Below, piece after piece: positions 1 through 60,469 of a stretch of DNA of 60,469 nt. Numbering within the stretch: the first letter of the stretch is position 1; each line of letters opens with the position of its first letter. The notes below the pieces were generated by a model. The model saw only the letters and a program-made list of their open reading frames with translations, ran no database searches and was not told the DNA's origin. Made by a program: the position numbers and the translations under genes. Source of the DNA: Gammaproteobacteria bacterium (GTDB taxonomy: Bacteria; Pseudomonadota; Gammaproteobacteria; Pseudomonadales; Azotimanducaceae); the NCBI GenBank assembly GCA_027292925.1, contig JAPUGI010000206.1, positions 1 through 60,469 on the forward strand, given 5' to 3'.

Positions 1-641
1 TCCGGGTTGTCACGGGTTATCTGCAGCCCTGCAATTCCTGTGAGTACACCAAATATCACTACCGCACTGATTGATGTGGGTCGTGAGCCCGCCAGGTCAC
101 TGAAAATGTTTTGTGGAATGAAGCTGACAATGATCGCCGGAAAACTAAGGTCGCTGACCGAAGCCTGGCGGATTTCAAGTACTTCCGCCCGCGCAAGTTC
201 TCTTGCACCCTGGGTTAGTCCCTCCGCGGTCAGACCAAATAGGTTGGTAATGGTGATCGCAACCAATGCAGCAATCATGGTGGTGCTGATAAGGATACCG
301 AGCACCATGCCGCCAATTTTCCCAAGCGTTGCGATTTCCTCCATGCGAACTACTGCTGAAACCATGGACACCAGGATCAGTGGCATCACAATCATTTTCA
401 GTAAACTGACGTAGCCACTGCCGATCACGTCGCTCCATAGCAGTGTTGCACCGATGGCATCACTGTTTGCGCTGTCGGCACCGGTGCTATAGATGAACTG
501 CATTGCCAGGCCGAATGCGGCACCTGCAATCAAGCCGGACAAGACCCGTTTGGATAATGAGAGTCCCTTGTCGGCGAGGTGTGCGAGCATAAGTACCAGC
601 GCGATAAAAACACCCAGGTTTATCATCACGGTTGCGGTCAT
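1..641 (-). CDS. tcyP: Cation:L-cystine/dicarboxylate symporter (DAACS family, TcyP/YdjN-like); 5' part only, gene continues past the left edge
   Basis: Not in the ORF track because it has no stop in the window. The reverse complement from ATG (639-641) reads MTATVMINLGVFIALVLMLAHLADKGLSLSKRVLSGLIAGAAFGLAMQ...GSGYVSLLKMIVMPLILVSMVSAVVRM...NLFGLTAEGLTQG...VSDLSFPAIIVSFIPQNIFSDLAGSRPTSISAVVIFG, open to nt 1. These blocks match my memory of E. coli YdjN/TcyP. Track ORF 7..414(+) is its antisense shadow. Confidence 0.8.
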   Translation of the reverse strand, partial: MTATVMINLGVFIALVLMLAHLADKGLSLSKRVLSGLIAGAAFGLAMQFIYSTGADSANSDAIGATLLWSDVIGSGYVSLLKMIVMPLILVSMVSAVVRMEEIATLGKIGGMVLGILISTTMIAALVAITITNLFGLTAEGLTQGARELARAEVLEIRQASVSDLSFPAIIVSFIPQNIFSDLAGSRPTSISAVVIFGVLTGIAGLQITRDNP

Positions 642-654
642 TTCTGCTTACCAG

Positions 655-1740
655 TTACAAAGACTTGATGGAGTTTATCAGCTTTTTGTTTTCTTCCGGC
701 AGACCTATAGAGATGCGTACTTTGTTGATCAACCTCGGGTCAGAAAAATAGCGAATGAGTATGCCCTGGGTCTTTAGTTCCTCATAGAGCTGTTTTGCTG
801 AACAGGCAAATCCGGTAGGGATTGTTGCCAGCAGGAAGTTTGTCTGGGTTGCCTCGCAGCTGAAGCCCAATTCAAGCAGAGAGTCCCTCAGAGTGTTGCG
901 TTGGGCAATAACTTTACGGCAATTCTCCATTGCATAGTCATGGTTGGAAATCGCGGCCTCGGCAATCAGCTGGCTTATCAGATCAAGGTTATAACTATCG
1001 CGGGTTTTTTCCAGCATTGGTCTGATCAGGGGTTCTGCGCCGATTCCATAGCCAAATCGAAGACCAGCCAGGGAATACCCCTTACTTAGTGTTCTCAAGA
1101 TGACAATATTGTCTTGCTCAAAAATTAGTGGAATGGAATCGTAGTCGTCGTCAATAAAGTCCACGTAAGCTTCGTCAATAAGCAATACTGAATCGAGTTC
1201 TGAAGCGATACAAGCAAGCGTGTCAGTGTCAAGCAATTTTCCGGAAGGGGCATGCGGATTGACCAGGAAAGTCAGCTTGCAGTCCGCCTTGTTGATTCGT
1301 TCCGTAAAGTCGTTTGGAAGTGACCAGTCTTCGTTCAGGGGAACCGTAACAACAGGGCAATCCTGAATCTGCGCTAAAACCGGATAGAGGGAATAGGTTG
1401 GGTCGGTCATCGCAATCGCTTCGCCTGGATTAACGAAAGTTGTAATTAACAGCCGCAGAAGTTCGTCTCCACCCCGGGTGGCAATGATGTTGTGTCGGTC
1501 AACCTTGTGCAGTGAAGCTGCTAGGTCCCGAAATTTATCTGCCCGAGCCGGTGGATAACGACGCAGGACCTTAACGTCGAAGTTTACAATTACCTGCTGG
1601 ATTTCGGGTGCTGGCGGATAGGGATTCTCATTGGTGTTGAGCTTTACAGATTTATCATTTTCAGGTTGTTCCCCGGAAACGTATCCCCGCATCGTTTTAA
1701 TGTTGTTTCTTTCGTAGCGCATCATCAGTGACCGGTGCAA
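655..1740 (-). CDS. hisC: Histidinol-phosphate aminotransferase-like class II PLP aminotransferase
   Basis: 361-aa ORF with the N-terminal block YVSGEQP...VKLNTNENPYPPAP and the PLP-lysine region LRTLSKGYSLAGLRFGY, both typical of HisC. The true start may be a downstream Met (MMRYE...). Confidence 0.8.
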   Translation of the reverse strand: MHRSLMMRYERNNIKTMRGYVSGEQPENDKSVKLNTNENPYPPAPEIQQVIVNFDVKVLRRYPPARADKFRDLAASLHKVDRHNIIATRGGDELLRLLITTFVNPGEAIAMTDPTYSLYPVLAQIQDCPVVTVPLNEDWSLPNDFTERINKADCKLTFLVNPHAPSGKLLDTDTLACIASELDSVLLIDEAYVDFIDDDYDSIPLIFEQDNIVILRTLSKGYSLAGLRFGYGIGAEPLIRPMLEKTRDSYNLDLISQLIAEAAISNHDYAMENCRKVIAQRNTLRDSLLELGFSCEATQTNFLLATIPTGFACSAKQLYEELKTQGILIRYFSDPRLINKVRISIGLPEENKKLINSIKSL

Positions 1741-1748
1741 ATAGTTTG

Positions 1749-2237
1749 TTACGTGTCAGTCCATGGATCGTAGCTAACGTCCAGGATCGTCATTTCGATA
1801 TCACCCTTGGGTCTTTTAACGATCACGTTGGCTCCTTTGCTTTTACCAAGCAGGCTTTTTGCCATCGGTGATTCCAGACTGATCCATCCTTTTTTCAAGT
1901 CAAACTCATCAGCACCAACAATACGTAGATGACTGATCACTCCCTGTTCATCTTTGAGTTTCATCCAGGCGCCGAAGAATATTTTGTCCTGATCAATCGG
2001 CTTTCGATCGACTATTTCCAGGTTATCAAGACGCTTTGTCAGATAACGGATGCGCTTATCTATTTCACGTAATTGTTTCTTACCGTAGATGTAGTCGGCG
2101 TTCTCCGAGCGGTCGCCAAGAGCTGCCGCCTCCGATACTTTTTGTGTTACCTCAGGTCTTTTTTCCCGCCACAGGTAATTCAGTTCGTCGCGGAGTTTTC
2201 GAACACCCTGCGGCGTGATGTAAACCTTGCCTGCCAT
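1749..2237 (-). CDS. greB: Transcript cleavage factor GreB
   Basis: 162 aa. ITPQGVRKLRDELNYLWREKRPEVTQKVSEAAALGDRSENADYIYGKKQLREIDKRIRYL is the Gre coiled-coil signature. A C-terminal FKBP-like domain is present. Confidence 0.9.
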   Translation of the reverse strand: MAGKVYITPQGVRKLRDELNYLWREKRPEVTQKVSEAAALGDRSENADYIYGKKQLREIDKRIRYLTKRLDNLEIVDRKPIDQDKIFFGAWMKLKDEQGVISHLRIVGADEFDLKKGWISLESPMAKSLLGKSKGANVIVKRPKGDIEMTILDVSYDPWTDT

Positions 2238-3289
2238 TATCTAGTTGCTATTTTGATTTTGTCTAGCTGTTGCTGAATCACACGCCAGTCTACGATTTTA
2301 AAGTTCTGGTGTCGTGGCACACCCTCTGGAGATTCATTGGCATCGTCATGTGCGATGAAGAACCCGGAAGGAAACCTGGACCCGTAGTTGACACTGGAGG
2401 CATCAATTCCGTCTGTTTTAGAGGTGCCGTCAATATCACCAGCCGGTTCAATTCCGAATGTGCCTAAGTGTTTATCGCCTAGTCTGTCATATATCACAAA
2501 TCTGCTGTTGCCTTGGGATGAAACGATGAGATAGCCCTTGCCATCGCCTGAATCGTAAATTGCTAGGCCCTCTAGGTCAGCTTTCAATGCACTCAACCAG
2601 TTCAAGTCAATGATTTTCTCAACCGTTTTGCTTTTAGGATCAGCATCGTATCTCCAGATCCCAACTGACTCCTCCGCGATGTAGAGTTTGTTGTAAAAAT
2701 CATCGACAACGCAGCCTTCAGCACTTGATCCGAGGCTAAATTGGCGAACCTGACTGGCTGACCACTGTGCATCGGAGTGAATCCTGAACTGGCGTACTTC
2801 ACCGAGATTACTAATCACGAAGTAATAAAACTGGTTGTTGTTTTTGTATAAACAAAGACCTCGAGCTTTAAGCAACCCTGTATCAATATTCTCGATCGTG
2901 AGTTGTACGAGTTTTAGATTGTTCGGGTCGATCGTTAATAAGGAGACATCGTTATGCTGCCAGTGGCTGACGGCAATAATTGGAATTTGTTGCCCGTCAT
3001 GATCGTAACCATAACGGATATCTATATTGTTAGGGGAACCGCCTTGCAGAAATTGTATTTGCTTACCCTGAAGGTCATAAACAAGAATCCCCAATGGTTT
3101 TGATGGTGTTTGGTTGTTGTTTTTCAGGGTTGCCAGAATTAGTGAGCGTGAAGGATTTTCAGCGTTTACCCAGACTGCAATATCATCCACGGAATCTCCC
3201 GGGTAGGGTGAAGGTTCGGTTTCCGTGGTTGCTCCAACGTAAAACATGGAAAAAATCAGCAGAAAGGATTGCCAGATAGAGTCAACCAT
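2237..3289 (-). CDS. Secreted beta-propeller 3-phytase
   Basis: 350 aa with an N-terminal signal-like segment. Blocks DDIAVWVN, NNIDIRYGY, LYIAEESVGIWRY, EGLAIYDSGDGKGYLIVSSQGNSRFVIYDR, DGTSKTDGID and NFKIVDW closely parallel Bacillus PhyC-type beta-propeller phytase as I remember it. Confidence 0.88.
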   Translation of the reverse strand: MVDSIWQSFLLIFSMFYVGATTETEPSPYPGDSVDDIAVWVNAENPSRSLILATLKNNNQTPSKPLGILVYDLQGKQIQFLQGGSPNNIDIRYGYDHDGQQIPIIAVSHWQHNDVSLLTIDPNNLKLVQLTIENIDTGLLKARGLCLYKNNNQFYYFVISNLGEVRQFRIHSDAQWSASQVRQFSLGSSAEGCVVDDFYNKLYIAEESVGIWRYDADPKSKTVEKIIDLNWLSALKADLEGLAIYDSGDGKGYLIVSSQGNSRFVIYDRLGDKHLGTFGIEPAGDIDGTSKTDGIDASSVNYGSRFPSGFFIAHDDANESPEGVPRHQNFKIVDWRVIQQQLDKIKIATR

Positions 3290-3295
3290 TTCGGA

Positions 3296-3697
3296 TTACA
3301 AAATATCCAATCGTGCGAGTAGCATCACTAACCACACCATACCGACGATAATCAGGGAGATCATTACTGCCGCAGAGCCGTAGTCCTTGGCCAGGGCTGA
3401 TATTGGGTGGTGTTTGTTGCCGATTCTGTCGATCGCAGCTTCTACGGCGGAATTGAGGAGCTCGACCACGAGCACCAACAGGCATACCGCCATCAGCAAT
3501 ACGAAATCAACTGGAGACTCGGCGATCCAGATGCCAGGAGGAATCAACACAAGAATTAGCACGATTTCCTGGCGAAATGCTGACTCTCGTCGAAACGCGG
3601 CGACCAGTCCCTGGCGGGAAAAACGGGTAGCATTAATAAGGTGGCGTAATCCTGTATTGGACGCCTTGTCGAAACTGGATTCTGTTTCCTGACTCAT
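3296..3697 (-). CDS. dgkA: Diacylglycerol kinase (DgkA)
   Basis: ESAFRQEIVL...VVELLNSAVEAAIDRIG...AKDYGSAAV matches the E. coli DgkA core. I prefer the internal Met (MSQETESS..., CAT at 3695-3697), giving 133 aa, over the track start at 3745. Confidence 0.85.
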   Translation of the reverse strand: MSQETESSFDKASNTGLRHLINATRFSRQGLVAAFRRESAFRQEIVLILVLIPPGIWIAESPVDFVLLMAVCLLVLVVELLNSAVEAAIDRIGNKHHPISALAKDYGSAAVMISLIIVGMVWLVMLLARLDIL

Positions 3698-3806
3698 TAT
3701 TACAAGATCTGGCACATTAAAGAGCTTGGCTACAAGAGCCGACAAGGTGCCATAGGAATAGCTTCAAAGCAACAGCAAGTAAAGTAATGGTGCGCCAGTT
3801 AAGGCT

Positions 3807-3834
3807 CTTGAATCGATTTAGGGTGCCCCCACTA
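3807..3834 (+). promoter_or_regulatory. Sigma32 (RpoH) heat-shock promoter of clpB
   Basis: CTTGAA (3807-3812), 13 nt, then CCCCACTAT (3826-3834), about 38 nt upstream of the clpB ATG. It fits the CTTGAA-N13/14-CCCCATNT consensus. Confidence 0.7.
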
Positions 3835-3872
3835 TAGATGGCAGAACATTCGATTAGAGTATCAGCACGCAT

Positions 3873-6440
3873 ATGGATAAATTTACAAGCAAACTACAGG
3901 ATGCGCTGTCTGAGGCGCAATCTATAGCTGTCGGAAAAGATCATAATTATTTGCAACCAGTACATCTGGTACTGGCGTTACTGAACCAAAAAGCCGGTTC
4001 AACTCAACCCTTGTTATCGCAGATGGGTATTGATGTTACAAATTTCCGGGAGGAATTGGATCATCTAGTCGAGGCTCTGCCGAAGATAAAGGAAAACCTC
4101 GGAGACATTCAGATGTCACCAGAATTGAGCCGCTTGCTGAACCTGGCGGACAAATATGCCCAGGAGAGGGGCGATCAGTTTATTGCCAGCGAGGTTGTCT
4201 TACTTGCCGCCCTGGACGATAAGACTGAACTGGGAGACCTGTTCGCTAAATATGGTATTCAGAAAAATTTACTTCACCGGGTCATCGACCAGATCAGGGG
4301 TGGTGACAAGGTGGATGATCCCAATGCGGAAGACACCCGACAGGCGTTGGAAAAATATACGGTCAACCTGACTGAACAAGCCGAAAGTGGAAAACTGGAC
4401 CCGGTTATAGGCCGCGACGACGAGATCAGGCGAACTATCCAGGTTCTGCAACGACGAACCAAGAATAATCCGGTGTTGATCGGTGAACCTGGTGTCGGAA
4501 AAACAGCCATAGTAGAAGGGTTGGCGCAAAGGATAGTCAATGGTGAAGTTCCAGAAGGGCTAAAAAACAAGAAAATCCTGTCGCTGGACATGGGTTCCCT
4601 GATTGCTGGTGCCAAGTTCAGGGGAGAATTTGAAGAGCGACTTAAGGCCGTGCTCAGTGAACTGGCGAGGCAAGAAGGTAGCGTCATCCTCTTTATCGAT
4701 GAATTACATACCATGGTCGGTGCCGGGAAGGCAGAAGGCGCAATGGATGCCGGGAATATGTTAAAACCCGCTCTGGCGCGTGGCGAGTTACACTGCGTTG
4801 GAGCGACAACCCTGGATGAGTATCGCCAGTATCTTGAATCTGATGCGGCGCTGGAGCGTCGTTTTCAAAAAATCCAGGTAGATGAGCCGAATGTGGATGA
4901 CACCGTCGCCATACTTCGTGGACTGAAAGAACGCTATGAGATTCATCATGGTGTGGATATCACGGATCCGGCAATTATCGCCGCTGCAAAACTTTCCCAC
5001 CGCTATATCGCTGATCGACAGCTCCCGGATAAGGCAATTGACCTGGTGGATGAAGCTGCCAGCCTGATTCGAATGGAAATGGATTCCAAACCTGAGGACA
5101 TGGATCGTCTCGAGCGACGTCTTATCCAGCTCAAGATTGAGAAGGAAGCCCTTAAAAATGAGACAGATGAGGGTTCAAAGCAACGTCTGGATGACCTGGT
5201 CGAGAAAATTGACACAATTGAAAAAGAATTTTCAGATCTGGAGGAAATCTGGAATGCAGAAAAAGCTGCACTACACGGTGCGCAGCAGATCAAAGAGGAC
5301 CTGGAGCAGGCCCGACTAGACCTTGAAACTGCACGCAGGGCAGGTGACCTTACAAAGATGTCTGAATTGCAATATGGCGTAATCCCCAATCTTGACAGTC
5401 AGCTTGAGGCGGCATCACAAACCGATATGTCAAGCATGCAGTTGCTGCGCAACAAGGTAACCGATGAGGAAATTGCAGATGTGGTTTCCAAATGGACTGG
5501 TATTCCCGTTTCCAAGATGCTGGAAAGTGAAAAAGGAAAACTGTTGCAACTCGAGGATGAGCTTCACAAACAAGTGGTAGGTCAAGGCGAGGCAGTCAGT
5601 GCAGTTGCCAATGCGATACGCAGATCCCGTGCCGGATTGTCAGATCCGAACAGACCTAACGGTTCATTCCTGTTCCTCGGTCCAACCGGAGTTGGTAAAA
5701 CTGAGCTGTGCAAGGCACTGGCCCGATTCCTCTTTGATACCGAAGATGCTTTGATACGAATCGATATGTCCGAGTATATGGAGAAACATTCTGTCGCGCG
5801 GCTGATCGGCGCACCACCGGGATATGTTGGTTATGAAGAAGGAGGTTACCTAACAGAACTTGTGAGGCGTAAACCTTACTCGGTGATCCTACTGGATGAA
5901 ATTGAAAAAGCCCACGCAGATGTGTTCAACATTTTGCTGCAGGTTCTCGATGACGGTCGCTTAACAGATGGGCATGGCCGAACCGTCGATTTTAAAAACA
6001 CCGTGCTGGTAATGACCTCTAACCTGGGGTCCGACCTGATACAGGACCTGGCTGGTGGTTCCTATGAACAGATGAAGGAAGCAGTGATGACCATAGTCGG
6101 GCAACACTTCAGGCCTGAATTCCTGAATCGGGTTGATGACGTTGTGGTATTTCATCCCTTGTCCAAAGACCAGATCATGGATATTGCGCGGATTCAGTTG
6201 CGGGTTCTGCAGGACAGGATCGGGGAACTCGATATTTGTGTGCAATTTGACAAGGACGCATTGGCGTTTCTCACGGATGTCGGTTACGACCCGGTATATG
6301 GCGCAAGACCCTTGAAACGGGCTATCCAGAAGCATGTGGAGAATCTCCTGGCTCAGGATATCCTTTCCGGTGTATTCAAGGCCGGAGACAAGATACTAGT
6401 TCAAAAACAGGGTGAGGACCTTGCATTCTCGGTAGCCTAA
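3873..6440 (+). CDS. clpB: Disaggregase chaperone ClpB
   Basis: 855 aa with two AAA+ modules (Walker A GEPGVGKT and GPTGVGKT), a coiled-coil middle domain and a Clp N-domain. Full length. Confidence 0.97.
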
Positions 6441-6462
6441 TGGCAGCAGAATAGGTCATTTT

Positions 6463-6482
6463 TACTGTACATATACCCAGTA
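6463..6482. promoter_or_regulatory. LexA (SOS) box 1
   Basis: TACTGTACATATACCCAGTA has CTG (6465-6467), 10 nt, then CAG (6478-6480). It is close to the gammaproteobacterial consensus TACTG(TA)5CAGTA. Confidence 0.65.
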
Positions 6483-6489
6483 ATCTGTA

Positions 6490-6509
6490 TACTGTGTTTT
6501 TATACAGTA
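6490..6509. promoter_or_regulatory. LexA (SOS) box 2
   Basis: TACTGTGTTTTTATACAGTA has CTG (6492-6494), 10 nt, then CAG (6505-6507). Its centre lies 27 bp from box 1. Confidence 0.65.
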
Positions 6510-6526
6510 TATGGATAGGTAATTAA

Positions 6527-6748
6527 GTGCACAGGGAAATATCTGTTAGGGAATTTGGCATGGATCATTCGGAAATGGCGATGCAGGCTGCAAAGCTTAT
6601 GCGCCATTCGAAGCAAAAACAGAAGACCGGACGCGTGGTCTGTCACCATCTGCGAATGATGTTGGTAACGGATCAACTTGTTGCACGATCTTTTCTGTCA
6701 GGAAGTTCACCCAAAGCCGGAGAAAAACAGTTCGCCCTTGGGTTTTAG
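6527..6748 (+). CDS. Hypothetical small basic protein (73 codons from GTG, or 62 from ATG at 6560); coding status uncertain
   Basis: This is the only ORF downstream of the twin LexA boxes. AGGT lies 7 nt before the GTG. I recognised no family, and the 3' third overlaps a degenerate copy of the 50-bp repeat. Confidence 0.2.
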   Translation: MHREISVREFGMDHSEMAMQAAKLMRHSKQKQKTGRVVCHHLRMMLVTDQLVARSFLSGSSPKAGEKQFALGF

Positions 6749-6778
6749 ACTATTTTTCCCCAGTCTATTTATACCAGC

Positions 6779-6906
6779 CTATTTATACCAGATCATAATT
6801 TCACCCAAAGCCGGGCAGTTTGCCCGGCCTATTTATACCAGATCAGAATTTCACCCAAAGCCGGGCAGTTTGCCCGAGCTATTTATACCAGATCAGAATT
6901 TCACCT
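6779..6906. repeat. Tandem direct repeat, 50-bp unit x ~2.5, each unit carrying the hairpin CCGGGCA-GTT-TGCCCGG
   Basis: CTATTTATACCAGATCA(T/G)AATTTCACCCAAAGCCGGGCAGTTTGCCCG(GC/AG) starts at 6779, 6829 and 6879, an exact 50-nt period. A degenerate partial copy lies at about 6704-6778 (TTCACCCAAAGCCGG..., CTATTTATACCAG at 6765). Confidence 0.9.
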
Positions 6907-8006
6907 AGCCAGCGTAGGGACCTGGACGCTCCAATAAGATCTGCTTGTAATTTTTCCTTGCCAGTGGCGGGATTTTCACGCAGAAAGATCTCAACGTTGA
7001 TAACGTTATCCAGGTAATGCAAGGTCAATTTCTGTATGTCTTGCTCACGTAGATAATCTTGCCAGGCAGCTAATAATTCTGTTCTAACTTCATTCCTAAG
7101 CGGCGGCATGACAGTGGTTGTGCCTTCCGCATCGTCCTCGGCGTCGATGTGGACGGTAATGTCACTGATTTCCTGGAACTTGCTCTCTAGCTGCTGGCTG
7201 ACCCAGTCACCAATATGGTGACCCTCTGAAACGCTGATGGCAGGGTCAACCTGCAAGTGGATATCGAGTATAACCGCGGACCCCATTCGACGCGTTCTTA
7301 AACTGTGGACGCCGCGAACGCCATCTGCTTTTACAATTGTTTCCTGAATGTCTGCGACATAATTTTCTGAGAGTGCAGTGTCCACCAATTCCTCGACACT
7401 CTCCTTCACCAGTTTCCAGCCAATAAGAGCGATCATGAAAGCAACTCCCATGGCCGCGACCATTTCCAGCCAGGTGATGCCAAGTATTGCACCGCCAACA
7501 CCCACAAGTACGATAATCGAGGACAAGGCATCGCTGCGATGATGCCAGGCGTTGGCCAGTAGTAGATTGGATTTTATTTTTTCGCCCATCTTCCTGGTGA
7601 TTTGATACAGCCATTCTTTTGCCGCGATGGAAATCACCGCAGCTACCAGCGCAGGCCAGGTCGGTGTGACAATCGACTCGATGTCAATCAGGCGAAGTAC
7701 ACTGTCGTATACAAGCGCTACTGCGACAAGGATTAGCACGGTGCCGAGTATCAGCGCACCCAGTGTTTCGAATCGTGCATGACCATAGGGATGGTCTTCA
7801 TCCGGCGCTTCCGTGCCAAGGCGATTCAAAAACCACACCATGATATCTGTGGCAAGATCTGAAAAAGAGTGAATACCGTCCGCGATGAGCGCATGGGAAT
7901 TGGCAAACCAACCGACTACAATTTTCAGGAGACCCAGGGCAAGATCGACCATGCCGCTTTGAATCAACAGGTTTCGTGTTTTCTGATGGCTTTGATTGGA
8001 CATCAT
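6879..8006 (-). CDS. Cation diffusion facilitator (CDF) family metal efflux transporter (FieF/YiiP-like)
   Basis: 375 aa with HALIADGIHSFSDLATD and DHPYGHARFE motifs, six predicted TM helices and a C-terminal cytoplasmic domain. The last ~9 codons (GEILIWYK*) are encoded by the terminal repeat unit. Confidence 0.85.
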   Translation of the reverse strand: MMSNQSHQKTRNLLIQSGMVDLALGLLKIVVGWFANSHALIADGIHSFSDLATDIMVWFLNRLGTEAPDEDHPYGHARFETLGALILGTVLILVAVALVYDSVLRLIDIESIVTPTWPALVAAVISIAAKEWLYQITRKMGEKIKSNLLLANAWHHRSDALSSIIVLVGVGGAILGITWLEMVAAMGVAFMIALIGWKLVKESVEELVDTALSENYVADIQETIVKADGVRGVHSLRTRRMGSAVILDIHLQVDPAISVSEGHHIGDWVSQQLESKFQEISDITVHIDAEDDAEGTTTVMPPLRNEVRTELLAAWQDYLREQDIQKLTLHYLDNVINVEIFLRENPATGKEKLQADLIGASRSLRWLGEILIWYK

Positions 8007-8057
8007 TGCTGGGTGCTTTCATTATGTTCGCTGGTGATTTGGAGATGGTAGTTTCTA

Positions 8058-8290
8058 GTGGATCATATTGATACCTGTATTGTTGGTGCTGGCGTCGTCG
8101 GGTTAGCCATTGGCAGACATGTAATTCAGACCCAAATTGCAAGGGCCCGGAGACCCCCGCTGACTTTGTTATCCAGGGAGAAAATATTCATGGCAACGAA
8201 TGGCTAGTTCAACTCTTTGGCATTGAATCTCACGGATTGACTTCTTCCCTGGCAATAGCAGATTATGTGGCGGACCTATTATTAGCTTGA
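8058..8290 (+). pseudogene. Remnant of an FAD-dependent oxidoreductase (DAO/LhgO-like): N-terminal dinucleotide-binding motif and C-terminal tail only
   Basis: Frame 0 from GTG 8058 reads [22 protein letters not shown]... (GxGxxG) and stops at 8205-8207. A different frame from 8204 reads [28 protein letters not shown] (stop 8288-8290), the typical C-terminus of the same family. About 300 internal codons are missing. Confidence 0.6.
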
Positions 8291-8324
8291 CCTTGTACCT
8301 GATTCAGGATTGACAATTATCATC

Positions 8325-9260
8325 ATGCACAGTCACGCGGGCCACGATCACTCCGTTGATTCTCCTCATGACCACGATCATGGGATGAATCTGGAAAACG
8401 TTAACCTGAGCTTCATTATTGCCGTTACGGCAAACTTGTTGTTCACGGTAGTTGAAGCATTTTATGCCTTTATTGCCAACTCTGTGAGCTTGTTGGGAGA
8501 TGCAGGGCACAATCTGGCTGACGTTTTGGGTCTGTTGTTAGCCTGGGGAGCCACTTACCTCGCCAGCAAGAAGGCCAGCGAATTGTATAGTTATGGCTAC
8601 CGGCGAACGACAATATTGGCCGCCATCATTAACGCCATGGTGCTTGTATTTGCGGCACTGTATATCGCTTTTGAGTCTGTTGAAAAGTTCCTGAATCCAT
8701 CTCCAATCGCTGAAATCGCAATGATGATTGTTGCCAGTATCGGCATCGCCGTCAATGCCGGTACTGCAATGTTGTTTGTAAAGGGCAGGAAAAGTGATCT
8801 TAATCTTAAAGCGGCTTTCCTGCATCTTGCCTACGACGCACTGATATCGGCTGGTGTAGTTATCGCTGCAATTGTCATCTATTTTACCGGGTGGCTATGG
8901 ATAGACCCGACGGTAGGTCTGCTGATTGTTTTTGTGATCTTGGCCGGGACATGGGGACTGTTACGTGACTCGGTTAATTTGATTCTCGATGCTGTACCAC
9001 AGGGAATTGATCGCAAAGCTGTGCATCGATACCTGCAGGAAATTACCGGGGTTAGCCAGGTTCATGATTTGCATATCTGGGCGATGAGTACTTATGAAAA
9101 TTGTCTGACTGCCCACCTGGTAATGCCGGAGAATACCTTATGGGATTCGGAAGATGGGTATGCTGCTATCGGTTCTTCCCTCAAGGAAAAGTTCAATATC
9201 CATCACGTCACACTGCAGGTTGAAAAAGATATGGAGTGCGCCAACCTGGATTGTGACTAG
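8325..9260 (+). CDS. czcD: CDF family Zn/Co/Cd efflux transporter (CzcD/ZitB-like) with His-rich N-terminus
   Basis: MHSHAGHDHSVDSPHDHDHG... is followed by SVSLLGDAGHNLADV and FLHLAYDALIS (CDF signature HxxxD pairs). The track start is TTG 8310, but I prefer ATG 8325. Confidence 0.85.
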   Translation: MHSHAGHDHSVDSPHDHDHGMNLENVNLSFIIAVTANLLFTVVEAFYAFIANSVSLLGDAGHNLADVLGLLLAWGATYLASKKASELYSYGYRRTTILAAIINAMVLVFAALYIAFESVEKFLNPSPIAEIAMMIVASIGIAVNAGTAMLFVKGRKSDLNLKAAFLHLAYDALISAGVVIAAIVIYFTGWLWIDPTVGLLIVFVILAGTWGLLRDSVNLILDAVPQGIDRKAVHRYLQEITGVSQVHDLHIWAMSTYENCLTAHLVMPENTLWDSEDGYAAIGSSLKEKFNIHHVTLQVEKDMECANLDCD

Positions 9261-9281
9261 GGATTCAAGGGTAAGATTTTT

Positions 9282-10457
9282 ATGCCATCGTTGCAGGAAT
9301 TCATCAAAGATTCGATCAACAGCGCCCCGGCCGAGCCGGTGAAACTAAGTGATGCTGTTGCAATTGAGGAAGTACCTACTCCGGCATTAATCATTGATCT
9401 TGATCTATTCGAGAGGAATCTCGACAAGATGCAAACCTATTTGCGTAACAATAGTATTGATCTGCGGTGCCACACAAAAATGCACAAATGCCCGATAATC
9501 GCGCACAAACAAATTGATGCAGGGGCGATAGGAGTCTGTGCTGCAACGGTGAGTGAAGCTGAAGTAATGCAGACAAACGGAATAACCAATGTTTTGATTA
9601 CTTCACCTGTAGTGACACCAGAGAAAATTGATCGTGTAATAACACTTGGCGTTGACAACCCAGATCTGCAGATGGTGATCGATGACATCGAGATTGCAAA
9701 TCTGTTCAATAAAGCTGCGAAGCGGTCCGGCATACAATTGAGTGTGTTGATAGACCTTGATCCTGGGATGGGTAGAACAGGTATCGAAATGGGTGACCCT
9801 GCGTTGACGCTGGGTAATCACATTGTCGACAACTGCGACAGTTTGAGATTCGGTGGTTTGCAAATGTATGCAGGGCACTGCATGCACATAGAGGGTTTCG
9901 AGAATCGTCGAGGAAAATATAATCACATCATGGGGAAGGGGGCTGAAACAAAAACCCTATTTGAAGAATCCGGGATCGAGGTGCCTGTTTTCTCCGGAGG
10001 CGGCACGGGTACATTTAATATTGAGGCAGGCCTCGGTCTGATGACAGAGCTGCAGGCCGGGTCCTATATATTCATGGATATTGAATACCGGGAAATCGGC
10101 GGCGAGGGAAGCGAGCGGTTTGAGGATTTCGAGCCGTCACTGTTCGTTCTGGTCACCGCCATCAGCAAACCGCAGCAGCGACTGATTACGGTCGATGCCG
10201 GGTTCAAATCCTTTGCTTCTGACAAGATGGCACCGGAATTCAGGGATGTCGAAGGTGTCATTTTTCACTGGGGCGGCGATGAACACGGCATCATTCAACT
10301 GACAAATCCGTCCCGGGAAATCAACCTGGGTGACAAACTACCCATGTTGACACCTCACTGCGACCCCACCGTAAACCTGTATGATTACTATTATCCGGTG
10401 AGAGACGGGATGGTTGAAGAATTGTGGCCGATTACAGCCAGGGGACGTTCACAATAA
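9282..10457 (+). CDS. DSD1-family PLP enzyme (alanine-racemase-fold; D-Ser/D-Thr/3-hydroxy-D-Asp dehydratase or aldolase type)
   Basis: 391 aa. TPALIIDLDLFERNLDKM...LRCHTKMHKCPIIAHKQIDAGAIGVCAATVSEAE contains the PLP-Lys of the HTK motif. The C-terminal half (HCDPTVNLYD) looks like the D-serine-dehydratase-like beta domain. Confidence 0.72.
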   Translation: MPSLQEFIKDSINSAPAEPVKLSDAVAIEEVPTPALIIDLDLFERNLDKMQTYLRNNSIDLRCHTKMHKCPIIAHKQIDAGAIGVCAATVSEAEVMQTNGITNVLITSPVVTPEKIDRVITLGVDNPDLQMVIDDIEIANLFNKAAKRSGIQLSVLIDLDPGMGRTGIEMGDPALTLGNHIVDNCDSLRFGGLQMYAGHCMHIEGFENRRGKYNHIMGKGAETKTLFEESGIEVPVFSGGGTGTFNIEAGLGLMTELQAGSYIFMDIEYREIGGEGSERFEDFEPSLFVLVTAISKPQQRLITVDAGFKSFASDKMAPEFRDVEGVIFHWGGDEHGIIQLTNPSREINLGDKLPMLTPHCDPTVNLYDYYYPVRDGMVEELWPITARGRSQ

Positions 10458-11474
10458 ATGAAGAAGGCGCCATATTTTGAAGACTTTAGCGTTGGTGATG
10501 AGTTTAATGATGTTCCCGCGATAACCCTGACCGAGGGGCATACCGCCATCCATCAGGCATTGTTTGCTGATCGATCAAGGTTACCGTTGGATCTGGAACT
10601 GAGCGCCAGGGTTACAGGCCACGCGAAGGCGCTGGTGAATCCGTCGCTGGTCTGTAATTTAGCCATTGGCCAGAGTACGATTCCATCGCAACGAGTCATG
10701 GGTAACCTGTTTTATCGGGGATTGCATTTTCACCGACCTGTCTATGTCGGCGACACGCTGAAGACGACAACGCGGGTAGTCGCGCTGCGCCAGAACCAGA
10801 TTAAAAAAGACAGGGCGGCGTCCGGCATGGTCGCTCTGGAAATGCATGTCACCAATCAGACAGATGAAACTGTGCTACTGTTCTGGCGCTGTCCAATGAT
10901 CCCCTGCGAGGATCCAAAAGCTGATACAGGTTGTAGTGATAATTTTGAACGGATGCCGGAAGACATCAGTGATAGCAGCCTCGTCTCCTATATTCCGGAA
11001 TGGGACTATGATCATTTTCGGGATGCCCTGGCCGGTAAGCACTTCGTTGACTATCGATCTGGTGACATCTTCGAGATTGAGACCAGGGACACCGTGACAC
11101 TTGCACCGGAACTGGTTCGTATGACGTTAAATATGGCAATGACGCACACGGATGCCGACCGGTCAGTTTATGGAAAACGTCTGGTTTTTGGGGGGCACAC
11201 AATTTCGATGGCAGCCGCTCACATTAGTCATGCCTTCCCGAATATCATTACTATTCTCGCTTGGTATAAATGTGATCATGTCGCGCCTGTGTTCGAATTC
11301 GATATCCTAAATACCGTGGTGCAGGTTGAAGAAGTTCTGCCCGCCGACTCGTTTGGTCTGGCGAAAATTCACGCTGAGGTGTTTGCGACCAGGGGACCGG
11401 AAGCCCCGGAATCGTCGGGAGTTGGGGGAAATATCAAGGTACTCGATTGGAACCTGGCGGCACTGCTTGCGTAA
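10458..11474 (+). CDS. Double hot-dog MaoC-like enoyl-CoA hydratase (mesaconyl-/itaconyl-CoA hydratase-like)
   Basis: 338 aa. The N-terminus YFEDFSVGDEF...TLTEGH...ALF resembles Mch/Ich-type hydratases. Its ATG directly abuts the upstream stop (TAAATG), implying translational coupling. Confidence 0.65.
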   Translation: MKKAPYFEDFSVGDEFNDVPAITLTEGHTAIHQALFADRSRLPLDLELSARVTGHAKALVNPSLVCNLAIGQSTIPSQRVMGNLFYRGLHFHRPVYVGDTLKTTTRVVALRQNQIKKDRAASGMVALEMHVTNQTDETVLLFWRCPMIPCEDPKADTGCSDNFERMPEDISDSSLVSYIPEWDYDHFRDALAGKHFVDYRSGDIFEIETRDTVTLAPELVRMTLNMAMTHTDADRSVYGKRLVFGGHTISMAAAHISHAFPNIITILAWYKCDHVAPVFEFDILNTVVQVEEVLPADSFGLAKIHAEVFATRGPEAPESSGVGGNIKVLDWNLAALLA

Positions 11475-11509
11475 AAGTTGACGAGGGTGAGGGAAGGTGA
11501 GAAAGGCAA

Positions 11510-12718
11510 TTGGCAGGAATACTTAAAGGTCTTTGTATAGTCGAAGGCAGCGCGTTTGTTGCCGCGCCTCTCGGTGGAATGACGCTGGCGCAGCTGGGCG
11601 CGGACGTCATCAGGTTTGACCCAATTGGTGGTGGCCTGGATTACAAGCGCTGGCCAGTGACCCGTGATGGCAATAGCCTTTTCTGGGCAGGCATGAATAA
11701 GGGAAAGCGCTCTATCGCCGTGGATATGAGGAAGCCAGAAGGCAGGGAACTGTTAACCGCCCTGATCAGCCGCGACGGACCTGACAGGGGGATTTTCCTG
11801 ACTAACTTTCCCGAACGTGGCTGGCTGGCTTTCGATGAGTTACAAAGCAAACGCCAAGACCTGGTTTACATCAATATACTCGGTGATAGAAAAGGCGGTT
11901 CTGCTCTGGACTACACCGTTAACTGTGCAGTTGGTTTCGCCAATGCAAACGGTAAGCCTGACAACGATGAACCCGCTAATTACCTTCTACCAGCCTGGGA
12001 CAATATTACCGGGCAGATGGCTGCGGTCGCACTGCTGGCTGCTGAAAGGCATCGAAGGATAACAGGCGAAGGCCAGTTGGTGAAAATTGCCCTGAAAGAT
12101 GTGGCGCTGGCCATAACCGGGCATCTCGGAAATATCGGGGAGGTTGCGGTTAACCACCAGGACAGGGAAAAAGTCGGCAACTATCTATATGGCGCCTTTG
12201 GGCGTGACTTCCTGACAAAGGATAAAGAACGAGTGATGATAGTCGGGCTCACGCTAAGACAATGGCAGGCAATCCTCGCATCCATGAACCTGTCGCAGGC
12301 AATCGCTGACCTGGAAGTCCGACTGGGCGTGGATCTGGATCAGGAGGGGGAACGATTTCAAGCGAGGCAGGCAATCGCCGAATTGATAGAGCCGTGGTTT
12401 TTACAACACGACTACGCTCATGTTTCGTCTTTGTTTGACCAGCATGGTGTTTGCTACGGACCCTACAGAAGCTTTAAGCAGATGGTGGAAAACGATACTG
12501 ACTGCTCACTTGATAATCCGCTTTTTTCGATGGTCACTCAGCCTGGAATTGGAGAGTACCTGGCACCGGCTTCTCCTATCAGGTTTTCCAGTGTTGAAAA
12601 TCTTGATGCCATGGCTGCGCCGACATTAGGTGAACACACCGATGAAATTCTGGCAGAGGATCTTGGATTGACCAGCAGTGAAATTGGAGCGTTACACGAC
12701 AGCCAGATAGTTGCCTGA
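11510..12718 (+). CDS. Family III CoA-transferase, mesaconyl-CoA C1-C4 CoA transferase (Mct)-like
   Basis: 402 aa with a TTG start. Blocks VEGSAFVAAPLGGMTLAQLGADVIRFDPIGGGLDYKRWPVT, LFWAGMNKGKRSIA, ERHRRITGEGQLVKIALKDVALA and GNYLYGAFGRDF are near-identical to what I recall of Chloroflexus aurantiacus Mct. Confidence 0.7.
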   Translation: MAGILKGLCIVEGSAFVAAPLGGMTLAQLGADVIRFDPIGGGLDYKRWPVTRDGNSLFWAGMNKGKRSIAVDMRKPEGRELLTALISRDGPDRGIFLTNFPERGWLAFDELQSKRQDLVYINILGDRKGGSALDYTVNCAVGFANANGKPDNDEPANYLLPAWDNITGQMAAVALLAAERHRRITGEGQLVKIALKDVALAITGHLGNIGEVAVNHQDREKVGNYLYGAFGRDFLTKDKERVMIVGLTLRQWQAILASMNLSQAIADLEVRLGVDLDQEGERFQARQAIAELIEPWFLQHDYAHVSSLFDQHGVCYGPYRSFKQMVENDTDCSLDNPLFSMVTQPGIGEYLAPASPIRFSSVENLDAMAAPTLGEHTDEILAEDLGLTSSEIGALHDSQIVA

Positions 12719-12885
12719 TTTTAAGCAAGGTCAGTAGGGTCAGATCTTGAATTTTTTGATCTATGTGTCGATGGAATGCTTTGATTTTATTGAGTATTTC
12801 TACACGATGCGAGTTAATATTACGCTGAAAATTAGGGTATTTATGTTAGAGTATCCGGGTTCTATGCTGCAGGAGTGTAAAGCTA

Positions 12886-13545
12886 GTGTTTGAAATGGTC
12901 CAGGCTGGTGGTTGGCTGATGTTCCCGATTATTTTGTGTTCAATTATTTCAGCCGCTATTTGCATCGAACGCTTCTGGACACTCCGAACCGATCAGATTG
13001 TACCGAGAAATTTACTGGCCCAGGTGTGGAATTGGATCAAAAGCAACGAAATGGATGCCCGGCGATTGAGGGAGCTCCGGAATGGTTCTCCGCTAGGACA
13101 AATTCTCGCGGCTGGAATATACAGTCATCGTCGTGGTCGTGAGTTGATGAAGGAAAATATCGAAGAGGTTGCCGGTCACGTCGTGCACGAGCTGGAACGG
13201 TACCTGAACACGCTGGGCACGGTGGCTGCGATATCTCCTTTGTTAGGCTTACTAGGTACGGTCATCGGCATGATTAAAGTATTCAGCGCTATACGTCTGG
13301 AAGGAACTGGTAATGCGGCGATTTTGGCGGGCGGTATTTCTGAAGCACTGATTACAACCGCAGCAGGTTTAACGGTTGCTATTCCGAGCCTGTTTTTTTA
13401 CCGCTATTTCCAACGCAAGGTGGATGAGTTGGTGATCAATATGGAACGGGAAGCGCTAAAGTTGGTCGAAGTCCTGAATGGAGACAAGTTGGACAGTGGT
13501 CTTAATGCCAAAAAACCAGAGATTGTCCAGGTAGCGAGCAGGTGA
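12886..13545 (+). CDS. exbB: MotA/TolQ/ExbB-family proton channel protein
   Basis: 219 aa with three TM helices. The C-terminal signature is GLLGTVIGMIKVF...GISEALITTAAGLTVAIP. Confidence 0.8.
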   Translation: MFEMVQAGGWLMFPIILCSIISAAICIERFWTLRTDQIVPRNLLAQVWNWIKSNEMDARRLRELRNGSPLGQILAAGIYSHRRGRELMKENIEEVAGHVVHELERYLNTLGTVAAISPLLGLLGTVIGMIKVFSAIRLEGTGNAAILAGGISEALITTAAGLTVAIPSLFFYRYFQRKVDELVINMEREALKLVEVLNGDKLDSGLNAKKPEIVQVASR

Positions 13546-13970
13546 GATTTGCCCGGCGCAGAAGGGCCGAGGTAGATGTAAACCTAACGCCTCTTATTGA
13601 CGTTGTATTCCTGTTACTTATCTTTTTCATGGTCTCCACCACCTTCATAAAAGAAACCCACATGTCTATTGATCTGCCTGAGGCAAGTAGCGATTCTGCC
13701 AGGAATTCAGAAAAGCAGATTGAAATATCAATCACACGCTCTGGTGAGTTTGCCATCAATGAAGTCACGTTGAAACGACGCGACCTTGCCAGCCTGAAAT
13801 CTGCGATAGAAAAGGTCTCGGGTGGAGAAAATGCGATGCCGATGATTATCACTGCAGATGCCTCGACACCTCACCAGTCGGTGGTTAACGTAATGGACGC
13901 AGCAGGACAACTTGGTTTCGTGAAGTTGAGCATCACTACAAAGAATGTAACGGCTAAAGACGATCGGTGA
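13542..13970 (+). CDS. exbD: ExbD/TolR-family biopolymer transport protein
   Basis: 142 aa with a GTG start overlapping the exbB stop. The block INLTPLIDVVFLLLIFFMV fits the family. Confidence 0.8.
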   Translation: MRFARRRRAEVDVNLTPLIDVVFLLLIFFMVSTTFIKETHMSIDLPEASSDSARNSEKQIEISITRSGEFAINEVTLKRRDLASLKSAIEKVSGGENAMPMIITADASTPHQSVVNVMDAAGQLGFVKLSITTKNVTAKDDR

Positions 13971-13982
13971 CAAGCGAATAGC

Positions 13983-16946
13983 ATGGGTGACGATACCAAA
14001 AGAGACACCAAAAACGATAACTCTGATGTCGGCTCTGATGTAAAAACATACGGCCGCCTGCTGGCTTATGTTATTCCCTACTGGGGCGCGTTCCTTGTCA
14101 GTATCATTGGCTTTCTTATCTATTCACTATCAAATGTCAGCTTCCTGCAATTAATTAGCTACATCGTTGATTCAGTGAAAAGCCCCGACCCGCTTTTACA
14201 ATCGGAGTACAGCGCTTTTTTGCAAGACATTTTTGGACAGCGCGATTCCTTAAACCGAACCGTTATTCCAATCGCCATTGTCACCATAGTGGTATGCCGT
14301 GGTCTTGGAACGTTTATTGGAAACTACTTTATCAGCTATGTATCTACGAACCTGATACACAATCTGCGATGCGAGCTATTCGATCAACTATTAAAGTTAC
14401 CCAGCAAGTTTTACGACAAGAGTGCCATGGGTCATCTCGTGGCGAAAGTAACCTTTCATGTCACGCAGGTAAGCGGCGCTGCAACAGATGCCGTTCGAGT
14501 CATCATCAGGGAAGGTTTTACGGTTCTTGGTTATCTAGCATTCCTTCTCTACCTGAACTGGAAACTGACATTGATATTTTTTGCTGTGGCCCCCTTTATC
14601 GCGTTGCTGGTTAACTTCACTGGCAGGAGATTCCGCCGAATCAGCGAACGCATTCAGCATTCAATGGGTGACGTGACTCATGTTGCTTCTGAGGCAGTGC
14701 AAGGTTACCGGGTGGTCAGGACCTTCGGTGGAACGGAGTATGAACGTCAGCGCTTTACCAAAGTCAGCCATTACAATCGACGCCAATCAATGAAAATGGT
14801 GGTCACTTCAGCTATTTCTACGCCAGTCATTCAGTTGCTGGTGGCGACAGCGTTGGCGGGCCTGGTTTGGCTGGTATTGGACCCGATATTATTGGCGAAC
14901 ATGAGCGCAGGTAATGTAGTTGCTTTCATCACCACGGGTGGATTGTTGGCGAAACCTATTCGCCAGTTATCCGAGGTCAATGCCACGGTACAAAGAGGGC
15001 TTGCTGCGGCTGAAGATATTTTTGACTTGTTTGACCAGGAAGTTGAAGAAGACCAGGGTGAACTAGAACTTGAGACAGTCAGTGGACGAGTTGAATTTAG
15101 AAATGTTTCCTTTTCCTATGGGGAGGATCTCCCACAAGTTCTAAAGGATATCAGTTTCACTGCCAGACCTGGGGAAACCATCGCCCTGGTAGGAAGGTCA
15201 GGTAGTGGGAAAAGTACGCTGGCGAGTCTGATCCCCGCTTTTTATGCGCCTACCAGCGGTACCATCTTGCTCGATGAAAAGCCAATCGAATCATTCTCTT
15301 TAACCAATTTGCGTCAACATATCGCCCTGGTCACGCAGCAGGTAACCTTGTTCAACGATACCATCGCTAAGAACATTGCTTATGGGGAACTGGCCGATTC
15401 CAGTGAAGAGGAAATTATTGAAGCGGCCAAAAAGGCGTTTGCCTGGGAATTTATTTCTGAGTTGCACAATGGCCTGGACACTGTGATTGGAGATGACGGT
15501 GTTTTACTATCTGGAGGACAACGGCAACGTCTGGTCATTGCCAGGGCATTCCTTAAAAATGCACCAATACTGATATTAGATGAAGCAACATCTGCGCTTG
15601 ATTCGGAATCTGAGAGGTACATTCAGACTGCTCTTGAAGCTGTGGTTAAAGGCAGGACAACATTTATCATTGCACATAGATTAACAACCATTGAAAAAGC
15701 AGACCGGATACTCGTCATTGATAATGGTCGCGTCGTAGAGCAGGGCACCCACACACAATTGTTAGCAAACGAAGGTTTTTACTCAGGATTTTACAATCGA
15801 GATGGGCAGGAGAAGCCTGAAACCGAGGCATCTATTCATCGGGCAGTTGGAGATTTCCTTCCGGTTCCCCATGTGCCTGATCGGAGTCGTTGGTTTTCGG
15901 AAGATTTTAATCCATTGTCAAAGGCCTGGTACTCAGGTGCAACCTGGGTGAAGTTTCTGAGACCTCTCGGGTTTCTCTATAACCAGTTGGGGCAAATAAG
16001 ACGGCAACGTATTGAACGTGATTCAAGGTCATGGAAAGCACCTGTACCGGTGATAGTAGTGGGAAATATCAATGTCGGGGGTACAGGTAAGTCACCACTG
16101 GTTATCTGGCTGGCGGAGCAGTTTTCTGCCAGGGGAATGAATCCAGGTATCGTTTCTCGTGGCTATGGGGGGGCCAGTCGACAATATCCTTTTGTGGTTG
16201 ATGCCCAGACAGACCCGAAGGTTGCCGGTGATGAGGCAGTCATGATCGCCCGCAGGACGAATTGCACCGTTGTCGTAGATCCAGACAGGGTGTGTGCTGT
16301 AAGGCGTCTTCTCGAAGTTACCGATTGTGACCTGGTGATCAGTGACGACGGTCTGCAGCACTATTTTCTTCAACGCGATGTTGAAATTGCAGTCGTTGAC
16401 GGGGAAAAAGGGTTGGGTAACGCCTTGTGTTTACCGGCGGGTCCGCTACGAGAACCTCCGGAAAGATTGAAAGAAGTCGATTTTGTGATCGTTAACGGCA
16501 AGGAAGATGTGAAAATACCTGTGTCCTATCAGCATATGATTCTGATTCCGACCGCGATCATTAACATAGCAACGGAGGAGTCCCAGCCGCCCCATTCAGA
16601 GGGCAAACCTGGCCAGGGCGTGCATGCGGTAGCTGGTATCGGAAATCCCGACCGTTTTTTTAGAATGTTGCGTGAACTTGGCTACCAGGTCATTGAACAT
16701 CCGTTTCCGGATCATCATTTGTTTGAATTATCGGAGTTGGTTTTCGGAGATTCGTTACCCGTCATCATGACTGAGAAAGATGCGGTAAAGTGCAGATTGC
16801 TAAATCTTGATTTGGTCCATCAGGAGTTTTGGTATTTGGAAGTTGGTGCGGAATTACCTCCTGTTTTTGTTACTTCCGTTCTCAGCAAAACGGGATTGAA
16901 TGTAACTCCACTTCATGTGATACCTAACGAAACAGCTAAGGTGTAG
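13983..16946 (+). CDS. msbA-lpxK: Fusion protein: lipid A flippase MsbA (ABC TMD+NBD) plus tetraacyldisaccharide 4'-kinase LpxK
   Basis: 987 aa in one uninterrupted frame. Residues ~1-605 form an ABC exporter (Walker A GRSGSGKST, signature LSGGQRQR, Walker B ILILDEATSALD) ending ...LLANEGFYSGFY. After a ~35-aa linker comes LpxK (APVPVIVVGNINVGGTGKSPLVIWLAEQF...GIVSRGYGG...DDGLQH). Confidence 0.85.
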   Translation: MGDDTKRDTKNDNSDVGSDVKTYGRLLAYVIPYWGAFLVSIIGFLIYSLSNVSFLQLISYIVDSVKSPDPLLQSEYSAFLQDIFGQRDSLNRTVIPIAIVTIVVCRGLGTFIGNYFISYVSTNLIHNLRCELFDQLLKLPSKFYDKSAMGHLVAKVTFHVTQVSGAATDAVRVIIREGFTVLGYLAFLLYLNWKLTLIFFAVAPFIALLVNFTGRRFRRISERIQHSMGDVTHVASEAVQGYRVVRTFGGTEYERQRFTKVSHYNRRQSMKMVVTSAISTPVIQLLVATALAGLVWLVLDPILLANMSAGNVVAFITTGGLLAKPIRQLSEVNATVQRGLAAAEDIFDLFDQEVEEDQGELELETVSGRVEFRNVSFSYGEDLPQVLKDISFTARPGETIALVGRSGSGKSTLASLIPAFYAPTSGTILLDEKPIESFSLTNLRQHIALVTQQVTLFNDTIAKNIAYGELADSSEEEIIEAAKKAFAWEFISELHNGLDTVIGDDGVLLSGGQRQRLVIARAFLKNAPILILDEATSALDSESERYIQTALEAVVKGRTTFIIAHRLTTIEKADRILVIDNGRVVEQGTHTQLLANEGFYSGFYNRDGQEKPETEASIHRAVGDFLPVPHVPDRSRWFSEDFNPLSKAWYSGATWVKFLRPLGFLYNQLGQIRRQRIERDSRSWKAPVPVIVVGNINVGGTGKSPLVIWLAEQFSARGMNPGIVSRGYGGASRQYPFVVDAQTDPKVAGDEAVMIARRTNCTVVVDPDRVCAVRRLLEVTDCDLVISDDGLQHYFLQRDVEIAVVDGEKGLGNALCLPAGPLREPPERLKEVDFVIVNGKEDVKIPVSYQHMILIPTAIINIATEESQPPHSEGKPGQGVHAVAGIGNPDRFFRMLRELGYQVIEHPFPDHHLFELSELVFGDSLPVIMTEKDAVKCRLLNLDLVHQEFWYLEVGAELPPVFVTSVLSKTGLNVTPLHVIPNETAKV

Positions 16947-16949
16947 TTC

Positions 16950-17132
16950 ATGGTACTCGATAAGAAGTTGCTAAGTATTCTCGTTTGTCCTTTGTGTAAA
17001 GGGAAGCTTGATTATGACAAAGAGAAAGACGAGCTGATCTGCCGGGCAGATAACCTCGCTTATCCCATTCGAGATGATATTCCGGTCATGCTCGAGTCTG
17101 AGGCTCGATCCCTGGGTATTGACGATAGGTAA
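16950..17132 (+). CDS. ycaR: Trm112/YcaR-family small zinc-ribbon protein
   Basis: 60 aa. [47 protein letters not shown] parallels E. coli YcaR, and the gene is in the conserved position before kdsB. Confidence 0.8.
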
Positions 17133-17134
17133 GA

Positions 17135-17902
17135 GTGCTGAACTTTACCGTTATTATACCGGCCCGATATCAATCGATACGGCTGCCAGGCAAACCCCTG
17201 ATCGATATCGGGGGTAAACCCATGGTGCAAAGAGTGTATGAACAGGCTGCTCGCAGTGATGCCGTTCAAGTAATAGTGGCAACTGACGATGAAAGGATTG
17301 TATCTGCGGTAAAAAGTTTTGGTGGAGAAGTTTGCCTGACCCGGGAGGATCACCCCTCTGGCACCGACCGTTTGCAGGAAGTCTGCTCAATCAGGCAGCT
17401 TAGTGACGATCATGTGGTTGTCAATGTGCAGGGGGATGAACCCCTGATACCCCCGGCAGTTATTAACCAGGTCGCCAATAATCTCGTTGACTCCGGTTCG
17501 AAGATGGCGACTTTATCTGAAGGCATTGATGATATTGCAGATCTGATGGATCCCAATATTGTCAAAGTAGTGATCAATCACAATTCCAATGCGATGTACT
17601 TCAGCAGGGCGCCTATCCCGTGGCCCAGAGATGAATTTTCTACCCTGGAAAAAAGCCTGCCTGAATTTGCTAAATGCCAGCGCCATCTGGGCATCTATGC
17701 ATACAGGGTGTCCCTGCTCAACAGATTTGTTAAGTGGGAACCGAGCATCCTGGAAAAAACAGAGAAACTGGAGCAATTACGAGCACTGTGGCACGGAATC
17801 GAGATACATGTTGAACAGGCGATTGAAAATATCCCTCCAGGTATAGATACTGAGAAGGATTTACGGCGCACAATAGCACTGATAGATGAAGAGCGTTTTT
17901 GA
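17135..17902 (+). CDS. kdsB: 3-deoxy-manno-octulosonate cytidylyltransferase (CMP-KDO synthetase)
   Basis: 255 aa with a GTG start. Motifs: IIPARYQSIRLPGKPL, GTDR, VNVQGDEPLIPP. Confidence 0.9.
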   Translation: MLNFTVIIPARYQSIRLPGKPLIDIGGKPMVQRVYEQAARSDAVQVIVATDDERIVSAVKSFGGEVCLTREDHPSGTDRLQEVCSIRQLSDDHVVVNVQGDEPLIPPAVINQVANNLVDSGSKMATLSEGIDDIADLMDPNIVKVVINHNSNAMYFSRAPIPWPRDEFSTLEKSLPEFAKCQRHLGIYAYRVSLLNRFVKWEPSILEKTEKLEQLRALWHGIEIHVEQAIENIPPGIDTEKDLRRTIALIDEERF

Positions 17903-17914
17903 AAGAAGAAGGCC

Positions 17915-19339
17915 ATGCCTGATTTTGTACTTGTTGTAAAAGAAGACTGCGCGACTTGCCGATTGGTGGTTCCAGTAGTTAACCAACTGGCTAAACTTTT
18001 TGACCTGGAAGTATATTCTCAGGATAACCCGAATTTCCCGCCAGAAATTAGTGTCATTGATGACAGCGAATTGGAAAAGTCCTGGTCACTCAACATAGAA
18101 ACAGTACCAACCATCATCAAGTACGATCATAGTAGCGAAACTGGTCGCAGCTTTGGTTGGGACAGAGAGGCCTGGGAAGCCTTAACAGGTGAATCATTGA
18201 TACCTGATCTACCTGATTTTAGACCCGGGTGTGGATCCAGGACAATGGATCCGGGGATGCTGGAAAAATTGTCGGTAAAGTTTGGAAAGGACAAATTACA
18301 CTCCAGACGAGTTATTACGGCAGATGAAGAAGACGAAATTGAGGCGTGTTTTGACCGAGACTGGTCTGATGGTTTTCCGGTAGTTCCTCCAACTGAAATC
18401 AGGGTAGTGAGGATGTTGTCGGGAACGTTCCGCGATCCGGTAGAAGTAATCGGCACAGTGCCACCGGATTACGGTGAATGCACGATAGAAAAAATTGCCG
18501 TTAATGCGGTGATGGCAGGATGCAAACCCGAGTACCTGCCTGTTGTCATTACAGCCGTTGAAGCCGCCCTGCAGGATGAATTCTGTATGCATGGGTTGCT
18601 GGCAACTACCTATTTTTCAGGACCCATGGTATTGGTTAATGGTCCCATTTCGCGCGCCATCGGGATGAATTCAAGAGGCAATGCCCTGGGTCAGGGCAAT
18701 CGCGCCAATGCCACTATCGGGCGGGCACTCCAACTGGTGATACGCAACGTTGGAGGTGGCAAACCTGGAGGTGTAGATCGTTCCGTTCTTGGCAACCCAG
18801 GCAAATATTCCTACTGTTTTGCCGAAGACGAGACCAACTCCTGCTGGGAGTCTTTGGCAGTTGAAAAGGGTTTCACCAGTGATCAGTCAACTGTAACGCT
18901 GTTTGCTGCAGATGGCATGCAAGGAATTGTAGATCAGAAGTCCCGCGAGCCTGAATCATTAGCACGCACCTTTGCCGCTGGGTTAAGAGTCGCTTCACAT
19001 CCAAAGCTGGTTATGGCAGCAGATGCCTTCCTGGTTGTATCGCCGGAACATGAGAGGGTTTTCAGAGACGCAAACTGGTCGAAACAACAATTGAAGGACA
19101 AGCTCAATCAATTACTGATGATTCCCGGCGCGGAACTCGTCATCGGTGCAAACGGTATTGCAGAGGGGATTCCTGAAAAATTCAGGGATGCGACATTGCC
19201 TAAATTTCGCGAAGGTGGATTGAACATTGTAAGAGCAGGCGGAAGTGCAGGGCTATTCTCTGCCATAATCGCAGGATGGGGAGCCAGTGGGGATATTGGC
19301 AGTGTTCCAGTCACCCGTGAAATCTCCCACCTCCAGTAA
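17915..19339 (+). CDS. Thioredoxin-fold (CxxC) domain fused to a ~370-aa conserved domain of unknown function
   Basis: 474 aa. The N-terminal ~100 aa, VVKEDCATCRLVVPVVNQL...ETVPTIIKY, look like a Trx-like fold with a CATC dithiol. I cannot assign the rest (DWSDGFPVVPPT, AVNAVMAGCKPEYLPV, NALGQGNRANATIGRALQL) to a named family. It starts 12 nt after kdsB. Confidence 0.6.
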   Translation: MPDFVLVVKEDCATCRLVVPVVNQLAKLFDLEVYSQDNPNFPPEISVIDDSELEKSWSLNIETVPTIIKYDHSSETGRSFGWDREAWEALTGESLIPDLPDFRPGCGSRTMDPGMLEKLSVKFGKDKLHSRRVITADEEDEIEACFDRDWSDGFPVVPPTEIRVVRMLSGTFRDPVEVIGTVPPDYGECTIEKIAVNAVMAGCKPEYLPVVITAVEAALQDEFCMHGLLATTYFSGPMVLVNGPISRAIGMNSRGNALGQGNRANATIGRALQLVIRNVGGGKPGGVDRSVLGNPGKYSYCFAEDETNSCWESLAVEKGFTSDQSTVTLFAADGMQGIVDQKSREPESLARTFAAGLRVASHPKLVMAADAFLVVSPEHERVFRDANWSKQQLKDKLNQLLMIPGAELVIGANGIAEGIPEKFRDATLPKFREGGLNIVRAGGSAGLFSAIIAGWGASGDIGSVPVTREISHLQ

Positions 19340-19368
19340 ACAGTTAACGGTAACAAAAGGAGCTAATC

Positions 19369-19887
19369 ATGAGCACCACATTAATGGACCCGACTTCGGA
19401 GATGGCTTCGGAGCACCGGGAGCCCCTTCCAAGGCCAACCTCGTTGGATGGTTTAACGGTGGGCTTACTGGATATTTCCAAAGCTCGTGGCGACATCTTC
19501 ATTGATCGGATTGAAGACCTGCTGGTCCAGCGAGGGATCAAAACACGCCGCTATAAAAAGCCAACGTTTACTCGAGTTGCTCCCCTAGAACTGACACAGC
19601 AGATCGCAACTGAATGTGACGTTGTTGTGGAGTCGCTGGCCGATTGAGGTTCATGTACGTCGTGCAGTTTGCATGACATTCTGGATCTTGATAGAAGGGG
19701 ACTCCCCGGTGGGTTTGTCGCATCTGAAGAATTCGTAGAGGCTGCCAGCGCCCAGGCAAAATCGCTGGGCTTTGATCCCCATAAGGTTTTTGTCCCTCAT
19801 CCGATCCAGGACAGGACCGATGAGGAGATGCAACAGATTGCCGAAAATGCGTTTGACGAGGTACTCGCGCTAATCTTGAGTAAATAG
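19369..19887 (+). CDS. UGSC-motif selenoprotein (Sec encoded by TGA at 19645-19647); merges track ORFs 19369..19647 and 19669..19887
   Basis: Both ORFs are in the same frame. Read-through gives ...ECDVVVESLAD-U-GSCTSCSLHDILDL.... A strong SD (AAGGAG) precedes 19369, and there is no SD before the TTG at 19669. A SECIS-like hairpin lies 11 nt after the UGA. Confidence 0.7.
19659..19677 (+). promoter_or_regulatory. Candidate bacterial SECIS hairpin
   Basis: GUCGUGC-AGUUU-GCAUGAC forms a 7-bp stem (one G.U) with a 5-nt loop containing GU. It starts exactly 11 nt 3' of the UGA, the spacing of the minimal E. coli fdhF element. Confidence 0.5.
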
Positions 19888-19911
19888 TGCGCCAAGCTCG
19901 TCATGCTTCGC

Positions 19912-19938
19912 GCCCTCAGCATGACCGAAGCTGAGGGC
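19912..19938. terminator. Hairpin between convergent genes (possible bidirectional terminator)
   Basis: GCCCTCAGC-atgaccgaa-GCTGAGGGC forms a 9-bp stem. An overlapping alternative is GACCGAAGC...GCTTCGGTC. There is no clear U-tract. Confidence 0.4.
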
Positions 19939-19946
19939 GGCTTCGG

Positions 19947-20717
19947 TCACCGTGGCGCCATGCGAATGCCACTGTCGAGGCGGATAACTTCTCCATTGAT
20001 ATAAGTGCAGTTAACGATAAAGGCGGCAGTCTGCGCGAACTCAGTGGGATCTCCCAGCCGCATTGGGAACTGCGTCATTTCGATAAGGGGTTCGCGTACC
20101 TCGGGTGGTGCAAACTGCATCATTGGAGTTTCGAATATACCGGGCGCGATAGTTGCAATCCGAATACCCTGTCGACTCAGATCGCGGGCAATTGGCAAGG
20201 TCATGCCAGCAACACCTGCTTTACTTGCACTGTAGGCTGCCTGGCCTATCTGGCCATCAAATGCTGCAACTGAAGCCACATTCACAATCACGCCGCGTTC
20301 ACCATCTTCTGTGACTGGTTCATTGTTCTGCATCACCTCGGCACATAACCGCAGGCAGTTGAATGTTCCTATCAGGTTAACTCTCAATACAAATTCGAAT
20401 GCCTCAAGTGGCATAGGACCGTTTTTTCCAACGGTTCTACCGGCAGCTCCGATTCCGGCGCTATTGACGTTTATATGTAGACCTCCCAATGCATCGACAG
20501 TTTTCTGTATTGCTGCTTTGACGGCTTCTTCATCTGCAACATCACCCGCTGCCCAGCTGGCGTTATCACCTAGATCTTCTGCTGCTTTCTGGGCGTTTTC
20601 CTCATTTAGGTCAAATACCATGACTTTAGCGCCAGCGTTTATAAAGTTGTCTGCGGTTGCGCGGCCCAATCCGGATGCACCCCCAGTGATGAACGCAACC
20701 TTGTTTTGTAAATCCAT
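19947..20717 (-). CDS. Short-chain dehydrogenase/reductase, 3-hydroxyacyl-CoA dehydrogenase type II-like
   Basis: MDLQNKVAFITGGASGLGRAT is the TGxxxGxG motif, and YSASKAGVAGMT is the YxxxK motif. I prefer the Met at 20717 to the track start at 20765. Confidence 0.8.
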   Translation of the reverse strand: MDLQNKVAFITGGASGLGRATADNFINAGAKVMVFDLNEENAQKAAEDLGDNASWAAGDVADEEAVKAAIQKTVDALGGLHINVNSAGIGAAGRTVGKNGPMPLEAFEFVLRVNLIGTFNCLRLCAEVMQNNEPVTEDGERGVIVNVASVAAFDGQIGQAAYSASKAGVAGMTLPIARDLSRQGIRIATIAPGIFETPMMQFAPPEVREPLIEMTQFPMRLGDPTEFAQTAAFIVNCTYINGEVIRLDSGIRMAPR

Positions 20718-20823
20718 GAAGTTTTTTCCAAACAGGTGTGAAAGTGAGCAGGCAGTATACCTCACTAAAAAACACCTCTAAGTAGCGGGTATAATCCGGT
20801 GGAAAACAGACGGTATCGTTAAT

Positions 20824-21825
20824 TTGCAACTCCAGGAAAATTTCAGTCTAGCCAAACACAACACACTTGGTCTTGATATTTCCACTCGTTACTTCTGCAG
20901 AGCCCATTGCCAGCAGGAATTGTCAGAAGTGCTGGCGTTCGCCAGAGAGGAAAAACTAAGAATTCTCGTGCTTGGAGGCGGCAGTAATATTGTATTTACG
21001 AAGAATTTTGACGGGTTGGTTTTGATGCTAGATTTCCGCGGTGTACAGGTCGATGGTCAAAAAGTCACCGTTGGTGCAGGGGAAAATTGGCATTGGCTGG
21101 TGCGGCATACTTTGCAGAGAGGTTTGTTCGGCCTCGAAAATCTGTCCCTGATTCCAGGTCTTGCCGGGGCCGCGCCGATTCAGAACATTGGCGCCTATGG
21201 CCAGGAATTGGACCAGGTATTCGTGGAACTTGAGGCAACAGACCTCTCAACCGGTGAAGAAATCAACTTTACTAGTAGCGACTGCTGTTTTGGTTATCGC
21301 CACAGCATTTTCAAGGATGAACTTAAAGACCGAATGGCCATAACACATATCACCTTACGGCTCTGTTCGGATTTTACCCCGATCCTGAATTATCAGGATG
21401 TCGTAAATGAACTCGAGAGTCTGGGGGAAGGAATACCAACAGCAACGGACATAAGTGATGCAGTGATCGCGGTCAGGAAGCGAAAACTTCCCAACCCGGA
21501 CAAGCAGGGCAATGTTGGTAGTTTCTTCAAAAATCCAGAGATGCAGTCTCAAAAATTGGAGAAGTTCAAGCAGCGATGGCCGGATGTACCCTCGCGTCAA
21601 CTGCAGAGCGGCGTCCACAAAATACCCGCTGCCTGGCTAATCGAGAAGGCGGGAATGAAGGGTATGTCCATCGGTGATGCTGCGGTTTCAACACTGCACG
21701 CCCTGGTCATCGTGAACCGGGGAAATGCCAGTAGCGGGGATGTTTTGGGGCTGGGCGCAAGGGTTGAAAAACAGGTTCTAGCTGAGTTCGGTATTCGACT
21801 AGAGATAGAACCCGTATTCTACTAA
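20824..21825 (+). CDS. murB: UDP-N-acetylenolpyruvoylglucosamine reductase
   Basis: 333 aa with a TTG start. Motifs: [50 protein letters not shown]. Confidence 0.9.
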
Positions 21826-24365
21826 CCAGCTTGTTGCTCAGATTCTGACGCTTTTTGCGGCTCATCATCCGGCGGCGTAATGTCCGTGGATTCTATCGAA
21901 GCGTTATCTGGAGTTTCTACCGGGCTCGCATCCGGCGAATTTTCTTGTTCTGCTTCGGATGAAGCCGTATCAGTCACCACGCCACCACCTCTGGGATCAT
22001 TTGCAGCACGACCACGGGTGCTGGGGTGGGTGGAGTTGATGATTGGCTCAACAAATTCCAACACTTCAACCTGGGGTGTTACTGGTGCTTCAACCAGCAC
22101 CGGTCCTGAAGATACAGGGGCAGGTTTATTTCGAGGGTCGTTGTCTGCCCGACCACGTTCCGATGCATGAACCACCTGCTCTGCAGGCTTTTCAGTCGTT
22201 TCAATAGATTTGCTTGCAATAACTGGTTCGGCTGCAGGTACCTTCGGCTTTTCTGCAGTTATTTCCGGACGACTGGCTGGTGGGCTCGGATCTTTCTTTA
22301 CTTCACGCTTAGCCTCATGCTGCGATGGCTTGCTGTTTTCGCTCGCACGCGCAGACTCCACCGGCCGACTGCGGCGTTTTTGCTGACCACGTTCCCGATT
22401 TCCCTGGTTTCGTTTGTCCTCTCCTTTCTTCTCAGCCTGTTCTGTTTCACGGGACCTGTCCCTTGGTTTCCCCGCGCGATTCTGCTCTGCACGCTCGGTG
22501 CGGTTAGCGGATTTACGGCTATCGTTACTTTTACGATTGTCCTCGTTGCTCCGGTTTCGGTTACCACGTTGCTCGGTACGCCGTTTGTTTCGATTGTCTT
22601 CCTGCCGGTTTCTTGAACTTTGGTCACGATCGACTCGGCGGTTGATTTCGCTACGTTCTCTTGTTTTCTGAGGTGGTCTCGATGCTACCTTTGCATCTGC
22701 AGTGAAGATCGAAATGATACTCGCCAGAAGTCCCGATCCGTTTTTCTTTGCGGGTTTTGGTGGTGGTGCTGCAGGCGTAACACTTTTCACCGCTGCTTTC
22801 TCAGGTGCAATTGCCTTGGCGACGGGCTGTGGCGCTTCTTCCATCTCGTCGGAGCTGGTTATCTCGTAGCTGGCCACGCTGTCTTCGCCTTCATCCGCGC
22901 GGATTCGCTCTACTCTGTAGTGCGGCGTCTCCATGGTTGCCTCTGGAACGACAATCACTCGTACGTCGTTTCTTTCCTCTATTTCACTTAACACATTGCG
23001 TTTTTCATTCACAAGGAATGAGGCGACAGATATGGGCAGGAATGCCCTGATTTCAGCGCTGGTGTCCTTGAGTGCTTCTTCCTCCACCATGCGAATGACC
23101 GCTAGCGCAGAGGATTCAATATCCCTGATCGAACCAAGGCCGCTACAGCGAGGGCAAACGATGGCGTGGGTTTCGCCCAATGAAGGTCGTAATCTTTGTC
23201 GGGACATTTCCAACAGGCCAAAGCGGGAAATTCTGCCCACCTGGACCCTGGCGCGGTCAACCTGCAGTGCATCTCGCATTCGGTTCTCAACTATGCGCTG
23301 GTTTTTCGGCGATGTCATATCTATAAAATCGATCACGACAAGTCCGCCGATATCACGTATCCGTAACTGGCGGCAGATTTCGTCGGCCGCTTCCAGGTTT
23401 GTGTTGAGCGCAGTTTCCTCGATATCTGCACCACGAGTAGCTCTCGCTGAATTGATGTCGATCGAAACAAGCGCTTCTGTCGGGTCAATCACAACAGAAC
23501 CCCCGGAAGGCAAAGTAACCCCTCGTTGGAAGGCCGATTCAATCTGGCCCTCAATCTGATATCGGTTGAAAAGGGGTACATCACTTTCGTAGCGCTTAAT
23601 TCTTGATTTGAACTGGGGCATGACCTGCTCAACGAACTGATTGGCCTGCTCAAGTGCTTCGTCGGTGTCGATCAGTATTTCGCCAATATCATCACGCAGA
23701 TAATCGCGGATGGCACGAATGATGACGTCGCTCTCCTGATAGATCAGGAAGGGTGCTTCCTGTTCTTTTCCGGCTGTTTTTATGGCTTCCGCCAACTGGA
23801 GAAGATAATTAAGGTCCCACTGCAGTTCCTCGGCGCTTCTGCCAAGCCCTGCGGTGCGAACGATGACCCCCATGTTTTTGGGAACCTCAAGTTTTGCCAG
23901 GGACTCTCTTAACAGATCGCGCTCTTCACCATCGATTCGACGGGATATTCCACCGGCACGCGGGTTATTCGGCATTAGTACCAGGTAGCGACCGGCCAGG
24001 CTGCAGAACGTTGTCAGTGCTGCACCCTTATTGCCGCGTTCTTCCTTGTCAACCTGGACGACAATCTCCAGACCTTCCTTGATTACCTCAGAAATGTTGA
24101 TCCGTCCCTTGATCTTTGAGGGGGGAATAGAGAAATATTCTCGAGCAATTTCTTTAAGAGGGAGGAAGCCATGGCGATTGCCACCAAAGTCCACGAAGGC
24201 GGCTTCAAGGCTCGGCTCAACCCGGGTGATCCGGGCCTTATAAATATTGGCTTTTTTCTGTTCCCTGGCCCTGCTTTCAATGTCCAGGTCGTACAGTTTT
24301 TGCCCGTCTACCAGGGCAACTCGCAACTCCTCGGTGTGAGTTGCATTAATTAACATTCTTTTCAT
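21822..24365 (-). CDS. rne: Ribonuclease E
   Basis: 847 aa starting [30 protein letters not shown]. It has S1, DNase-I-like and Zn-link (CPRCSG) catalytic domains, then an Arg/Pro/Glu-rich low-complexity scaffold tail. Confidence 0.95.
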
Positions 24366-24818
24366 TACGATATCACTGTGTGGGCGTTTCTAACGCCGCG
24401 ACTTAAGTGAATCGCCAAATCTTTGGTTCTAAATAGCTTACGGTACAGTGTGTTCGATGTAACTCCTGGACTTGTTTATTGTTTTTCTATGCAACAGCGG
24501 TAGGTTTTTATGAATGAGAATATTCCCTGATGTAGTAGGGGGGTTGAACTAATACTCTTTCAAAATAGCTATTTCCTAAAACGCTCTTTCGTAGCAATAA
24601 ACTGATTTGACAATTCTTAGTCGCGGTCAGTTGAACGCGGTTAAACTTGTCCAGCGCTTCCAATCCGGATAGTTGCTGGAATTCTTAAAATTCATTTATG
24701 CGATAATTTGTTCGCTGAATGGGTTCCAGACGGTTCGAATCATTCAGTTGATGTATAAACTCGTCTGCGCGCCATAATAGCAGCAAATAATGTGTGATCA
24801 AAGTAACCAGTCCTAAAG
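24366..24818. promoter_or_regulatory. Long divergent rne/rluC intergenic region containing the presumed rne 5' leader
   Basis: 453 bp with no ORF. E. coli rne has a long autoregulatory structured leader. The hairpin GGCGTT-tct-AACGCC (24383-24397) lies ~18 nt upstream of the rne start on the mRNA. No boundaries were determined. Confidence 0.4.
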
Positions 24819-25790
24819 ATGCCGCTCAACCACTTTTATCGAATCAATCCCCCGAGTGTGCAACTCCTTGAAATAGAGGAAGATTTCGCCGGACAGCGTG
24901 TGGATAATTATCTCTTGAAGCTACTCAAAGGCGTTCCAAAATCGCGCATTTATCGAATCATGCGCAGGGGAGAGGTGCGACTGAACGGAAAGCGGATAAA
25001 ACCCGGTACCCGGTTGCAGGCCGGAGACCAGCTCAGGATTCCGCCGGTTCGAGTCAGCGAGACCAACGAGTCCCGTAATGTTTATCTTGAAAAAAATGTT
25101 GAAAAAACAATACTTTATGAAGATGAAGTAATGTTAATTATAAATAAACCTGTAGGCGTTGCAGTCCATGGTGGAAGTGGCATCTCAGCTGGCATCATCG
25201 AATCCCTGCGCTATACGCGCCCACAGGACCGGCACCTGGAGCTGGTCCACAGGTTGGACCGCGGGACCTCCGGGTGTCTGATGATTGCGAAGCGTCGATC
25301 GCATTTAAAGCTGTTACACGCCGAACTGCGGCATAAGAACGGCCTGAAAAAGTACTACCAGGTGATCACCCATGGCAATTGGCCGCTGCGCAAACAGCAT
25401 ATAAATGCACCGATTGCTCGAAATATCCTGCGAAGTGGGGAAAGAGTGAGCAGGGTGCAGGCTGGTGGAAAGGAATGTCTCACGGAATTTAGAAGCCTGG
25501 CCCGCAATGGAGAATTTAGTGTCCTTGAAGCAAAGCCGATTACCGGACGGACCCATCAAATCAGGGTGCATTGTCGATATGCAGGGTTTCCGGTGGTGGG
25601 CGATGATAAGTATGGCCTTGAGGATGCCGACAGAAAGTTGCAGCACAGGGGAATGAAACGGATGATGTTACATGCATCACGGCTGGAGATCCCTGCCCTT
25701 GGAGACTATCCCGCTATTCAAGTTGAAGCACCGGCCGATGGTCAGATGCAGCGACTAGTTGATGAGATATATACAAATAAAATCAACTAG
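24819..25790 (+). CDS. rluC: 23S rRNA pseudouridine synthase RluC
   Basis: 323 aa with an S4 domain followed by HRLDRGTSGCLMIAKR (catalytic Asp motif). It is divergent from rne, as in E. coli and Pseudomonas. Confidence 0.9.
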   Translation: MPLNHFYRINPPSVQLLEIEEDFAGQRVDNYLLKLLKGVPKSRIYRIMRRGEVRLNGKRIKPGTRLQAGDQLRIPPVRVSETNESRNVYLEKNVEKTILYEDEVMLIINKPVGVAVHGGSGISAGIIESLRYTRPQDRHLELVHRLDRGTSGCLMIAKRRSHLKLLHAELRHKNGLKKYYQVITHGNWPLRKQHINAPIARNILRSGERVSRVQAGGKECLTEFRSLARNGEFSVLEAKPITGRTHQIRVHCRYAGFPVVGDDKYGLEDADRKLQHRGMKRMMLHASRLEIPALGDYPAIQVEAPADGQMQRLVDEIYTNKIN

Positions 25791-26407
25791 TTGTAAGTAT
25801 TTCTTAATGTTGAAAGTTGCCAGTTAAATAATGCCAGGGTTTCTTGCAGTAGCATCAACGGTAAACCATACAGCGTGTTAATGTCGCGCCCCTGGGAATC
25901 TTCCAGTAACGTAATACCTGCTGATTCAGCCTTGATGCTCCCGGCGCAGTCGAATGGACGGTCAATATAAAGGTAGGCGTCAATTTCATGGGGCTGTAAA
26001 GAGCGGAATTTGACCTTGTAACATTCCACAGCCTGATGGGTACAACCCGTCTCGTCAATGAGGCATATTGCAGTGGTGAACGAAACCCAATTTCCGCTGC
26101 AGGCGGCCAATTGCCGTGTGGCTGCCTCAAATGAACCCGGCTTGCCAAAACTATGCTCATTCAGATGCGCAACCTGATCAGAGCCGATAACGATAAACGG
26201 CGAATGTGGCTCAATACCGCGAACCGCAGATTGGGCCTTGCCTAGAGCCAAGCGTAATGCGGTATTACTGGGTGATTCACCGGCCTGGCCTGATTCCTGA
26301 ATCTCCGGGTCCACCTGTTCAAACGGGATTTTTAGCTTACCAAGGAGTTCCCTTCGATAGACCGAAGTTGATGCCAGGATTATTTTTGGTGGGCGGGTCT
26401 GATGCAA
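25787..26407 (-). CDS. yceF: Maf-like nucleoside triphosphate pyrophosphatase (YceF type)
   Basis: 206 aa. KIILASTSVYRRELLGKLKIPFEQVDPEIQE is the Maf N-terminal signature. Its stop overlaps the rluC stop in the palindrome CTAG. Confidence 0.85.
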   Translation of the reverse strand: MHQTRPPKIILASTSVYRRELLGKLKIPFEQVDPEIQESGQAGESPSNTALRLALGKAQSAVRGIEPHSPFIVIGSDQVAHLNEHSFGKPGSFEAATRQLAACSGNWVSFTTAICLIDETGCTHQAVECYKVKFRSLQPHEIDAYLYIDRPFDCAGSIKAESAGITLLEDSQGRDINTLYGLPLMLLQETLALFNWQLSTLRNTYN

Positions 26408-26490
26408 GGAATTCCCTGGCTACCTTATCGTTATAAAGCGCTATATTACCATTTGACAGTGCTGGGTCGGATGCCTAAGATGCGCCCCTT

Positions 26491-27006
26491 ATGTTGACAG
26501 GGCCCCTCCCAGAACAGGTCGACCACCGCAAGCTGGTGAGTGATCGGGCCATATTGCAAGGCATTATCCCTTTGCATCGATTTTCACGGCTGGCACGGTT
26601 GCTGGAAAGCGATGTTGGAAACGCGCGGATCAGGCTTGAATTCAGGAAGCGCAAAAGGCAACAGACGATGGTGGTTGGCAAGGCGCGATTCGAAGCTAGC
26701 CTTATTTGCCAGGCCTGTCTGGAGTCCTTGAAGATTCCACTGGAAATTGGGGTCCGCTTGATCCTCGTCAGCTCAGAGCAGGAGCTACTTGACTTAAAGC
26801 AGAGTGAAGATGGACTGGTGATTGACGCAAAACTGGTCAAGCTGGTTGACCTGCTTGAAGATGAGTTCATAGTCAGCCTGCCGATGGTGCCGAGACATAA
26901 CTTTGGGACGTGTGGGGTGTTTGTTGAAATGCCACAACAGGTTGATATCGAGGAAACATATCGACCTTTTGCCGCATTGCCAGTAATACAAGAAGATACA
27001 AACTAA
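26491..27006 (+). CDS. yceD: YceD/DUF177 large-subunit rRNA accumulation protein
   Basis: 171 aa with a CQACLE...(x)n...C pattern and an acidic C-terminus. It lies immediately upstream of rpmF, the conserved position. Confidence 0.85.
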   Translation: MLTGPLPEQVDHRKLVSDRAILQGIIPLHRFSRLARLLESDVGNARIRLEFRKRKRQQTMVVGKARFEASLICQACLESLKIPLEIGVRLILVSSEQELLDLKQSEDGLVIDAKLVKLVDLLEDEFIVSLPMVPRHNFGTCGVFVEMPQQVDIEETYRPFAALPVIQEDTN

Positions 27007-27024
27007 CAAGGAAAGGAGCAGGCT

Positions 27025-27204
27025 ATGGCTGTTCAGAAAAGCAAGGTTACTCGCTCAAGACGTGGTCTCCGCCGTTCACACGATTCGCTAAAGGGGCCAA
27101 CTTTATCCGAAGATACAACCACTGGTGAGATTCATCGACGTCACCACGTTACTGCAGATGGTTTTTATCGCGGTAAGAAAGTCGTCCATACTGCGGGCGA
27201 CTAG
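27025..27204 (+). CDS. rpmF: 50S ribosomal protein L32
   Basis: Below the track length cutoff. My translation is [59 protein letters not shown] (59 aa). An SD (GGAAAGGAG) lies upstream. Confidence 0.92.
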
Positions 27205-27240
27205 TCCAGGGAATTCTCCGCGCAACAAGAGAGAAGGGAC

Positions 27241-28170
27241 ATGAGTAAACTGGCATATGTGTTTCCTGGCCAGGGTTCCCAAAAAGTTGGCATGTTGGGG
27301 GACGCGGAGTCTGCATTGGCGGCAACCTTCGAAGAAGCCTCTGCGGTTCTTGGGTATGACTTGTGGACGTTGGTACAGGAAGGACCTTCCGAGAAGCTGG
27401 GCCGAACCGAGTTTACCCAGCCTGCACTGTTAACAGCTTCAGTTGGTCTCTGGCGCCTGGCTTTGGAAAAAGGTGTATCCGTTCCCCATGTCGTTGCAGG
27501 TCATAGCCTTGGCGAATATTCCGCACTGGTTGCGGCGTCAGTCTTGAAATTTTCTGACGCTGTCTCTCTTGTCTCGAAACGTGGCCAGTTTATGCAAAAT
27601 GCGGTACCCGTTGGTGAGGGCGGAATGGTGGTAGTCCTTGGCCTTAAAGATGAAGAGGTGAAGGCTATCTGTGCCGATCTTTCCGGCAGCAAAATCGTAC
27701 AGGCAGCTAACTTTAATGCACCTGGACAGGTCGTTATCGCAGGGGAAAACGAGGCGTTGGATGCAGTTGTCGAAGCGTGTAAAGAGGCTGGGGCGAAGCG
27801 CACTATGTCGTTGTCCGTAAGCGCACCGTTTCACAGCGCGTTGATGCAACCTGCCGCAGACCAGATGGAAGATGCGCTTGCCGGGGTTTCATTGAACGCC
27901 CCGCAAATCCGGATTGTTCAGAATGTCGATGCAGACTTTTGCGATGATCCTGAAAACATCCGTAAAAATCTCGTGAAGCAGATGTACAGCGCCGTCTTAT
28001 GGACCGATACGATCATAAAGATCGCGGCAGATGGTGTGTCAAGAATAATTGAATGTGGACCCGGCAGGGTTCTTTCTGGTTTGAATCGACGTATCGATAA
28101 GTCGCTGGTTTCCTATACCATCAATTCACTCGATTCGCTCAATTCAGTCATGGGGGAGTTGTCCAGGTGA
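27241..28170 (+). CDS. fabD: Malonyl-CoA:ACP transacylase
   Basis: 309 aa. Motifs: FPGQGSQKVGM, the GHSLGEYSAL active-site Ser motif, and NAPGQVVIAG. Confidence 0.95.
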   Translation: MSKLAYVFPGQGSQKVGMLGDAESALAATFEEASAVLGYDLWTLVQEGPSEKLGRTEFTQPALLTASVGLWRLALEKGVSVPHVVAGHSLGEYSALVAASVLKFSDAVSLVSKRGQFMQNAVPVGEGGMVVVLGLKDEEVKAICADLSGSKIVQAANFNAPGQVVIAGENEALDAVVEACKEAGAKRTMSLSVSAPFHSALMQPAADQMEDALAGVSLNAPQIRIVQNVDADFCDDPENIRKNLVKQMYSAVLWTDTIIKIAADGVSRIIECGPGRVLSGLNRRIDKSLVSYTINSLDSLNSVMGELSR

Positions 28171-28907
28171 ATGAGGCTCCGGAAAACAGGGTTGCCATCG
28201 TCACAGGCGCTAGCAGGGGTATTGGCAAAGGTATTGCTCAATTGTTGGCACAGCAGGGAATGGAAGTTATTGGTACGGCGACCTCTGAGACTGGGGCACA
28301 GACCATATCGGAGTTGTTGGGCAGTAACGGCAAGGGATACCTTCTGGATGTTGCAAGTCCTGATTCAATAGACACCTTCTTCGCTGCTATCAAGAACATC
28401 CACGCCGCACCTTTAGTGCTGGTCAATAATGCAGGCGTTACACGGGATAACATCGCATTGAGAATGAAAGAAGAGGAATGGAATTCAGTTATAAATACCG
28501 ATCTTGGTTCAGTTTATCGCGTAACGAAGGCATGTTTGAGAGGCATGACCAAAGCACGGTGGGGACGCGTTATCAATATCAGTTCTGTCGTAGCAAGTTC
28601 GGGAAATCCCGGGCAGAGTAACTACGCGGCAGCGAAAGCTGGTATGGAAGGATACAGCCGGTCCCTGGCTGCAGAATTAGGCTCACGAGGTATTACAGTC
28701 AACTGTATTGCGCCGGGATTTATCGCCACCGACATGACCAATCTGTTACCCGAGGAGCAAAAAGAGTTGCTGCTTGCCAGAATACCTGCTCGTCGGCTCG
28801 GGGAAGTGGGAGAAGTGGCAGCGCTTGTAGCCTTTCTTGCCAGTGATGCTGCAGGGTATATCACTGGCGAAACCATCCATATCAACGGTGGAATGTATAT
28901 GAATTAA
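28167..28907 (+). CDS. fabG: 3-oxoacyl-ACP reductase
   Basis: 246 aa with a GTG start overlapping the fabD stop. Motifs: VTGASRGIGKGIA, NNAGVTRDN, YAAAKAG. Confidence 0.95.
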   Translation: MNEAPENRVAIVTGASRGIGKGIAQLLAQQGMEVIGTATSETGAQTISELLGSNGKGYLLDVASPDSIDTFFAAIKNIHAAPLVLVNNAGVTRDNIALRMKEEEWNSVINTDLGSVYRVTKACLRGMTKARWGRVINISSVVASSGNPGQSNYAAAKAGMEGYSRSLAAELGSRGITVNCIAPGFIATDMTNLLPEEQKELLLARIPARRLGEVGEVAALVAFLASDAAGYITGETIHINGGMYMN

Positions 28908-29018
28908 CAGATCCTCTGTTATAGATATATCGCCGGAAAAGTACTTGATACCGTAACTGGCATTTCATTAAACTAGCGCAGCTTGACTGCAATTACATAG
29001 GTAGGAGTAAACCGAAGC

Positions 29019-29252
29019 ATGAGTACCATAGTAGAACGAGTGACGAAACTGGTGTGTGAACAGTTGGGAGTTAAAGAGGATGAAGTAACGCAGGAAGCTT
29101 CCTTTGTGGAAGATCTTGGTGCGGATTCTCTTGACACCGTCGAACTTGTCATGGCGCTTGAGGAAGAATTCGAGACAGAAATTCCCGATGAAGACGCGGA
29201 AAAAATCACTACAGTTAAGGAAGCAATCGACTATATTGAAGCTCATTCATAA
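29019..29252 (+). CDS. acpP: Acyl carrier protein
   Basis: 77 aa starting [18 protein letters not shown], with the phosphopantetheine site in [19 protein letters not shown]. Confidence 0.97.
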
Positions 29253-29295
29253 TCGTCCAATTCAAACAGCCCTGGGCGGCTTTATGTAAAAAGTA

Positions 29296-29332
29296 AAACC
29301 GCATTTACTCCGGTGAATGCGGTTTTTATTTG
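29296..29332 (+). terminator. Rho-independent terminator/attenuator after acpP
   Basis: AAACCGCATT-tactccggtg-AATGCGGTTT forms a perfect 10-bp stem followed by TTTTATTT. Confidence 0.75.
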
Positions 29333-29347
29333 TCGTAGGAGAACGTT

Positions 29348-30586
29348 TTGAATAATCGAAGAGTCGTTGTTACTGGTCTCGGCATGATCACGCCGCTCGG
29401 TTCAACTCTCAAAGATTCCTGGGAAGGACTGCTGGCGGGAAGGAGCGGCATCTCTCCCATTACAACCTTTGATACCGAAGCATTTCCTGTTCGTTTTGGC
29501 GGCTCTGTTCCGGAGTTCGACATCACTGAGTACCTCCCGGCAAAGGAAGCCAGAAGAATGGATGGCTTCATCCAGTTTGGTATGGTCACTGGCATTCAGG
29601 CCATGGTTGACGCGGGGCTTGAAGTAACAGATGAAAATAGTCATCGTATTGGCGTCGCGGTTGGTTCAGGTATTGGCGGCATTGTAACCATTGAAACTTG
29701 TCATGAAGTGGTGTTAAACAGGGGACCATCCCGTGTCTCTCCGTTTTTTGTACCGTCATGCATCATCAATATGATTGCTGGTCATCTATCCATTAAGTTC
29801 GGCCTGAAAGGGCCAAATATAGCAATTACTACTGCCTGCACAACGGGTGTACACAATATCGGTATTGCAGCGCGGATGATTGCACATGGAGATGCCGATG
29901 CCATGCTCGCCGGTGGTGGGGAAAAATCCACATCACCAACGACTATCGCGGGTTTTGCGGCAATGAAGGCTTTATCCACTCGAAACGATGAGCCTGAGCT
30001 TGCCAGTCGGCCCTGGGACAAAGACAGGGATGGATTCGTTCTCAGTGACGGTGCCGCAGTTATGATCCTGGAAGAATACGAACATGCAAAAGCGCGTGAT
30101 GCAAACATCTATTGTGAAGTAGCAGGTTTCGGTATGAGTGCGGATGCAAGCCATATGACGTCTCCTGCAGAAAATGGTGCTGGCGGTGTCATGTCGATGA
30201 AAAATGCTATTGCCGACGCCGCAATAGATGTCTCTGAGATTGGCTACATCAACGCCCATGGAACATCAACACCGTTGGGTGATGTGGCTGAAACCATAGC
30301 AATCAAGACCACTATGGGACGCCACGCGTCTAAGGTTGCAGTTAGTTCCACAAAATCCATGATAGGCCATGCTCTGGGTGCTGCCGGTTCCATCGAAGCG
30401 GTAATTTCGGTACTTGCTCTTAGAGACCAGGTAGCACCACCCACAATCAATCTTGACAATCCCAGCGATGATTGCGACCTGGATTATGTACCCCATACGG
30501 CCAGGGAGATGAGGCTTGGCGTCACCTTAACCAATTCATTTGGATTCGGTGGCACCAACGGCACATTGATCTTCAAGAAAATTTAG
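29348..30586 (+). CDS. fabF: 3-oxoacyl-ACP synthase II
   Basis: 412 aa with a TTG start. The active-site Cys is in ITTACTTG, with HGTSTP and GHALGAAG His motifs. Confidence 0.95.
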
Positions 30587-30588
30587 TG

Positions 30589-31638
30589 ATGCGCCTGTCG
30601 AACAAAATCCTGTTGGCGGGTATCGCGTTTGTGATCGTTATTTCGGCATCACTGTCTGCCTATATCAATAAAGAACTGAACCGGTCGATTGCAATTTCCG
30701 GTTCGACATACTTCGAAGTGAAAAAGGGCGCTACCATTGGCTCCATCGCTCATTATTTAAATGAACTTGACTTACTGCCCATCAGCACCAGGTTGTTTAG
30801 ATACTACGGCGTGGTTACGTCGGGTGCTGGTTCGATTAAGGCCGGTGAATATGAACTAGTTCCAGGGATGAACGTTAAGGACCTGTTGCTGCTTGTTCGA
30901 TCTGGAAAAGTCAGGCAGAGGCAAATTACTTTTCTGGAAGGATGGACTTTCCGGCAATGGCGTGACTATCTACGAGGGAAGTCGGATATAAACCAAACGC
31001 TTGAGCCAGAAACAGATCGCGGCGTGATGAAATTGTTGGGGAAGCCTCGGCTCCATCCTGAAGGCCAGTTCTTTCCGGACACATATCATTATATAAAAGG
31101 TGAGAATGATATTGAAATATTGCGCCGAGCCCACAAAAAACTGGAATCAGTAATGGAACAGCAATGGCAATCCAGGACTATTGGTGATGTTTTGCAAAAT
31201 CCTTATGAGGCTCTTATCCTTGCTTCCATCGTTGAAAAAGAAACAGGCTATAGCCCTGACCGAAGTCGCGTCGCCAGGGTATTTTTGAACCGGTTAGGGA
31301 AAAATATTCGACTGCAGTCAGACCCGACGGTTATCTATGGTCTGGGCGATAATTTTGATGGTAATTTGCGTAGAGCTCACTTGAATGAACCACACCCTTA
31401 TAATACCTATGTCAATGAAGCATTACCGCCAACCCCGATTTGTATGCCTGGTATGGCCGCGATACAGGCGACGTTACGGGCTGAACCGGGGGCCTTTTTG
31501 TTCTTTGTAGCCAGGGGTGACGGCAGTAGTTATTTTTCGTTAAATCTCGATGAGCACAATAGGGCAGTCAATCGATATCAGAAACTCCCCTTACAAAAAG
31601 AAGGACCTACGGATGGCTACAGGAGTTCTCGCCCATGA
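30589..31638 (+). CDS. mltG: Endolytic murein transglycosylase MltG (YceG)
   Basis: I start at ATG 30589 (MRLSNKILLAGIAF..., a TM anchor). The track start at 30472 would overlap fabF by 115 nt. YceG blocks: LASIVEKETG, LQSDPTVIYG, YNTY. Confidence 0.9.
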   Translation: MRLSNKILLAGIAFVIVISASLSAYINKELNRSIAISGSTYFEVKKGATIGSIAHYLNELDLLPISTRLFRYYGVVTSGAGSIKAGEYELVPGMNVKDLLLLVRSGKVRQRQITFLEGWTFRQWRDYLRGKSDINQTLEPETDRGVMKLLGKPRLHPEGQFFPDTYHYIKGENDIEILRRAHKKLESVMEQQWQSRTIGDVLQNPYEALILASIVEKETGYSPDRSRVARVFLNRLGKNIRLQSDPTVIYGLGDNFDGNLRRAHLNEPHPYNTYVNEALPPTPICMPGMAAIQATLRAEPGAFLFFVARGDGSSYFSLNLDEHNRAVNRYQKLPLQKEGPTDGYRSSRP

Positions 31639-32258
31639 GAGGCCGGTTTATTACCATTGAGGGGGTAGAAGGCGTTGGTAAATCGACCAACATTGCGTTT
31701 ATCCAGTCAATATTAGACGGCAATGGCATTCCATTTCTGGCGACTCGTGAACCTGGTGGTACTGAACTCGGAGAAGGGATTCGCAAGCTGCTCCTAGACA
31801 AGAGGCAGCGCGGCATGACTGCGGTGACTGAATTGTTGCTGCTGTTTGCCGCCAGAGCTCAACACGTCGAGCAGGTGATTAAACCGGCGCTGGCAGTCGG
31901 CCAGTGGGTTATTTGCGACCGCTTTACAGACTCAAGCTATGCCTACCAGGGAGGTGGCCGTGAGTTACCAATTGAACTGATCACCAGCCTCGAGAAACTG
32001 GCAATAAATGACTTTCGACCTGACTGCACGTTTATTCTAGACATGCCGGTGGAAACGGGTTTGTCACGGGCTGAAAACATTGGTGAAAAGGATCGCTTTG
32101 AAAGCGAGCAGACCGAGTTTTTCAACCGGGTCAGGGAGGTCTTCATCACTCGAGCGAAAGAAGATAAGCGATTTCATATTGTGGATGCCGCACAGGATCT
32201 TGAACAGGTCCAGGCGGAAATTCGTGACGTTCTCATTCCCCTGATGGACGGGCACTGA
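31635..32258 (+). CDS. tmk: Thymidylate kinase
   Basis: 207 aa with the P-loop FITIEGVEGVGKST and DRFTDSSYAYQG. Its start overlaps the mltG stop as ATGA. Confidence 0.92.
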   Translation: MRGRFITIEGVEGVGKSTNIAFIQSILDGNGIPFLATREPGGTELGEGIRKLLLDKRQRGMTAVTELLLLFAARAQHVEQVIKPALAVGQWVICDRFTDSSYAYQGGGRELPIELITSLEKLAINDFRPDCTFILDMPVETGLSRAENIGEKDRFESEQTEFFNRVREVFITRAKEDKRFHIVDAAQDLEQVQAEIRDVLIPLMDGH

Positions 32259-32270
32259 TGGTAAACGACC

Positions 32271-33299
32271 ATGAGTGAACTGGAACTTCCCCGGGCTCGC
32301 TACCTGCCGTGGCAACAATTACAAAAAGAAAGATTGCAGCAGCAGATCACTGCCAACAGGTTGCCTCATGCGCTTCTTTTTTCGGGGATCAAAGACATCG
32401 GCAAAAAGGATTTCGCTTTTGCGTTCGGTGCGCAACTGCTATGTACCCGGCCCGGCGGTGGAAGTGCTTGCAATCAATGTTCATCATGTCACCTTTTGAA
32501 TGCGAGTACGCACCCGGACCTGAGGTTAGTGCGCCCTGAGGAATCAAAGTTAATCGTGATTGAACAGATTCGGGATCTTACAGAATGGGTAGTACAGACC
32601 GCCCAACAGGGAGGATGTAAAGTCTGCATCTTGTTCCCTGCGGAGCAAATGAATGTGCAATCTGCCAATGCGCTGCTGAAATGCCTGGAAGAACCAGGTC
32701 CGGATACTTTTTTTATTCTCGTTACGGACCAGCCGGGGCGCCTCCTTCCTACTGTTAGAAGCCGCTGCCAGCGGGTTGAATTCCAGGTGCCCCACGAGGA
32801 AGAGGCGATCCCGTGGCTGCAATCCTGTTCTGACTCTGATGTGGACATCTCTCTGCTTCTGGCGCTGGCTGCAGGTGCGCCAATGAAGGTGGTGAAGCAA
32901 TTTGACGGCGATTACCTGAACAGAAGAGCACGGATCATGGGTGCTACCGATGGTCTGATCCAGGGCAAGGTTACGGCGGTAGCTGCTGCAGCGAGTCTGC
33001 TAAGTAAAGAATATCCGGTTGAGATCTATGATGTGTTGTATGGTCTTTTTTCAGATGCCCTAAAGCTGACTCTATCAAGTTCAAATAATACCTTAATAAA
33101 CAAAGACATGGAGTCGTTTATTAATGTCATTAGTAACAAATTTAGCTGCACGGCAATGCTGTTGGTTATCGACTGTGTAAATATGTGTCGACGTGCGGTA
33201 ACCGGTAGTTCCAACCCCAACCCGACGCTACTGCTGGAATCATTGTTGATCAAGTTGGATGAGCTAGCTAGTTCCGAAGGATCTAATAATAGAGTTTAG
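32271..33299 (+). CDS. holB: DNA polymerase III delta' subunit
   Basis: 342 aa. Motifs: LPHALLFSGIKDIGK, the Zn module CNQCSSCHLLNASTHPDL, NALLKCLEEP and RSRCQ. Confidence 0.87.
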   Translation: MSELELPRARYLPWQQLQKERLQQQITANRLPHALLFSGIKDIGKKDFAFAFGAQLLCTRPGGGSACNQCSSCHLLNASTHPDLRLVRPEESKLIVIEQIRDLTEWVVQTAQQGGCKVCILFPAEQMNVQSANALLKCLEEPGPDTFFILVTDQPGRLLPTVRSRCQRVEFQVPHEEEAIPWLQSCSDSDVDISLLLALAAGAPMKVVKQFDGDYLNRRARIMGATDGLIQGKVTAVAAAASLLSKEYPVEIYDVLYGLFSDALKLTLSSSNNTLINKDMESFINVISNKFSCTAMLLVIDCVNMCRRAVTGSSNPNPTLLLESLLIKLDELASSEGSNNRV

Positions 33300-33359
33300 A
33301 TTGCTTGTAGGCAGGGCATCAGGCAGAATTTCCCTCGATTAAAGTTTTGAGTAGGCTGA

Positions 33360-33716
33360 ATGGCTAAATTAGCGAGAGGCGGTGCCAAGAAGACCATGAT
33401 CGCATTGACGATCAAGGATAAGGTCGTCTTACACAACTACTATATGCCTTTTATCAAAAATGGCGGATTGTTCATTGCTAACCGTACTGAATACGAACTA
33501 GGTGATGACGTGTTCATCCTTCTCAATCTCATGGACGAATCAGAGAAAATTCCCGTGGCTGGGAAAGTTGTATGGATTGCCAAGAAAGGCGTAAAGAGTC
33601 CTCACACGCCTGGAGTGGGTATACAGTTTAGTGATCCAGATAATATCGCCAAAGATAAGATCGAGACTTACCTCGCGGGTTCTCTCGGTTCCGCTAATGC
33701 CACCGCAACCATGTAG
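33360..33716 (+). CDS. pilZ: Type IV pilus assembly protein PilZ
   Basis: 118 aa. LTIKDKVVLHNYYMPFIKNGGLFI...LLNLMDESEKIPVAGKVVWI...GVGIQF...KIETYLAG is nearly collinear with P. aeruginosa PilZ as I recall it. Confidence 0.85.
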   Translation: MAKLARGGAKKTMIALTIKDKVVLHNYYMPFIKNGGLFIANRTEYELGDDVFILLNLMDESEKIPVAGKVVWIAKKGVKSPHTPGVGIQFSDPDNIAKDKIETYLAGSLGSANATATM

Positions 33717-33740
33717 CATCGATACGAGTCCGCATAATTC

Positions 33741-34484
33741 ATGACCTATTGTGTTGCGATCCGGATAGATTCCGGACTCTGTTTTGTCAGTGACTCCCGG
33801 ACTAATGCCGGTGTCGATAATGTCTCTACTTATTCAAAAATGTTCACATTTGGTCATGAGGGTGAGCGCCAGATTGTCGTTCTTTCCGCGGGAAATCTTG
33901 CGACCACTCAGGGGGTTATCGGCCAGCTAAAAAAAGACATCGAGCAGAGGGCACAAACAAATTTCCTGACCATCCCATCATTGGAAGATGCGGCTGATTA
34001 TGTTGGTGCGATCAGCCTTGAACAGCAAGAGAAACACACCGGTGGTGGCGCAAAATATGAAGCCAGTTTTATTGTCGGCGGCCAATTGTCCGCTCAAAAA
34101 CATGCTGCTTTCCTTGTTTATCCCCAGGGAAACCACATCACAACTTCAAAAGACACTTCTTTCCTGCAGATAGGAGAGAGTAAGTACGCCAAGCCCATTC
34201 TGGACAGGATTATTGGGCCTGATATTTCGCTGGAAACGGCTGCGCTTTGCGGGCTTGTCTCTATGGACTCCACCATGCGCAGTAATCTCAGTGTGGGACC
34301 GCCGATAGAAGTCCTGATGTATGAGTCGGGTAGCATGAGTGTCGAGCAGAGATATCGTTTCGAAGAATCCAGTGAATATCTCAGGCAGTTGACTTCTAGC
34401 TGGCATGATCGATTGCGGGAGGCATTCAACAACCTGCCACCGATAGCCTGGAGCAAGTCATGGGATCAGTCAGCTGAGAATTAG
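33741..34484 (+). CDS. Anbu-type proteasome beta-subunit homologue (Ntn hydrolase, T1 family)
   Basis: 247 aa. The start MTYCVAIRIDSGLCFVSDSRTNAG has the catalytic Thr directly after the initiator Met and no propeptide, the hallmark of Anbu. The gene neighbourhood contains alpha-E and cpATP-grasp genes. Confidence 0.8.
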   Translation: MTYCVAIRIDSGLCFVSDSRTNAGVDNVSTYSKMFTFGHEGERQIVVLSAGNLATTQGVIGQLKKDIEQRAQTNFLTIPSLEDAADYVGAISLEQQEKHTGGGAKYEASFIVGGQLSAQKHAAFLVYPQGNHITTSKDTSFLQIGESKYAKPILDRIIGPDISLETAALCGLVSMDSTMRSNLSVGPPIEVLMYESGSMSVEQRYRFEESSEYLRQLTSSWHDRLREAFNNLPPIAWSKSWDQSAEN

Positions 34485-35425
34485 GGTCCGCCTAATTCAT
34501 GACTGAACCAGGTGGTTGCCACCTGTTCATGGATATCGTTTAAGTCCAGTTGCACGTCATCAATAAACGCGTGCAAATTCTCACTATTTAACAACACAAT
34601 CACGTCATTTTTGTTAATCATGCGCTGTGAGCGGGTCACGCTTCTTAGCGGATGCTCGGCATTGGGCAGTGCTTCAAAACAGCGCTGTACTTCTCCCAGA
34701 CAGTGCAACACAGCGCGGGGGAACTTCTGGTCTTTGACCATGAAATCAACAACGTCCTCGCCGTTTACCCCTCGGCCCCTGACTCGCACATGTTGTCGAT
34801 ACATCTGGTAAGCGGTCAGGGACTTTAAGACATTCATCCAGAGAATATTTTCATACTCGGTGATTTCAGGATGATCAGGGTTGAGAAGGTTCAGGCATCC
34901 CACGTCAAGTATGCGAGTGGTCATGTCTGCACGCTCAAGGTTGCGGCCTATCTTGATAAAGTAATAGGCGATGTCACTGCTCATGCTACCTACCAGGTAA
35001 CCAGTAAGCTCATAGCATTGATTCATTACGTCGATAAGAAACTTATGTCGGCCATCTCGTTTAACACCGTGGTTGATATTTTTATTCAGATACAGATACA
35101 ACTCGTTAACTTTCTCCCAGGCTTCATTAGGCATAATTTCCCGGCTGGTTCTGGCGTTCTCCCTGGCCATGGTCACTGACTTTCTGATAGAACAGGACTC
35201 ATCCTCCAGCAGGAACTTGACGACATTTCGTTCGTCGGCGGAACTGAAGCGATTGGCGAATTGCTCTTCATAACCAGTGATGCTGATTAAACTTCCCCAG
35301 ATATATTTCACCTTAGGCAGGTCGAGCATAAGGTTGGTATTGACGTTGATCAGGCGTGCGGTGTTTTCTACACGTTCGATATATCGTCCAAACCAGTACA
35401 TCCTTTCTGCTACACGAGAGAGCAT
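34481..35425 (-). CDS. Alpha-E domain protein (DUF403)
   Basis: 314 aa. The N-terminus MLSRVAERMYWFGRYIERVENTARL is the characteristic alpha-E start. Its stop overlaps the Anbu stop, and the two genes are convergent. Confidence 0.8.
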   Translation of the reverse strand: MLSRVAERMYWFGRYIERVENTARLINVNTNLMLDLPKVKYIWGSLISITGYEEQFANRFSSADERNVVKFLLEDESCSIRKSVTMARENARTSREIMPNEAWEKVNELYLYLNKNINHGVKRDGRHKFLIDVMNQCYELTGYLVGSMSSDIAYYFIKIGRNLERADMTTRILDVGCLNLLNPDHPEITEYENILWMNVLKSLTAYQMYRQHVRVRGRGVNGEDVVDFMVKDQKFPRAVLHCLGEVQRCFEALPNAEHPLRSVTRSQRMINKNDVIVLLNSENLHAFIDDVQLDLNDIHEQVATTWFSHELGGP

Positions 35426-35427
35426 GG

Positions 35428-36882
35428 CTATCCGGACCTCTTTGTATCTTCAATTATCCAGGTGTCTTTGCTGCCGCCACCCTGTGATGAATTGACCACC
35501 AAGGAGCCTTTTACCAGTGCAACGCGAGTGAGGCCACCGGCGGTGACAAAGGACCTTTCGCTTTGCAGGATGAAAGGGCGCAGATCGACGTGCCTCGGTT
35601 CTATGCTGGATTCGCACAGTGTCGGTACCGTAGATAAGTTGATAATGGGCTGTGCGATATAATTTCTTGGATTCGATTTAATCAAACGTTTCATCTCTGC
35701 TGTGCGGCGCCTGCTTTCCCGGGGACCGATGTACATGCCGTAACCGCCAGATTCGTTGGCGGGTTTCACCACCAGATTTTCGATATTGGCCAGCACGTGC
35801 TGAAGATGCTTCGGCTCGGAACAAATGAAACTCGGGACATTGGGCAAAATGGGATCTTCATCCAGGTAATAACGAATCATATCCGGTACAAAGGTATAGA
35901 CCACCTTGTCATCGGCCACACCGGCGCCAGGTGCATTGGCGAGGGCGACATTACCTTTCTTCCATGCACGTATCAGTCCCCTGACGCCAAGTGTCGACTC
36001 CTTGTTGAAAACTTCCGGGTCGAGAAACTGATCGTTTATACGGCGATAGATAACATCCACCCGGGAAAGACCCTCTACAGTTTTCATGTATACAAAGTCA
36101 TCATCACCCACCAGGAGATCGGATCCTTCCACCAGTTCAGCGCCCATACGCTGAGCCAGAAATGAATGCTCGAAGTATGCGGAGTTATAAATGCCCGGTG
36201 TCAGTACAACGACTTCGGGAAAGTCTTTGGGTCTTGGGGAGATAGAGCTCAACGTATCAAATAGGTGGGTCGGATAATCATCCATGGGAAGAATGTTGTA
36301 GTCCTCAAACAGTTCCGGCAGGACGCGCTTACTGATGTTGCGATTTTCCAACATGTATGAAACGCCGGAAGGCACCCTCAAGTTGTCTTCAAGGACATAG
36401 AGGGTGCCGTCGGTGTCACGGATCAGGTCTGTACCACAGATATGTGCCCAGACTCCAAATTCAGGCATAACCCCCACGCATTCTTTGCGAAAGTCCCTGG
36501 ATGACGCCAGAATGTCACGGGGAACGACTTTGTCCTTTAGGATTTTTTCGTCGTTATAAACATCGGTAATAAAATGGTTGAGAGCGGTCAGTCGCTGTTT
36601 TAACCCAAGCTCGACCCGTTGCCATTCACTTTTCATAATTGTTCGCGGGATGATATCGAATGGCCACTCACGATCGATGTTTTCACCCTCATTGTAGACG
36701 GTAAAGGTGATCCCCATGGTCCGGATAGCTAGTTCTGCATCATGACGGCGAGTGTTCAGGTCCTTTAATGAACTTTTCTTCAGGAACTTTGCGAGGTCCC
36801 CAAGTCCATGCCGCGCCCTGTTTTTCTGGGTCAATAACTCATCATATATCTGTGGGGAAGTTTTATAGTTTTTTAATTCCAT
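35428..36882 (-). CDS. Circularly permuted type-2 ATP-grasp protein (DUF404/DUF407)
   Basis: 484 aa. This size and its pairing 2 nt upstream of an alpha-E gene is the conserved cpGRASP/alpha-E dyad. Blocks: YVLEDNLRVPSGVSYMLENR, VVKPANESGGYGM. Confidence 0.78.
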   Translation of the reverse strand: MELKNYKTSPQIYDELLTQKNRARHGLGDLAKFLKKSSLKDLNTRRHDAELAIRTMGITFTVYNEGENIDREWPFDIIPRTIMKSEWQRVELGLKQRLTALNHFITDVYNDEKILKDKVVPRDILASSRDFRKECVGVMPEFGVWAHICGTDLIRDTDGTLYVLEDNLRVPSGVSYMLENRNISKRVLPELFEDYNILPMDDYPTHLFDTLSSISPRPKDFPEVVVLTPGIYNSAYFEHSFLAQRMGAELVEGSDLLVGDDDFVYMKTVEGLSRVDVIYRRINDQFLDPEVFNKESTLGVRGLIRAWKKGNVALANAPGAGVADDKVVYTFVPDMIRYYLDEDPILPNVPSFICSEPKHLQHVLANIENLVVKPANESGGYGMYIGPRESRRRTAEMKRLIKSNPRNYIAQPIINLSTVPTLCESSIEPRHVDLRPFILQSERSFVTAGGLTRVALVKGSLVVNSSQGGGSKDTWIIEDTKRSG

Positions 36883-37332
36883 TCAGAATTCTTCTTCGAG
36901 CACCCGGTAGTCGGTTTCAACCATGCCTAGCCTGAGGTAGGTCCTTATGGCTCTTTCATTCTCCTTGTCAGCGTATAGTCGTATGCCGCAAACATCTTCT
37001 TCATTTTTTGCCAGATCGCTAACATATTGGTAGAGGCTGCTGAATACTCCCTTACTTCTGAATTCCTGGGCGACGTAGACACTTTGAATCCACCAGAAGA
37101 GACTATTACGCCAATCGCTCCATTCTCTTGTTATTGCCAGGCAGCCTGCAATTTCATCATCGAATAATGCGACAAGATAAAAGCCAAGGTCATTGTCCGT
37201 AATCATACGAGCAACACCAGATTGGATGGTATCTTCTTCGAGTTGCTTGTTCTCGGTTTCCATTGCCATGGCTTGATTAAACCTGGCAATGATAATTGTG
37301 TCTTGCAGTTCTGCTTCACGAATTTTGATCAT
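36883..37332 (-). CDS. GNAT-family N-acetyltransferase-fold protein
   Basis: I start at MIKIREAELQD (CAT 37330-37332), giving 149 aa. The track start at 37446 would overlap pepQ by 100 nt. The acetyl-CoA loop is VAQEFRSKGVFSSL. Its stop abuts the ATP-grasp ATG with a 0-nt gap. Confidence 0.75.
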   Translation of the reverse strand: MIKIREAELQDTIIIARFNQAMAMETENKQLEEDTIQSGVARMITDNDLGFYLVALFDDEIAGCLAITREWSDWRNSLFWWIQSVYVAQEFRSKGVFSSLYQYVSDLAKNEEDVCGIRLYADKENERAIRTYLRLGMVETDYRVLEEEF

Positions 37333-37345
37333 GTCCTGTACTCCT

Positions 37346-38674
37346 TCATCCATCGAAGGCATTCCTGGTGAGATTAATCGGTCGCCCTTCCAGCATTGCG
37401 ATATTGTCTTCAATCCGTATGCCACCACAAGGGACAAGTTCTTCAATCAGTTGCCAATTGACTTGGCTGGCGTGTGCGGACTGTCTCAGTTTGTTAAGAA
37501 GCATCGGAATGAAATATAACCCGGGTTCAATCGTAAATACCTGTCGGTTTTCAATCGTCCGGGTTAACCGGAGAGCCGGATATTTTTCAGGGGCCGCTTT
37601 TTCATCCCCTCTGGGTGATTGTTGGAGACCTGCAACATCGTGTGTCTGCAGTCCAAGTAGATGGCCCAGTCCATGGGGTAAAAAAGTGAACGTCAGATTG
37701 CTCTCCACCATGTCTGCTTCTTCCATATCGACAATTTGAAAATCTCGCAAGACTCCAGCCAGTCTCAGGTGCATCTTTTCGTGCAGATCAGCATAGTTCA
37801 AGCCAGGTTGGATTTCGTCGATGATAGCAAGTTGCTGCTTATTCATTGCGTTTATCAGATCCCGGAACAGACCGTTGCCCGTGGCGTACGTGCGGGTGAT
37901 ATCTGCTGCATAACCGTTCTTGTTGGCACCCGCGTCTATCAACAACGAGTAAGTAGTAGTAGGTGCCTGCCGGTCGTAGTGTTGGTAATGAAGGATTGCA
38001 CAGTGCTCGTTCAATCCAACGATAGCGGAATAGGGGGATTCTTTTTCCCGGTGAGCAATGGCAGCCAGGTAGCGGTGCTGTATTTCAAATTCGGAGCATC
38101 CCAGACGAAAAGCCTCTTCCGCTGCACGATGACCTTGTACCGCAATATTATTTGCAATCTGCAGGCACGCAAGTTCATAGTCAGTTTTATTGGCACGGCC
38201 GTAGTGGACCTCGGAGAGGAAAGTCTGCGGGTTGATTTGCCCTATACCCCACTCTCTTGCGAGGTCTGTTTCTTCCCCGACAAACACCAAGGACCGGGGA
38301 TCCCCGATACGATTGCTCGCGTCGATGAGGGAACGGATTGATTGTATTTCCCATTCTTCAACCCAGAAGTCATCCGGATCTGACGCGGGTTGATGCCAAT
38401 AGTCTTCAGGCTGATTAAACAGGAGCAGTGGTTTTTCTCCCGGTCTCATCAGGATAAATGACTCATCGTTGTCTTCGACTGGCAACCAGGTTTTAAAGTG
38501 GGGGTTTACTTTGAACGGGTAGGAGTGATCGTCTAGAAACGCGTATTTCAATGAACCGGAAGGAATGAGTACCCCACTGCTCTGGCAAGACTCCAGCGCT
38601 TTCTCATAGCGACGTTGTATCTGGGCCAGGTGGTCCTTATAGAGAGACTCTACTTCGATGGAAATCTCCTGCAT
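37346..38674 (-). CDS. pepQ: Xaa-Pro dipeptidase (prolidase) PepQ
   Basis: Start MQEISIEVESLYKDHLAQIQ follows an AAGGAAG SD. Blocks FLDDHSYPFKVNPHFK, YELACL, NGYAADITRT, HGLGHLLGLQTHDV and GGIRIEDN align with E. coli PepQ. Confidence 0.9.
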   Translation of the reverse strand: MQEISIEVESLYKDHLAQIQRRYEKALESCQSSGVLIPSGSLKYAFLDDHSYPFKVNPHFKTWLPVEDNDESFILMRPGEKPLLLFNQPEDYWHQPASDPDDFWVEEWEIQSIRSLIDASNRIGDPRSLVFVGEETDLAREWGIGQINPQTFLSEVHYGRANKTDYELACLQIANNIAVQGHRAAEEAFRLGCSEFEIQHRYLAAIAHREKESPYSAIVGLNEHCAILHYQHYDRQAPTTTYSLLIDAGANKNGYAADITRTYATGNGLFRDLINAMNKQQLAIIDEIQPGLNYADLHEKMHLRLAGVLRDFQIVDMEEADMVESNLTFTFLPHGLGHLLGLQTHDVAGLQQSPRGDEKAAPEKYPALRLTRTIENRQVFTIEPGLYFIPMLLNKLRQSAHASQVNWQLIEELVPCGGIRIEDNIAMLEGRPINLTRNAFDG

Positions 38675-38817
38675 GAACTCACTTCCTTTCACAGTCAAAG
38701 TTAAGTCCCGACTATGACATCAAACCTGCCGAATTGGCACACACCTGGACCATTTCTGATCTAACAATTATAAAAAGTGCCTATCTTAATGCGGCTATTC
38801 ATGTCACAAATCTGGTA

Positions 38818-40581
38818 CTAAGGACGGTACAACTTTTCCGCACCTTGTGGACGAATGTTAAATCGTTTATCAGACCACCTATACTGGTTACGATTTGCAG
38901 TGACGACTTCTTCGAACTGTCGATTGATATCTAAAAGTATGGTTTTGTCATCTGCGCCGGTATCGTAATCGCATGGGTGGAGATGCAAGCGGAAACCAGC
39001 CTCTTCCCGCAGGGCGATACCGAATACCAGCGCCGGATAAGTGTCTCTTAAAAGATAAGGTAATGTCAGAGTGGTGAGCGCCTCGACCCCGAAAAACGGA
39101 ATGAATGCGCCGCTCCGCAGTCGTGGTTGCTGATCTGGACAGAGGGTTATAACCTCGCCGTCACGCAGTTTTTCGAGCAATTTGAGTCTGTGTAATCTTG
39201 TGTGGTCCAGCAGAGCTATACCCATTGAACAACGTTGCTGTCTGATAAGTTCATCAAAGCTGCTGATGCTGTTTGGGTGGTAGTACTCTGAAGTATTAAA
39301 CCGTTGTCCAAGATAACGCAAAACCACTTCCCTGTTTCCAAGGGGAGGTGTCATGACGATGGCAGATCCTTCGATCATGTTTTCCAGACCTTCAACCGAG
39401 AGCAGCATGGAGTGGAAGTGAATGTCGTTGCAATACCAGACCTTGCCAATTTCAAATATGGCTTTCGAGAACTCACGAATTGATGTTTTTACCAGGTGTT
39501 TTTTCTCAGCATCATCCTGTTGTGGATAGCAGATAGAAACGTTCCGGCTGGTCACTTTTAAGTGCTTGCCACGAATTAACAAAATGTAACCAGCGAGTAA
39601 GGCAGACAGTAGATGGAGGCTCGCCAGATTCAGTAGTGAGGTGATGCGCAGCAGGCCCCGAATGATAGTTTTTTCAACCAAGACACTGACGGGGTTGTCC
39701 GGGAAATGGTACAGTTCCTTATCACCGTCTTCACGTGTGCGAAAGCGTTTGTATGACCAGAGATACTGTTCGGGGATTCGGCTGACCACGTTTTCAACGG
39801 CATCGTTTAGTGCCTGAATTGAAATAGTTTCATCCGGCGATCCAAGATCGACTTGTTTCAGTATCACCTTAAATCCTGCGCCATCACCCAATCGTTTGCA
39901 ATATGCAACGACACAGATTGCGCTAGTTCGCCGCGCCAATCCCGGAATAAGCTGGCTGGTCAGGGCAGGCTGTCCAAAAAAACGGGCGAATTTACCGGTG
40001 TGTACATCTGGCTCCTGGTCGGGCATGGCACCAATTACACCTCCTGCCTTCAGTATCTGTAATTGACTTCTGATACCGCTAATACCTGCCGCGACGAAAT
40101 TTGTACCCGCGCGGGATCGACAAGCCTGTATTAATTCTTCCATGGCTGGAGATCGGTTGGGTAGGTACATGTGTGTCAGGGCGTAATGACTGCCGAGGAA
40201 ATGATTGATGACTTCCCAGTTTCCCAGGTGAGGGATGACAAAAATAATGCCCTGACCTCGGGCACGCCGCTCATCAAGTTCGGCTTTACCCTCCACCGAG
40301 ATGATTGATTGCATGCAGGCTGCGCCGGGTGAGGCCCAGGCAAATGGAGTCTCCATGATAGTCTTGCCTGTCTCACGGAGGCTCCTTTTGGTGAGATCAG
40401 TTTTCTGTTGCTCACTAAGCAGTGGATAACAAAGGTCGATATTTTCCTTGGAAACTTGCGCCATCCGCGAGTTAATGAGCCAAAGGATCGAACCAAGCAA
40501 TGCGCCCGAACTTTGCAGTACTCGCAATGGTAAAATCGATAATGCGCTTAGCAACAAGTGGAACAGGTGGCTTTTTAGCAC
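38818..40581 (-). CDS. Tandem fusion of two LpxL/LpxM-type lipid A (Kdo2-lipid IVA) late acyltransferase domains
   Basis: 587 aa. Domain 1 (aa ~1-295) has PHLGNWE (HX4E), MPDQEP and EQYLWSYKRFRTR. Domain 2 (aa ~296-587) repeats the fold with PPLGNRE (His replaced by Pro), CPDQQP and NQYRWSDKRFNIRP. Confidence 0.8.
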   Translation of the reverse strand: MLKSHLFHLLLSALSILPLRVLQSSGALLGSILWLINSRMAQVSKENIDLCYPLLSEQQKTDLTKRSLRETGKTIMETPFAWASPGAACMQSIISVEGKAELDERRARGQGIIFVIPHLGNWEVINHFLGSHYALTHMYLPNRSPAMEELIQACRSRAGTNFVAAGISGIRSQLQILKAGGVIGAMPDQEPDVHTGKFARFFGQPALTSQLIPGLARRTSAICVVAYCKRLGDGAGFKVILKQVDLGSPDETISIQALNDAVENVVSRIPEQYLWSYKRFRTREDGDKELYHFPDNPVSVLVEKTIIRGLLRITSLLNLASLHLLSALLAGYILLIRGKHLKVTSRNVSICYPQQDDAEKKHLVKTSIREFSKAIFEIGKVWYCNDIHFHSMLLSVEGLENMIEGSAIVMTPPLGNREVVLRYLGQRFNTSEYYHPNSISSFDELIRQQRCSMGIALLDHTRLHRLKLLEKLRDGEVITLCPDQQPRLRSGAFIPFFGVEALTTLTLPYLLRDTYPALVFGIALREEAGFRLHLHPCDYDTGADDKTILLDINRQFEEVVTANRNQYRWSDKRFNIRPQGAEKLYRP

Positions 40582-40759
40582 GGTTTTTAAATTTGCTGGG
40601 TACTGGAAGTGATGACAGAATCTACATGAAACTCTGGTGATAAGGCAATGAATTTACTGATAATTAAGGGTAAGATAATATAGGTACTCATGTGTCAGGT
40701 GCTAGCCGGGGCATGCAGCAATCGCATTCGATTCACAATAATAACAGCGGAGAGAAATT

Positions 40760-41149
40760 ATGGAATTAGTCGCCATTGTAACCTTACTGGCAATAGCGGA
40801 ATTCATTATTTTTGGCGTCCAGGTGGGTTCAGCTCGCGGAAAATATGGCATCCCGGCACCCGCGACGACGGGTCATGAGATGTTTGAACGCCAATTCCGC
40901 GTGCACTACAACACCCTGGAACAGCTGATTATATTTCTTCCGGGCCTCTGGCTATTTGGATTTTACATTGGCAATACCTGGGCTGCCGGAATCGGTGCTG
41001 TCTATTTGGTAGGGCGGGTCCTGTATGCGGTGTCTTATGTCAAAGATCCAGCATCAAGGGGAAGAGGCATGCTTTTATCAGTTCTTCCCTGCTGGCTACT
41101 CATCATCGGCGGCCTTGCGGGCGCAATCTGGCACCTGATCAGTACTTAA
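40760..41149 (+). CDS. MAPEG-family membrane protein (microsomal GST-like)
   Basis: 129 aa with four TM helices. FERQFRVHYNTLEQLIIFLP and YLVGRVLYAVSY fit the MAPEG pattern. Confidence 0.72.
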   Translation: MELVAIVTLLAIAEFIIFGVQVGSARGKYGIPAPATTGHEMFERQFRVHYNTLEQLIIFLPGLWLFGFYIGNTWAAGIGAVYLVGRVLYAVSYVKDPASRGRGMLLSVLPCWLLIIGGLAGAIWHLIST

Positions 41150-41153
41150 GTTG

Positions 41154-41429
41154 TTATTGCTCCTCAGTCGCTGACAACAACCGCAGAGCCTTATCGGCTG
41201 TTTCGTCTTCCAGCAAATAGGTAATGGCGTGGACAAAAGATTCAGGTGCCTGTTGCAGCTGCATGGTACGTATCCACGTATTCAGTCTCGATTTTCGATT
41301 AAACGGGTCCTGCTGAAGGATAGAAATCAGCTGTGCCCGGATATCTGCATCTTCCCGGGCGACTGACATAAGCTGCACGAATGGCTCATCATCACGTTGT
41401 GAAAAGAACTTGTTCAAATACTTAGGCAA
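41154..41429 (-). CDS. Hypothetical small protein
   Basis: 91-aa helical, acidic ORF, convergent with the MAPEG gene across a 4-nt gap. I recognised no family. Confidence 0.4.
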   Translation of the reverse strand: MPKYLNKFFSQRDDEPFVQLMSVAREDADIRAQLISILQQDPFNRKSRLNTWIRTMQLQQAPESFVHAITYLLEDETADKALRLLSATEEQ

Positions 41430-41601
41430 CCTGCTTATCCTATTTCAACGGTCGAAATATTGTAGCACCTCCGGCTGATGACACGTCCGCCATCTTCTTG
41501 TTTGGCTCAATCCCATGGTACTGGGTACTGCGGCGTGATATATATAGCCACCTGAATCTGTAGGCTATTTCGGCCGTATAAATTCCTAAAAAGGAGGGGA
41601 A

Positions 41602-42477
41602 ATGGTTTCCGTTGTATACGAAGCACCTGGATCTGTTGCCGATGCGGTGACGCTGTTGGTGAATTCCGACATTACAGCCAGTGTTCTGGCAGGTGGCACA
41701 GACCTTTTAATTCAGATGCAGAGTATGGTAAATGAAACACGGCTGGTCGTTGATTTGAAAAAAATTCCTGAAATGATGAACGCGATTCTTGATGATGAGG
41801 GTTTACAGTTAGGTCCCTGCATGTCTTGTGCGGAGTTCACCTCACGCGAAGACATCAAATTGGTTTACCCGGGATTAGTCGAATCTGCCTACCTGATTGG
41901 CTCAACCCAGATTCAGGGAAGGGCCAGCATTGGCGGTAACCTCTGTAATTCGTCACCTGCCGCGGACACGGTTCCGGCACTGATTGCCAATAATGCACGA
42001 TGCGTGATTGTTGGTCCATCGGGTGAAAGAAGCCTCACGGTTGAGGAATTTACCACCGGCGTCGGCGAGAACTGTCTGGCAAAAGGCGAACTAGTCAGCC
42101 TGATCAAGGTTCCGCGACCAGCCGCCAATACTTCTGATGCCTATCTTCGATTTATTCCTAGATCGGAAATGGATATTGCGGTTGCCGGCGCAGGAGTCAG
42201 TATCACGCTTGACGAAGATGGAATTTGTACCGCAGCCCGGGTCAGTATCGGTGCGGTTGCACCCATTGTACTGGTGGTTCCTGAAGCAGCGGATGCGCTG
42301 CTTGGCACAAAAGTCGATACCACTGCATTACAGGCAGTGGCGGATGCTGCCAGCGCTGCTTCGACTCCCATAACAGACCGGCGCGGAACGCATGAGTACC
42401 GACGCCATGTGGTAGGCGTGTTGGCGAAACGGGCTGCTGCGATTGCGGCTGAGAGAGTAAGAGGTGTTCAATCATGA
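41602..42477 (+). CDS. Molybdo-hydroxylase (xanthine dehydrogenase/CoxM family) FAD-binding medium subunit
   Basis: 291 aa. Motifs: LAGGTDLLIQM, ASIGGNLCNSSPAADT. Confidence 0.85.
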   Translation: MVSVVYEAPGSVADAVTLLVNSDITASVLAGGTDLLIQMQSMVNETRLVVDLKKIPEMMNAILDDEGLQLGPCMSCAEFTSREDIKLVYPGLVESAYLIGSTQIQGRASIGGNLCNSSPAADTVPALIANNARCVIVGPSGERSLTVEEFTTGVGENCLAKGELVSLIKVPRPAANTSDAYLRFIPRSEMDIAVAGAGVSITLDEDGICTAARVSIGAVAPIVLVVPEAADALLGTKVDTTALQAVADAASAASTPITDRRGTHEYRRHVVGVLAKRAAAIAAERVRGVQS

Positions 42478-42959
42478 CAAAAACCCACGTAACAACTACC
42501 ATCAATGGCGAAGTGATAGAATTCCTGTGTGAACCCAGCGATACACTGCTGGCGGTCCTGCGCAATGAATTACAACTAACCGGAACAAAAGAAGGCTGCG
42601 GCTCCGGTGATTGCGGCTCCTGTTCAGTGACGATCGACGGCCGCCTGGTCTGTTCCTGCCTGGTATTAGGCGTAGAAGCAGAAGGGGTAGAAATTGGCAC
42701 GGTAGAGGGGGTCGCTGACAAAGACAAACTTCATGTTATTCAGGAAAAATTCCTTGAACATGCCGCGCTACAGTGTGGAATATGTACGCCGGGTTTAATT
42801 GTTTCGGCAAAAGCCCTGCTTGATGAAAATCCTGAACCGACAGAAGAAGAAGCCAGGTATTACCTGGCTGGAAACCTATGCCGTTGCACAGGATATGACA
42901 AGATAATTCGTGCTGTGATGGATTCGGCGGAGGTAATGAGAGGAGATGCGCAATCATGA
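42474..42959 (+). CDS. Molybdo-hydroxylase [2Fe-2S] small subunit
   Basis: 161 aa. The two 2Fe-2S motifs are GCGSGDCGSCSV and CGICTPG...CRCTGY. Confidence 0.9.
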   Translation: MTKTHVTTTINGEVIEFLCEPSDTLLAVLRNELQLTGTKEGCGSGDCGSCSVTIDGRLVCSCLVLGVEAEGVEIGTVEGVADKDKLHVIQEKFLEHAALQCGICTPGLIVSAKALLDENPEPTEEEARYYLAGNLCRCTGYDKIIRAVMDSAEVMRGDAQS

Positions 42960-45208
42960 GTGAAGCAAGAGAGTACAAATATATCGGGCAGAGGACCGTG
43001 CGCCCAGACGGATTCGACAAGGTTACCGGTCGCGCCGCCTTTGGCGCCGATCTGTCATTGCCCGGCATGATCTGGGGGAAAATTTTGCGCAGTCCTTATG
43101 CCCACGCCTCAATAAAAAGCATTGATACCAGCAAAGCAGAGGCACATCCAGATGTGATGGCGGTCGTAACCTACCAGGACTACCCTGCAGTTTCATCTGG
43201 AGGATTCGAGCCCGGAGATGGGCCAACTGACCTGCGTGACCTGGCAAGAAACGTCCTGGCTGATGACAAGGCGTTGTACCACGGCCATGCCATCCTGGCG
43301 ATCGCAGCAAGGACCGAGGCGGCCGCAGAAAAGGCATTGTCGTTAGTTGATATCGACTATGAAGTATTGAAACCGGTGATGGATGTCGCAGATGCCATGC
43401 AGCCGGACTCAGCCGTGTTGCATGCAGACCTGTTTACCAAGGGCCTGGCGGAACAGCCAGAGAATCCATCGAATATTGCTACACGAATGGAACTAAAAAA
43501 AGGTGACATTGAAGCAGGTTTCGCGGCTGCAGAAGTCGTCGTCGAGCGCGATTTCTATACGCCTACTGTGCACCAGGGATATATCGAACCCCATGCAACC
43601 ACAGTTCGCTATGATGACGATGGCCAGTCAATGGTCTGGTGTTCAACCCAGGGTCATTTTGATGTTCGCGCTAGTACCGCGAAACTGCTGAGTATGGATC
43701 TAGGCAAACTAAAGGTCATTGCCAGCGAAATCGGTGGTGGATTTGGCGGTAAGACGACGGTTTACCTTGAGCCGGTTGCGCTGATGCTGTCCAAAAAATC
43801 CGGCAGGCCTGTGAAGATGACTATGACTCGCGATGAAGTTTTTCGCGCATCAGGTCCCGGTTCAGCAACTCGGAGCACGGTCAAGATAGGCGCAAAGAAA
43901 GACGGCACTATTACCGCTATGCAGGCGAAACTTTGCTATGAAGCAGGCGCTTTTAAAGGCTCGCCAATGGGACCCGGCTGTATGACGGTGTTTACACCCT
44001 ATGATGTCGAGAACATATATATTGAGGGCTATGACGTGGTCGTCAACAAACCCAAGGTTGCCGCCTATCGTGCACCCGGTGCTCCCCAGGCAGAATTTGC
44101 GGCTGAAATGGTCATCAACGAACTGGCCGATGAATTGAATATTGATCCCATCGAATTGCGTTTGCAAAATGCTGCAAAGGAAGGGACACAAACTGTTTAC
44201 GGTCCCAAGTTGAAGGCCGTTGGTCTGGTGGAATGCCTTGAAGCAGCGAAGAATTCACCGCATTACAAGCAAGCCCTCCCTAAAAACCAGGGGAGAGGAC
44301 TTGCGGCGGGGTTCTGGTTCAATATCGGAGGCCAATCCAGTGTCGTCATTAACATGAATCCAGATGGAACCGGAACAATCGTTGAAGGTAACCCGGATAT
44401 TGGCGGTTCAAGAGCTTCAATGCAGCTGATGGCAGCGGAGGAACTGGGCATTGACGTGAGCAAATTAAACCCAATAGTTGCCGACACTGAACATGTCCCC
44501 TACAGCGCCACCACAGGTGGCAGTCGCACCACGTTTGCAACTGGGATGGCAGTCATTGAGGCCGCCCGAGATGTGGTCCAGCAAATGAAGGAGCGGGCAG
44601 CTTCGGTCTGGAATGTAACCACCGAACAGGTCGATTGGGCGGATGGTGTTGCGATCAATATGACCAGTGATGATAGGTTAACTGCTGCGGAAATCTGCAG
44701 GGGGGCGGAAAGGACTGGTGGACAGATCTCGGGACGGGGAAATATCAATGCACGAGGTGCAGGGCCCAGCTTTGCGGTCCATCTCTGTGATGTCGAAGTC
44801 GATAAGGAGACCGGCAAGGTTGATGTAGTACGTTATACCGCCATCCAGGATGCGGGAAAAGCTATTCATCCGAGTTACGTGGAAGGCCAGTATCAAGGCG
44901 GTGCGGCACAAGGTATCGGCTGGGCGCTGAACGAGGAATATATATATAACGAGGACGGAGTGATGGAGAACGCAGGATTTCTAGATTACCGCATTCCTCT
45001 CGCTTCTGATTTACCGATGATCGATACGATTATTGTAGAAGTACCTAACGCCTTTCATCCGTTTGGCGTGAGAGGTGTTGGTGAAACCGGGATAGTTCCT
45101 CCGTTGGCAGCTGTTGCCACTGCAATAAGTGATTCCATCGGTGTGCGAATGACCCATCTGCCTTGTTCGCCGCCGCGAGTGCTTAAGGCTATCCAGGATG
45201 CTAGCTAA
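42956..45208 (+). CDS. Molybdo-hydroxylase molybdopterin-binding large subunit (aldehyde oxidase/xanthine dehydrogenase family; not CO dehydrogenase)
   Basis: 750 aa. The active-site loop reads AAYRAPGAP rather than the CODH AYxCSFR signature. GGGFGGK and the Glu near the C-terminus (GVGETG) are present. Confidence 0.88.
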   Translation: MSEAREYKYIGQRTVRPDGFDKVTGRAAFGADLSLPGMIWGKILRSPYAHASIKSIDTSKAEAHPDVMAVVTYQDYPAVSSGGFEPGDGPTDLRDLARNVLADDKALYHGHAILAIAARTEAAAEKALSLVDIDYEVLKPVMDVADAMQPDSAVLHADLFTKGLAEQPENPSNIATRMELKKGDIEAGFAAAEVVVERDFYTPTVHQGYIEPHATTVRYDDDGQSMVWCSTQGHFDVRASTAKLLSMDLGKLKVIASEIGGGFGGKTTVYLEPVALMLSKKSGRPVKMTMTRDEVFRASGPGSATRSTVKIGAKKDGTITAMQAKLCYEAGAFKGSPMGPGCMTVFTPYDVENIYIEGYDVVVNKPKVAAYRAPGAPQAEFAAEMVINELADELNIDPIELRLQNAAKEGTQTVYGPKLKAVGLVECLEAAKNSPHYKQALPKNQGRGLAAGFWFNIGGQSSVVINMNPDGTGTIVEGNPDIGGSRASMQLMAAEELGIDVSKLNPIVADTEHVPYSATTGGSRTTFATGMAVIEAARDVVQQMKERAASVWNVTTEQVDWADGVAINMTSDDRLTAAEICRGAERTGGQISGRGNINARGAGPSFAVHLCDVEVDKETGKVDVVRYTAIQDAGKAIHPSYVEGQYQGGAAQGIGWALNEEYIYNEDGVMENAGFLDYRIPLASDLPMIDTIIVEVPNAFHPFGVRGVGETGIVPPLAAVATAISDSIGVRMTHLPCSPPRVLKAIQDAS

Positions 45209-45270
45209 TTCATGAAAGGAACTAGCCCACGTGACGTTTAAATCTGGACAAGAATCGGCTAGCTAGTAGC
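45200..45270. repeat. Intergenic repeat element, copy A (short form)
   Basis: GCTAGCTAATTCATGAAAGGAACTAGCCC-N12-AATCTGGACAAGAA-N3-GCTAGCTAG. It shares GGAACTAGCCC and AATCTGGACA(A/G)GAA at identical 23-nt spacing with copy B (52238-52342). Confidence 0.6.
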
Positions 45271-45286
45271 TGATCCTTTATTTAGC

Positions 45287-45529
45287 ATGGCTACAGTGAT
45301 CTTCTCCAGTGAGTTGCAACGACTTACCGGAGAAGAACATGCATCCGTTATCGCAACAAATTATCGCGACCTGGTGGCTGAACTTCTCATCCGATATGAA
45401 AAGCTGACTGAAGATGAAATTCTGACCATGGCAGTTGCCATAGACGGTGAAATCATCCACGACCCGTTACTTGAAACTGTGTCTCCTAACAGCGAAGTAC
45501 ATTTCTTGTTTAGGATATCTGGCGGGTGA
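45287..45529 (+). CDS. MoaD/ThiS-family ubiquitin-like sulfur-carrier protein (C-terminal GG)
   Basis: 80 aa ending ...EVHFLFRISGG*. The length and pattern parallel E. coli MoaD (...DEVAFFPPVTGG). Confidence 0.7.
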   Translation: MATVIFSSELQRLTGEEHASVIATNYRDLVAELLIRYEKLTEDEILTMAVAIDGEIIHDPLLETVSPNSEVHFLFRISGG

Positions 45530-45656
45530 TACGAATTTGAAGTTCTTTGCCTGGCTGTTACTCGTGGTTCTCATGGTGATCGCGTCCGCTTTCATCTCTT
45601 ACGTTACCATTGGATTGTCCCCGGGGTTACGATGTTGAGGTATCTATCAGGTTGAA

Positions 45657-46316
45657 CTATGAAGAAAATTTTCCTCTCAAAGTGATTCCTAGTTCAACCT
45701 CGAGATCATCGAGAGCCTGTTTTGCATCTAGTACCTTGATGGTGGTCATCCCCAGTTCTCTGGCGGGTTTCAGGTTTATGCCAAGGTCGTCCAGGAAGAT
45801 TGCCTCAGTGGGATCGATTTCCATCTCGCGACAGGCGAGCTTATAAATTTCTGGATCAGGTTTTCGGATGCCTACCTTGCTGGATTCGATGACAACATCG
45901 AATAAGTCCATCACTTCATTCATCCGTGCGGTCTTGTCACGGTCGCTCGCCATGAAAGGACCTTCTTCATTGTCAATATTGTTCGTGATGCAGCCAATCT
46001 TCCGATCAGATCTGATAATTCTCAACGCATTTACCATTTCTTCCCGCAACTCACCTGATAGGAGGGCCAATACCTGTGAGCCTCTCACTTCATGGCCACG
46101 AGCGAGAGCTTCGTCTGCGAACATAATGTCGAACTCATTGACACTTATCTGGCTGCTCTCAAGCTGTGCCCAGGCGTTTGTCTCAGGATTAGCAGCGTTG
46201 ATAGAACGGATAAAATTTTCCGGCAATCCTGTGGCTTTTTCGAAACGATTGAATGCTTCAAACGGGCTCGTCGTTATAACGCCCCCGAAATCCCACAATA
46301 CCGCTTTAATCATCAC
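45657..46316 (-). CDS. HAD-superfamily hydrolase (subfamily IA, epoxide-hydrolase N-terminal-domain-like phosphatase)
   Basis: 219 aa. Motif I is AVLWDFGGVIT, and a late motif FLDDLGINL is present. Confidence 0.8.
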   Translation of the reverse strand: MMIKAVLWDFGGVITTSPFEAFNRFEKATGLPENFIRSINAANPETNAWAQLESSQISVNEFDIMFADEALARGHEVRGSQVLALLSGELREEMVNALRIIRSDRKIGCITNNIDNEEGPFMASDRDKTARMNEVMDLFDVVIESSKVGIRKPDPEIYKLACREMEIDPTEAIFLDDLGINLKPARELGMTTIKVLDAKQALDDLEVELGITLRGKFSS

Positions 46317-47131
46317 TAGCTCACATTGATCTCGAATGTGGCGGACTCGGGACGCGCCAGGCCGCGTTGGGAGGATTTGATCGCCTCTATCATCAGGGCG
46401 ATTCTGGGTGAATCTGGAAATTCGCCTTCGACTTCTGCCACCGCGGTTTCGAGTCTCAATTCGCGCATAAACAGGATTCGGAATGCCTTACGTACCTCGG
46501 CTATTTCTTCAGCATTGTAACCAGCACGTTCCATACCGATCTTGTTTATTACACGCATGTGTGCGGGAGCGCCATCAGCTATGGTAAATGGCAAAACGTC
46601 CTGGGCGACTTTGCACATCCCACCCACCATGGCTGCCGTACCGACATGACAGAATTGGTGAATGGCTGATAAACCACCGATATTTGCGTAATTACCGATA
46701 ATGACATGACCACCCAGCGTTGCGCTGTGACTCATCACGACGTGGTTTCCCACGGTGCAGTTGTGGGCGACATGGGAATGGGCGAGTAGGGCGCAATCGT
46801 TACCAATTTTTGACTTGCTGCCTTCTTCAGTGCCGCTATGGACACTGACAAATTCGCGGATTATGTTGCGATCGCCGATTTCAGTATGAGTCACCGTATT
46901 AGCAATATATTTGAGATCCTGTGATTGGATGCCTAACGTCACGAAGGGAAAAATATCACAGTCTTCACCGATCACAGTATGCGGTTCCACAACGACGTGG
47001 GAACGTAACCGCGTATTGGCACCTATTTTGGTATCTGCCGCGACAGTGCAAAAAGGGCCGATCACGCAATTATCTCCAATTTCTGCGCAGTCATGTACTA
47101 CGGCATGCCTGTCTACGTTAATCATGCTCAC
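46316..47131 (-). CDS. lpxA: Acyl-ACP:UDP-GlcNAc O-acyltransferase (LpxA) or close paralogue
   Basis: 271 aa with left-handed beta-helix hexapeptide repeats. LpxA-specific blocks: GDRNIIREFVSVHSGT, HVAHNCTVGNHVVMSHSATLGGHV, GLSAIHQFCHVG, INKIGMERAGY. It is not next to lpxD/fabZ/lpxB. Confidence 0.8.
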   Translation of the reverse strand: MSMINVDRHAVVHDCAEIGDNCVIGPFCTVAADTKIGANTRLRSHVVVEPHTVIGEDCDIFPFVTLGIQSQDLKYIANTVTHTEIGDRNIIREFVSVHSGTEEGSKSKIGNDCALLAHSHVAHNCTVGNHVVMSHSATLGGHVIIGNYANIGGLSAIHQFCHVGTAAMVGGMCKVAQDVLPFTIADGAPAHMRVINKIGMERAGYNAEEIAEVRKAFRILFMRELRLETAVAEVEGEFPDSPRIALMIEAIKSSQRGLARPESATFEINVS

Positions 47132-47240
47132 TTCCTTATTTGCTTTTTGTAATAGAGACGTTGCATTGGCGATTTAATGTCCCTTTGACACCCCTGATCC
47201 TTGCAAAGTTCCGCCAGGACCGGAGTTGGCCGCTGGTTCC

Positions 47241-47681
47241 CTAACCCTTGCTATAGTCTACGGTGTACCAGGTTTCCGGTTTGATACTGACGACAATACT
47301 GTCTTCATTGTTGCTGGAGCCCTCAGCGGATGCAAAGCTTTCAGCGTAGGACCTGCCTTGTTCCTCGCCCAGATATCGGATTGCCATGGCTAGTAACTGG
47401 CCATCGATGAGTGGTGTCACGGCAAACGAACCCTCGATAGAAACATATTTGTAAGGTGCAGTTTCTGATTGAACGCAAAGGCTAATTCTCTGCGACCTGG
47501 TGAGAAGTTTTCCTTTGATCGAGTCACGATTGGTGATCATCCAGGGTTCGCCGCCTGGCTCATAGTCATACCAGATCGGCACGGTGAGTGGACCTTTTGC
47601 CGATCTTGGAATGCTGATAATTGCCACGTGGACACCGGCAAGAAACTGTTGTCGTTCAGTGACTGACATTGTTAAAGACAT
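47241..47681 (-). CDS. Pyridoxamine 5'-phosphate oxidase-fold (split-barrel flavin/F420-binding) family protein
   Basis: 146 aa. The pattern ...FLAGVHVAIISIPRSAKGPLTVPIWYDYEPGGEPWMIT.. resembles the PPOX class. Confidence 0.6.
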   Translation of the reverse strand: MSLTMSVTERQQFLAGVHVAIISIPRSAKGPLTVPIWYDYEPGGEPWMITNRDSIKGKLLTRSQRISLCVQSETAPYKYVSIEGSFAVTPLIDGQLLAMAIRYLGEEQGRSYAESFASAEGSSNNEDSIVVSIKPETWYTVDYSKG

Positions 47682-47870
47682 GCTTTATTCTCCCGGGTCG
47701 TTTTAAGTCGCGGACTTTTTCAGTTGGCCGCGGGTGCTTTCCGTTGGCCACACGCGGTGTTTGCTCTGTTAGTTCGCCGTAGGTGCATTTGCAATGATAT
47801 AATTTTGTCTAATCAATTTCATGGGCGGCGCTGACATTGTCAGACACGGGGCAGGCTAGCCCATAATTTT

Positions 47871-48428
47871 ATGCAGAAAAAGCGAGTTGAATCTCATTCA
47901 CTAGATCGATCCCTGATTGACAAACATTCCTTTACCAAGGAAGAACTAATCGATTGTGGATATGGTCGGCTGTTCGGTCCAGGACGTGCACATCTACCAA
48001 TTGATGAGATGCTGATGGTCGATAGAATCACGGATATAAATGAAACCGGAGGTAGCAAAGGCAAGGGTAGAATTCTGGCTGAGATGGATATCAATCCCGA
48101 GTTATGGTTTTTCAAATGCCACTTTGTAGATGACCCCGTCATGCCTGGATGCCTTGGCCTGGATGCACTGTGGCAGCTGGTTGGCTTCTTCCTGGCGTGG
48201 AAAGGAAACGTGGGGTTGGGACGGGCACTAGGTTGCGGGCGGGTTAGTTTCAGGGGTCAGGTTTTGCCCACGGCAAAGCAGTTGCAATATGAGATTGATT
48301 TGACTCGTCTTCGAGGCGGAAAGACAGTAATGGGTATCGCAGATTGCAAGGTACTTGTAGATCAAAAACATATATACACCGCCAAGGACATAAAAGTTGG
48401 TTTGTTCACTTCAGCAGATGACTTCTAG
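47871..48428 (+). CDS. fabA: 3-hydroxydecanoyl-ACP dehydratase/isomerase
   Basis: 185 aa. Motifs: [38 protein letters not shown] (catalytic His and Asp region). Confidence 0.95.
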
Positions 48429-48436
48429 GTGATCAG

Positions 48437-49651
48437 ATGAAAAGAGCGGTCATAACAGGAATGGGTCTGGTTTCTCCTCTCGGGAATAATAAGGCAGAAA
48501 CATTAGACTCTCTTAAAGAGACCCGTTCCGGTATCCGTTTTCAGGAAGAGTACAAGGAACTTGGCTTAAGGAGCCATGTCGCTGGCAGTATTCACATTGA
48601 TGTCGAAGAGCGTATCGAACGAAAATTGCGCCGTTTTATGGGAGATGCCGCCGCCTATTCATACATATCATTGCTTGAGGCCATCGGTGATGCCGGTCTT
48701 GAAGATTCTGATGTCTCAAACATTCGTACTGGACTGGTTGCGGGTTCAGGTGGCGCCTCATCGTCGAACCTTGTTGAAGCAGCAGATATATTGCGGGCAA
48801 AAAGCCTGAAGCGAATCGGACCATACCGCGTAACACGAACCATGAGTTCAACGGTTTCAGCTTGTCTGGCAACACCTTTTTCGATCAAAGGTGTCAATTA
48901 TTCTATTACTTCAGCGTGCTCAACCAGTGCACATTGCATTGGGCATGCAGCGGAACTAATTCAACTGGGTAAGCAAGATATTGTATTTGCAGGCGGCGGC
49001 GAAGAAGAGCACTGGAGCATGACTTCCTTGTTTGATGCCATGGGCGCGCTTTCAACGGCAAGGAATGACCAGCCGGATAAAGCTTCACGAGCCTATGACC
49101 GGGATCGTGATGGATTTGTTATTGCCGGTGGTGGCGGTTTTGTCGTTGTCGAAGAACTGGAACATGCGAAAGCCCGCGGCGCGAAAATCCATGCCGAACT
49201 AGTTGGCTACGGCGCTACTTCCGACGGCCACGATATGGTTGCACCTTCTGGCGAGGGAGGAGAAAGAGCGATGCAACTCGCCCTGTCGACGGTTGAAGGT
49301 TCCGTTGACTACATCAATGCACACGGTACCAGTACTCCGGCCGGAGACCCACCTGAAATTGCAGCCATCGAACGTGTGTTCGGTAGTGACCCACCGAAAA
49401 TAAGTTCCACAAAATCGTTATCGGGACACTCGTTAGGCGCTGCAGGTGTTCACGAGGCCATCTACTCATTGTTGATGCTGGAAAATGACTTTATTTGTGC
49501 TTCCGCCAACGTGGATAATCTTGACCCCGAATTTCAAAATGCACCAATCGTGACGAACAGAATCGACAATGCAGGTATTAAAACGGTGATGTCGAACAGC
49601 TTTGGATTTGGCGGCACCAATGCGGTTCTTGTTTTTCAAAAGCTGGACTAA
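48437..49651 (+). CDS. fabB: 3-oxoacyl-ACP synthase I
   Basis: 404 aa. Motifs: [32 protein letters not shown]. It is adjacent to fabA. Confidence 0.95.
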
Positions 49652-49680
49652 GTTCCCAAAATTTTCCGGGCATTAAACTA

Positions 49681-51075
49681 ATGACAGATTCAGAGATAGA
49701 AGAATCACAAGTTCGTGATTCCGAAACTGAATCGGTCTTGGAAAAGCCACAACTCGGTATCTGGGAACTTGCCTGGCCAGCAATCTTAGGCAATCTGCTC
49801 TACGCCGTGGTCGGAATTGTCAGTATTAAAATTGTCGGCTCCCTCGGGGCAGAAGCTGTTGCAGCGGTGACCACGGGGCATCGTATTTTCTTCGGTTTGC
49901 AGGCTATCCTGATTGCTGTATCGACAGGTACGGCTGCCATGGTAGCCCGGGCCTGGGGTGCAAAGGACTATTCTGAAGCTGCCCACATCACCAGCGTATC
50001 TCTGTGGATAGGAAACCTTGTTGCCATCACCCTGATGCTTCCTTGTATCATTTTTGCGAAGCAGATTGCGGGAGTGTTTGGTCTCGATGAAAAGACGACG
50101 CATGAAGCTGCAGAGTTCATCCGTTATCTCAGTCTATTCAATATTGCCTTCGCTATAAATATTGTGATAGGCACTTCGCTCCGGGCCGCAGGCGACACAA
50201 GAACACCACTCTGGATTGGCGCAGTGACCAATGTCGTCAATGTGATATTTGTGTATTTGCTGGTCTTCGGTTTGTTCGGTTTCCCGCAGATGGGCGTCAC
50301 AGGAGCTGCCATAGCGAATGGTTTGTCCTTCGTTGTGGGTGCCCTGATATTGCTCTATCTCTGGTACGGTAAAAAACTAAGGGTCGGTGTTGGCGGACGT
50401 GGATCGATAACCATGATACGAGTTCGCAAGCTGGTACATATTGGATACCCTGCCGGAATTGAGCAGTTTGTGTTCCAGGGCGGATTTGTGGCTTTTCTCT
50501 GGCTCGTTGGATATTACGGTACCGCGGCTTTTGCCGCCTACGGAATCGGCATACAAATTCTTTCTGTTTCATTCGTCGTTGGTTTTGGGTTTTCAATTGC
50601 CGGTGCAACTCTGGTAGGGCAGCATCTTGGCGCAAAGGATCCAGGCGGAGCAGTGCGACAAGGCTGGCGTGCAACGGGACTCGCTATCGCCAGCATGACG
50701 GCACTTAGTCTCGTTATAGTGTTTTTTGCGACGGATATCGCCTGGTTTCTTATTGCCGATAGCCAAGTAGTGCAGCACACCGTGACTTTCATTTACATTA
50801 TGGCCATTGCGCAACCACTGATGGCCATCGAATTTACACTGGGTGGATGTTTGCGGGGAGCCGGGGATACCCGATTTCCGCTGATCACGACGATGATCGG
50901 CCTGATTGGAGTGAGGGTAGGATTGGCTGTTTTATTCACCTACCTTGGGTTGAGCGTAGACTGGATCTACGGTGCACTTATTGGTGACTATATTGTGAAG
51001 AGCTTAATGATTGCGCACCGATTTCGATCTGGTAAGTGGAAACAGATTTTCAAAGAAGCAGAGCGTCGGTTCTAG
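49681..51075 (+). CDS. MATE-family multidrug/toxin efflux transporter
   Basis: 464 aa with 12 TM helices. The duplicated motif RAAGDTRTP / RGAGDTRFP marks the two halves. Confidence 0.88.
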   Translation: MTDSEIEESQVRDSETESVLEKPQLGIWELAWPAILGNLLYAVVGIVSIKIVGSLGAEAVAAVTTGHRIFFGLQAILIAVSTGTAAMVARAWGAKDYSEAAHITSVSLWIGNLVAITLMLPCIIFAKQIAGVFGLDEKTTHEAAEFIRYLSLFNIAFAINIVIGTSLRAAGDTRTPLWIGAVTNVVNVIFVYLLVFGLFGFPQMGVTGAAIANGLSFVVGALILLYLWYGKKLRVGVGGRGSITMIRVRKLVHIGYPAGIEQFVFQGGFVAFLWLVGYYGTAAFAAYGIGIQILSVSFVVGFGFSIAGATLVGQHLGAKDPGGAVRQGWRATGLAIASMTALSLVIVFFATDIAWFLIADSQVVQHTVTFIYIMAIAQPLMAIEFTLGGCLRGAGDTRFPLITTMIGLIGVRVGLAVLFTYLGLSVDWIYGALIGDYIVKSLMIAHRFRSGKWKQIFKEAERRF

Positions 51076-51086
51076 GCCTCAATTTT

Positions 51087-51833
51087 TTATAGAGCAGTCA
51101 ATATAATGGGCTTGCTTTTGGTAATAATCATGGTGTGCTCATACTGCGCCGAAAAATTTCCGGGACCAGTCGTTAACGTCCAGCCATCATCTTCGGTCGT
51201 CGTCTGTTCACTACCGGTCGATAGGAAGGGTTCGATTGTAATGACCTGGCCTTCCGATAAAACACGACGATCGTTCTTGTCATAAAAGTTAGCAATAAAA
51301 TGTGGTTCTTCATGAAGGCTTTTTCCAATGCCATGGCTTCCCAGGTCTTTTAAGGTAACAAATCCAGTCTTGCGCGCTGTCTTATTAATTGAAGCGCCAA
51401 TCTGGTTCACCTTTGTGCCGGTTCTCGCGACATCCATCGCATTGCGAAGTGCCTTGCGTGTTGATTGGCAAAGATATCGGATTTTCGGATCCACCGGCGG
51501 GACCGGAAAAGTCCCCCCGGTATCGCCGAAGTAGCCGTCGAGTTCTGCTGACACGTCGATGTTGACCACGTCACCGGCACAAATAACCTTCTCACAAGGA
51601 ATGCCGTGTGCCGCTTCTTCATTGATGCTAATACACGTGTAGCCAGGAAAGTCATACATCACCATCGGTGCCGAACGCGCACCGTATTTCTCGAGATTCT
51701 TTGCGCCGATTTCATCCAATTCGAGGGTTGTCATGCCAATCCCCATCTGGCGTTTCATCAGCATTAGCGTTTCAAACACTATCCGGCCAATGGTTTTCAG
51801 CTTATTCAGGTCATCGTCATTTTCAATGGTCAT
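51087..51833 (-). CDS. map: Type I methionine aminopeptidase
   Basis: I start at MTIENDDDLNKLK (CAT 51831-51833), giving 248 aa. Motifs: AHGIP, NIDVSAELDGYFGD, GHGIG, FTIEP-like ITIEP, EHT. The track's 79-codon N-extension runs into the divergent neighbour. Confidence 0.9.
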   Translation of the reverse strand: MTIENDDDLNKLKTIGRIVFETLMLMKRQMGIGMTTLELDEIGAKNLEKYGARSAPMVMYDFPGYTCISINEEAAHGIPCEKVICAGDVVNIDVSAELDGYFGDTGGTFPVPPVDPKIRYLCQSTRKALRNAMDVARTGTKVNQIGASINKTARKTGFVTLKDLGSHGIGKSLHEEPHFIANFYDKNDRRVLSEGQVITIEPFLSTGSEQTTTEDDGWTLTTGPGNFSAQYEHTMIITKSKPIILTAL

Positions 51834-51912
51834 AACCAATATCTTAACACCACATTCTCGGTTAGTATGTGGTGCAATCTTTTGTAGGGAACGATTGCAT
51901 GAGAAGTGAATC

Positions 51913-52239
51913 ATGATTAGCAGAATATTCCAAACGCTTGTGATTACATGCCTGGTACTGTTAGCGAGTGGCTGCGTGTCCACCGTTAACAATCCGTCAC
52001 AAATGATTGTAGGCTCTTGGAAGTCTGAACTTGGGGGATTTACAGTCACGGTTGAATACACACAAGGCACTGTCAGGATCGGAGACTATGACGCTGTTCC
52101 CTACCATATTGATGAAGGTAAGCTTATTCTCGCTCAGGAGGGCAGCCAACCCCGCATGCTCAGATTTCCTTCAGCGGATGAGATGATCCAGACTGATACC
52201 TTAACGGGTACCGACCACAAATTTGTTCGAGTGAAGTAG
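51913..52239 (+). CDS. Small hypothetical lipoprotein
   Basis: 108 aa with a signal peptide and lipobox (LLASG-C). I recognised no family. Confidence 0.55.
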   Translation: MISRIFQTLVITCLVLLASGCVSTVNNPSQMIVGSWKSELGGFTVTVEYTQGTVRIGDYDAVPYHIDEGKLILAQEGSQPRMLRFPSADEMIQTDTLTGTDHKFVRVK

Positions 52240-52342
52240 CTAGTTCCTATCTTGAAATTGAGTTGTAAACAACCGCTCAAGGGAACTAGCCCCTTCAATA
52301 TCTGAATCTGGACAGGAAGCAGCTAGTTCCTATCTAGAAATC
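52238..52342. repeat. Intergenic repeat element, copy B (long form) with alternative hairpins
   Basis: GCTAGTTCCTATCTTGAAAT (52239-)...GGAACTAGC (52282-52290)-N14-AATCTGGACAGGAA...GCTAGTTCCTATCTAGAAAT (52322-). The central GGAACTAGC is complementary to both flanking GCTAGTTCC copies. Confidence 0.7.
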
Positions 52343-52353
52343 CAGCAACGACA

Positions 52354-52382
52354 TTTACCTGTATAAAAATACAGGGTAAAAT
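52354..52382 (+). promoter_or_regulatory. Sigma70-type promoter with a LexA box occupying the spacer
   Basis: TTTACC (52354-52359), a 17-nt spacer, then TAAAAT (52377-52382). The spacer holds CTG (52359-52361)-N10-CAG (52372-52374), box ACCTGTATAAAAATACAGGG. It lies 29 nt upstream of ATG 52411. Confidence 0.7.
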
Positions 52383-52410
52383 CTGCCAGACTTTCATATG
52401 TAACCCGCTA

Positions 52411-54042
52411 ATGGTCGAAGAATTACCACAGGGGTACTATCTCGACAATTTTCATTACCTCCTTGAATTTGTTTCCAGGCAGTACGCTCACCTCCTTACT
52501 AAAGATGAAATAGCTTACGCCGCCGACTTCAATGGTCTGCCAGTTCAGGCACGGATGCTATACGTTCGATTAGTGCAGCGTAAGGGACCTTTGTTTCGCT
52601 GCGACAAGATTTGCTACGAAGAAATAACTGACCTGCAGCAGGCAATTGAACAACTGGCTGAAGCTGGATTCCTGGACGATGCTCATGACGCTGAGGTGCC
52701 TGAAGTTCTTCGTCTGCTCACTAAAAAAGAGTTGCTCGATTTACCCGAGGCAGCAGAATTTGATTCCTCCCAGAAAAAAAATGTGACTCTGGACAATCTC
52801 ATCGACGTGAAAGTGGTCATTACAGCCTTCAGCATCGTCAGGCCACTGCTTCAGGAATTTCTACAACTTTACAAGCTGTTATTTTTTGGCAATCTGACGC
52901 AGGATTTCACTGAGTTTGTATTGAACGACCTCGGCGTTACTCCTTTCGAGAAATATCCATTACAACCGGACGCTTCCTTTTTTGAGAGCCGCTGGCTAAT
53001 TGAAGAGACCAGGCAACTCTATGCCTTGAATGAGCTTTCGCATGATATTGTCATCGAGAGCGACCCAACAGCCATGGCCGAATTTGTGCAGTTATTACCA
53101 GAACGATACGATAATGTTCGCCTCGGTAGACGCCACGATCGTATCGTGAATCGCATCGCCAGACAATATGAGCGACTGGGTGCGCTGGATGATGCAATGC
53201 TGCTTTACGCTGGGACACTATCACCGCCATCGAGAGAGCGCCGTGCGAGAATCCTGCAAAAGGAAAACCGGCTGGAGGAATGTATCGAGCAGTGCATCGA
53301 TATGCTGCAAAATCCAGCCAGTGACCAGGAACTTGAAGTTGCGACCCGCTTCCTACACCGGTTTAGGAAAAAGGAACTGCTATCACAGCTGGTTCCAGAC
53401 TTTGATATGGAAATCCTGGAATTTAAACCGGCGTTACATCGTGTTTGTACTAAAAACATTTCCGGAAAGCGGGTTGAAGAAGTTGCTTGTGACTGGTTCG
53501 AGCATCAAGGCTTTGAGGCCTACTATGTGGAAAACAGTTTATTACCCGGTTTGTTTGGCCTGGCTTTTTGGGACATTATTTTTGCGCCCGTAAAAAGTGC
53601 GTTCTTCAATCCGTTCCAGCGTGGACCAGCTGATATGTTCAGCCCGGAATTTTATGGCAGGCGGAGAGAACTGATTGAAAGTAGGCTGTTGGAATTAGGG
53701 AATCGAGAGTACCTCAGGAATCTGGTTCTCACTCATTTCGATGAAAAATACCCCGTGGCGAATCACTTCGTTCACTGGTCCATGCTAACGAAAGAACTAC
53801 TGGAAAGATTCCTTTCTGTCATATCTATCAATTCGTTGCTCTCGGTTTTCAAACGATTGCTTGCTGATCCAAGAAACAACCGTAGCGGGTTTCCTGATCT
53901 CGTCGTATTCCAAAACGGCGGATATCGGCTGGTTGAGGTAAAAGGACCGGGTGACCGATTGCAGGAAAATCAACTCAGGTGGTTGCGCCATTTCTCTTCT
54001 GTTGGCATTCCTGCTGAAGTTGTCCATATCAGCTGGAAATAA
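52411..54042 (+). CDS. FAN1-like VRR-NUC structure-specific nuclease
   Basis: 543 aa. The C-terminus GFPDLVVFQNGGYRLVEVKGPGDRLQENQLRWL is the PD-(D/E)xK VRR-NUC motif. Size and architecture match the bacterial FAN1 homologue (P. aeruginosa PA1865 type). Confidence 0.8.
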   Translation: MVEELPQGYYLDNFHYLLEFVSRQYAHLLTKDEIAYAADFNGLPVQARMLYVRLVQRKGPLFRCDKICYEEITDLQQAIEQLAEAGFLDDAHDAEVPEVLRLLTKKELLDLPEAAEFDSSQKKNVTLDNLIDVKVVITAFSIVRPLLQEFLQLYKLLFFGNLTQDFTEFVLNDLGVTPFEKYPLQPDASFFESRWLIEETRQLYALNELSHDIVIESDPTAMAEFVQLLPERYDNVRLGRRHDRIVNRIARQYERLGALDDAMLLYAGTLSPPSRERRARILQKENRLEECIEQCIDMLQNPASDQELEVATRFLHRFRKKELLSQLVPDFDMEILEFKPALHRVCTKNISGKRVEEVACDWFEHQGFEAYYVENSLLPGLFGLAFWDIIFAPVKSAFFNPFQRGPADMFSPEFYGRRRELIESRLLELGNREYLRNLVLTHFDEKYPVANHFVHWSMLTKELLERFLSVISINSLLSVFKRLLADPRNNRSGFPDLVVFQNGGYRLVEVKGPGDRLQENQLRWLRHFSSVGIPAEVVHISWK

Positions 54043-56387
54043 TGATGGAACACCGAATCTCGATAGGTGAACTCTCACGTTTCTGGCAGCGTGGTGATAT
54101 TAATTTCAGGTTTACAGGTCGAAGCAGTGCAATTGAGGGCATTCGTGGTCACCGATCAGTGCAGAAGAAAAGGGGAGGCGACTATGTCAGTGAAAAACCC
54201 GTTTCAATCGAGCTTACGCGGTCAGGTTTCAAGATCAAGGTACAGGGAAGAGTAGACGGATTTATTCCAACGTCAGATCCCCCCCTGGTAGAGGAGATCA
54301 AGACACTTCGTGTTTCCGTTGAAGAGTTACCTGTTTCTGTCAGGGAAGTTCACCTGGCGCAGTTGAAGATCTACGCCCATATTATTGGATCTAGCGAAAA
54401 TATCCCGCGATTAGATCTCAGACTTTGTTACCTGAACCTGGATGACAACAGTGAATCCTGGATTGAAGAAAGCACAACCCGTGGGGCGCTGGCCTCCTTT
54501 TTTGAAACAACCCTGGCAAGATATATCGCTTGGCTGACGCGCAACCAACAATGGCTTGCCATCCGCGATTTGAGTATCTTGCAGTCCACCTTCCCCTATG
54601 AGAACTACAGACCAGGTCAACGGGATATGGCAGTGGCTGCATACAGGTCACTGACACTGGGACAACAAATCGTGATGCAGGCACCCACGGGCATCGGTAA
54701 AACCATGGCGACGATCTTCCCGGCTGTAAAGACACTGTCAGAGTCCGCCTTCGACAAGGTGTTTTATTTATCAGCGAAAACCTCCGGCCAGCAGATGGCT
54801 GAGAAAACTGTCATTGAACTAAAGGATGCAGGATTTCGTCTTCGCAGCGTAACCGTCACCGCTAAAGACAAGATCTGCTTTAACCCCGGATCTCCGTGTC
54901 ATCCTGATCATTGCGAATACGCCCGGGGTTACTACGATCGGCTTGGCGAGGGTATTGAGGATGCACTGAAAGGCAATGACCAATTCAGTCGCCAGGTGAT
55001 AGAGCAAACGGCGAGAAAACACACCTTGTGTCCCTTTGAGTTTTCACTTGATATTTCACGCGCCGCTGATTTGATTATTTGCGACTATAACTATGTGTTT
55101 GACCCGACGGTGTATCTACGGCGATTCTTTGAAGACAATTCCGGAAAATACGCATTGTTAGTCGATGAGGCTCACAACCTGGTTGATCGTGGCAGGGATA
55201 TGTTTTCGGCGGTACTGGTAAAAGGCAGTTTTCTGTCTTTGCGAAGAAAACTGAATCAGGATTCTCCTCTGGTTGCGAAAAAGCTGGCCAGGGTTAACGC
55301 GGAGATTCTGGCAATGCGCAAGGAGTACACAGCCCTACTGGCCGAACAGGGGTATGCTGTCCTGGGAACTACTTCCAACAAATTTATTAAGGCGCTAAAG
55401 GATTTTTGTGAATGTGCGGAGGACCTTCTAAAGGGAAACACGTTTGCTGGCTATAGAGATGACTTGTTATCACTTTATTTTGACTGCCTGAGATTTTTGC
55501 GAACCAACGAGCAGGTGGATGAGGATTATGCTTTTCTGCTGGTAAAATCAGGAAAAAATTTAGAAGTGAAACTTTTTTGTATCAATCCCGCTTCACGACT
55601 GGAAGAAGGGTTCCATAAAATGGCATCAAGTATTTGTTTCTCAGCCACCATGAAGCCCCGGGAATATTTTCACAATTTGCTTGGCCTGGATGAGGAAACG
55701 AGTTGGTATCAGCTGGCGTGCCCATTCGATCCGGCCAACCTGGGCGTATTCGTGGCATCTTACATCGGAACCAGCTATAGGGAACGGCCTTCATCTTTGA
55801 ATGACCTGGTAGAGTTGATCTACAGGGTGACGAACAGTAATCCAGGTAATTACCTTGTATTTTTTCCTTCGCATGCATACCTGCAGGACGTCTATGATGC
55901 ATTTAAGTCAGCCTGGCCCGAACAGCAGACCATAGTCCAGGAACGCTATATGACCGAACTGGATCGCCAGGAGTTCCTTGACCATCTCCAGCCGGAGAGT
56001 CAAATAACGGGTTTCGCCGTAATGGGGGGTGTTTTCGGTGAGGGAATTGACCTGAGAGGCAGTCGCCTTATCGGTGTCGTTGTAACCGGTGTGGGTTTGC
56101 CACAACTCGGCGTTGAGCGTGAACTCATCCGTAATTATTGGAAAGACGCGGGTCTGGGGTTTGAGTTTGCGTATCAATATCCGGGCATGAACCGGGTGCT
56201 GCAAACTGCAGGACGCGTGATCCGGGACGCTGGTGACAAAGGCATCATCTGCCTTGTGGACCGTCGTTTTGGAGAAGATCGATACAAGACATTGTTCCCG
56301 GAAGAATGGCAGGTGCAGCAGGCATCTTCTGTGGATGTACTTGCCCGCCAAGTGTCGAATTTTTGGCTATCACATTTCACAAAGTAA
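54042..56387 (+). CDS. XPD/DinG-family (Rad3-related) Fe-S DNA helicase with N-terminal PD-(D/E)xK nuclease-like domain
   Basis: 781 aa with an ATGA overlap with the upstream gene. The N-terminal ~190 aa include GRVDGF...LVEEIKT (D...ExK). Helicase motifs: QAPTGIGKT (motif I), the four-Cys cluster CFNPGSPCHPDHCEY...C, and VDEAHNL (DEAH). Confidence 0.85.
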   Translation: MMEHRISIGELSRFWQRGDINFRFTGRSSAIEGIRGHRSVQKKRGGDYVSEKPVSIELTRSGFKIKVQGRVDGFIPTSDPPLVEEIKTLRVSVEELPVSVREVHLAQLKIYAHIIGSSENIPRLDLRLCYLNLDDNSESWIEESTTRGALASFFETTLARYIAWLTRNQQWLAIRDLSILQSTFPYENYRPGQRDMAVAAYRSLTLGQQIVMQAPTGIGKTMATIFPAVKTLSESAFDKVFYLSAKTSGQQMAEKTVIELKDAGFRLRSVTVTAKDKICFNPGSPCHPDHCEYARGYYDRLGEGIEDALKGNDQFSRQVIEQTARKHTLCPFEFSLDISRAADLIICDYNYVFDPTVYLRRFFEDNSGKYALLVDEAHNLVDRGRDMFSAVLVKGSFLSLRRKLNQDSPLVAKKLARVNAEILAMRKEYTALLAEQGYAVLGTTSNKFIKALKDFCECAEDLLKGNTFAGYRDDLLSLYFDCLRFLRTNEQVDEDYAFLLVKSGKNLEVKLFCINPASRLEEGFHKMASSICFSATMKPREYFHNLLGLDEETSWYQLACPFDPANLGVFVASYIGTSYRERPSSLNDLVELIYRVTNSNPGNYLVFFPSHAYLQDVYDAFKSAWPEQQTIVQERYMTELDRQEFLDHLQPESQITGFAVMGGVFGEGIDLRGSRLIGVVVTGVGLPQLGVERELIRNYWKDAGLGFEFAYQYPGMNRVLQTAGRVIRDAGDKGIICLVDRRFGEDRYKTLFPEEWQVQQASSVDVLARQVSNFWLSHFTK

Positions 56388-56462
56388 TGGTGCGAACCCG
56401 CCATATGCGTACAATACGCCCCGAGCAAATGTTGATGTGATGCTGACGAAGGAATCAGGTTA

Positions 56463-59400
56463 ATGACGGCAATCAGGGTAGATAGTAAGTCTGCATTTTA
56501 TTCATCTCTGGAGCGAAGAATTCGCAAGCAAGGTGGTACACCCACGCAACTGAAATTTGCAAAAAGTTACTACTCCCAGGTTCCGCTTTCAGAGCTCCTG
56601 CTCAAACCCTGGGAAGCCGTGATGGCGACGTTGCATTCCAGTTGGAAATTCTATCAACAATTTGACGGCAGCAGATTGCGGGTCAGGGTCTTCAACCCCA
56701 CAATTGACGATGATGGCTTCGAAACCAGGAAAACCGTCATCGAGGTTGCTGCAACCAATTTGCCGTTTCTCCTTGACTCCATCCGGTTGTCCCTAAGCAG
56801 CGAATCCCTGGTTTTGTCTGATGTACAGCAATGCATGCTCGGTGTCCATCGATCTGGCAATAAGACACTTGTAGTAGAAGATCAGCAGCCTAACGAAACC
56901 CTGATACGCCTTGAGATTGAACGTGTTCCGAATCCGCTAACCGTCGAGAGGATGGTACGCAAAGTCCTCAAACTTGTGCATCAGGTGAATAAAGATTTTG
57001 TTCCAATGCGTCAGCAAATGTTGATGTGGATTGAGCTGTGTGCTGGAGTGCAGATCGATGGGAAACCACGAAAAGCAGATGTAGCTGAAGAAGAGACGGT
57101 AGAGTTTCTACGCTGGCTCCATGCTAACAACTTTACTTTCCTCGGTTATGAAGAATTTATACTTGGTAAAGGAATTTCTGATGTGCAGCGTGTTAGCGGC
57201 GCGATATTGGGCTTGTGCAGAAAGGGAATGTCAGTGGATAAGATACCTTTTCGGGTATCCGGACGTAAAAAGTATCAATTATCCATCAGTAAACTACCGG
57301 TTCGGAGCAAGGTACACCGTCGGGCATACTACGATTCCATTACCATTGTTCGTCCCGGTGAAACAAGGGGGACACGCCGTGCCTGTCGATTCGTCGGACT
57401 GTTCACATCATCGGTTTACAACCAGAACCCGGTTGACATCCCTGTCGTTCGCAAGAAAATAGAGAAGATTTTTGAGGATAGCGACGTCTCTGCAACCAGT
57501 CACAAAGGTAGAGAACTGAGTCGTATTATCGAGATTCTTCCGAGGGACGAACTATTTCTGGCGACAAGTGAAGAACTTGCGGAAGTAGTTCTGTCAAGTT
57601 TTGCATTGCAGGAAAGGCGAGTGGTTCGACTTTTGGTTCGCCGTTCCCAACACTTTGTATCCTGTCTGCTTTACGTGCCGAGACATACCTATAACACGGC
57701 ACTGCGTGTAAAAATTCAGGAATTACTGAGCAAACAATTTGCTGCCTTTGAATTGGAATTCTCCACGTTCTTCTCGGAATCTGCGTTGATCCGCACATAT
57801 TTTGTTCTACATGTGGATCAAGAACGACAAAGACCCTTTAACGTTATTAAGCTGGAGCAGGAGATAACACGGCTCACCCAATCCTGGGAAGACGAGTTGC
57901 ATGGGGTGTTGTCTGAGGAACAAGGTGATAATCCGGATGAAGACCTGTTTCATCGCTATGGCCGGATTTTCCCGCCGGGGTACCAGGATTTTTTTACACC
58001 CCAGGAAGCTTGTTCGGACATCAGCTTTCTGTCTCGTTTGACACAACAAGTGCCTCTGGCCGTGAATCTCTACGAGGCCTATGTTGTAGGCTCCAGATAT
58101 ATTAAATTCAAGCTGTTTCATCTCGGCAATGCCTTGCCACTCTCGGATGTTATTCCGATATTGGAAAATCTCGGCGCAAAAACCATCTCTGAACATCCTT
58201 ATGAACTACGATTAAGCGATGATGCCAGGATTTGGATTCACGACTTTGCGCTGGAATTCAGGGACAAACCCGTTGGAGGGTTGAAGGGGGTCAAGCAGAA
58301 CTTCCAGGAAGCGTTTCACAGTATTTGGAGTGAAGGAAAAGAAAACGATTCGTTCAACCGCCTGGTACCGGCGGCCGCAATGAATCACAGACAGGTTAAC
58401 GTAATTCGCGCCTATTCCAGATATTTTGCTCAGCTGCAAAGCACATACAGCCAACAGTACATCGCTGATTGCTTGACTCGATATTCAATGATAACGAAAC
58501 AACTGTATCGACTGTTTGAGTTAAGACTGGACCCATCTCTACATCGAGACAGAGCGCTTGCTAGTGCGGATGCGATGGAGAGCAGGATTCTCTCGAGTAT
58601 CGATAAGGTTGAGAACCTGGCTGATGACCGCGTTCTGCGCCGATTCATTGAAATGATTCAGGCAACGCTACGAACAAACTATTTTCAAAAGAAATCCGAT
58701 GGTGGCAATAAGGACTGTATTTCCTTTAAGTTTCTACCATCAAGAATTTCCGAAATGCCATTGCCAAGACCGGAGTACGAAATTTTTGTGTATTCGGGTC
58801 GGGTTGAAGGTGTGCACTTACGCGGCGGTAAAGTTGCCCGGGGAGGACTGCGCTGGTCAGATCGCTCGGAGGATTATAGAACCGAGATTCTCGGCCTGGT
58901 AAAAGCGCAACAGGTAAAGAACTCTGTCATTGTCCCGGTAGGAGCCAAGGGTGGGTTTCTTACCAAGCAAGTACCGGAGGGTGCATCACGGGAAGTGATC
59001 AACGAAGAAGGGATAGCCTGCTACCGAATTTTTATACAAGGTCTGCTGGACCTGACTGACAACCTGGTTAAGGGGAAGGTCGTACCACCAGAAGACGTCG
59101 TTCGATACGATGAAGATGACTACTACCTGGTAGTCGCGGCGGATAAAGGTACTGCCAGTTTTTCGGATATTGCAAACGAAATATCTGAGGCTAACAATTT
59201 TTGGCTTGGAGATGCTTTTGCCTCCGGTGGTAGTGTTGGTTACGACCACAAAGCGATGGGAATAACCGCTAAAGGGGCGTGGACATCTGTTGCGCAACAT
59301 TTTCGAGATCTGAACCTGAATGTGCAGGAATCAGATTTTTCCGTTATTGGCATTGGCGACATGTCCGGAGATGTATTTGGTAACGGCATGTTGCTGTCCA

Positions 59401-60469
59401 GGCATATTTGTCTTGTCGCGGCATTCAACCACCTGCATATTTTTATTGATCCCGACCCTGTTGCCGTAACTAGTTACAAAGAACGACTGCGCTTGTTTAA
59501 CCTGCCCAGATCGAGTTGGCAGGATTATCAGAAGAAGCTCATCTCCAAAGGTGGTGGCGTCTTTAATAGGCTCGCCAAGTCAATTGTAATTTCAACTGAA
59601 ATGAAACGACGATTTGATATCACTGAAACCAGCCTTACTCCAAATCAGCTCCTGAGCGCCGTCCTGAGATCAAAGGTGGACTTACTCTGGAATGGAGGTA
59701 TTGGAACCTATGTAAAAAGCAGCAGCGAGTCGCATCTGGACGTGGGGGACAAGGCTAATGATGCTATCCGCATCAATGCTGACGAATTGCGATGTCGAGT
59801 TGTGGGTGAGGGAGGCAATCTCGGCCTGACCCAGTTGGCAAGAATCGAGTTAAACCTGAACGGTGGCAAGTGTTTTACAGACTTCATCGACAATGCTGGT
59901 GGCGTGAATTGCTCGGATGTGGAAGTCAACATCAAAATTTTGCTCAACCAGTTACTAGAGAAGGGGAAACTGTCGATAAACAATCGAAAAAGAATCTTGA
60001 AACAGATGACAGGACAGGTTGCTGAGATCGTGCTTAATAACAATTACATGCAGGCACAGGCCATTAATCTTATGGTTAGCCAGTCACCAACGAGAAGTAC
60101 TGAATACCCACGAATCATCGCGATGCTTGAGGAACAGGGCAGACTCAGCAGACAACTGGAATTTTTACCGTCGGACGATGAGCTGCAGGAACGTAGGGCG
60201 AATGGTCAATATTTGACCGCGCCGGAATTATCAGTACTCACCAGCTATGTGAAAGCTGGGCTGAAAGAAGATTTAGCTGCATCTGAGATCCTGGATGAGC
60301 CGTATTTACGCATAGAGATGAATGCCAGGTTTCCGGCATACATGGTGCGCAAGTACCGCAAAGAACTGGATCGTCATCGCTTGCGCCGTGAACTGATCGC
60401 AACCCAGATCGCCAATGGCATGGTGAACCACCTGGGTATGACTTTTGTCGCTCGGATGGAAGAGTCAAC
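56463..60469 (+). CDS. gdhB: Large NAD-specific glutamate dehydrogenase (GdhB type, ~1600 aa class); 3' end beyond window
   Basis: Not in the track because it has no stop in the window. The frame from ATG 56463 stays open to the edge (>=1335 codons). It begins MTAIRVDSKSAFYSSLERRI... and contains VYSGRVEGVHLRGGKVARGGLRWSDRSEDYRTEILGLVKAQQVKNSVIVPVGAKGGF and ADKGTASFSDIAN, hallmarks of NAD-GDH. Confidence 0.9.
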   Translation, partial: MTAIRVDSKSAFYSSLERRIRKQGGTPTQLKFAKSYYSQVPLSELLLKPWEAVMATLHSSWKFYQQFDGSRLRVRVFNPTIDDDGFETRKTVIEVAATNLPFLLDSIRLSLSSESLVLSDVQQCMLGVHRSGNKTLVVEDQQPNETLIRLEIERVPNPLTVERMVRKVLKLVHQVNKDFVPMRQQMLMWIELCAGVQIDGKPRKADVAEEETVEFLRWLHANNFTFLGYEEFILGKGISDVQRVSGAILGLCRKGMSVDKIPFRVSGRKKYQLSISKLPVRSKVHRRAYYDSITIVRPGETRGTRRACRFVGLFTSSVYNQNPVDIPVVRKKIEKIFEDSDVSATSHKGRELSRIIEILPRDELFLATSEELAEVVLSSFALQERRVVRLLVRRSQHFVSCLLYVPRHTYNTALRVKIQELLSKQFAAFELEFSTFFSESALIRTYFVLHVDQERQRPFNVIKLEQEITRLTQSWEDELHGVLSEEQGDNPDEDLFHRYGRIFPPGYQDFFTPQEACSDISFLSRLTQQVPLAVNLYEAYVVGSRYIKFKLFHLGNALPLSDVIPILENLGAKTISEHPYELRLSDDARIWIHDFALEFRDKPVGGLKGVKQNFQEAFHSIWSEGKENDSFNRLVPAAAMNHRQVNVIRAYSRYFAQLQSTYSQQYIADCLTRYSMITKQLYRLFELRLDPSLHRDRALASADAMESRILSSIDKVENLADDRVLRRFIEMIQATLRTNYFQKKSDGGNKDCISFKFLPSRISEMPLPRPEYEIFVYSGRVEGVHLRGGKVARGGLRWSDRSEDYRTEILGLVKAQQVKNSVIVPVGAKGGFLTKQVPEGASREVINEEGIACYRIFIQGLLDLTDNLVKGKVVPPEDVVRYDEDDYYLVVAADKGTASFSDIANEISEANNFWLGDAFASGGSVGYDHKAMGITAKGAWTSVAQHFRDLNLNVQESDFSVIGIGDMSGDVFGNGMLLSRHICLVAAFNHLHIFIDPDPVAVTSYKERLRLFNLPRSSWQDYQKKLISKGGGVFNRLAKSIVISTEMKRRFDITETSLTPNQLLSAVLRSKVDLLWNGGIGTYVKSSSESHLDVGDKANDAIRINADELRCRVVGEGGNLGLTQLARIELNLNGGKCFTDFIDNAGGVNCSDVEVNIKILLNQLLEKGKLSINNRKRILKQMTGQVAEIVLNNNYMQAQAINLMVSQSPTRSTEYPRIIAMLEEQGRLSRQLEFLPSDDELQERRANGQYLTAPELSVLTSYVKAGLKEDLAASEILDEPYLRIEMNARFPAYMVRKYRKELDRHRLRRELIATQIANGMVNHLGMTFVARMEES

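Follow-up and report, generated by a model that had tools for sequence, protein, structure and literature searches.

A thioredoxin-fold fusion protein and a UGSC-family selenoprotein as a putative two-part redox unit

In the window (the whole 60,469-nt stretch of DNA that we analyzed), a gene for a 474-aa protein with an N-terminal CATC motif lies directly upstream of a gene for a UGSC-family selenoprotein, and the locus raises the question of what the two proteins do and whether they do it together. UGSC proteins have been catalogued since about 2005–2008 and are among the most abundant bacterial selenoproteins in aquatic metagenomes, with their function listed as unknown; the family name, “UGSC-containing protein,” comes from Zhang and Gladyshev. 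In our preferred reading, to which we assign a probability of roughly two in three, the large C-terminal domain of the 474-aa protein (domain D), the UGSC protein, and the fused thioredoxin make up a heteromeric thioredoxin-driven seleno-reductase whose substrate is probably a small carboxylate.

Locus and flanking genes

The kdsB stop codon is at position 17902, and the ORF encoding the 474-aa protein begins 12 nt later on the forward strand; in the ORF list this gene spans 17915..19339, stop codon included. A gap of 29 nt separates it from the UGSC gene, which starts at 19369. Both gaps, the CATC at residues 12–15, and the further motifs quoted in the original prediction were confirmed, as was a convergent short-chain dehydrogenase (SDR) gene at 19947–20765 on the reverse strand (likely ATG at 20717), whose identity is clear (PF00106, 8.7e-49). 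Based on NCBIfam, one flank encodes an ExbB/TolQ-like protein, MsbA-LpxK, YcaR, and KdsB, and the other encodes MurB, RNase E (reverse strand), and RluC. The gene order proposed earlier is correct for kdsB, ycaR, murB, rne, and rluC but not for a separate lpxK, as MsbA-LpxK is a single fused 987-aa ORF. A similar gene order is presumably found at PA2983–PA2960 of P. aeruginosa, where we take ptpA to occupy the slot between kdsB and murB.

Between the convergent UGSC and SDR genes lies a G+C-rich hairpin with a 12-bp stem (19922..19949, assigned to neither strand); the stretch containing this stem (19885–19955) folds at −33.6 kcal/mol with a z-score of −3.4. A simple terminator scan did not call the hairpin because it has no T run; it likely marks the end of the transcription unit.

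Insertion of the cassette between kdsB and murB, as described in the original prediction, is seen in only a few close Pseudomonadales relatives (L001–L003), whereas elsewhere the cassette sits in unrelated contexts. The SDR gene, listed earlier in the same slot, is not part of the unit: just 3 of 80 loci have an SDR of the same cluster as the window gene, and L001, the closest relative, lacks any SDR gene between the UGSC gene and murB. Both the SDR gene and the kdsB–murB location are lineage-specific and stand outside the functional unit.

The fusion protein and the selenoprotein

The 474-aa protein, here called Trx-D, is made up of a thioredoxin domain with the CATC motif, a Cys-bearing linker, and the ~340-aa domain D. 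Its homologues form more than 8000 clusters, mostly of ~471 aa, and full-length orthologues from 80 species in many phyla share 53–73% identity. In comparisons using the AF2 model of Trx-D (pLDDT 82), Foldseek matched the N-terminal domain (residues 1–105; 17915..18229, forward strand) to many thioredoxins with probability 1.00 and target-normalised TM of 0.5–0.7, and an alignment profile of Trx-D matched PDB thioredoxins with E = 0.008. The domain combines a thioredoxin fold with a CxxC at a helix N-terminus (C12-A-T-C15, 17948–17959) and a cis-Pro loop (V64-P65-T66), both of them invariant; C12, C15, and P65 are conserved in 80/80 loci. Because no Pfam or NCBIfam thioredoxin model matched the domain at E ≤ 0.1 and the active-site motif is D-C-A-T-C, not the canonical WCGPC, the domain is called divergent: judged by sequence and model, it is predicted to be a thioredoxin-fold domain distinct from canonical TrxA. 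The linker motif R-P-G-C106-G-S (18221..18238, forward strand) carries a Cys found mainly in thioredoxin-fold-fused forms. C106 is present in 80/80 loci and invariant in alignment A1; in most relatives without the thioredoxin fusion the linker region is absent or gapped, and 3 of 84 have a Cys there.

Domain D (residues ~130–474; 18302..19336, forward strand) is an uncharacterized partner domain of UGSC. The original prediction could not place it, and our profile and Foldseek checks likewise returned no characterized family: it had no Pfam or NCBIfam match at E ≤ 0.1, no PDB sequence match in profile searches, and no Foldseek match to the PDB at E ≤ 0.001 with either of two models. The domain comprises 5736 clusters at 50% identity. 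Two of its cysteines are conserved, C203 (in M-A-G-C; 18521–18523) and C301 (18815–18817), and are kept in 91% and 90%, respectively, of 96 diverse members; ~9% of D domains lack one or the other. Among thioredoxin-type loci, C203 is found in 80/80 and C301 in 79/80. G243, N265, and R270 are retained in 100% of the 96 members, N265 and R270 being the most conserved polar residues of the domain.

The UGSC gene (19369..19887, forward strand; 172 aa, stop codon included) is preceded by an AAGGAG Shine–Dalgarno sequence. With Sec written as Cys for HMM searches, its product scored 144.5 bits against PF24696 (cut-off 25; 4.6e-42) and 144.5 bits against NCBIfam NF041046 (cut-off 125). An in-frame TGA at 19645..19647 (forward strand) encodes residue 93, within the motif D-U-G-S-C96-T-S-C99; reading through it gives ...LAD-U-GSC-TSC..., and the frame beyond is open and conserved to 19887. 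At the homologous codon, every one of the 76 genome loci that could be evaluated has TGA, as do 75 metagenome sites. A SECIS-like hairpin (19659..19677, forward strand) begins 11 nt beyond the UGA and has a 7–8 bp stem and an apical G-U-N loop. It had no match in Rfam; its core pairs are paired in 77/77 sequences with compensatory changes (one pair occurs as GU, GC, or AU, and another changes from CG to UA on both sides), and the window sequence folds at −25.8 kcal/mol with a z-score of −2.2. The UGA is read, by prediction from these features, as selenocysteine (Sec93), and the selenoprotein call made earlier stands. With its D-U-G-S-C motif, length of ~170 aa, and SECIS-like hairpin, the window protein is a clear member of its family and no different from it; what is new is the genomic context, that is, the partner and the thioredoxin.

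Comparison of Sec and Cys forms found TGA in every thioredoxin-type pair that could be evaluated (76/76) and Sec in 66 of 72 other pairs, or 142 of the 148 pairs scored. The third cysteine of the motif, C99, is present in 76/76 thioredoxin-type pairs versus 10 of 103 motifs elsewhere, and a few UGSC partners lack even the second Cys (for example, P0239, with HCGASSSW). One explanation of these cysteines is that UxxCxxC and the Cys residues of D bind a metal or Fe-S cluster in an electron-transfer or Fe-S hydro-lyase-type protein. This is very improbable: although the spacing in thioredoxin-type UGSC resembles CxxCxxC, the thioredoxin-type protein has several invariant cysteines, and a weak structural match (described below) is to class I fumarase, an Fe-S enzyme, ~90% of other UGSC motifs have W, Y, or a different residue in place of the third Cys, only two cysteines are conserved across D, Sec would be an unusual cluster ligand, and the coupling to the thioredoxin system favors dithiol/selenol chemistry.

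Linkage of domain D to UGSC and to the thioredoxin system

The original prediction treated the two genes as a dedicated unit, and a gene-neighborhood survey bears this out. Of 80 species-level genomes, 78 have a UGSC gene immediately behind the Trx-D gene and in the same orientation; the set covers Gamma-, Alpha-, and Betaproteobacteria, Actinomycetota, Chloroflexota, Nitrospirales, Myxococcota, and other taxa. Because the gene pair recurs to this extent, the pairing is not a matter of chance. The linkage extends to D relatives without a thioredoxin domain: in 77 of 80 metagenome loci, UGSC either adjoins D, always in the same orientation, or is fused to it, the latter in 21 loci. UGSC-D fusion proteins are numerous, some with Cys and others with Sec, and AF2 predicted one natural fusion as a single compact body (pLDDT 92.6, pTM 0.93) for which the PDB offered no structural match. 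In this model, the Cys motif equivalent to UxxC sits where a beta-strand ends and a helix starts in a flavodoxin-like alpha/beta domain. Together with the uniform use of Sec in thioredoxin-type pairs, the linkage and the natural fusions support D and UGSC as a dedicated functional unit. The near-universal partnership is that of D with UGSC; the thioredoxin, fused in one branch only, would be an accessory electron donor. A thiol/selenol couple of the thioredoxin module with the selenoprotein, as first proposed, is therefore supported as to its redox role but not as to its main pairing.

The redox role is supported by repeated, independent association with thioredoxin-system genes. In Arthrobacter sp. 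ERGS1:01, the genes run trxB-trxA-D-UGSC; the trxA directly preceding D encodes a canonical WCGPC TrxA, and this trxA plus D corresponds to the window protein in unfused form. D-UGSC-trxB is found in Roseovarius sp. THAF8 and trxB...D-UGSC in Variovorax sp. SRS16. A TrxB-like gene shares the locus of D in 8 of 80 metagenome loci, as well as in L089. In another locus (L091), a gene with a FeThRed_B domain (the catalytic subunit of ferredoxin:thioredoxin reductase) follows a Sec-type UGSC-D fusion, and in several D relatives an AhpC/TSA- or Redoxin-type N-terminal domain takes the place of thioredoxin. Among loci lacking the thioredoxin fusion, only ~10% have an adjacent TrxB gene; the coupling thus recurs without being universal. 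In the window, as in most of the 80 genomes, the cassette has no neighboring trxB, as would be expected if the housekeeping TrxB serves it. These gene arrangements point to the thioredoxin system as the probable electron supply for D and UGSC.

The same associations are compatible with detoxification or repair, in which Sec93 would act on a peroxide, sulfoxide, disulfide, or comparable oxidant, reducing it via a selenenic acid and an Se-S bond, thioredoxin would recycle Sec93, and D would be a specificity or scaffold module. Methionine sulfoxide reductases and peroxiredoxins typically show such a joining of thioredoxin and Cys/Sec reductase in one protein, and the AhpC/TSA- and Redoxin-type relatives, the aerobic aquatic hosts, and the high conservation of the thioredoxin-fused form (53–73% identity across phyla) in unrelated, often housekeeping contexts, not inside catabolic clusters, all fit this explanation. 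On the other hand, searches of Pfam, NCBIfam, and Foldseek gave no similarity to a known peroxidase or sulfoxide reductase; D is large, strongly constrained, and the most conserved part of the protein, more in keeping with catalysis than with a scaffold; and the thioredoxin-less relatives occur in multiple paralogous copies per locus near solute transporters and carboxylate catabolism, which would be unusual for a repair enzyme. On balance, we consider detoxification or repair rather unlikely.

Those thioredoxin-less relatives adjoin TTT, TRAP, and ABC solute-binding proteins, Iso_dh, CaiB-type CoA-transferases, MmgE/PrpD, and amidohydrolases. Their neighborhoods are heterogeneous, and the annotated functions suggest carboxylate metabolism. 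This setting also accommodates a non-redox enzyme with small carboxylates as substrates (for example, an isomerase, racemase, hydro-lyase, or decarboxylase); Sec or Cys would then act as nucleophile or general base, and the thioredoxin would do no more than maintain the site in its reduced state. The neighbors include Iso_dh, aconitase X, MmgE/PrpD, members of the isocitrate lyase/PEP mutase family, and CoA-transferases, whose pathways frequently call for an isomerase or hydro-lyase, and the two conserved D cysteines plus one in UGSC recall two-base Cys enzymes. Class I fumarate hydratase and the two-subunit hydro-lyases (TtdAB, AcnX) likewise have a large and a small subunit and neighbors in carboxylate metabolism, and the pLDDT-82 model, our first, gave a weak Foldseek match to class I fumarate hydratase (E = 1.1e-3, TM 0.23, rmsd >10 Å). 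That likeness did not recur with the better model (pLDDT 92.6), for which no fumarase was among the 50 best matches listed, and there is no sequence similarity to class I fumarase. Moreover, Sec is strongly preferred in the pairs scored, to our knowledge Sec occurs almost only in redox enzymes, UxxC is a redox signature, and the use of Sec and thioredoxin is unfitting for a hydro-lyase; the dedicated trxB and trxA, the FeThRed_B-domain gene, and the fused thioredoxin-fold domains are hard to justify as maintenance. A non-redox enzyme is improbable.

In 6–10 loci, selA/selB follow the cassette, which, like the prevalence of Sec and the conserved SECIS-like hairpin, speaks for redox chemistry. 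A role in selenium or sulfur trafficking, with the pair acting as a selenide or persulfide carrier for selenoprotein or cofactor synthesis and not as a metabolite enzyme, would draw on this arrangement (directly downstream in several betaproteobacterial loci, and with selB near the pair in Paracoccus) and on DsrE, TusA, and a cysteine desulfurase nearby in Paracoccus ferrooxidans. Yet sel genes are commonly found next to whatever selenoprotein gene is present, Cys forms and numerous paralogues occur in genomes and contexts without sel genes, and linkage to selD, ybbB, or yedF was not seen; we give trafficking hardly any credence.

Known systems and proposed mechanism

Among known enzymes, glycine/sarcosine/betaine reductase and D-proline reductase are close parallels. 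GrdB/GrdE and PrdB/PrdA are two-part enzymes whose selenoprotein has its UxxC(xxC) motif directly behind a beta-strand and is joined by a larger partner subunit, and their substrates are small carboxylates, as proposed here. Glycine reductase takes its electrons from the thioredoxin system, with trxB/trxA in the same operon; the encoding of a thioredoxin supply with the enzyme is likewise found here, a possible parallel in mechanism and not proof of membership. In an hhalign comparison of 76 UGSC sequences with GrdB-like GOS reads, the Sec residues were in register, but with E = 0.54 and a probability of 0.1. Membership of UGSC in GrdB/PrdB was rejected, as there was no PF07355 match and no significant hhalign similarity, and the identity of D with GrdE/PrdA was rejected for lack of a PF09338 match. 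D also shows no sign of a pyruvoyl pro-enzyme, equivalents of GrdA, GrdC, and GrdD are absent, and most hosts are aerobic bacteria from plankton or soil rather than amino-acid-fermenting anaerobes. Thioredoxin fusions with MsrA/MsrB (PilB) and Prx-Grx hybrids follow the same logic of a donor fused to a Cys/Sec reductase, with separate-gene versions elsewhere (as in Arthrobacter trxA plus D). Here, in contrast, the proposed catalytic module is unrelated to the Msr, Prx, and ArsC families and has no structural neighbor in the PDB, and the reactive Sec is on a separate small subunit.

Our preferred reading, the thioredoxin-driven seleno-reductase, would work as follows. D and UGSC, which are one polypeptide in other organisms, would form the catalytic core, with Sec93-x-x-Cys96 as the reactive center, probably working at the interface with D. 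D would supply C203 and C301 along with the conserved Arg and Asn, which could hold an anionic substrate, probably a carboxylate. Sec would attack the substrate, an Se-S bond would form, and C12/C15 of the fused thioredoxin, taking the place of a separate TrxA, would reduce that bond again, possibly through the branch-typical cysteines C106 (linker) and C99 (UGSC). The cell's NADPH-dependent thioredoxin reductase, encoded elsewhere, would then recharge the thioredoxin domain. That the proteins form a physical complex in this organism is an inference, as are the direction in which electrons flow, the relay cysteines, the type of reaction, and the substrate.

UGSC itself is a known, curated family, and so the earlier statement that no characterized system has this composition needs qualification; the partnership with D and the coupling to thioredoxin do appear to be undescribed. 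Apart from a “UGSC/Unknown_1” fusion noted in 2008, no description of an obligate UGSC partner or of thioredoxin coupling was found in the searchable literature. That fusion appears in a supplementary figure, and its Unknown_1 may or may not correspond to domain D.

UGSC thereby gains a near-universal partner domain with thousands of clusters, one that has no Pfam or NCBIfam model and no PDB relative. As a tentative extension, D and UGSC could represent a new class of thioredoxin-driven selenoenzyme with an unseen catalytic fold, which would reductively cleave a bond in a common dissolved small carboxylate, or possibly an organosulfonate; it would be a functional counterpart of glycine and proline reductase, found in haloarchaea and in aerobic bacteria of plankton and soil. 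If true, this would explain both the abundance of UGSC among aquatic selenoproteins and the retention of selA/selB directly behind the cassette in some genomes. If the chemistry is a new reductive reaction, a selenium-dependent step would be added to aquatic carbon or sulfur cycling, and many annotations as “hypothetical protein” and “thioredoxin family protein” would be corrected. With a partner, a likely electron donor, and cultured hosts in hand, the old question of UGSC function is open to direct experiment; compact operons are found in the cultured strains Roseovarius sp. THAF8, Arthrobacter sp. ERGS1:01, and Variovorax sp. SRS16, and in Paracoccus.

Trx-D and the UGSC selenoprotein in the window

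A gene at 17915-19339 (+) encodes a 474-aa protein, Trx-D, which comprises a thioredoxin-fold domain, a linker, and a C-terminal domain of ~340 aa (domain D, residues ~130-474). It starts 12 nt past the stop of kdsB (NCBIfam TIGR00466, 296 bits), and 29 nt separate its own stop from the start of the selenoprotein gene UGSC (19369-19887, +), which has the RBS AAGGAG upstream and, on readthrough of a TGA at 19645-19647, would yield ...ESLAD-U-GSCTSCSLHD... around the Sec residue. A convergent SDR gene (19947-20765, -) follows; its mechanical ORF begins at GTG 20765, and the probable start is ATG 20717, from which the conserved SDR N-terminus (MDLQNKVAFITGG) reads. The original prediction had described these genes accurately, including the protein length, the CATC motif, both intergenic gaps, the UGSC motif, and the convergent SDR.

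Foldseek matched residues 1-105 of Trx-D to many thioredoxins (probability 1.00), and an alignment profile matched PDB thioredoxins with E 0.008; Pfam thioredoxin models gave no match to this domain, which is too divergent. C12 and C15 of the C-A-T-C motif (residues 12-15) and P65 of the cis-Pro loop are kept in 80/80 loci, and the linker carries an invariant R-P-G-C106-G-S motif. The family is very large: clustering at 90% identity gives >8000 clusters for the full Trx-D architecture, and at 50% identity domain D is matched by 5736 clusters at E<=0.001. Domain D is further found as a stand-alone protein (~350 aa), as a duplicate (~713 aa), fused to UGSC, or behind an AhpC/TSA- or Redoxin-type domain; tandem double-D chains of ~710-740 aa include P0167, P0179, P0191, P0211, P0226, and P0232. 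Across 96 diverse D domains, G243, N265, and R270 are 100% conserved, C203 (in M-A-G-C) is 91% conserved, and C301 is 90% conserved.

Domain D had been called unplaceable from the sequence, and HMM and Foldseek searches of Pfam, NCBIfam, and the PDB likewise gave it no family. There were no Pfam or NCBIfam matches, ten diverse relatives included, and comparison with PDB sequences (a single sequence and two profiles) yielded nothing beyond thioredoxins and noise. Foldseek searches of the PDB with two AlphaFold2 models, of Trx-D and of P0228 (a natural Cys-type UGSC-D fusion), identified no neighbor of domain D at E<=0.001. The first model weakly matched class I fumarase (E 1.1e-3, TM 0.23); this resemblance was absent among the 50 best matches listed for the second model. 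AlphaFold2 predicted P0228 as a single compact body (pLDDT 92.6, pTM 0.93), the UGSC part of which gave weak flavodoxin-like Foldseek matches, e.g., lumazine synthase. A Trx-like fold was suggested for UGSC in 2008; the Foldseek matches of the predicted structure do not support that proposal.

With Sec entered as Cys for HMM scoring, UGSC matched both Pfam PF24696 and NCBIfam NF041046 (“UGSC family (seleno)protein”, cut-off 125), with a score of 144.5 bits against each model. We used the 474-aa protein as query to collect 80 species-level genome loci; the homologous codon is TGA in 76/76 evaluable loci, and the thioredoxin-type motif in this set is D-U-G-S-C-(T/I)-(S/T)-C. A hairpin at 19659-19677 starts 11 nt 3' of the UGA (-25.8 kcal/mol, z-score -2.2 for the window sequence). 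Its core pairs form in 77/77 distinct sequences, with one pair occurring as GU, GC, or AU and another replaced at both positions (CG to UA), and every sequence has G-U in the apical loop. Scanning the window identified no selA, no selB, and no tRNA genes, and thus no tRNA-Sec.

Linkage of domain D and UGSC

The original prediction treated Trx-D and UGSC as a dedicated unit, and the neighborhood survey agrees: UGSC lies directly 3' of Trx-D on the same strand in 78/80 genomes, which span Gamma-, Alpha-, and Betaproteobacteria, Actinomycetota, Chloroflexota, Nitrospirales, Myxococcota, Gemmatimonadota, Spirochaetes, and others. The two exceptions are locus L028, where a transposase-like ORF with zinc-ribbon-type Cys pairs (310 aa, 7850-8782, -) occupies the UGSC slot, and locus L061, where Trx-D is followed by a convergent ABC ATPase gene.

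Metagenome contigs were scanned independently with stand-alone D proteins (without thioredoxin) as queries. Among the 80 loci obtained, 77 have a UGSC-homologous region adjacent or fused to the thioredoxin-less D; in two of the remaining three, D sits at a contig edge. In the 72 loci with a scorable motif, UGSC and D are always on one strand (72/72), with UGSC upstream in 62 and downstream in 10, and fused to D in 21; the motif residue is Sec in 66 and Cys in six, and every in-frame stop at the Sec position is TGA. UGSC-D fusion proteins are numerous, and in one Sec-containing fusion the reading frame was followed directly across the Sec codon. A functional pairing of D and UGSC is very well supported. 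Sec occurs in 76/76 thioredoxin-type pairs and in 66/72 thioredoxin-less pairs (142/148 scored pairs overall).

The wider setting is less constant. The kdsB-murB slot, taken in the original prediction as the setting of these genes, is lineage-specific: among the 80 loci it is limited to L001-L003, from close Pseudomonadales relatives (in two of which kdsB overlaps the Trx-D start), and elsewhere the cassette of Trx-D and UGSC genes lies in unrelated neighborhoods. The slot had also been listed as including the SDR. Only 3/80 loci have an SDR of that cluster, and we therefore exclude it as a third component of the unit. In L001, the closest MAG, no SDR was found between UGSC and murB. In the window, the SDR is followed in order by murB, rne (minus strand), and rluC. 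The 5' flank of kdsB was correctly said to contain lpxK, although not as a gene of its own: ycaR is accompanied by one 987-aa ORF (13983-16946, +) that matches both MsbA, the lipid A flippase (TIGR02203, 726 bits), and LpxK (TIGR00682, 270 bits), and this fusion is also found in L001-L003. A strong hairpin (19922-19949) separates UGSC from the convergent SDR; an Rfam search of 17000-22000 returned no matches, and promoter or terminator consensus at the kdsB/cassette junction did not exceed chance.

No conserved third gene was found in the 80 loci, and only selB/selA and thiolase recur. Thiolase is directly downstream of the cassette in eight loci, most of them gammaproteobacterial. The same position is taken by selB in 10 loci and by selA in six, many betaproteobacterial; selA and/or selB are on the cassette strand in L022, L025, L026, L039, L045, L012, L023, L043, L052, and L059. 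This placement directly behind the cassette suggests that these genomes retain Sec machinery mainly on account of UGSC.

Thioredoxin coupling and comparison with selenoprotein reductases

Homologues of D from cultured organisms were identified on PLSDB plasmids, each labeled “hypothetical protein” or lacking annotation. Arthrobacter sp. ERGS1:01 has the order trxB-trxA-D-UGSC, in which the stop of a canonical WCGPC TrxA gene overlaps the D start; this trxA and D pair is the unfused counterpart of the window Trx-D fusion. The order is D-UGSC-trxB in Roseovarius sp. THAF8 and trxB-SBP-SDR-D-UGSC in Variovorax sp. SRS16. A TrxB-like gene shares the locus with D in 8/80 metagenome loci. On a separate metagenome contig, a TrxB-like gene is followed by UGSC, DUF6282, and D. 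On another contig, a Sec-type UGSC-D fusion precedes a gene with FeThRed_B, the domain found in the catalytic subunit of ferredoxin:thioredoxin reductase. Thioredoxin-fold domains fused to D are of two kinds.

Based on Sec in nearly all scored pairs, the UxxC motif, and the thioredoxin-fold domains on D, the most economical reading is thioredoxin-recycled thiol/selenol redox catalysis. As a general mechanism, we consider it about two-thirds probable that D and UGSC form the conserved core and that thioredoxin is the donor, fused in the Trx-D branch. The redox couple of the original prediction was thus right in spirit, but it had been centered on the CxxC module and the UxxCxxC protein rather than on D and UGSC. 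Two further cysteines, C106 of the linker and C99 (the third Cys of UGSC), occur mainly in the thioredoxin-fused branch, with C99 in 76/76 thioredoxin-type pairs versus 10/103 motifs elsewhere; they may lengthen the thioredoxin relay. C99 tracks thioredoxin fusion and not trxB adjacency, being present in only 2/16 motifs from loci that contain a TrxB-like gene.

Glycine and D-proline reductase are closest in working principle to D and UGSC, as in each a selenoprotein with a UxxC motif is paired with a larger protein; these reductases act on carboxylates. Glycine reductase receives electrons from a thioredoxin system encoded in its operon. Unlike these enzymes, D and UGSC match neither PF07355 nor PF09338, and alignment of UGSC with GOS GrdB-like reads by hhalign gave a nonsignificant E of 0.54; we therefore excluded membership in this reductase family, and homology of UGSC to GrdB/PrdB is not supported.

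The UGSC gene was already known: published work gives the function of the family as unknown (PMC1976440, PMC2398784, PMC9312934, PMC13188914), and a “UGSC/Unknown_1” fusion appears in the 2008 GOS paper. Apart from that mention, the D family, its near-universal linkage to UGSC, and the thioredoxin coupling appear to be undescribed, and together they provide a way to test the function of an abundant selenoprotein.

Neighbors of thioredoxin-less relatives and other window genes

Thioredoxin-less D/UGSC genes are often present in several copies per locus. Their neighbors include TTT, TRAP, and ABC solute-binding proteins, Iso_dh-type dehydrogenases, and CaiB-type CoA-transferases, along with recurring MmgE/PrpD, amidohydrolases including DUF6282, isocitrate lyase/PEP-mutase-family proteins, and aconitase X. 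These transporters and enzymes might point to small anionic metabolites as substrates.

The DUF6282 protein, amidohydrolase-like with an HxH motif (L089, 6133-6987; L091, 8627-9493; L180, 7030-7863), is a recurrent third gene in thioredoxin-less clusters of bacteria and a haloarchaeon, and it is absent from the window. Aconitase X with its DUF126 small subunit lies beside UGSC-D fusions in two distantly related bacteria, Vibrio europaeus (L177, 4001-5710) and Sporomusa termitida (L184, 1851-3556). A “phosphosulfolactate synthase” is near D/UGSC in two unrelated organisms, Arthrobacter (L179, 3695-4483) and Natrinema (L180, 2862-3329), and enolase adjoins the Vibrio fusion (L177, 8011-9288); these few cases could reflect PEP or organosulfonate chemistry.

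Elsewhere in the window, three consecutive genes at 9282-12718 (+) resemble 3-hydroxy-D-aspartate aldolase (BhcC, below cut-off), an enoyl-CoA hydratase of the RipB/Ich type, and a 2-methylfumaryl-CoA isomerase-type CoA-transferase (585 bits, below the 725 cut-off). They are a small C4/C5-dicarboxylate-CoA cluster, unrelated to Trx-D/UGSC. Within rne (22000-23000, -), a strong AT skew, as low as -0.51, runs over the stretch encoding the C-terminal half of RNase E and coincides with a low-complexity segment in which Arg, Asn, Lys, and Glu abound.

Follow-up and report, generated by a model that had tools for sequence, protein, structure and literature searches.

An in-frame UGA followed by a conserved SECIS-like hairpin very probably specifies selenocysteine in a gammaproteobacterial UGSC-family gene

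Introduction

Two open reading frames (ORFs) that follow each other in one frame raise the question of whether the TGA between them ends a gene or is read as selenocysteine (Sec). Both lie on the forward strand of the window, the whole 60,469-nucleotide stretch of gammaproteobacterial DNA analysed here. ORF 19369..19647 starts with ATG and stops at the TGA at 19645-19647, and ORF 19669..19887 starts with TTG; seven sense codons lie between them, as described in the first-pass annotation, which had fused the two into a UGSC-family selenoprotein with a SECIS-like hairpin. The family is named 'UGSC-containing protein' in the selenoproteome surveys of Zhang & Gladyshev, and the GOS ocean survey counted 255 Sec versus 21 Cys UGSC sequences (PMC1976440, PMC2398784, PMC13188914). 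It has been catalogued since about 2007, and the present locus adds a member that differs in nothing essential. We asked how the UGA, the RNA that follows it and the neighboring genes compare with those of homologues.

Results

Reading through the UGA

We assign a probability of roughly 93% to the reading of 19369..19887 as one gene for a UGSC-family selenoprotein. Its features are as follows.

19358..19363, + strand: Shine-Dalgarno sequence AAGGAG, about 5-6 nt upstream of ATG 19369, found by sequence inspection.
19369..19887, + strand: proposed UGSC selenoprotein gene, 172 codons/residues with Sec93, superseding the mechanical ORFs 19369..19647 and 19669..19887.
19645..19647, + strand: UGA, the proposed Sec codon of residue 93, which opens U-G-S-C-T-S-C; a Cys column in homologues and TGA in relatives.

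Translation through the UGA yields ...VVVESLAD-U-GSCTSCSLHD..., the product that had been written out before, and inspection of the sequence agrees with the earlier remark that AAGGAG precedes the first ORF whereas the TTG of the second has no Shine-Dalgarno. The assignment to the UGSC family holds as well: the fused protein is colinear with the family HMMs and exceeds their curated cut-offs, scoring 144.5 bits against NCBIfam NF041046, 'UGSC family (seleno)protein' (cut-off 125; profile positions 1-145 of 147), and 144.5 bits against Pfam PF24696 (cut-off 25; positions 2-170 of 172). Of 120 full-length homologues, 119 have Cys where the window gene has UGA, within a D-[U/C]-G-S-C-T-S-C-x-x-H-D motif that is otherwise invariant, and the Cys homologues align on through to the end. 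UGSC also has an invariant tail, D-P-T...R, at its N-terminus.

The nearest genomic relatives give the same picture at the nucleotide level. All 80 of the nearest genome loci, which span at least six phyla (Chloroflexota, Actinomycetota, Alpha-, Gamma- and Deltaproteobacteria, SAR324, Hydrogenedentota), have TGA at the Sec codon followed by an in-frame continuation, and the homologues do not stop at ...SLAD ahead of a second, independent gene. The seven inter-ORF codons are conserved across the relatives' loci as G-S-C-T-S-C-S, and the Sec forms share the flanking signature E-[AG]-L-A-D-U...S-[VLM]-H-D-I. Sec forms predominate among the closest, mainly aquatic, relatives of the window gene, in agreement with the ocean surveys. 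Halopseudomonas pachastrellae JCM 12285 and H. oceani DSM 100277 are among the carriers of a Sec-form UGSC (L074 and L076). Compared with a syntenic orthologue (L169), the codons 3' of the UGA comprise 44 identical, 28 synonymous and 7 non-synonymous ones, with nucleotide differences of 5/1/34 by codon position; the two genes share their stop codon, and their 3' flanks are unalignable. On this comparison, the region past the UGA bears the marks of coding sequence under purifying selection.

The first-pass annotation had expected a standard gene caller to split or truncate such a gene. This has occurred in the syntenic relative GCA_022571415.1, where a 92-aa 'UGSC' is called and the second half is uncalled, and in many library fragments of ~94 aa and ~72 aa whose end or start coincides with the motif. 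Elsewhere in the window, genes such as kdsB and exbD use TGA as a normal stop, and a scan for further TGA-interrupted frames in the window gave gene junctions and non-coding frames only. Pfam and NCBIfam scans of 40 other ORFs of the 60-kb window returned no selA, selB or selD, and a tRNA scan of the window gave no tRNA at all, tRNA-Sec included; the window is ~1-2% of a genome, and the absence of Sec genes from it is expected.

A SECIS-like element downstream of the UGA

The minimum-energy fold places the UGA in the following element.

19643..19692, + strand: whole SECIS-like element, made up of the upper stem-loop and, below it, an imperfect stem (19643-19655 with 19681-19692) in which the UGA lies.
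19659..19677, + strand: upper SECIS stem-loop, an 8-bp stem GUCGUGCA/UGCAUGAC with the apical loop GUU at 19667-19669, starting 11 nt past the UGA.

The hairpin noted at first sight is present in both sequence and fold, as GUCGUGC(A)/GUU/(U)GCAUGAC at 19659-19677 with its onset 11 nt after the UGA. Its upper stem stood, but the original description was too small: the fold gives 8 bp and adds an imperfect lower stem with the UGA. The fold has an energy of -19.9 kcal/mol (z = -2.65), a stability matched by 3 of 200 shuffles. Across 74 distinct orthologues, the upper helix is paired at 95.3% and the lower helix at 60.8%, the latter with both-sided changes at alignment columns 14/45 and 15/44. Pair 24-36 is unbroken in the 74 orthologues (GU in 38, GC in 30, AU in 6), and G29 and U30 of the apical loop do not vary. 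Invariance also extends to most upper-stem pairs, and true double compensatory changes are few, with none found by RNAalifold among 6 core pairs; formal covariation is thin because the upper-stem pairs overlap invariant codons.

A comparison of Sec forms with Cys forms, which encode nearly the same peptide, separates the demands of the RNA from those of the protein. Sec forms adhere to TCR/TGC/AGT/NUG codons, a restriction that Cys forms lack. Ser98 is TCR in 75/75 Sec forms versus 41/69 Cys forms (P = 3e-11), Cys99 is TGC in 75/75 versus 56/69 (P = 4e-5), and Ser100 is AGT in 70/70 versus 2/68 (P = 1e-37), by Fisher tests at equal GC content whose P-values ignore kinship and overstate independence because the orthologues are related to one another. 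At residue 101, Sec forms have V, L or M (NUG codons) and Cys forms have Thr. The upper stem has 7-8 of its 8 pairs in Sec forms versus 4-7 in Cys forms, and the hairpin minimum free energy is -10.2 versus -5.3 kcal/mol, again at equal GC content. Because the hairpin is made of the codons for the invariant peptide C-T-S-C-S-x-H-D, synonymous codon choice is constrained, and residue 101 is restricted to V/L/M in Sec forms because the hairpin constrains that position. A check of hairpin conservation had been proposed at the outset, and the orthologues display both pair-preserving changes and a Sec-specific synonymous-codon constraint. As judged from these alignments, the hairpin 11 nt after the UGA is a structure under selection beyond the protein code.

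The hairpin had been likened to the SECIS of E. coli fdhF, whose minimal form is said, following the work of Liu et al. in 1998 and of Huttenhofer/Bock, to be an upper stem-loop located 11 nt beyond the UGA. The two elements have in common the 11-nt spacing, a UGA within a weaker lower stem and a position inside the coding sequence; a further likeness to the fdhF type is the apical-loop G-U, invariant across UGSC orthologues. E. coli SelB binding needs a bulged U in the SECIS upper stem. The fdhF upper stem has this bulge, whereas that of UGSC is a perfect 8 bp; the UGSC loop is GUU, or 5 nt long in C-M-H variants, and the sequence of the UGSC element is unrelated to fdhF. An Rfam search gave no SECIS or other family, either over the whole window at gathering thresholds or over 19560-19760 at E<=10. 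The earlier likeness is kept for the spacing and for a conserved, Sec-specific hairpin. Lacking the bulged U, the element is not of the strict E. coli fdhF type, and by analogy it would work like the fdhF SECIS while being of another exact type. On the fdhF paradigm, a SelB-GTP-Sec-tRNA(Sec) complex on the mRNA hairpin 19659-19677 would insert Sec at UGA 19645-19647, with no termination.

Two readings without Sec compete with this one. Were the UGA a real stop, the locus would encode a 92-residue protein and a separate 72-residue protein from TTG 19669, which is the outcome of the mechanical ORF listing and of public gene calls and which accords with TGA being a normal stop in this genome and with no Sec machinery having been seen in the window. 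This reading is very improbable, since it would cut through both an invariant motif and one compact domain, start the second protein at a TTG with no Shine-Dalgarno, and leave aside the conserved inter-ORF G-S-C-T-S-C-S, the one continuous protein with Cys at this column in 119/120 homologues and the Sec-form-specific hairpin after the UGA. A Cys codon (TGY) mutated or misread as TGA, in a pseudogene or through a sequencing error, would need a single change, TGA being one base from TGC or TGT. It is hardly credible given an identical TGA in 80/80 independent genomes of several phyla, purifying selection 3' of the TGA (again the 5/1/34 distribution of differences) and Sec forms with a flanking signature and codon constraints of their own.

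The upstream gene, a probable partner

Directly before the UGSC gene lies a second gene of interest.

17915..19339, + strand: partner gene, whose 474-aa product has a thioredoxin domain at its N-terminus (C12-A-T-C15) followed by a ~370-aa body without a family model.

A partner of ~470 aa nearly always precedes UGSC and is sometimes fused to it through its body, an observation new here. In 78/80 Sec loci, and likewise in those Cys-form loci that were examined, a homologue immediately precedes the UGSC gene in the same orientation; of the 164 loci collected, 155 have a partner match, and the commonest partner-UGSC junction is a 4-nt overlap. A UGSC-like domain is naturally fused to the partner's body in P0348 and others. 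Figure S1A of a 2008 paper includes a UGSC/Unknown_1 fusion, in which Unknown_1 is at most a candidate for the partner's body. The 651-aa P0248, an apparent partner-then-UGSC fusion, was rejected as a frameshifted contig because of its Arg/Ala/Pro-rich out-of-frame stretches. There is no third conserved neighbor, the next most frequent family occurring in 22/80 loci. The partner begins with a thioredoxin domain whose CxxC is invariant, and Cys residues C106, C203 and C301 of the body are invariant family-wide. The upstream thioredoxin-fusion protein is probably the working partner of UGSC.

The partner protein gave no Pfam or NCBIfam match even at E<=10, nor did it match PF09338, the PrdA/GrdE-type pyruvoyl proprotein. 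Two candidate identities for the body were rejected. A class-I Fe-S fumarate hydratase was suggested by Foldseek (E about 4e-4) but with a TM of only about 0.2, and hhalign gave no match between the body and E. coli FumA; for PrdA/GrdE, the comparison with real PrdA sequences gave E = 0.76.

Predicted fold and redox motif

We used an AF2 model (pLDDT 93.9) of a Cys homologue sharing 61% identity with the window protein. The model has a parallel beta-alpha-beta sheet of five strands, and the PDB entries it most resembles are flavodoxin, lumazine synthase and B12-binding domains; a PDB sequence search with the UGSC profile gave no match. UGSC is thereby predicted to be a five-stranded flavodoxin/Rossmann-like domain and not a thioredoxin fold, an assignment new here, whereas the literature lists UGSC without an assigned function and gives it a 'likely Trx-like fold' (2008). 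In the model, Sec93 sits at the strand 3/helix 3 junction, with Cys96 one turn on and Cys99 two turns on. This geometry fits the initial proposal of a redox-active Sec after a strand-like run, with the fold now refined to flavodoxin/Rossmann-like. UGSC shares with the thioredoxin-fold selenoproteins (Trx-like, Prx-like, SelW-like) a UxxC redox-type motif at a helix N-terminus after a strand, but its sheet is predicted to be flavodoxin/Rossmann-like and its thioredoxin domain is located on the partner protein.

These elements suggest a working scheme in which UGSC would act in complex with the product of 17915..19339. Sec93 would be the catalytic nucleophile and Cys96 would resolve it, giving a selenenylsulfide. 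The thioredoxin domain of the partner (CATC) would recycle this Se-S bond, while the body, with its three invariant Cys, may bind substrate or cofactor, and the pair would form a self-contained two-protein thiol/selenol oxidoreductase.

The same residues could serve a different chemistry, in which a metal ion or an Fe-S cluster is bound by Sec93, Cys96 and Cys99, perhaps joined by Cys83, and no selenenylsulfide cycling takes place, the module being a metallo-enzyme or cluster-transfer system. The C-x-x-C-x-x-C of the Cys forms has classic cluster/metal spacing and Cys83 is conserved in 113/120; one relative carries a fused NifU-like domain, the three invariant Cys of the partner body are ~97 residues apart, and the body has a faint fold resemblance to Fe-S fumarate hydratase. 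However, that resemblance lacks profile support at its TM of about 0.2, and the motif is modeled where a regular helix begins, as is usual for a redox CxxC. A three- or four-Cys ligand set is, moreover, not a family feature, because divergent members replace the third Cys with Trp (GDCGSCTSW) or keep the first Cys alone (GDCGTSTS). We consider metal binding unlikely and retain selenenylsulfide cycling as the working scheme.

Comparison with PrdB and GrdB

An hhalign comparison of UGSC with PrdB gave a weak similarity over 89 columns (score 29.5, P = 0.0011). The Sec column and the DNxK / YDNxD motif line up in register, and the score is narrowly above those of the reversed and 100 block-shuffled controls (best shuffled 28.5). 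Pfam GRDB (PF07355) had no match at E<=10 in the window protein and nine divergent UGSC members. The alignment points to a weak, in-register resemblance of UGSC to the D-proline reductase selenoprotein PrdB, new here and unproven, and UGSC is possibly a distant relative of selenoprotein B of the D-proline/glycine reductases. PrdB/GrdB and UGSC have in common a U-G-[ST]-C straight after a hydrophobic strand, an E-x-x-G-[IV]-P-T-[IV] ~14 residues past the motif and a DN-x-[KD] before it, and both are paired with a larger second subunit, a pairing that is putative for UGSC. Thioredoxin re-reduces glycine reductase; where glycine reductase uses thioredoxin, the UGSC system has a thioredoxin domain built into the partner.

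The systems also differ in several respects. UGSC has about 170 aa versus 240 for PrdB and 436 for GrdB, and its partner's body is unrelated to PrdA/GrdE. In real prd loci, prdC/prdA flank prdB, whereas these genes are absent from the conserved UGSC neighborhood. The hosts of UGSC are mostly aerobic aquatic and soil bacteria, and those of PrdB/GrdB are amino-acid-fermenting anaerobes.

Discussion

The locus should be annotated as one 172-residue selenoprotein; standard callers cut the gene at 92 aa, as in the GCA_022571415.1 orthologue. The codon comparison between Sec and Cys forms offers a clean example of an RNA element shaping codon choice together with the amino acid at position 101. UGSC is among the most abundant selenoprotein families of ocean metagenomes and its function is unassigned; the analysis provides three leads, namely a near-constant and sometimes fused partner, a predicted non-thioredoxin fold and a possible distant kinship with PrdB/GrdB.

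A broader proposal, which is speculative and which we regard as doubtful, is that UGSC and its ~470-aa partner form a widespread, self-contained two-subunit Se-dependent reductase. The Sec subunit would then count as a minimal and ancient relative of selenoprotein B from glycine/D-proline reductase, the partner body would bind substrate, and the thioredoxin domain would recycle the Se-S bond. If this is true, a large protein family (>8,000 clusters) without a Pfam or NCBIfam model would be defined, and Stickland-type Sec chemistry would have been carried into aerobic marine and soil bacteria.

An in-frame UGA within a single UGSC reading frame

The UGSC gene occupies the forward strand directly downstream of a partner gene. 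The coding features, read directly from the sequence for UGSC, and the two inverted repeats associated with them are as follows.

17915–19339, +, partner ORF, 474 aa, directly upstream of UGSC
19369 (ATG, AAGGAG ahead of it) to TGA 19645–19647, +, first half of the UGSC ORF
Past the TGA to TAG 19885–19887, +, second half of the UGSC frame, open throughout
19659–19677, +, upper stem-loop with an 8-bp stem GUCGUGCA/UGCAUGAC and loop GUU, starting 11 nt after the UGA
19910–19938, +, G+C-rich 10-bp inverted repeat CGCCCUCAGC/GCUGAGGGCG with a 9-nt loop, just past the UGSC stop

A mechanical ORF list breaks the gene into a 92-aa ORF and a 72-aa ORF with a TTG start at 19669. The first-pass annotation had read these as one frame interrupted by an in-frame UGA, with AAGGAG ahead of the first ORF. 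The window sequence bears out both points: the frame stays open from 19369 to the TAG, giving the read-through peptide ...ECDVVVESLAD-U-GSCTSCSLHDILDLDRRG.... Elsewhere in the window, kdsB and exbD terminate in TGA, an ordinary stop there, so the genome does not read TGA as a sense codon throughout.

With U changed to C, the 172-residue protein scores 144.5 bits against NCBIfam NF041046, 'UGSC family (seleno)protein' (curated cut-off 125; profile positions 1–145 of 147), and matches Pfam PF24696 'UGSC' over positions 2–170 of 172. Both matches span nearly the full profile and are thus colinear across the UGA. Of the best 120 database homologues (170–198 aa), 119 have Cys at the UGA column and one has Trp, most simply a UGA decoded by another genetic code; the motif D-[U/C]-G-S-C-T-S-C-x-x-H-D shows no other variation. 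When one genome per species was scanned, 80/80 loci had TGA at the Sec codon, 75 with the exact motif and five with GSCTTC. These loci span Chloroflexota, Actinomycetota, Alpha-, Gamma- and Deltaproteobacteria, SAR324 and Hydrogenedentota; two belong to strains in culture, Halopseudomonas pachastrellae JCM 12285 and H. oceani DSM 100277. Assignment to the UGSC selenoprotein family, with colinear Cys homologues aligning Cys to the UGA, therefore holds.

The family was described as 'a selenoprotein of unknown function' in a study of Olavius symbionts (PMC1976440), ranked among the most abundant in GOS data with 255 Sec versus 21 Cys sequences (PMC2398784), and is listed under NF041046 in a 2026 review, in a set of families with functions that 'remain largely uncharacterized' (PMC13188914). 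Since the family is already established, the window locus is a correct rediscovery, a new member and no new kind of element. One side observation concerns P0347, a 285-aa database protein in which a UGSC-like domain carries a C-terminal NifU-like domain (PF01106, 28.7 bits, cut-off 27), an isolated hint at a connection with Fe-S cluster handling.

A tRNA scan of the 60-kb window found none, and selA, selB and selD were not among the 40 further window ORFs scanned. These ~60 kb hold housekeeping genes (clpB, fab genes, rne, murB, kdsB, msbA-lpxK and others), so the absence there tells little of the remaining genome.

Protein-coding evolution past the UGA

We compared the gene with its orthologue on JACZXW010000033.1 of GCA_022571415.1, the closest relative retrieved. 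Synteny extends over the CoA-transferase genes, msbA-lpxK, kdsB, partner, UGSC, SDR, murB, rne, rluC and maf, and the partner proteins are 89% identical.

Codon comparison of the two UGSC genes on either side of the UGA
5' of UGA: 49 identical, 38 synonymous and 5 non-synonymous codons; nucleotide differences by codon position 5/4/39
3' of UGA: 44 identical, 28 synonymous and 7 non-synonymous codons; nucleotide differences by codon position 5/1/34

The stop falls at codon 173 in each gene, and the 3' flank matches at only 13/60 bases. Judged against this orthologue, the part 3' of the UGA evolves as protein-coding sequence in the same frame as the 5' part. The prediction that gene callers would split or truncate such genes proved accurate: public annotation of GCA_022571415.1 lists a 92-aa UGSC product and leaves the second half uncalled, and an exhaustive protein search returned numerous fragments, either ~94 aa long and stopping at profile position 94 or ~72 aa long and beginning at position 103.

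A hairpin constrained in Sec forms

The minimal SECIS of E. coli fdhF has an 11-nt spacing, a loop G-U and a bulged U. The UGSC hairpin shares the spacing and the loop G-U and, unlike fdhF, lacks the bulged U; no Rfam model matches it. The stem-loop is where the first-pass annotation placed it, and the minimum free energy (MFE) fold of 19640–19700 is fuller than first described, with an imperfect lower stem containing the UGA beneath the 8-bp upper stem. It folds at −19.9 kcal/mol, where dinucleotide shuffles give −13.0 ± 2.6 (z = −2.65; 3/200 shuffles equally stable).

We aligned 74 distinct Sec-form genes without gaps over 63 nt (UGA−6 to UGA+56). In this alignment 95.3% of upper-helix cells are paired, as are 60.8% in the lower helix, where two pairs show changes on both sides. 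The apical G and U never vary, and pair 24–36, which joins the third bases of the Ser98 and His102 codons, stays intact throughout (GU 38, GC 30, AU 6). RNAalifold retains six core upper-stem pairs with no double compensatory change among them, as expected because the stem overlaps invariant codons. For a sharper test we assembled a control set of 69 distinct Cys-form genes, drawn from metagenome contigs and from four encoding contigs (GC 0.59 in both the Sec and the Cys set). These genes encode the near-identical peptide C-G-S-C-T-S-C-S-T-H-D and have no need of a SECIS.

Sec-form versus Cys-form genes at the hairpin (Fisher P-values overstate independence, the sequences being mutually related; the direction is unambiguous)
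Ser98 codon: Sec TCR 75/75; Cys TCG 34, TCC 21, TCA 7, TCT 7; P 3e-11
Cys99 codon: Sec TGC 75/75; Cys TGC 56, TGT 13; P 4e-5
Ser100 codon: Sec AGT 70/70 Ser codons; Cys AGT 2/68; P 1e-37
Residue 101: Sec V, L or M (NUG codons); Cys Thr (ACN)
Upper-stem pairs (of 8): Sec 7–8 in all; Cys 4–7
Mean local MFE (kcal/mol): Sec −10.2; Cys −5.3

These codon choices point unambiguously to selection on the hairpin in Sec forms only, and the hairpin even dictates an amino acid. The proposed SECIS-like element is thus conserved, with pairing and Sec-specific codons carrying the case and compensatory changes sparse. The repeat at 19910–19938 lies between the convergent UGSC and SDR genes and has a fold z of only −1.84; it escaped the terminator scan because no T-run follows, and may be a bidirectional terminator or a REP-like element.

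A conserved partner encoded upstream

A partner homologue (53–69% identity) lies immediately upstream on the same strand in 78/80 Sec loci; in one of the two exceptions the contig leaves no room. The Cys-form loci examined have it likewise directly upstream (47–56% identity). Of 164 loci collected, 155 contain a partner hit. The commonest junction is a 4-nt overlap; in the window the two genes stand 29 nt apart, and the spacer carries a Shine-Dalgarno sequence. Across the 80 Sec loci, kdsB, murB and SDR are not conserved neighbours, and no third gene family exceeds 22. In L084, a Cys-form locus of GCA_963841575.1, the partner is called at 3558–5004 as two pieces of 331 and 147 aa that do not share a frame, probably because the long-read assembly contains a frameshift.

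Neither Pfam nor NCBIfam matches the 474-aa protein, even at E ≤ 10, and its family, at least 8,000 clusters at 90% identity, is named only 'thioredoxin family protein' or 'hypothetical'. Residues 1–95 form a thioredoxin domain in which C12-x-x-C15 is invariant, followed by a body of ~370 residues with C106, C203 and C301 invariant family-wide; strongly conserved motifs include W-S-D-G-L-P-V-V-P-P-T and G-N-R-A-N-A-T-I-G-R-A. A search for structural relatives of the body gave none that convinced: the best, class-I fumarate hydratase, was rejected at a TM of about 0.2 and without hhalign support.

Naturally fused proteins turned up in an exhaustive profile search. P0348, 549 aa long and of normal composition, joins an N-terminal UGSC-like domain to the partner body without the thioredoxin domain, and the partial proteins P0368, P0360, P0384 and P0353 show the same order; all five are 36–50% identical to partner residues ~134–454. 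The same fusion probably underlies 'UGSC/Unknown_1' in the 2008 selenoproteome survey. Adjacency and fusion together argue strongly, from gene organization, that UGSC and its partner form a physical complex.

Predicted fold and mechanism

An AF2 model on an alignment led by a Cys homologue (pLDDT 93.9) shows a beta-alpha-beta domain with five parallel strands and places Sec/Cys where strand 3 ends and helix 3 begins. In the PDB it comes closest to flavodoxins, lumazine synthases and B12-binding domains (TM ≤ 0.56). Unlike thioredoxin-fold proteins, UGSC is thus modelled with a flavodoxin/Rossmann-like fold. Divergent members carry G-D-C-G-S-C-T-S-W or G-D-C-G-T-S-T-S, so the first Cys/Sec is the essential one and the third Cys is dispensable. 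Sec93 would act as the nucleophile, with Cys96 resolving it to a selenenylsulfide that the partner thioredoxin domain, as the dithiol, would recycle; the partner body would be a substrate or cofactor module, and the N-terminal D-P-T...R tail of UGSC, invariant yet unstructured, may serve as a docking peptide.

Possible kinship with PrdB

The motif pattern recalls selenoprotein B of proline and glycine reductase. By Pfam, UGSC is not a member of the GRDB family. An approximate PrdB-like query scored 60.5 bits with GRDB, retrieved real source-named PrdB proteins and matched the UGSC model weakly (E = 0.0034, below cut-off), exactly over the motif region. Shallow hhalign profiles aligned UGSC and PrdB in register without significance (E = 0.11); a more diverse UGSC profile (Neff 4.9) gave 89 columns, score 29.5 and P = 0.0011, against 13–17 for reversed profiles and a maximum of 28.5 for 100 block-shuffled templates. 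The UGSC/PrdB pairs are D-C-G-S-C/G-U/C-G-T-C, R-G-V-P-T-V/A-G-I-P-T-I and L-D-N-x-K-x-N-A-D/Y-D-N-x-D-V-N-K-D. No PrdA likeness was found in the partner, which is unrelated. Homology of UGSC and PrdB is plausible but unproven.

Many PrdB database sequences (alignment A6, P0391–P0510) have Trp at the Sec position (consensus LTAGWGTCHRS); there, as in the one UGSC homologue, it looks like a UGA called as Trp under genetic code 4 or 25.

Other features of the window

9282–12718, +, three genes: BhcC-like aldolase, MaoC/mesaconyl-CoA-hydratase-like protein, 2-methylfumaryl-CoA-isomerase-like CoA-transferase
13983–16946, +, MsbA-LpxK fusion, 987 aa (TIGR02203, 725 bits, res. 22–605; TIGR00682, 270 bits, res. 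662–957)
38818–40581, −, 587-aa ORF, matched in two stretches by lipid A biosynthesis acyltransferase family PF03279

The three-gene cluster, kept in GCA_022571415.1, putatively resembles parts of the beta-hydroxyaspartate and methylaspartate pathways, all three genes scoring under equivalog cut-offs (BhcC-like 314 bits against 690; isomerase-like 585 against 725). The fusion of MsbA with lipid A 4'-kinase LpxK is also called in that relative (981 aa). The 587-aa ORF looks like an LpxL/LpxM-like protein in tandem or fused form.

Implications for the UGSC family

The first-pass observation and its interpretation are both correct, and the SECIS is well supported. New here are the codon-level proof of the SECIS, the corrected UGSC fold and the conserved partner, which is without a model in any family database and sometimes fused to UGSC. 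Sec proteins can also hide as 'W' variants in public protein sets.
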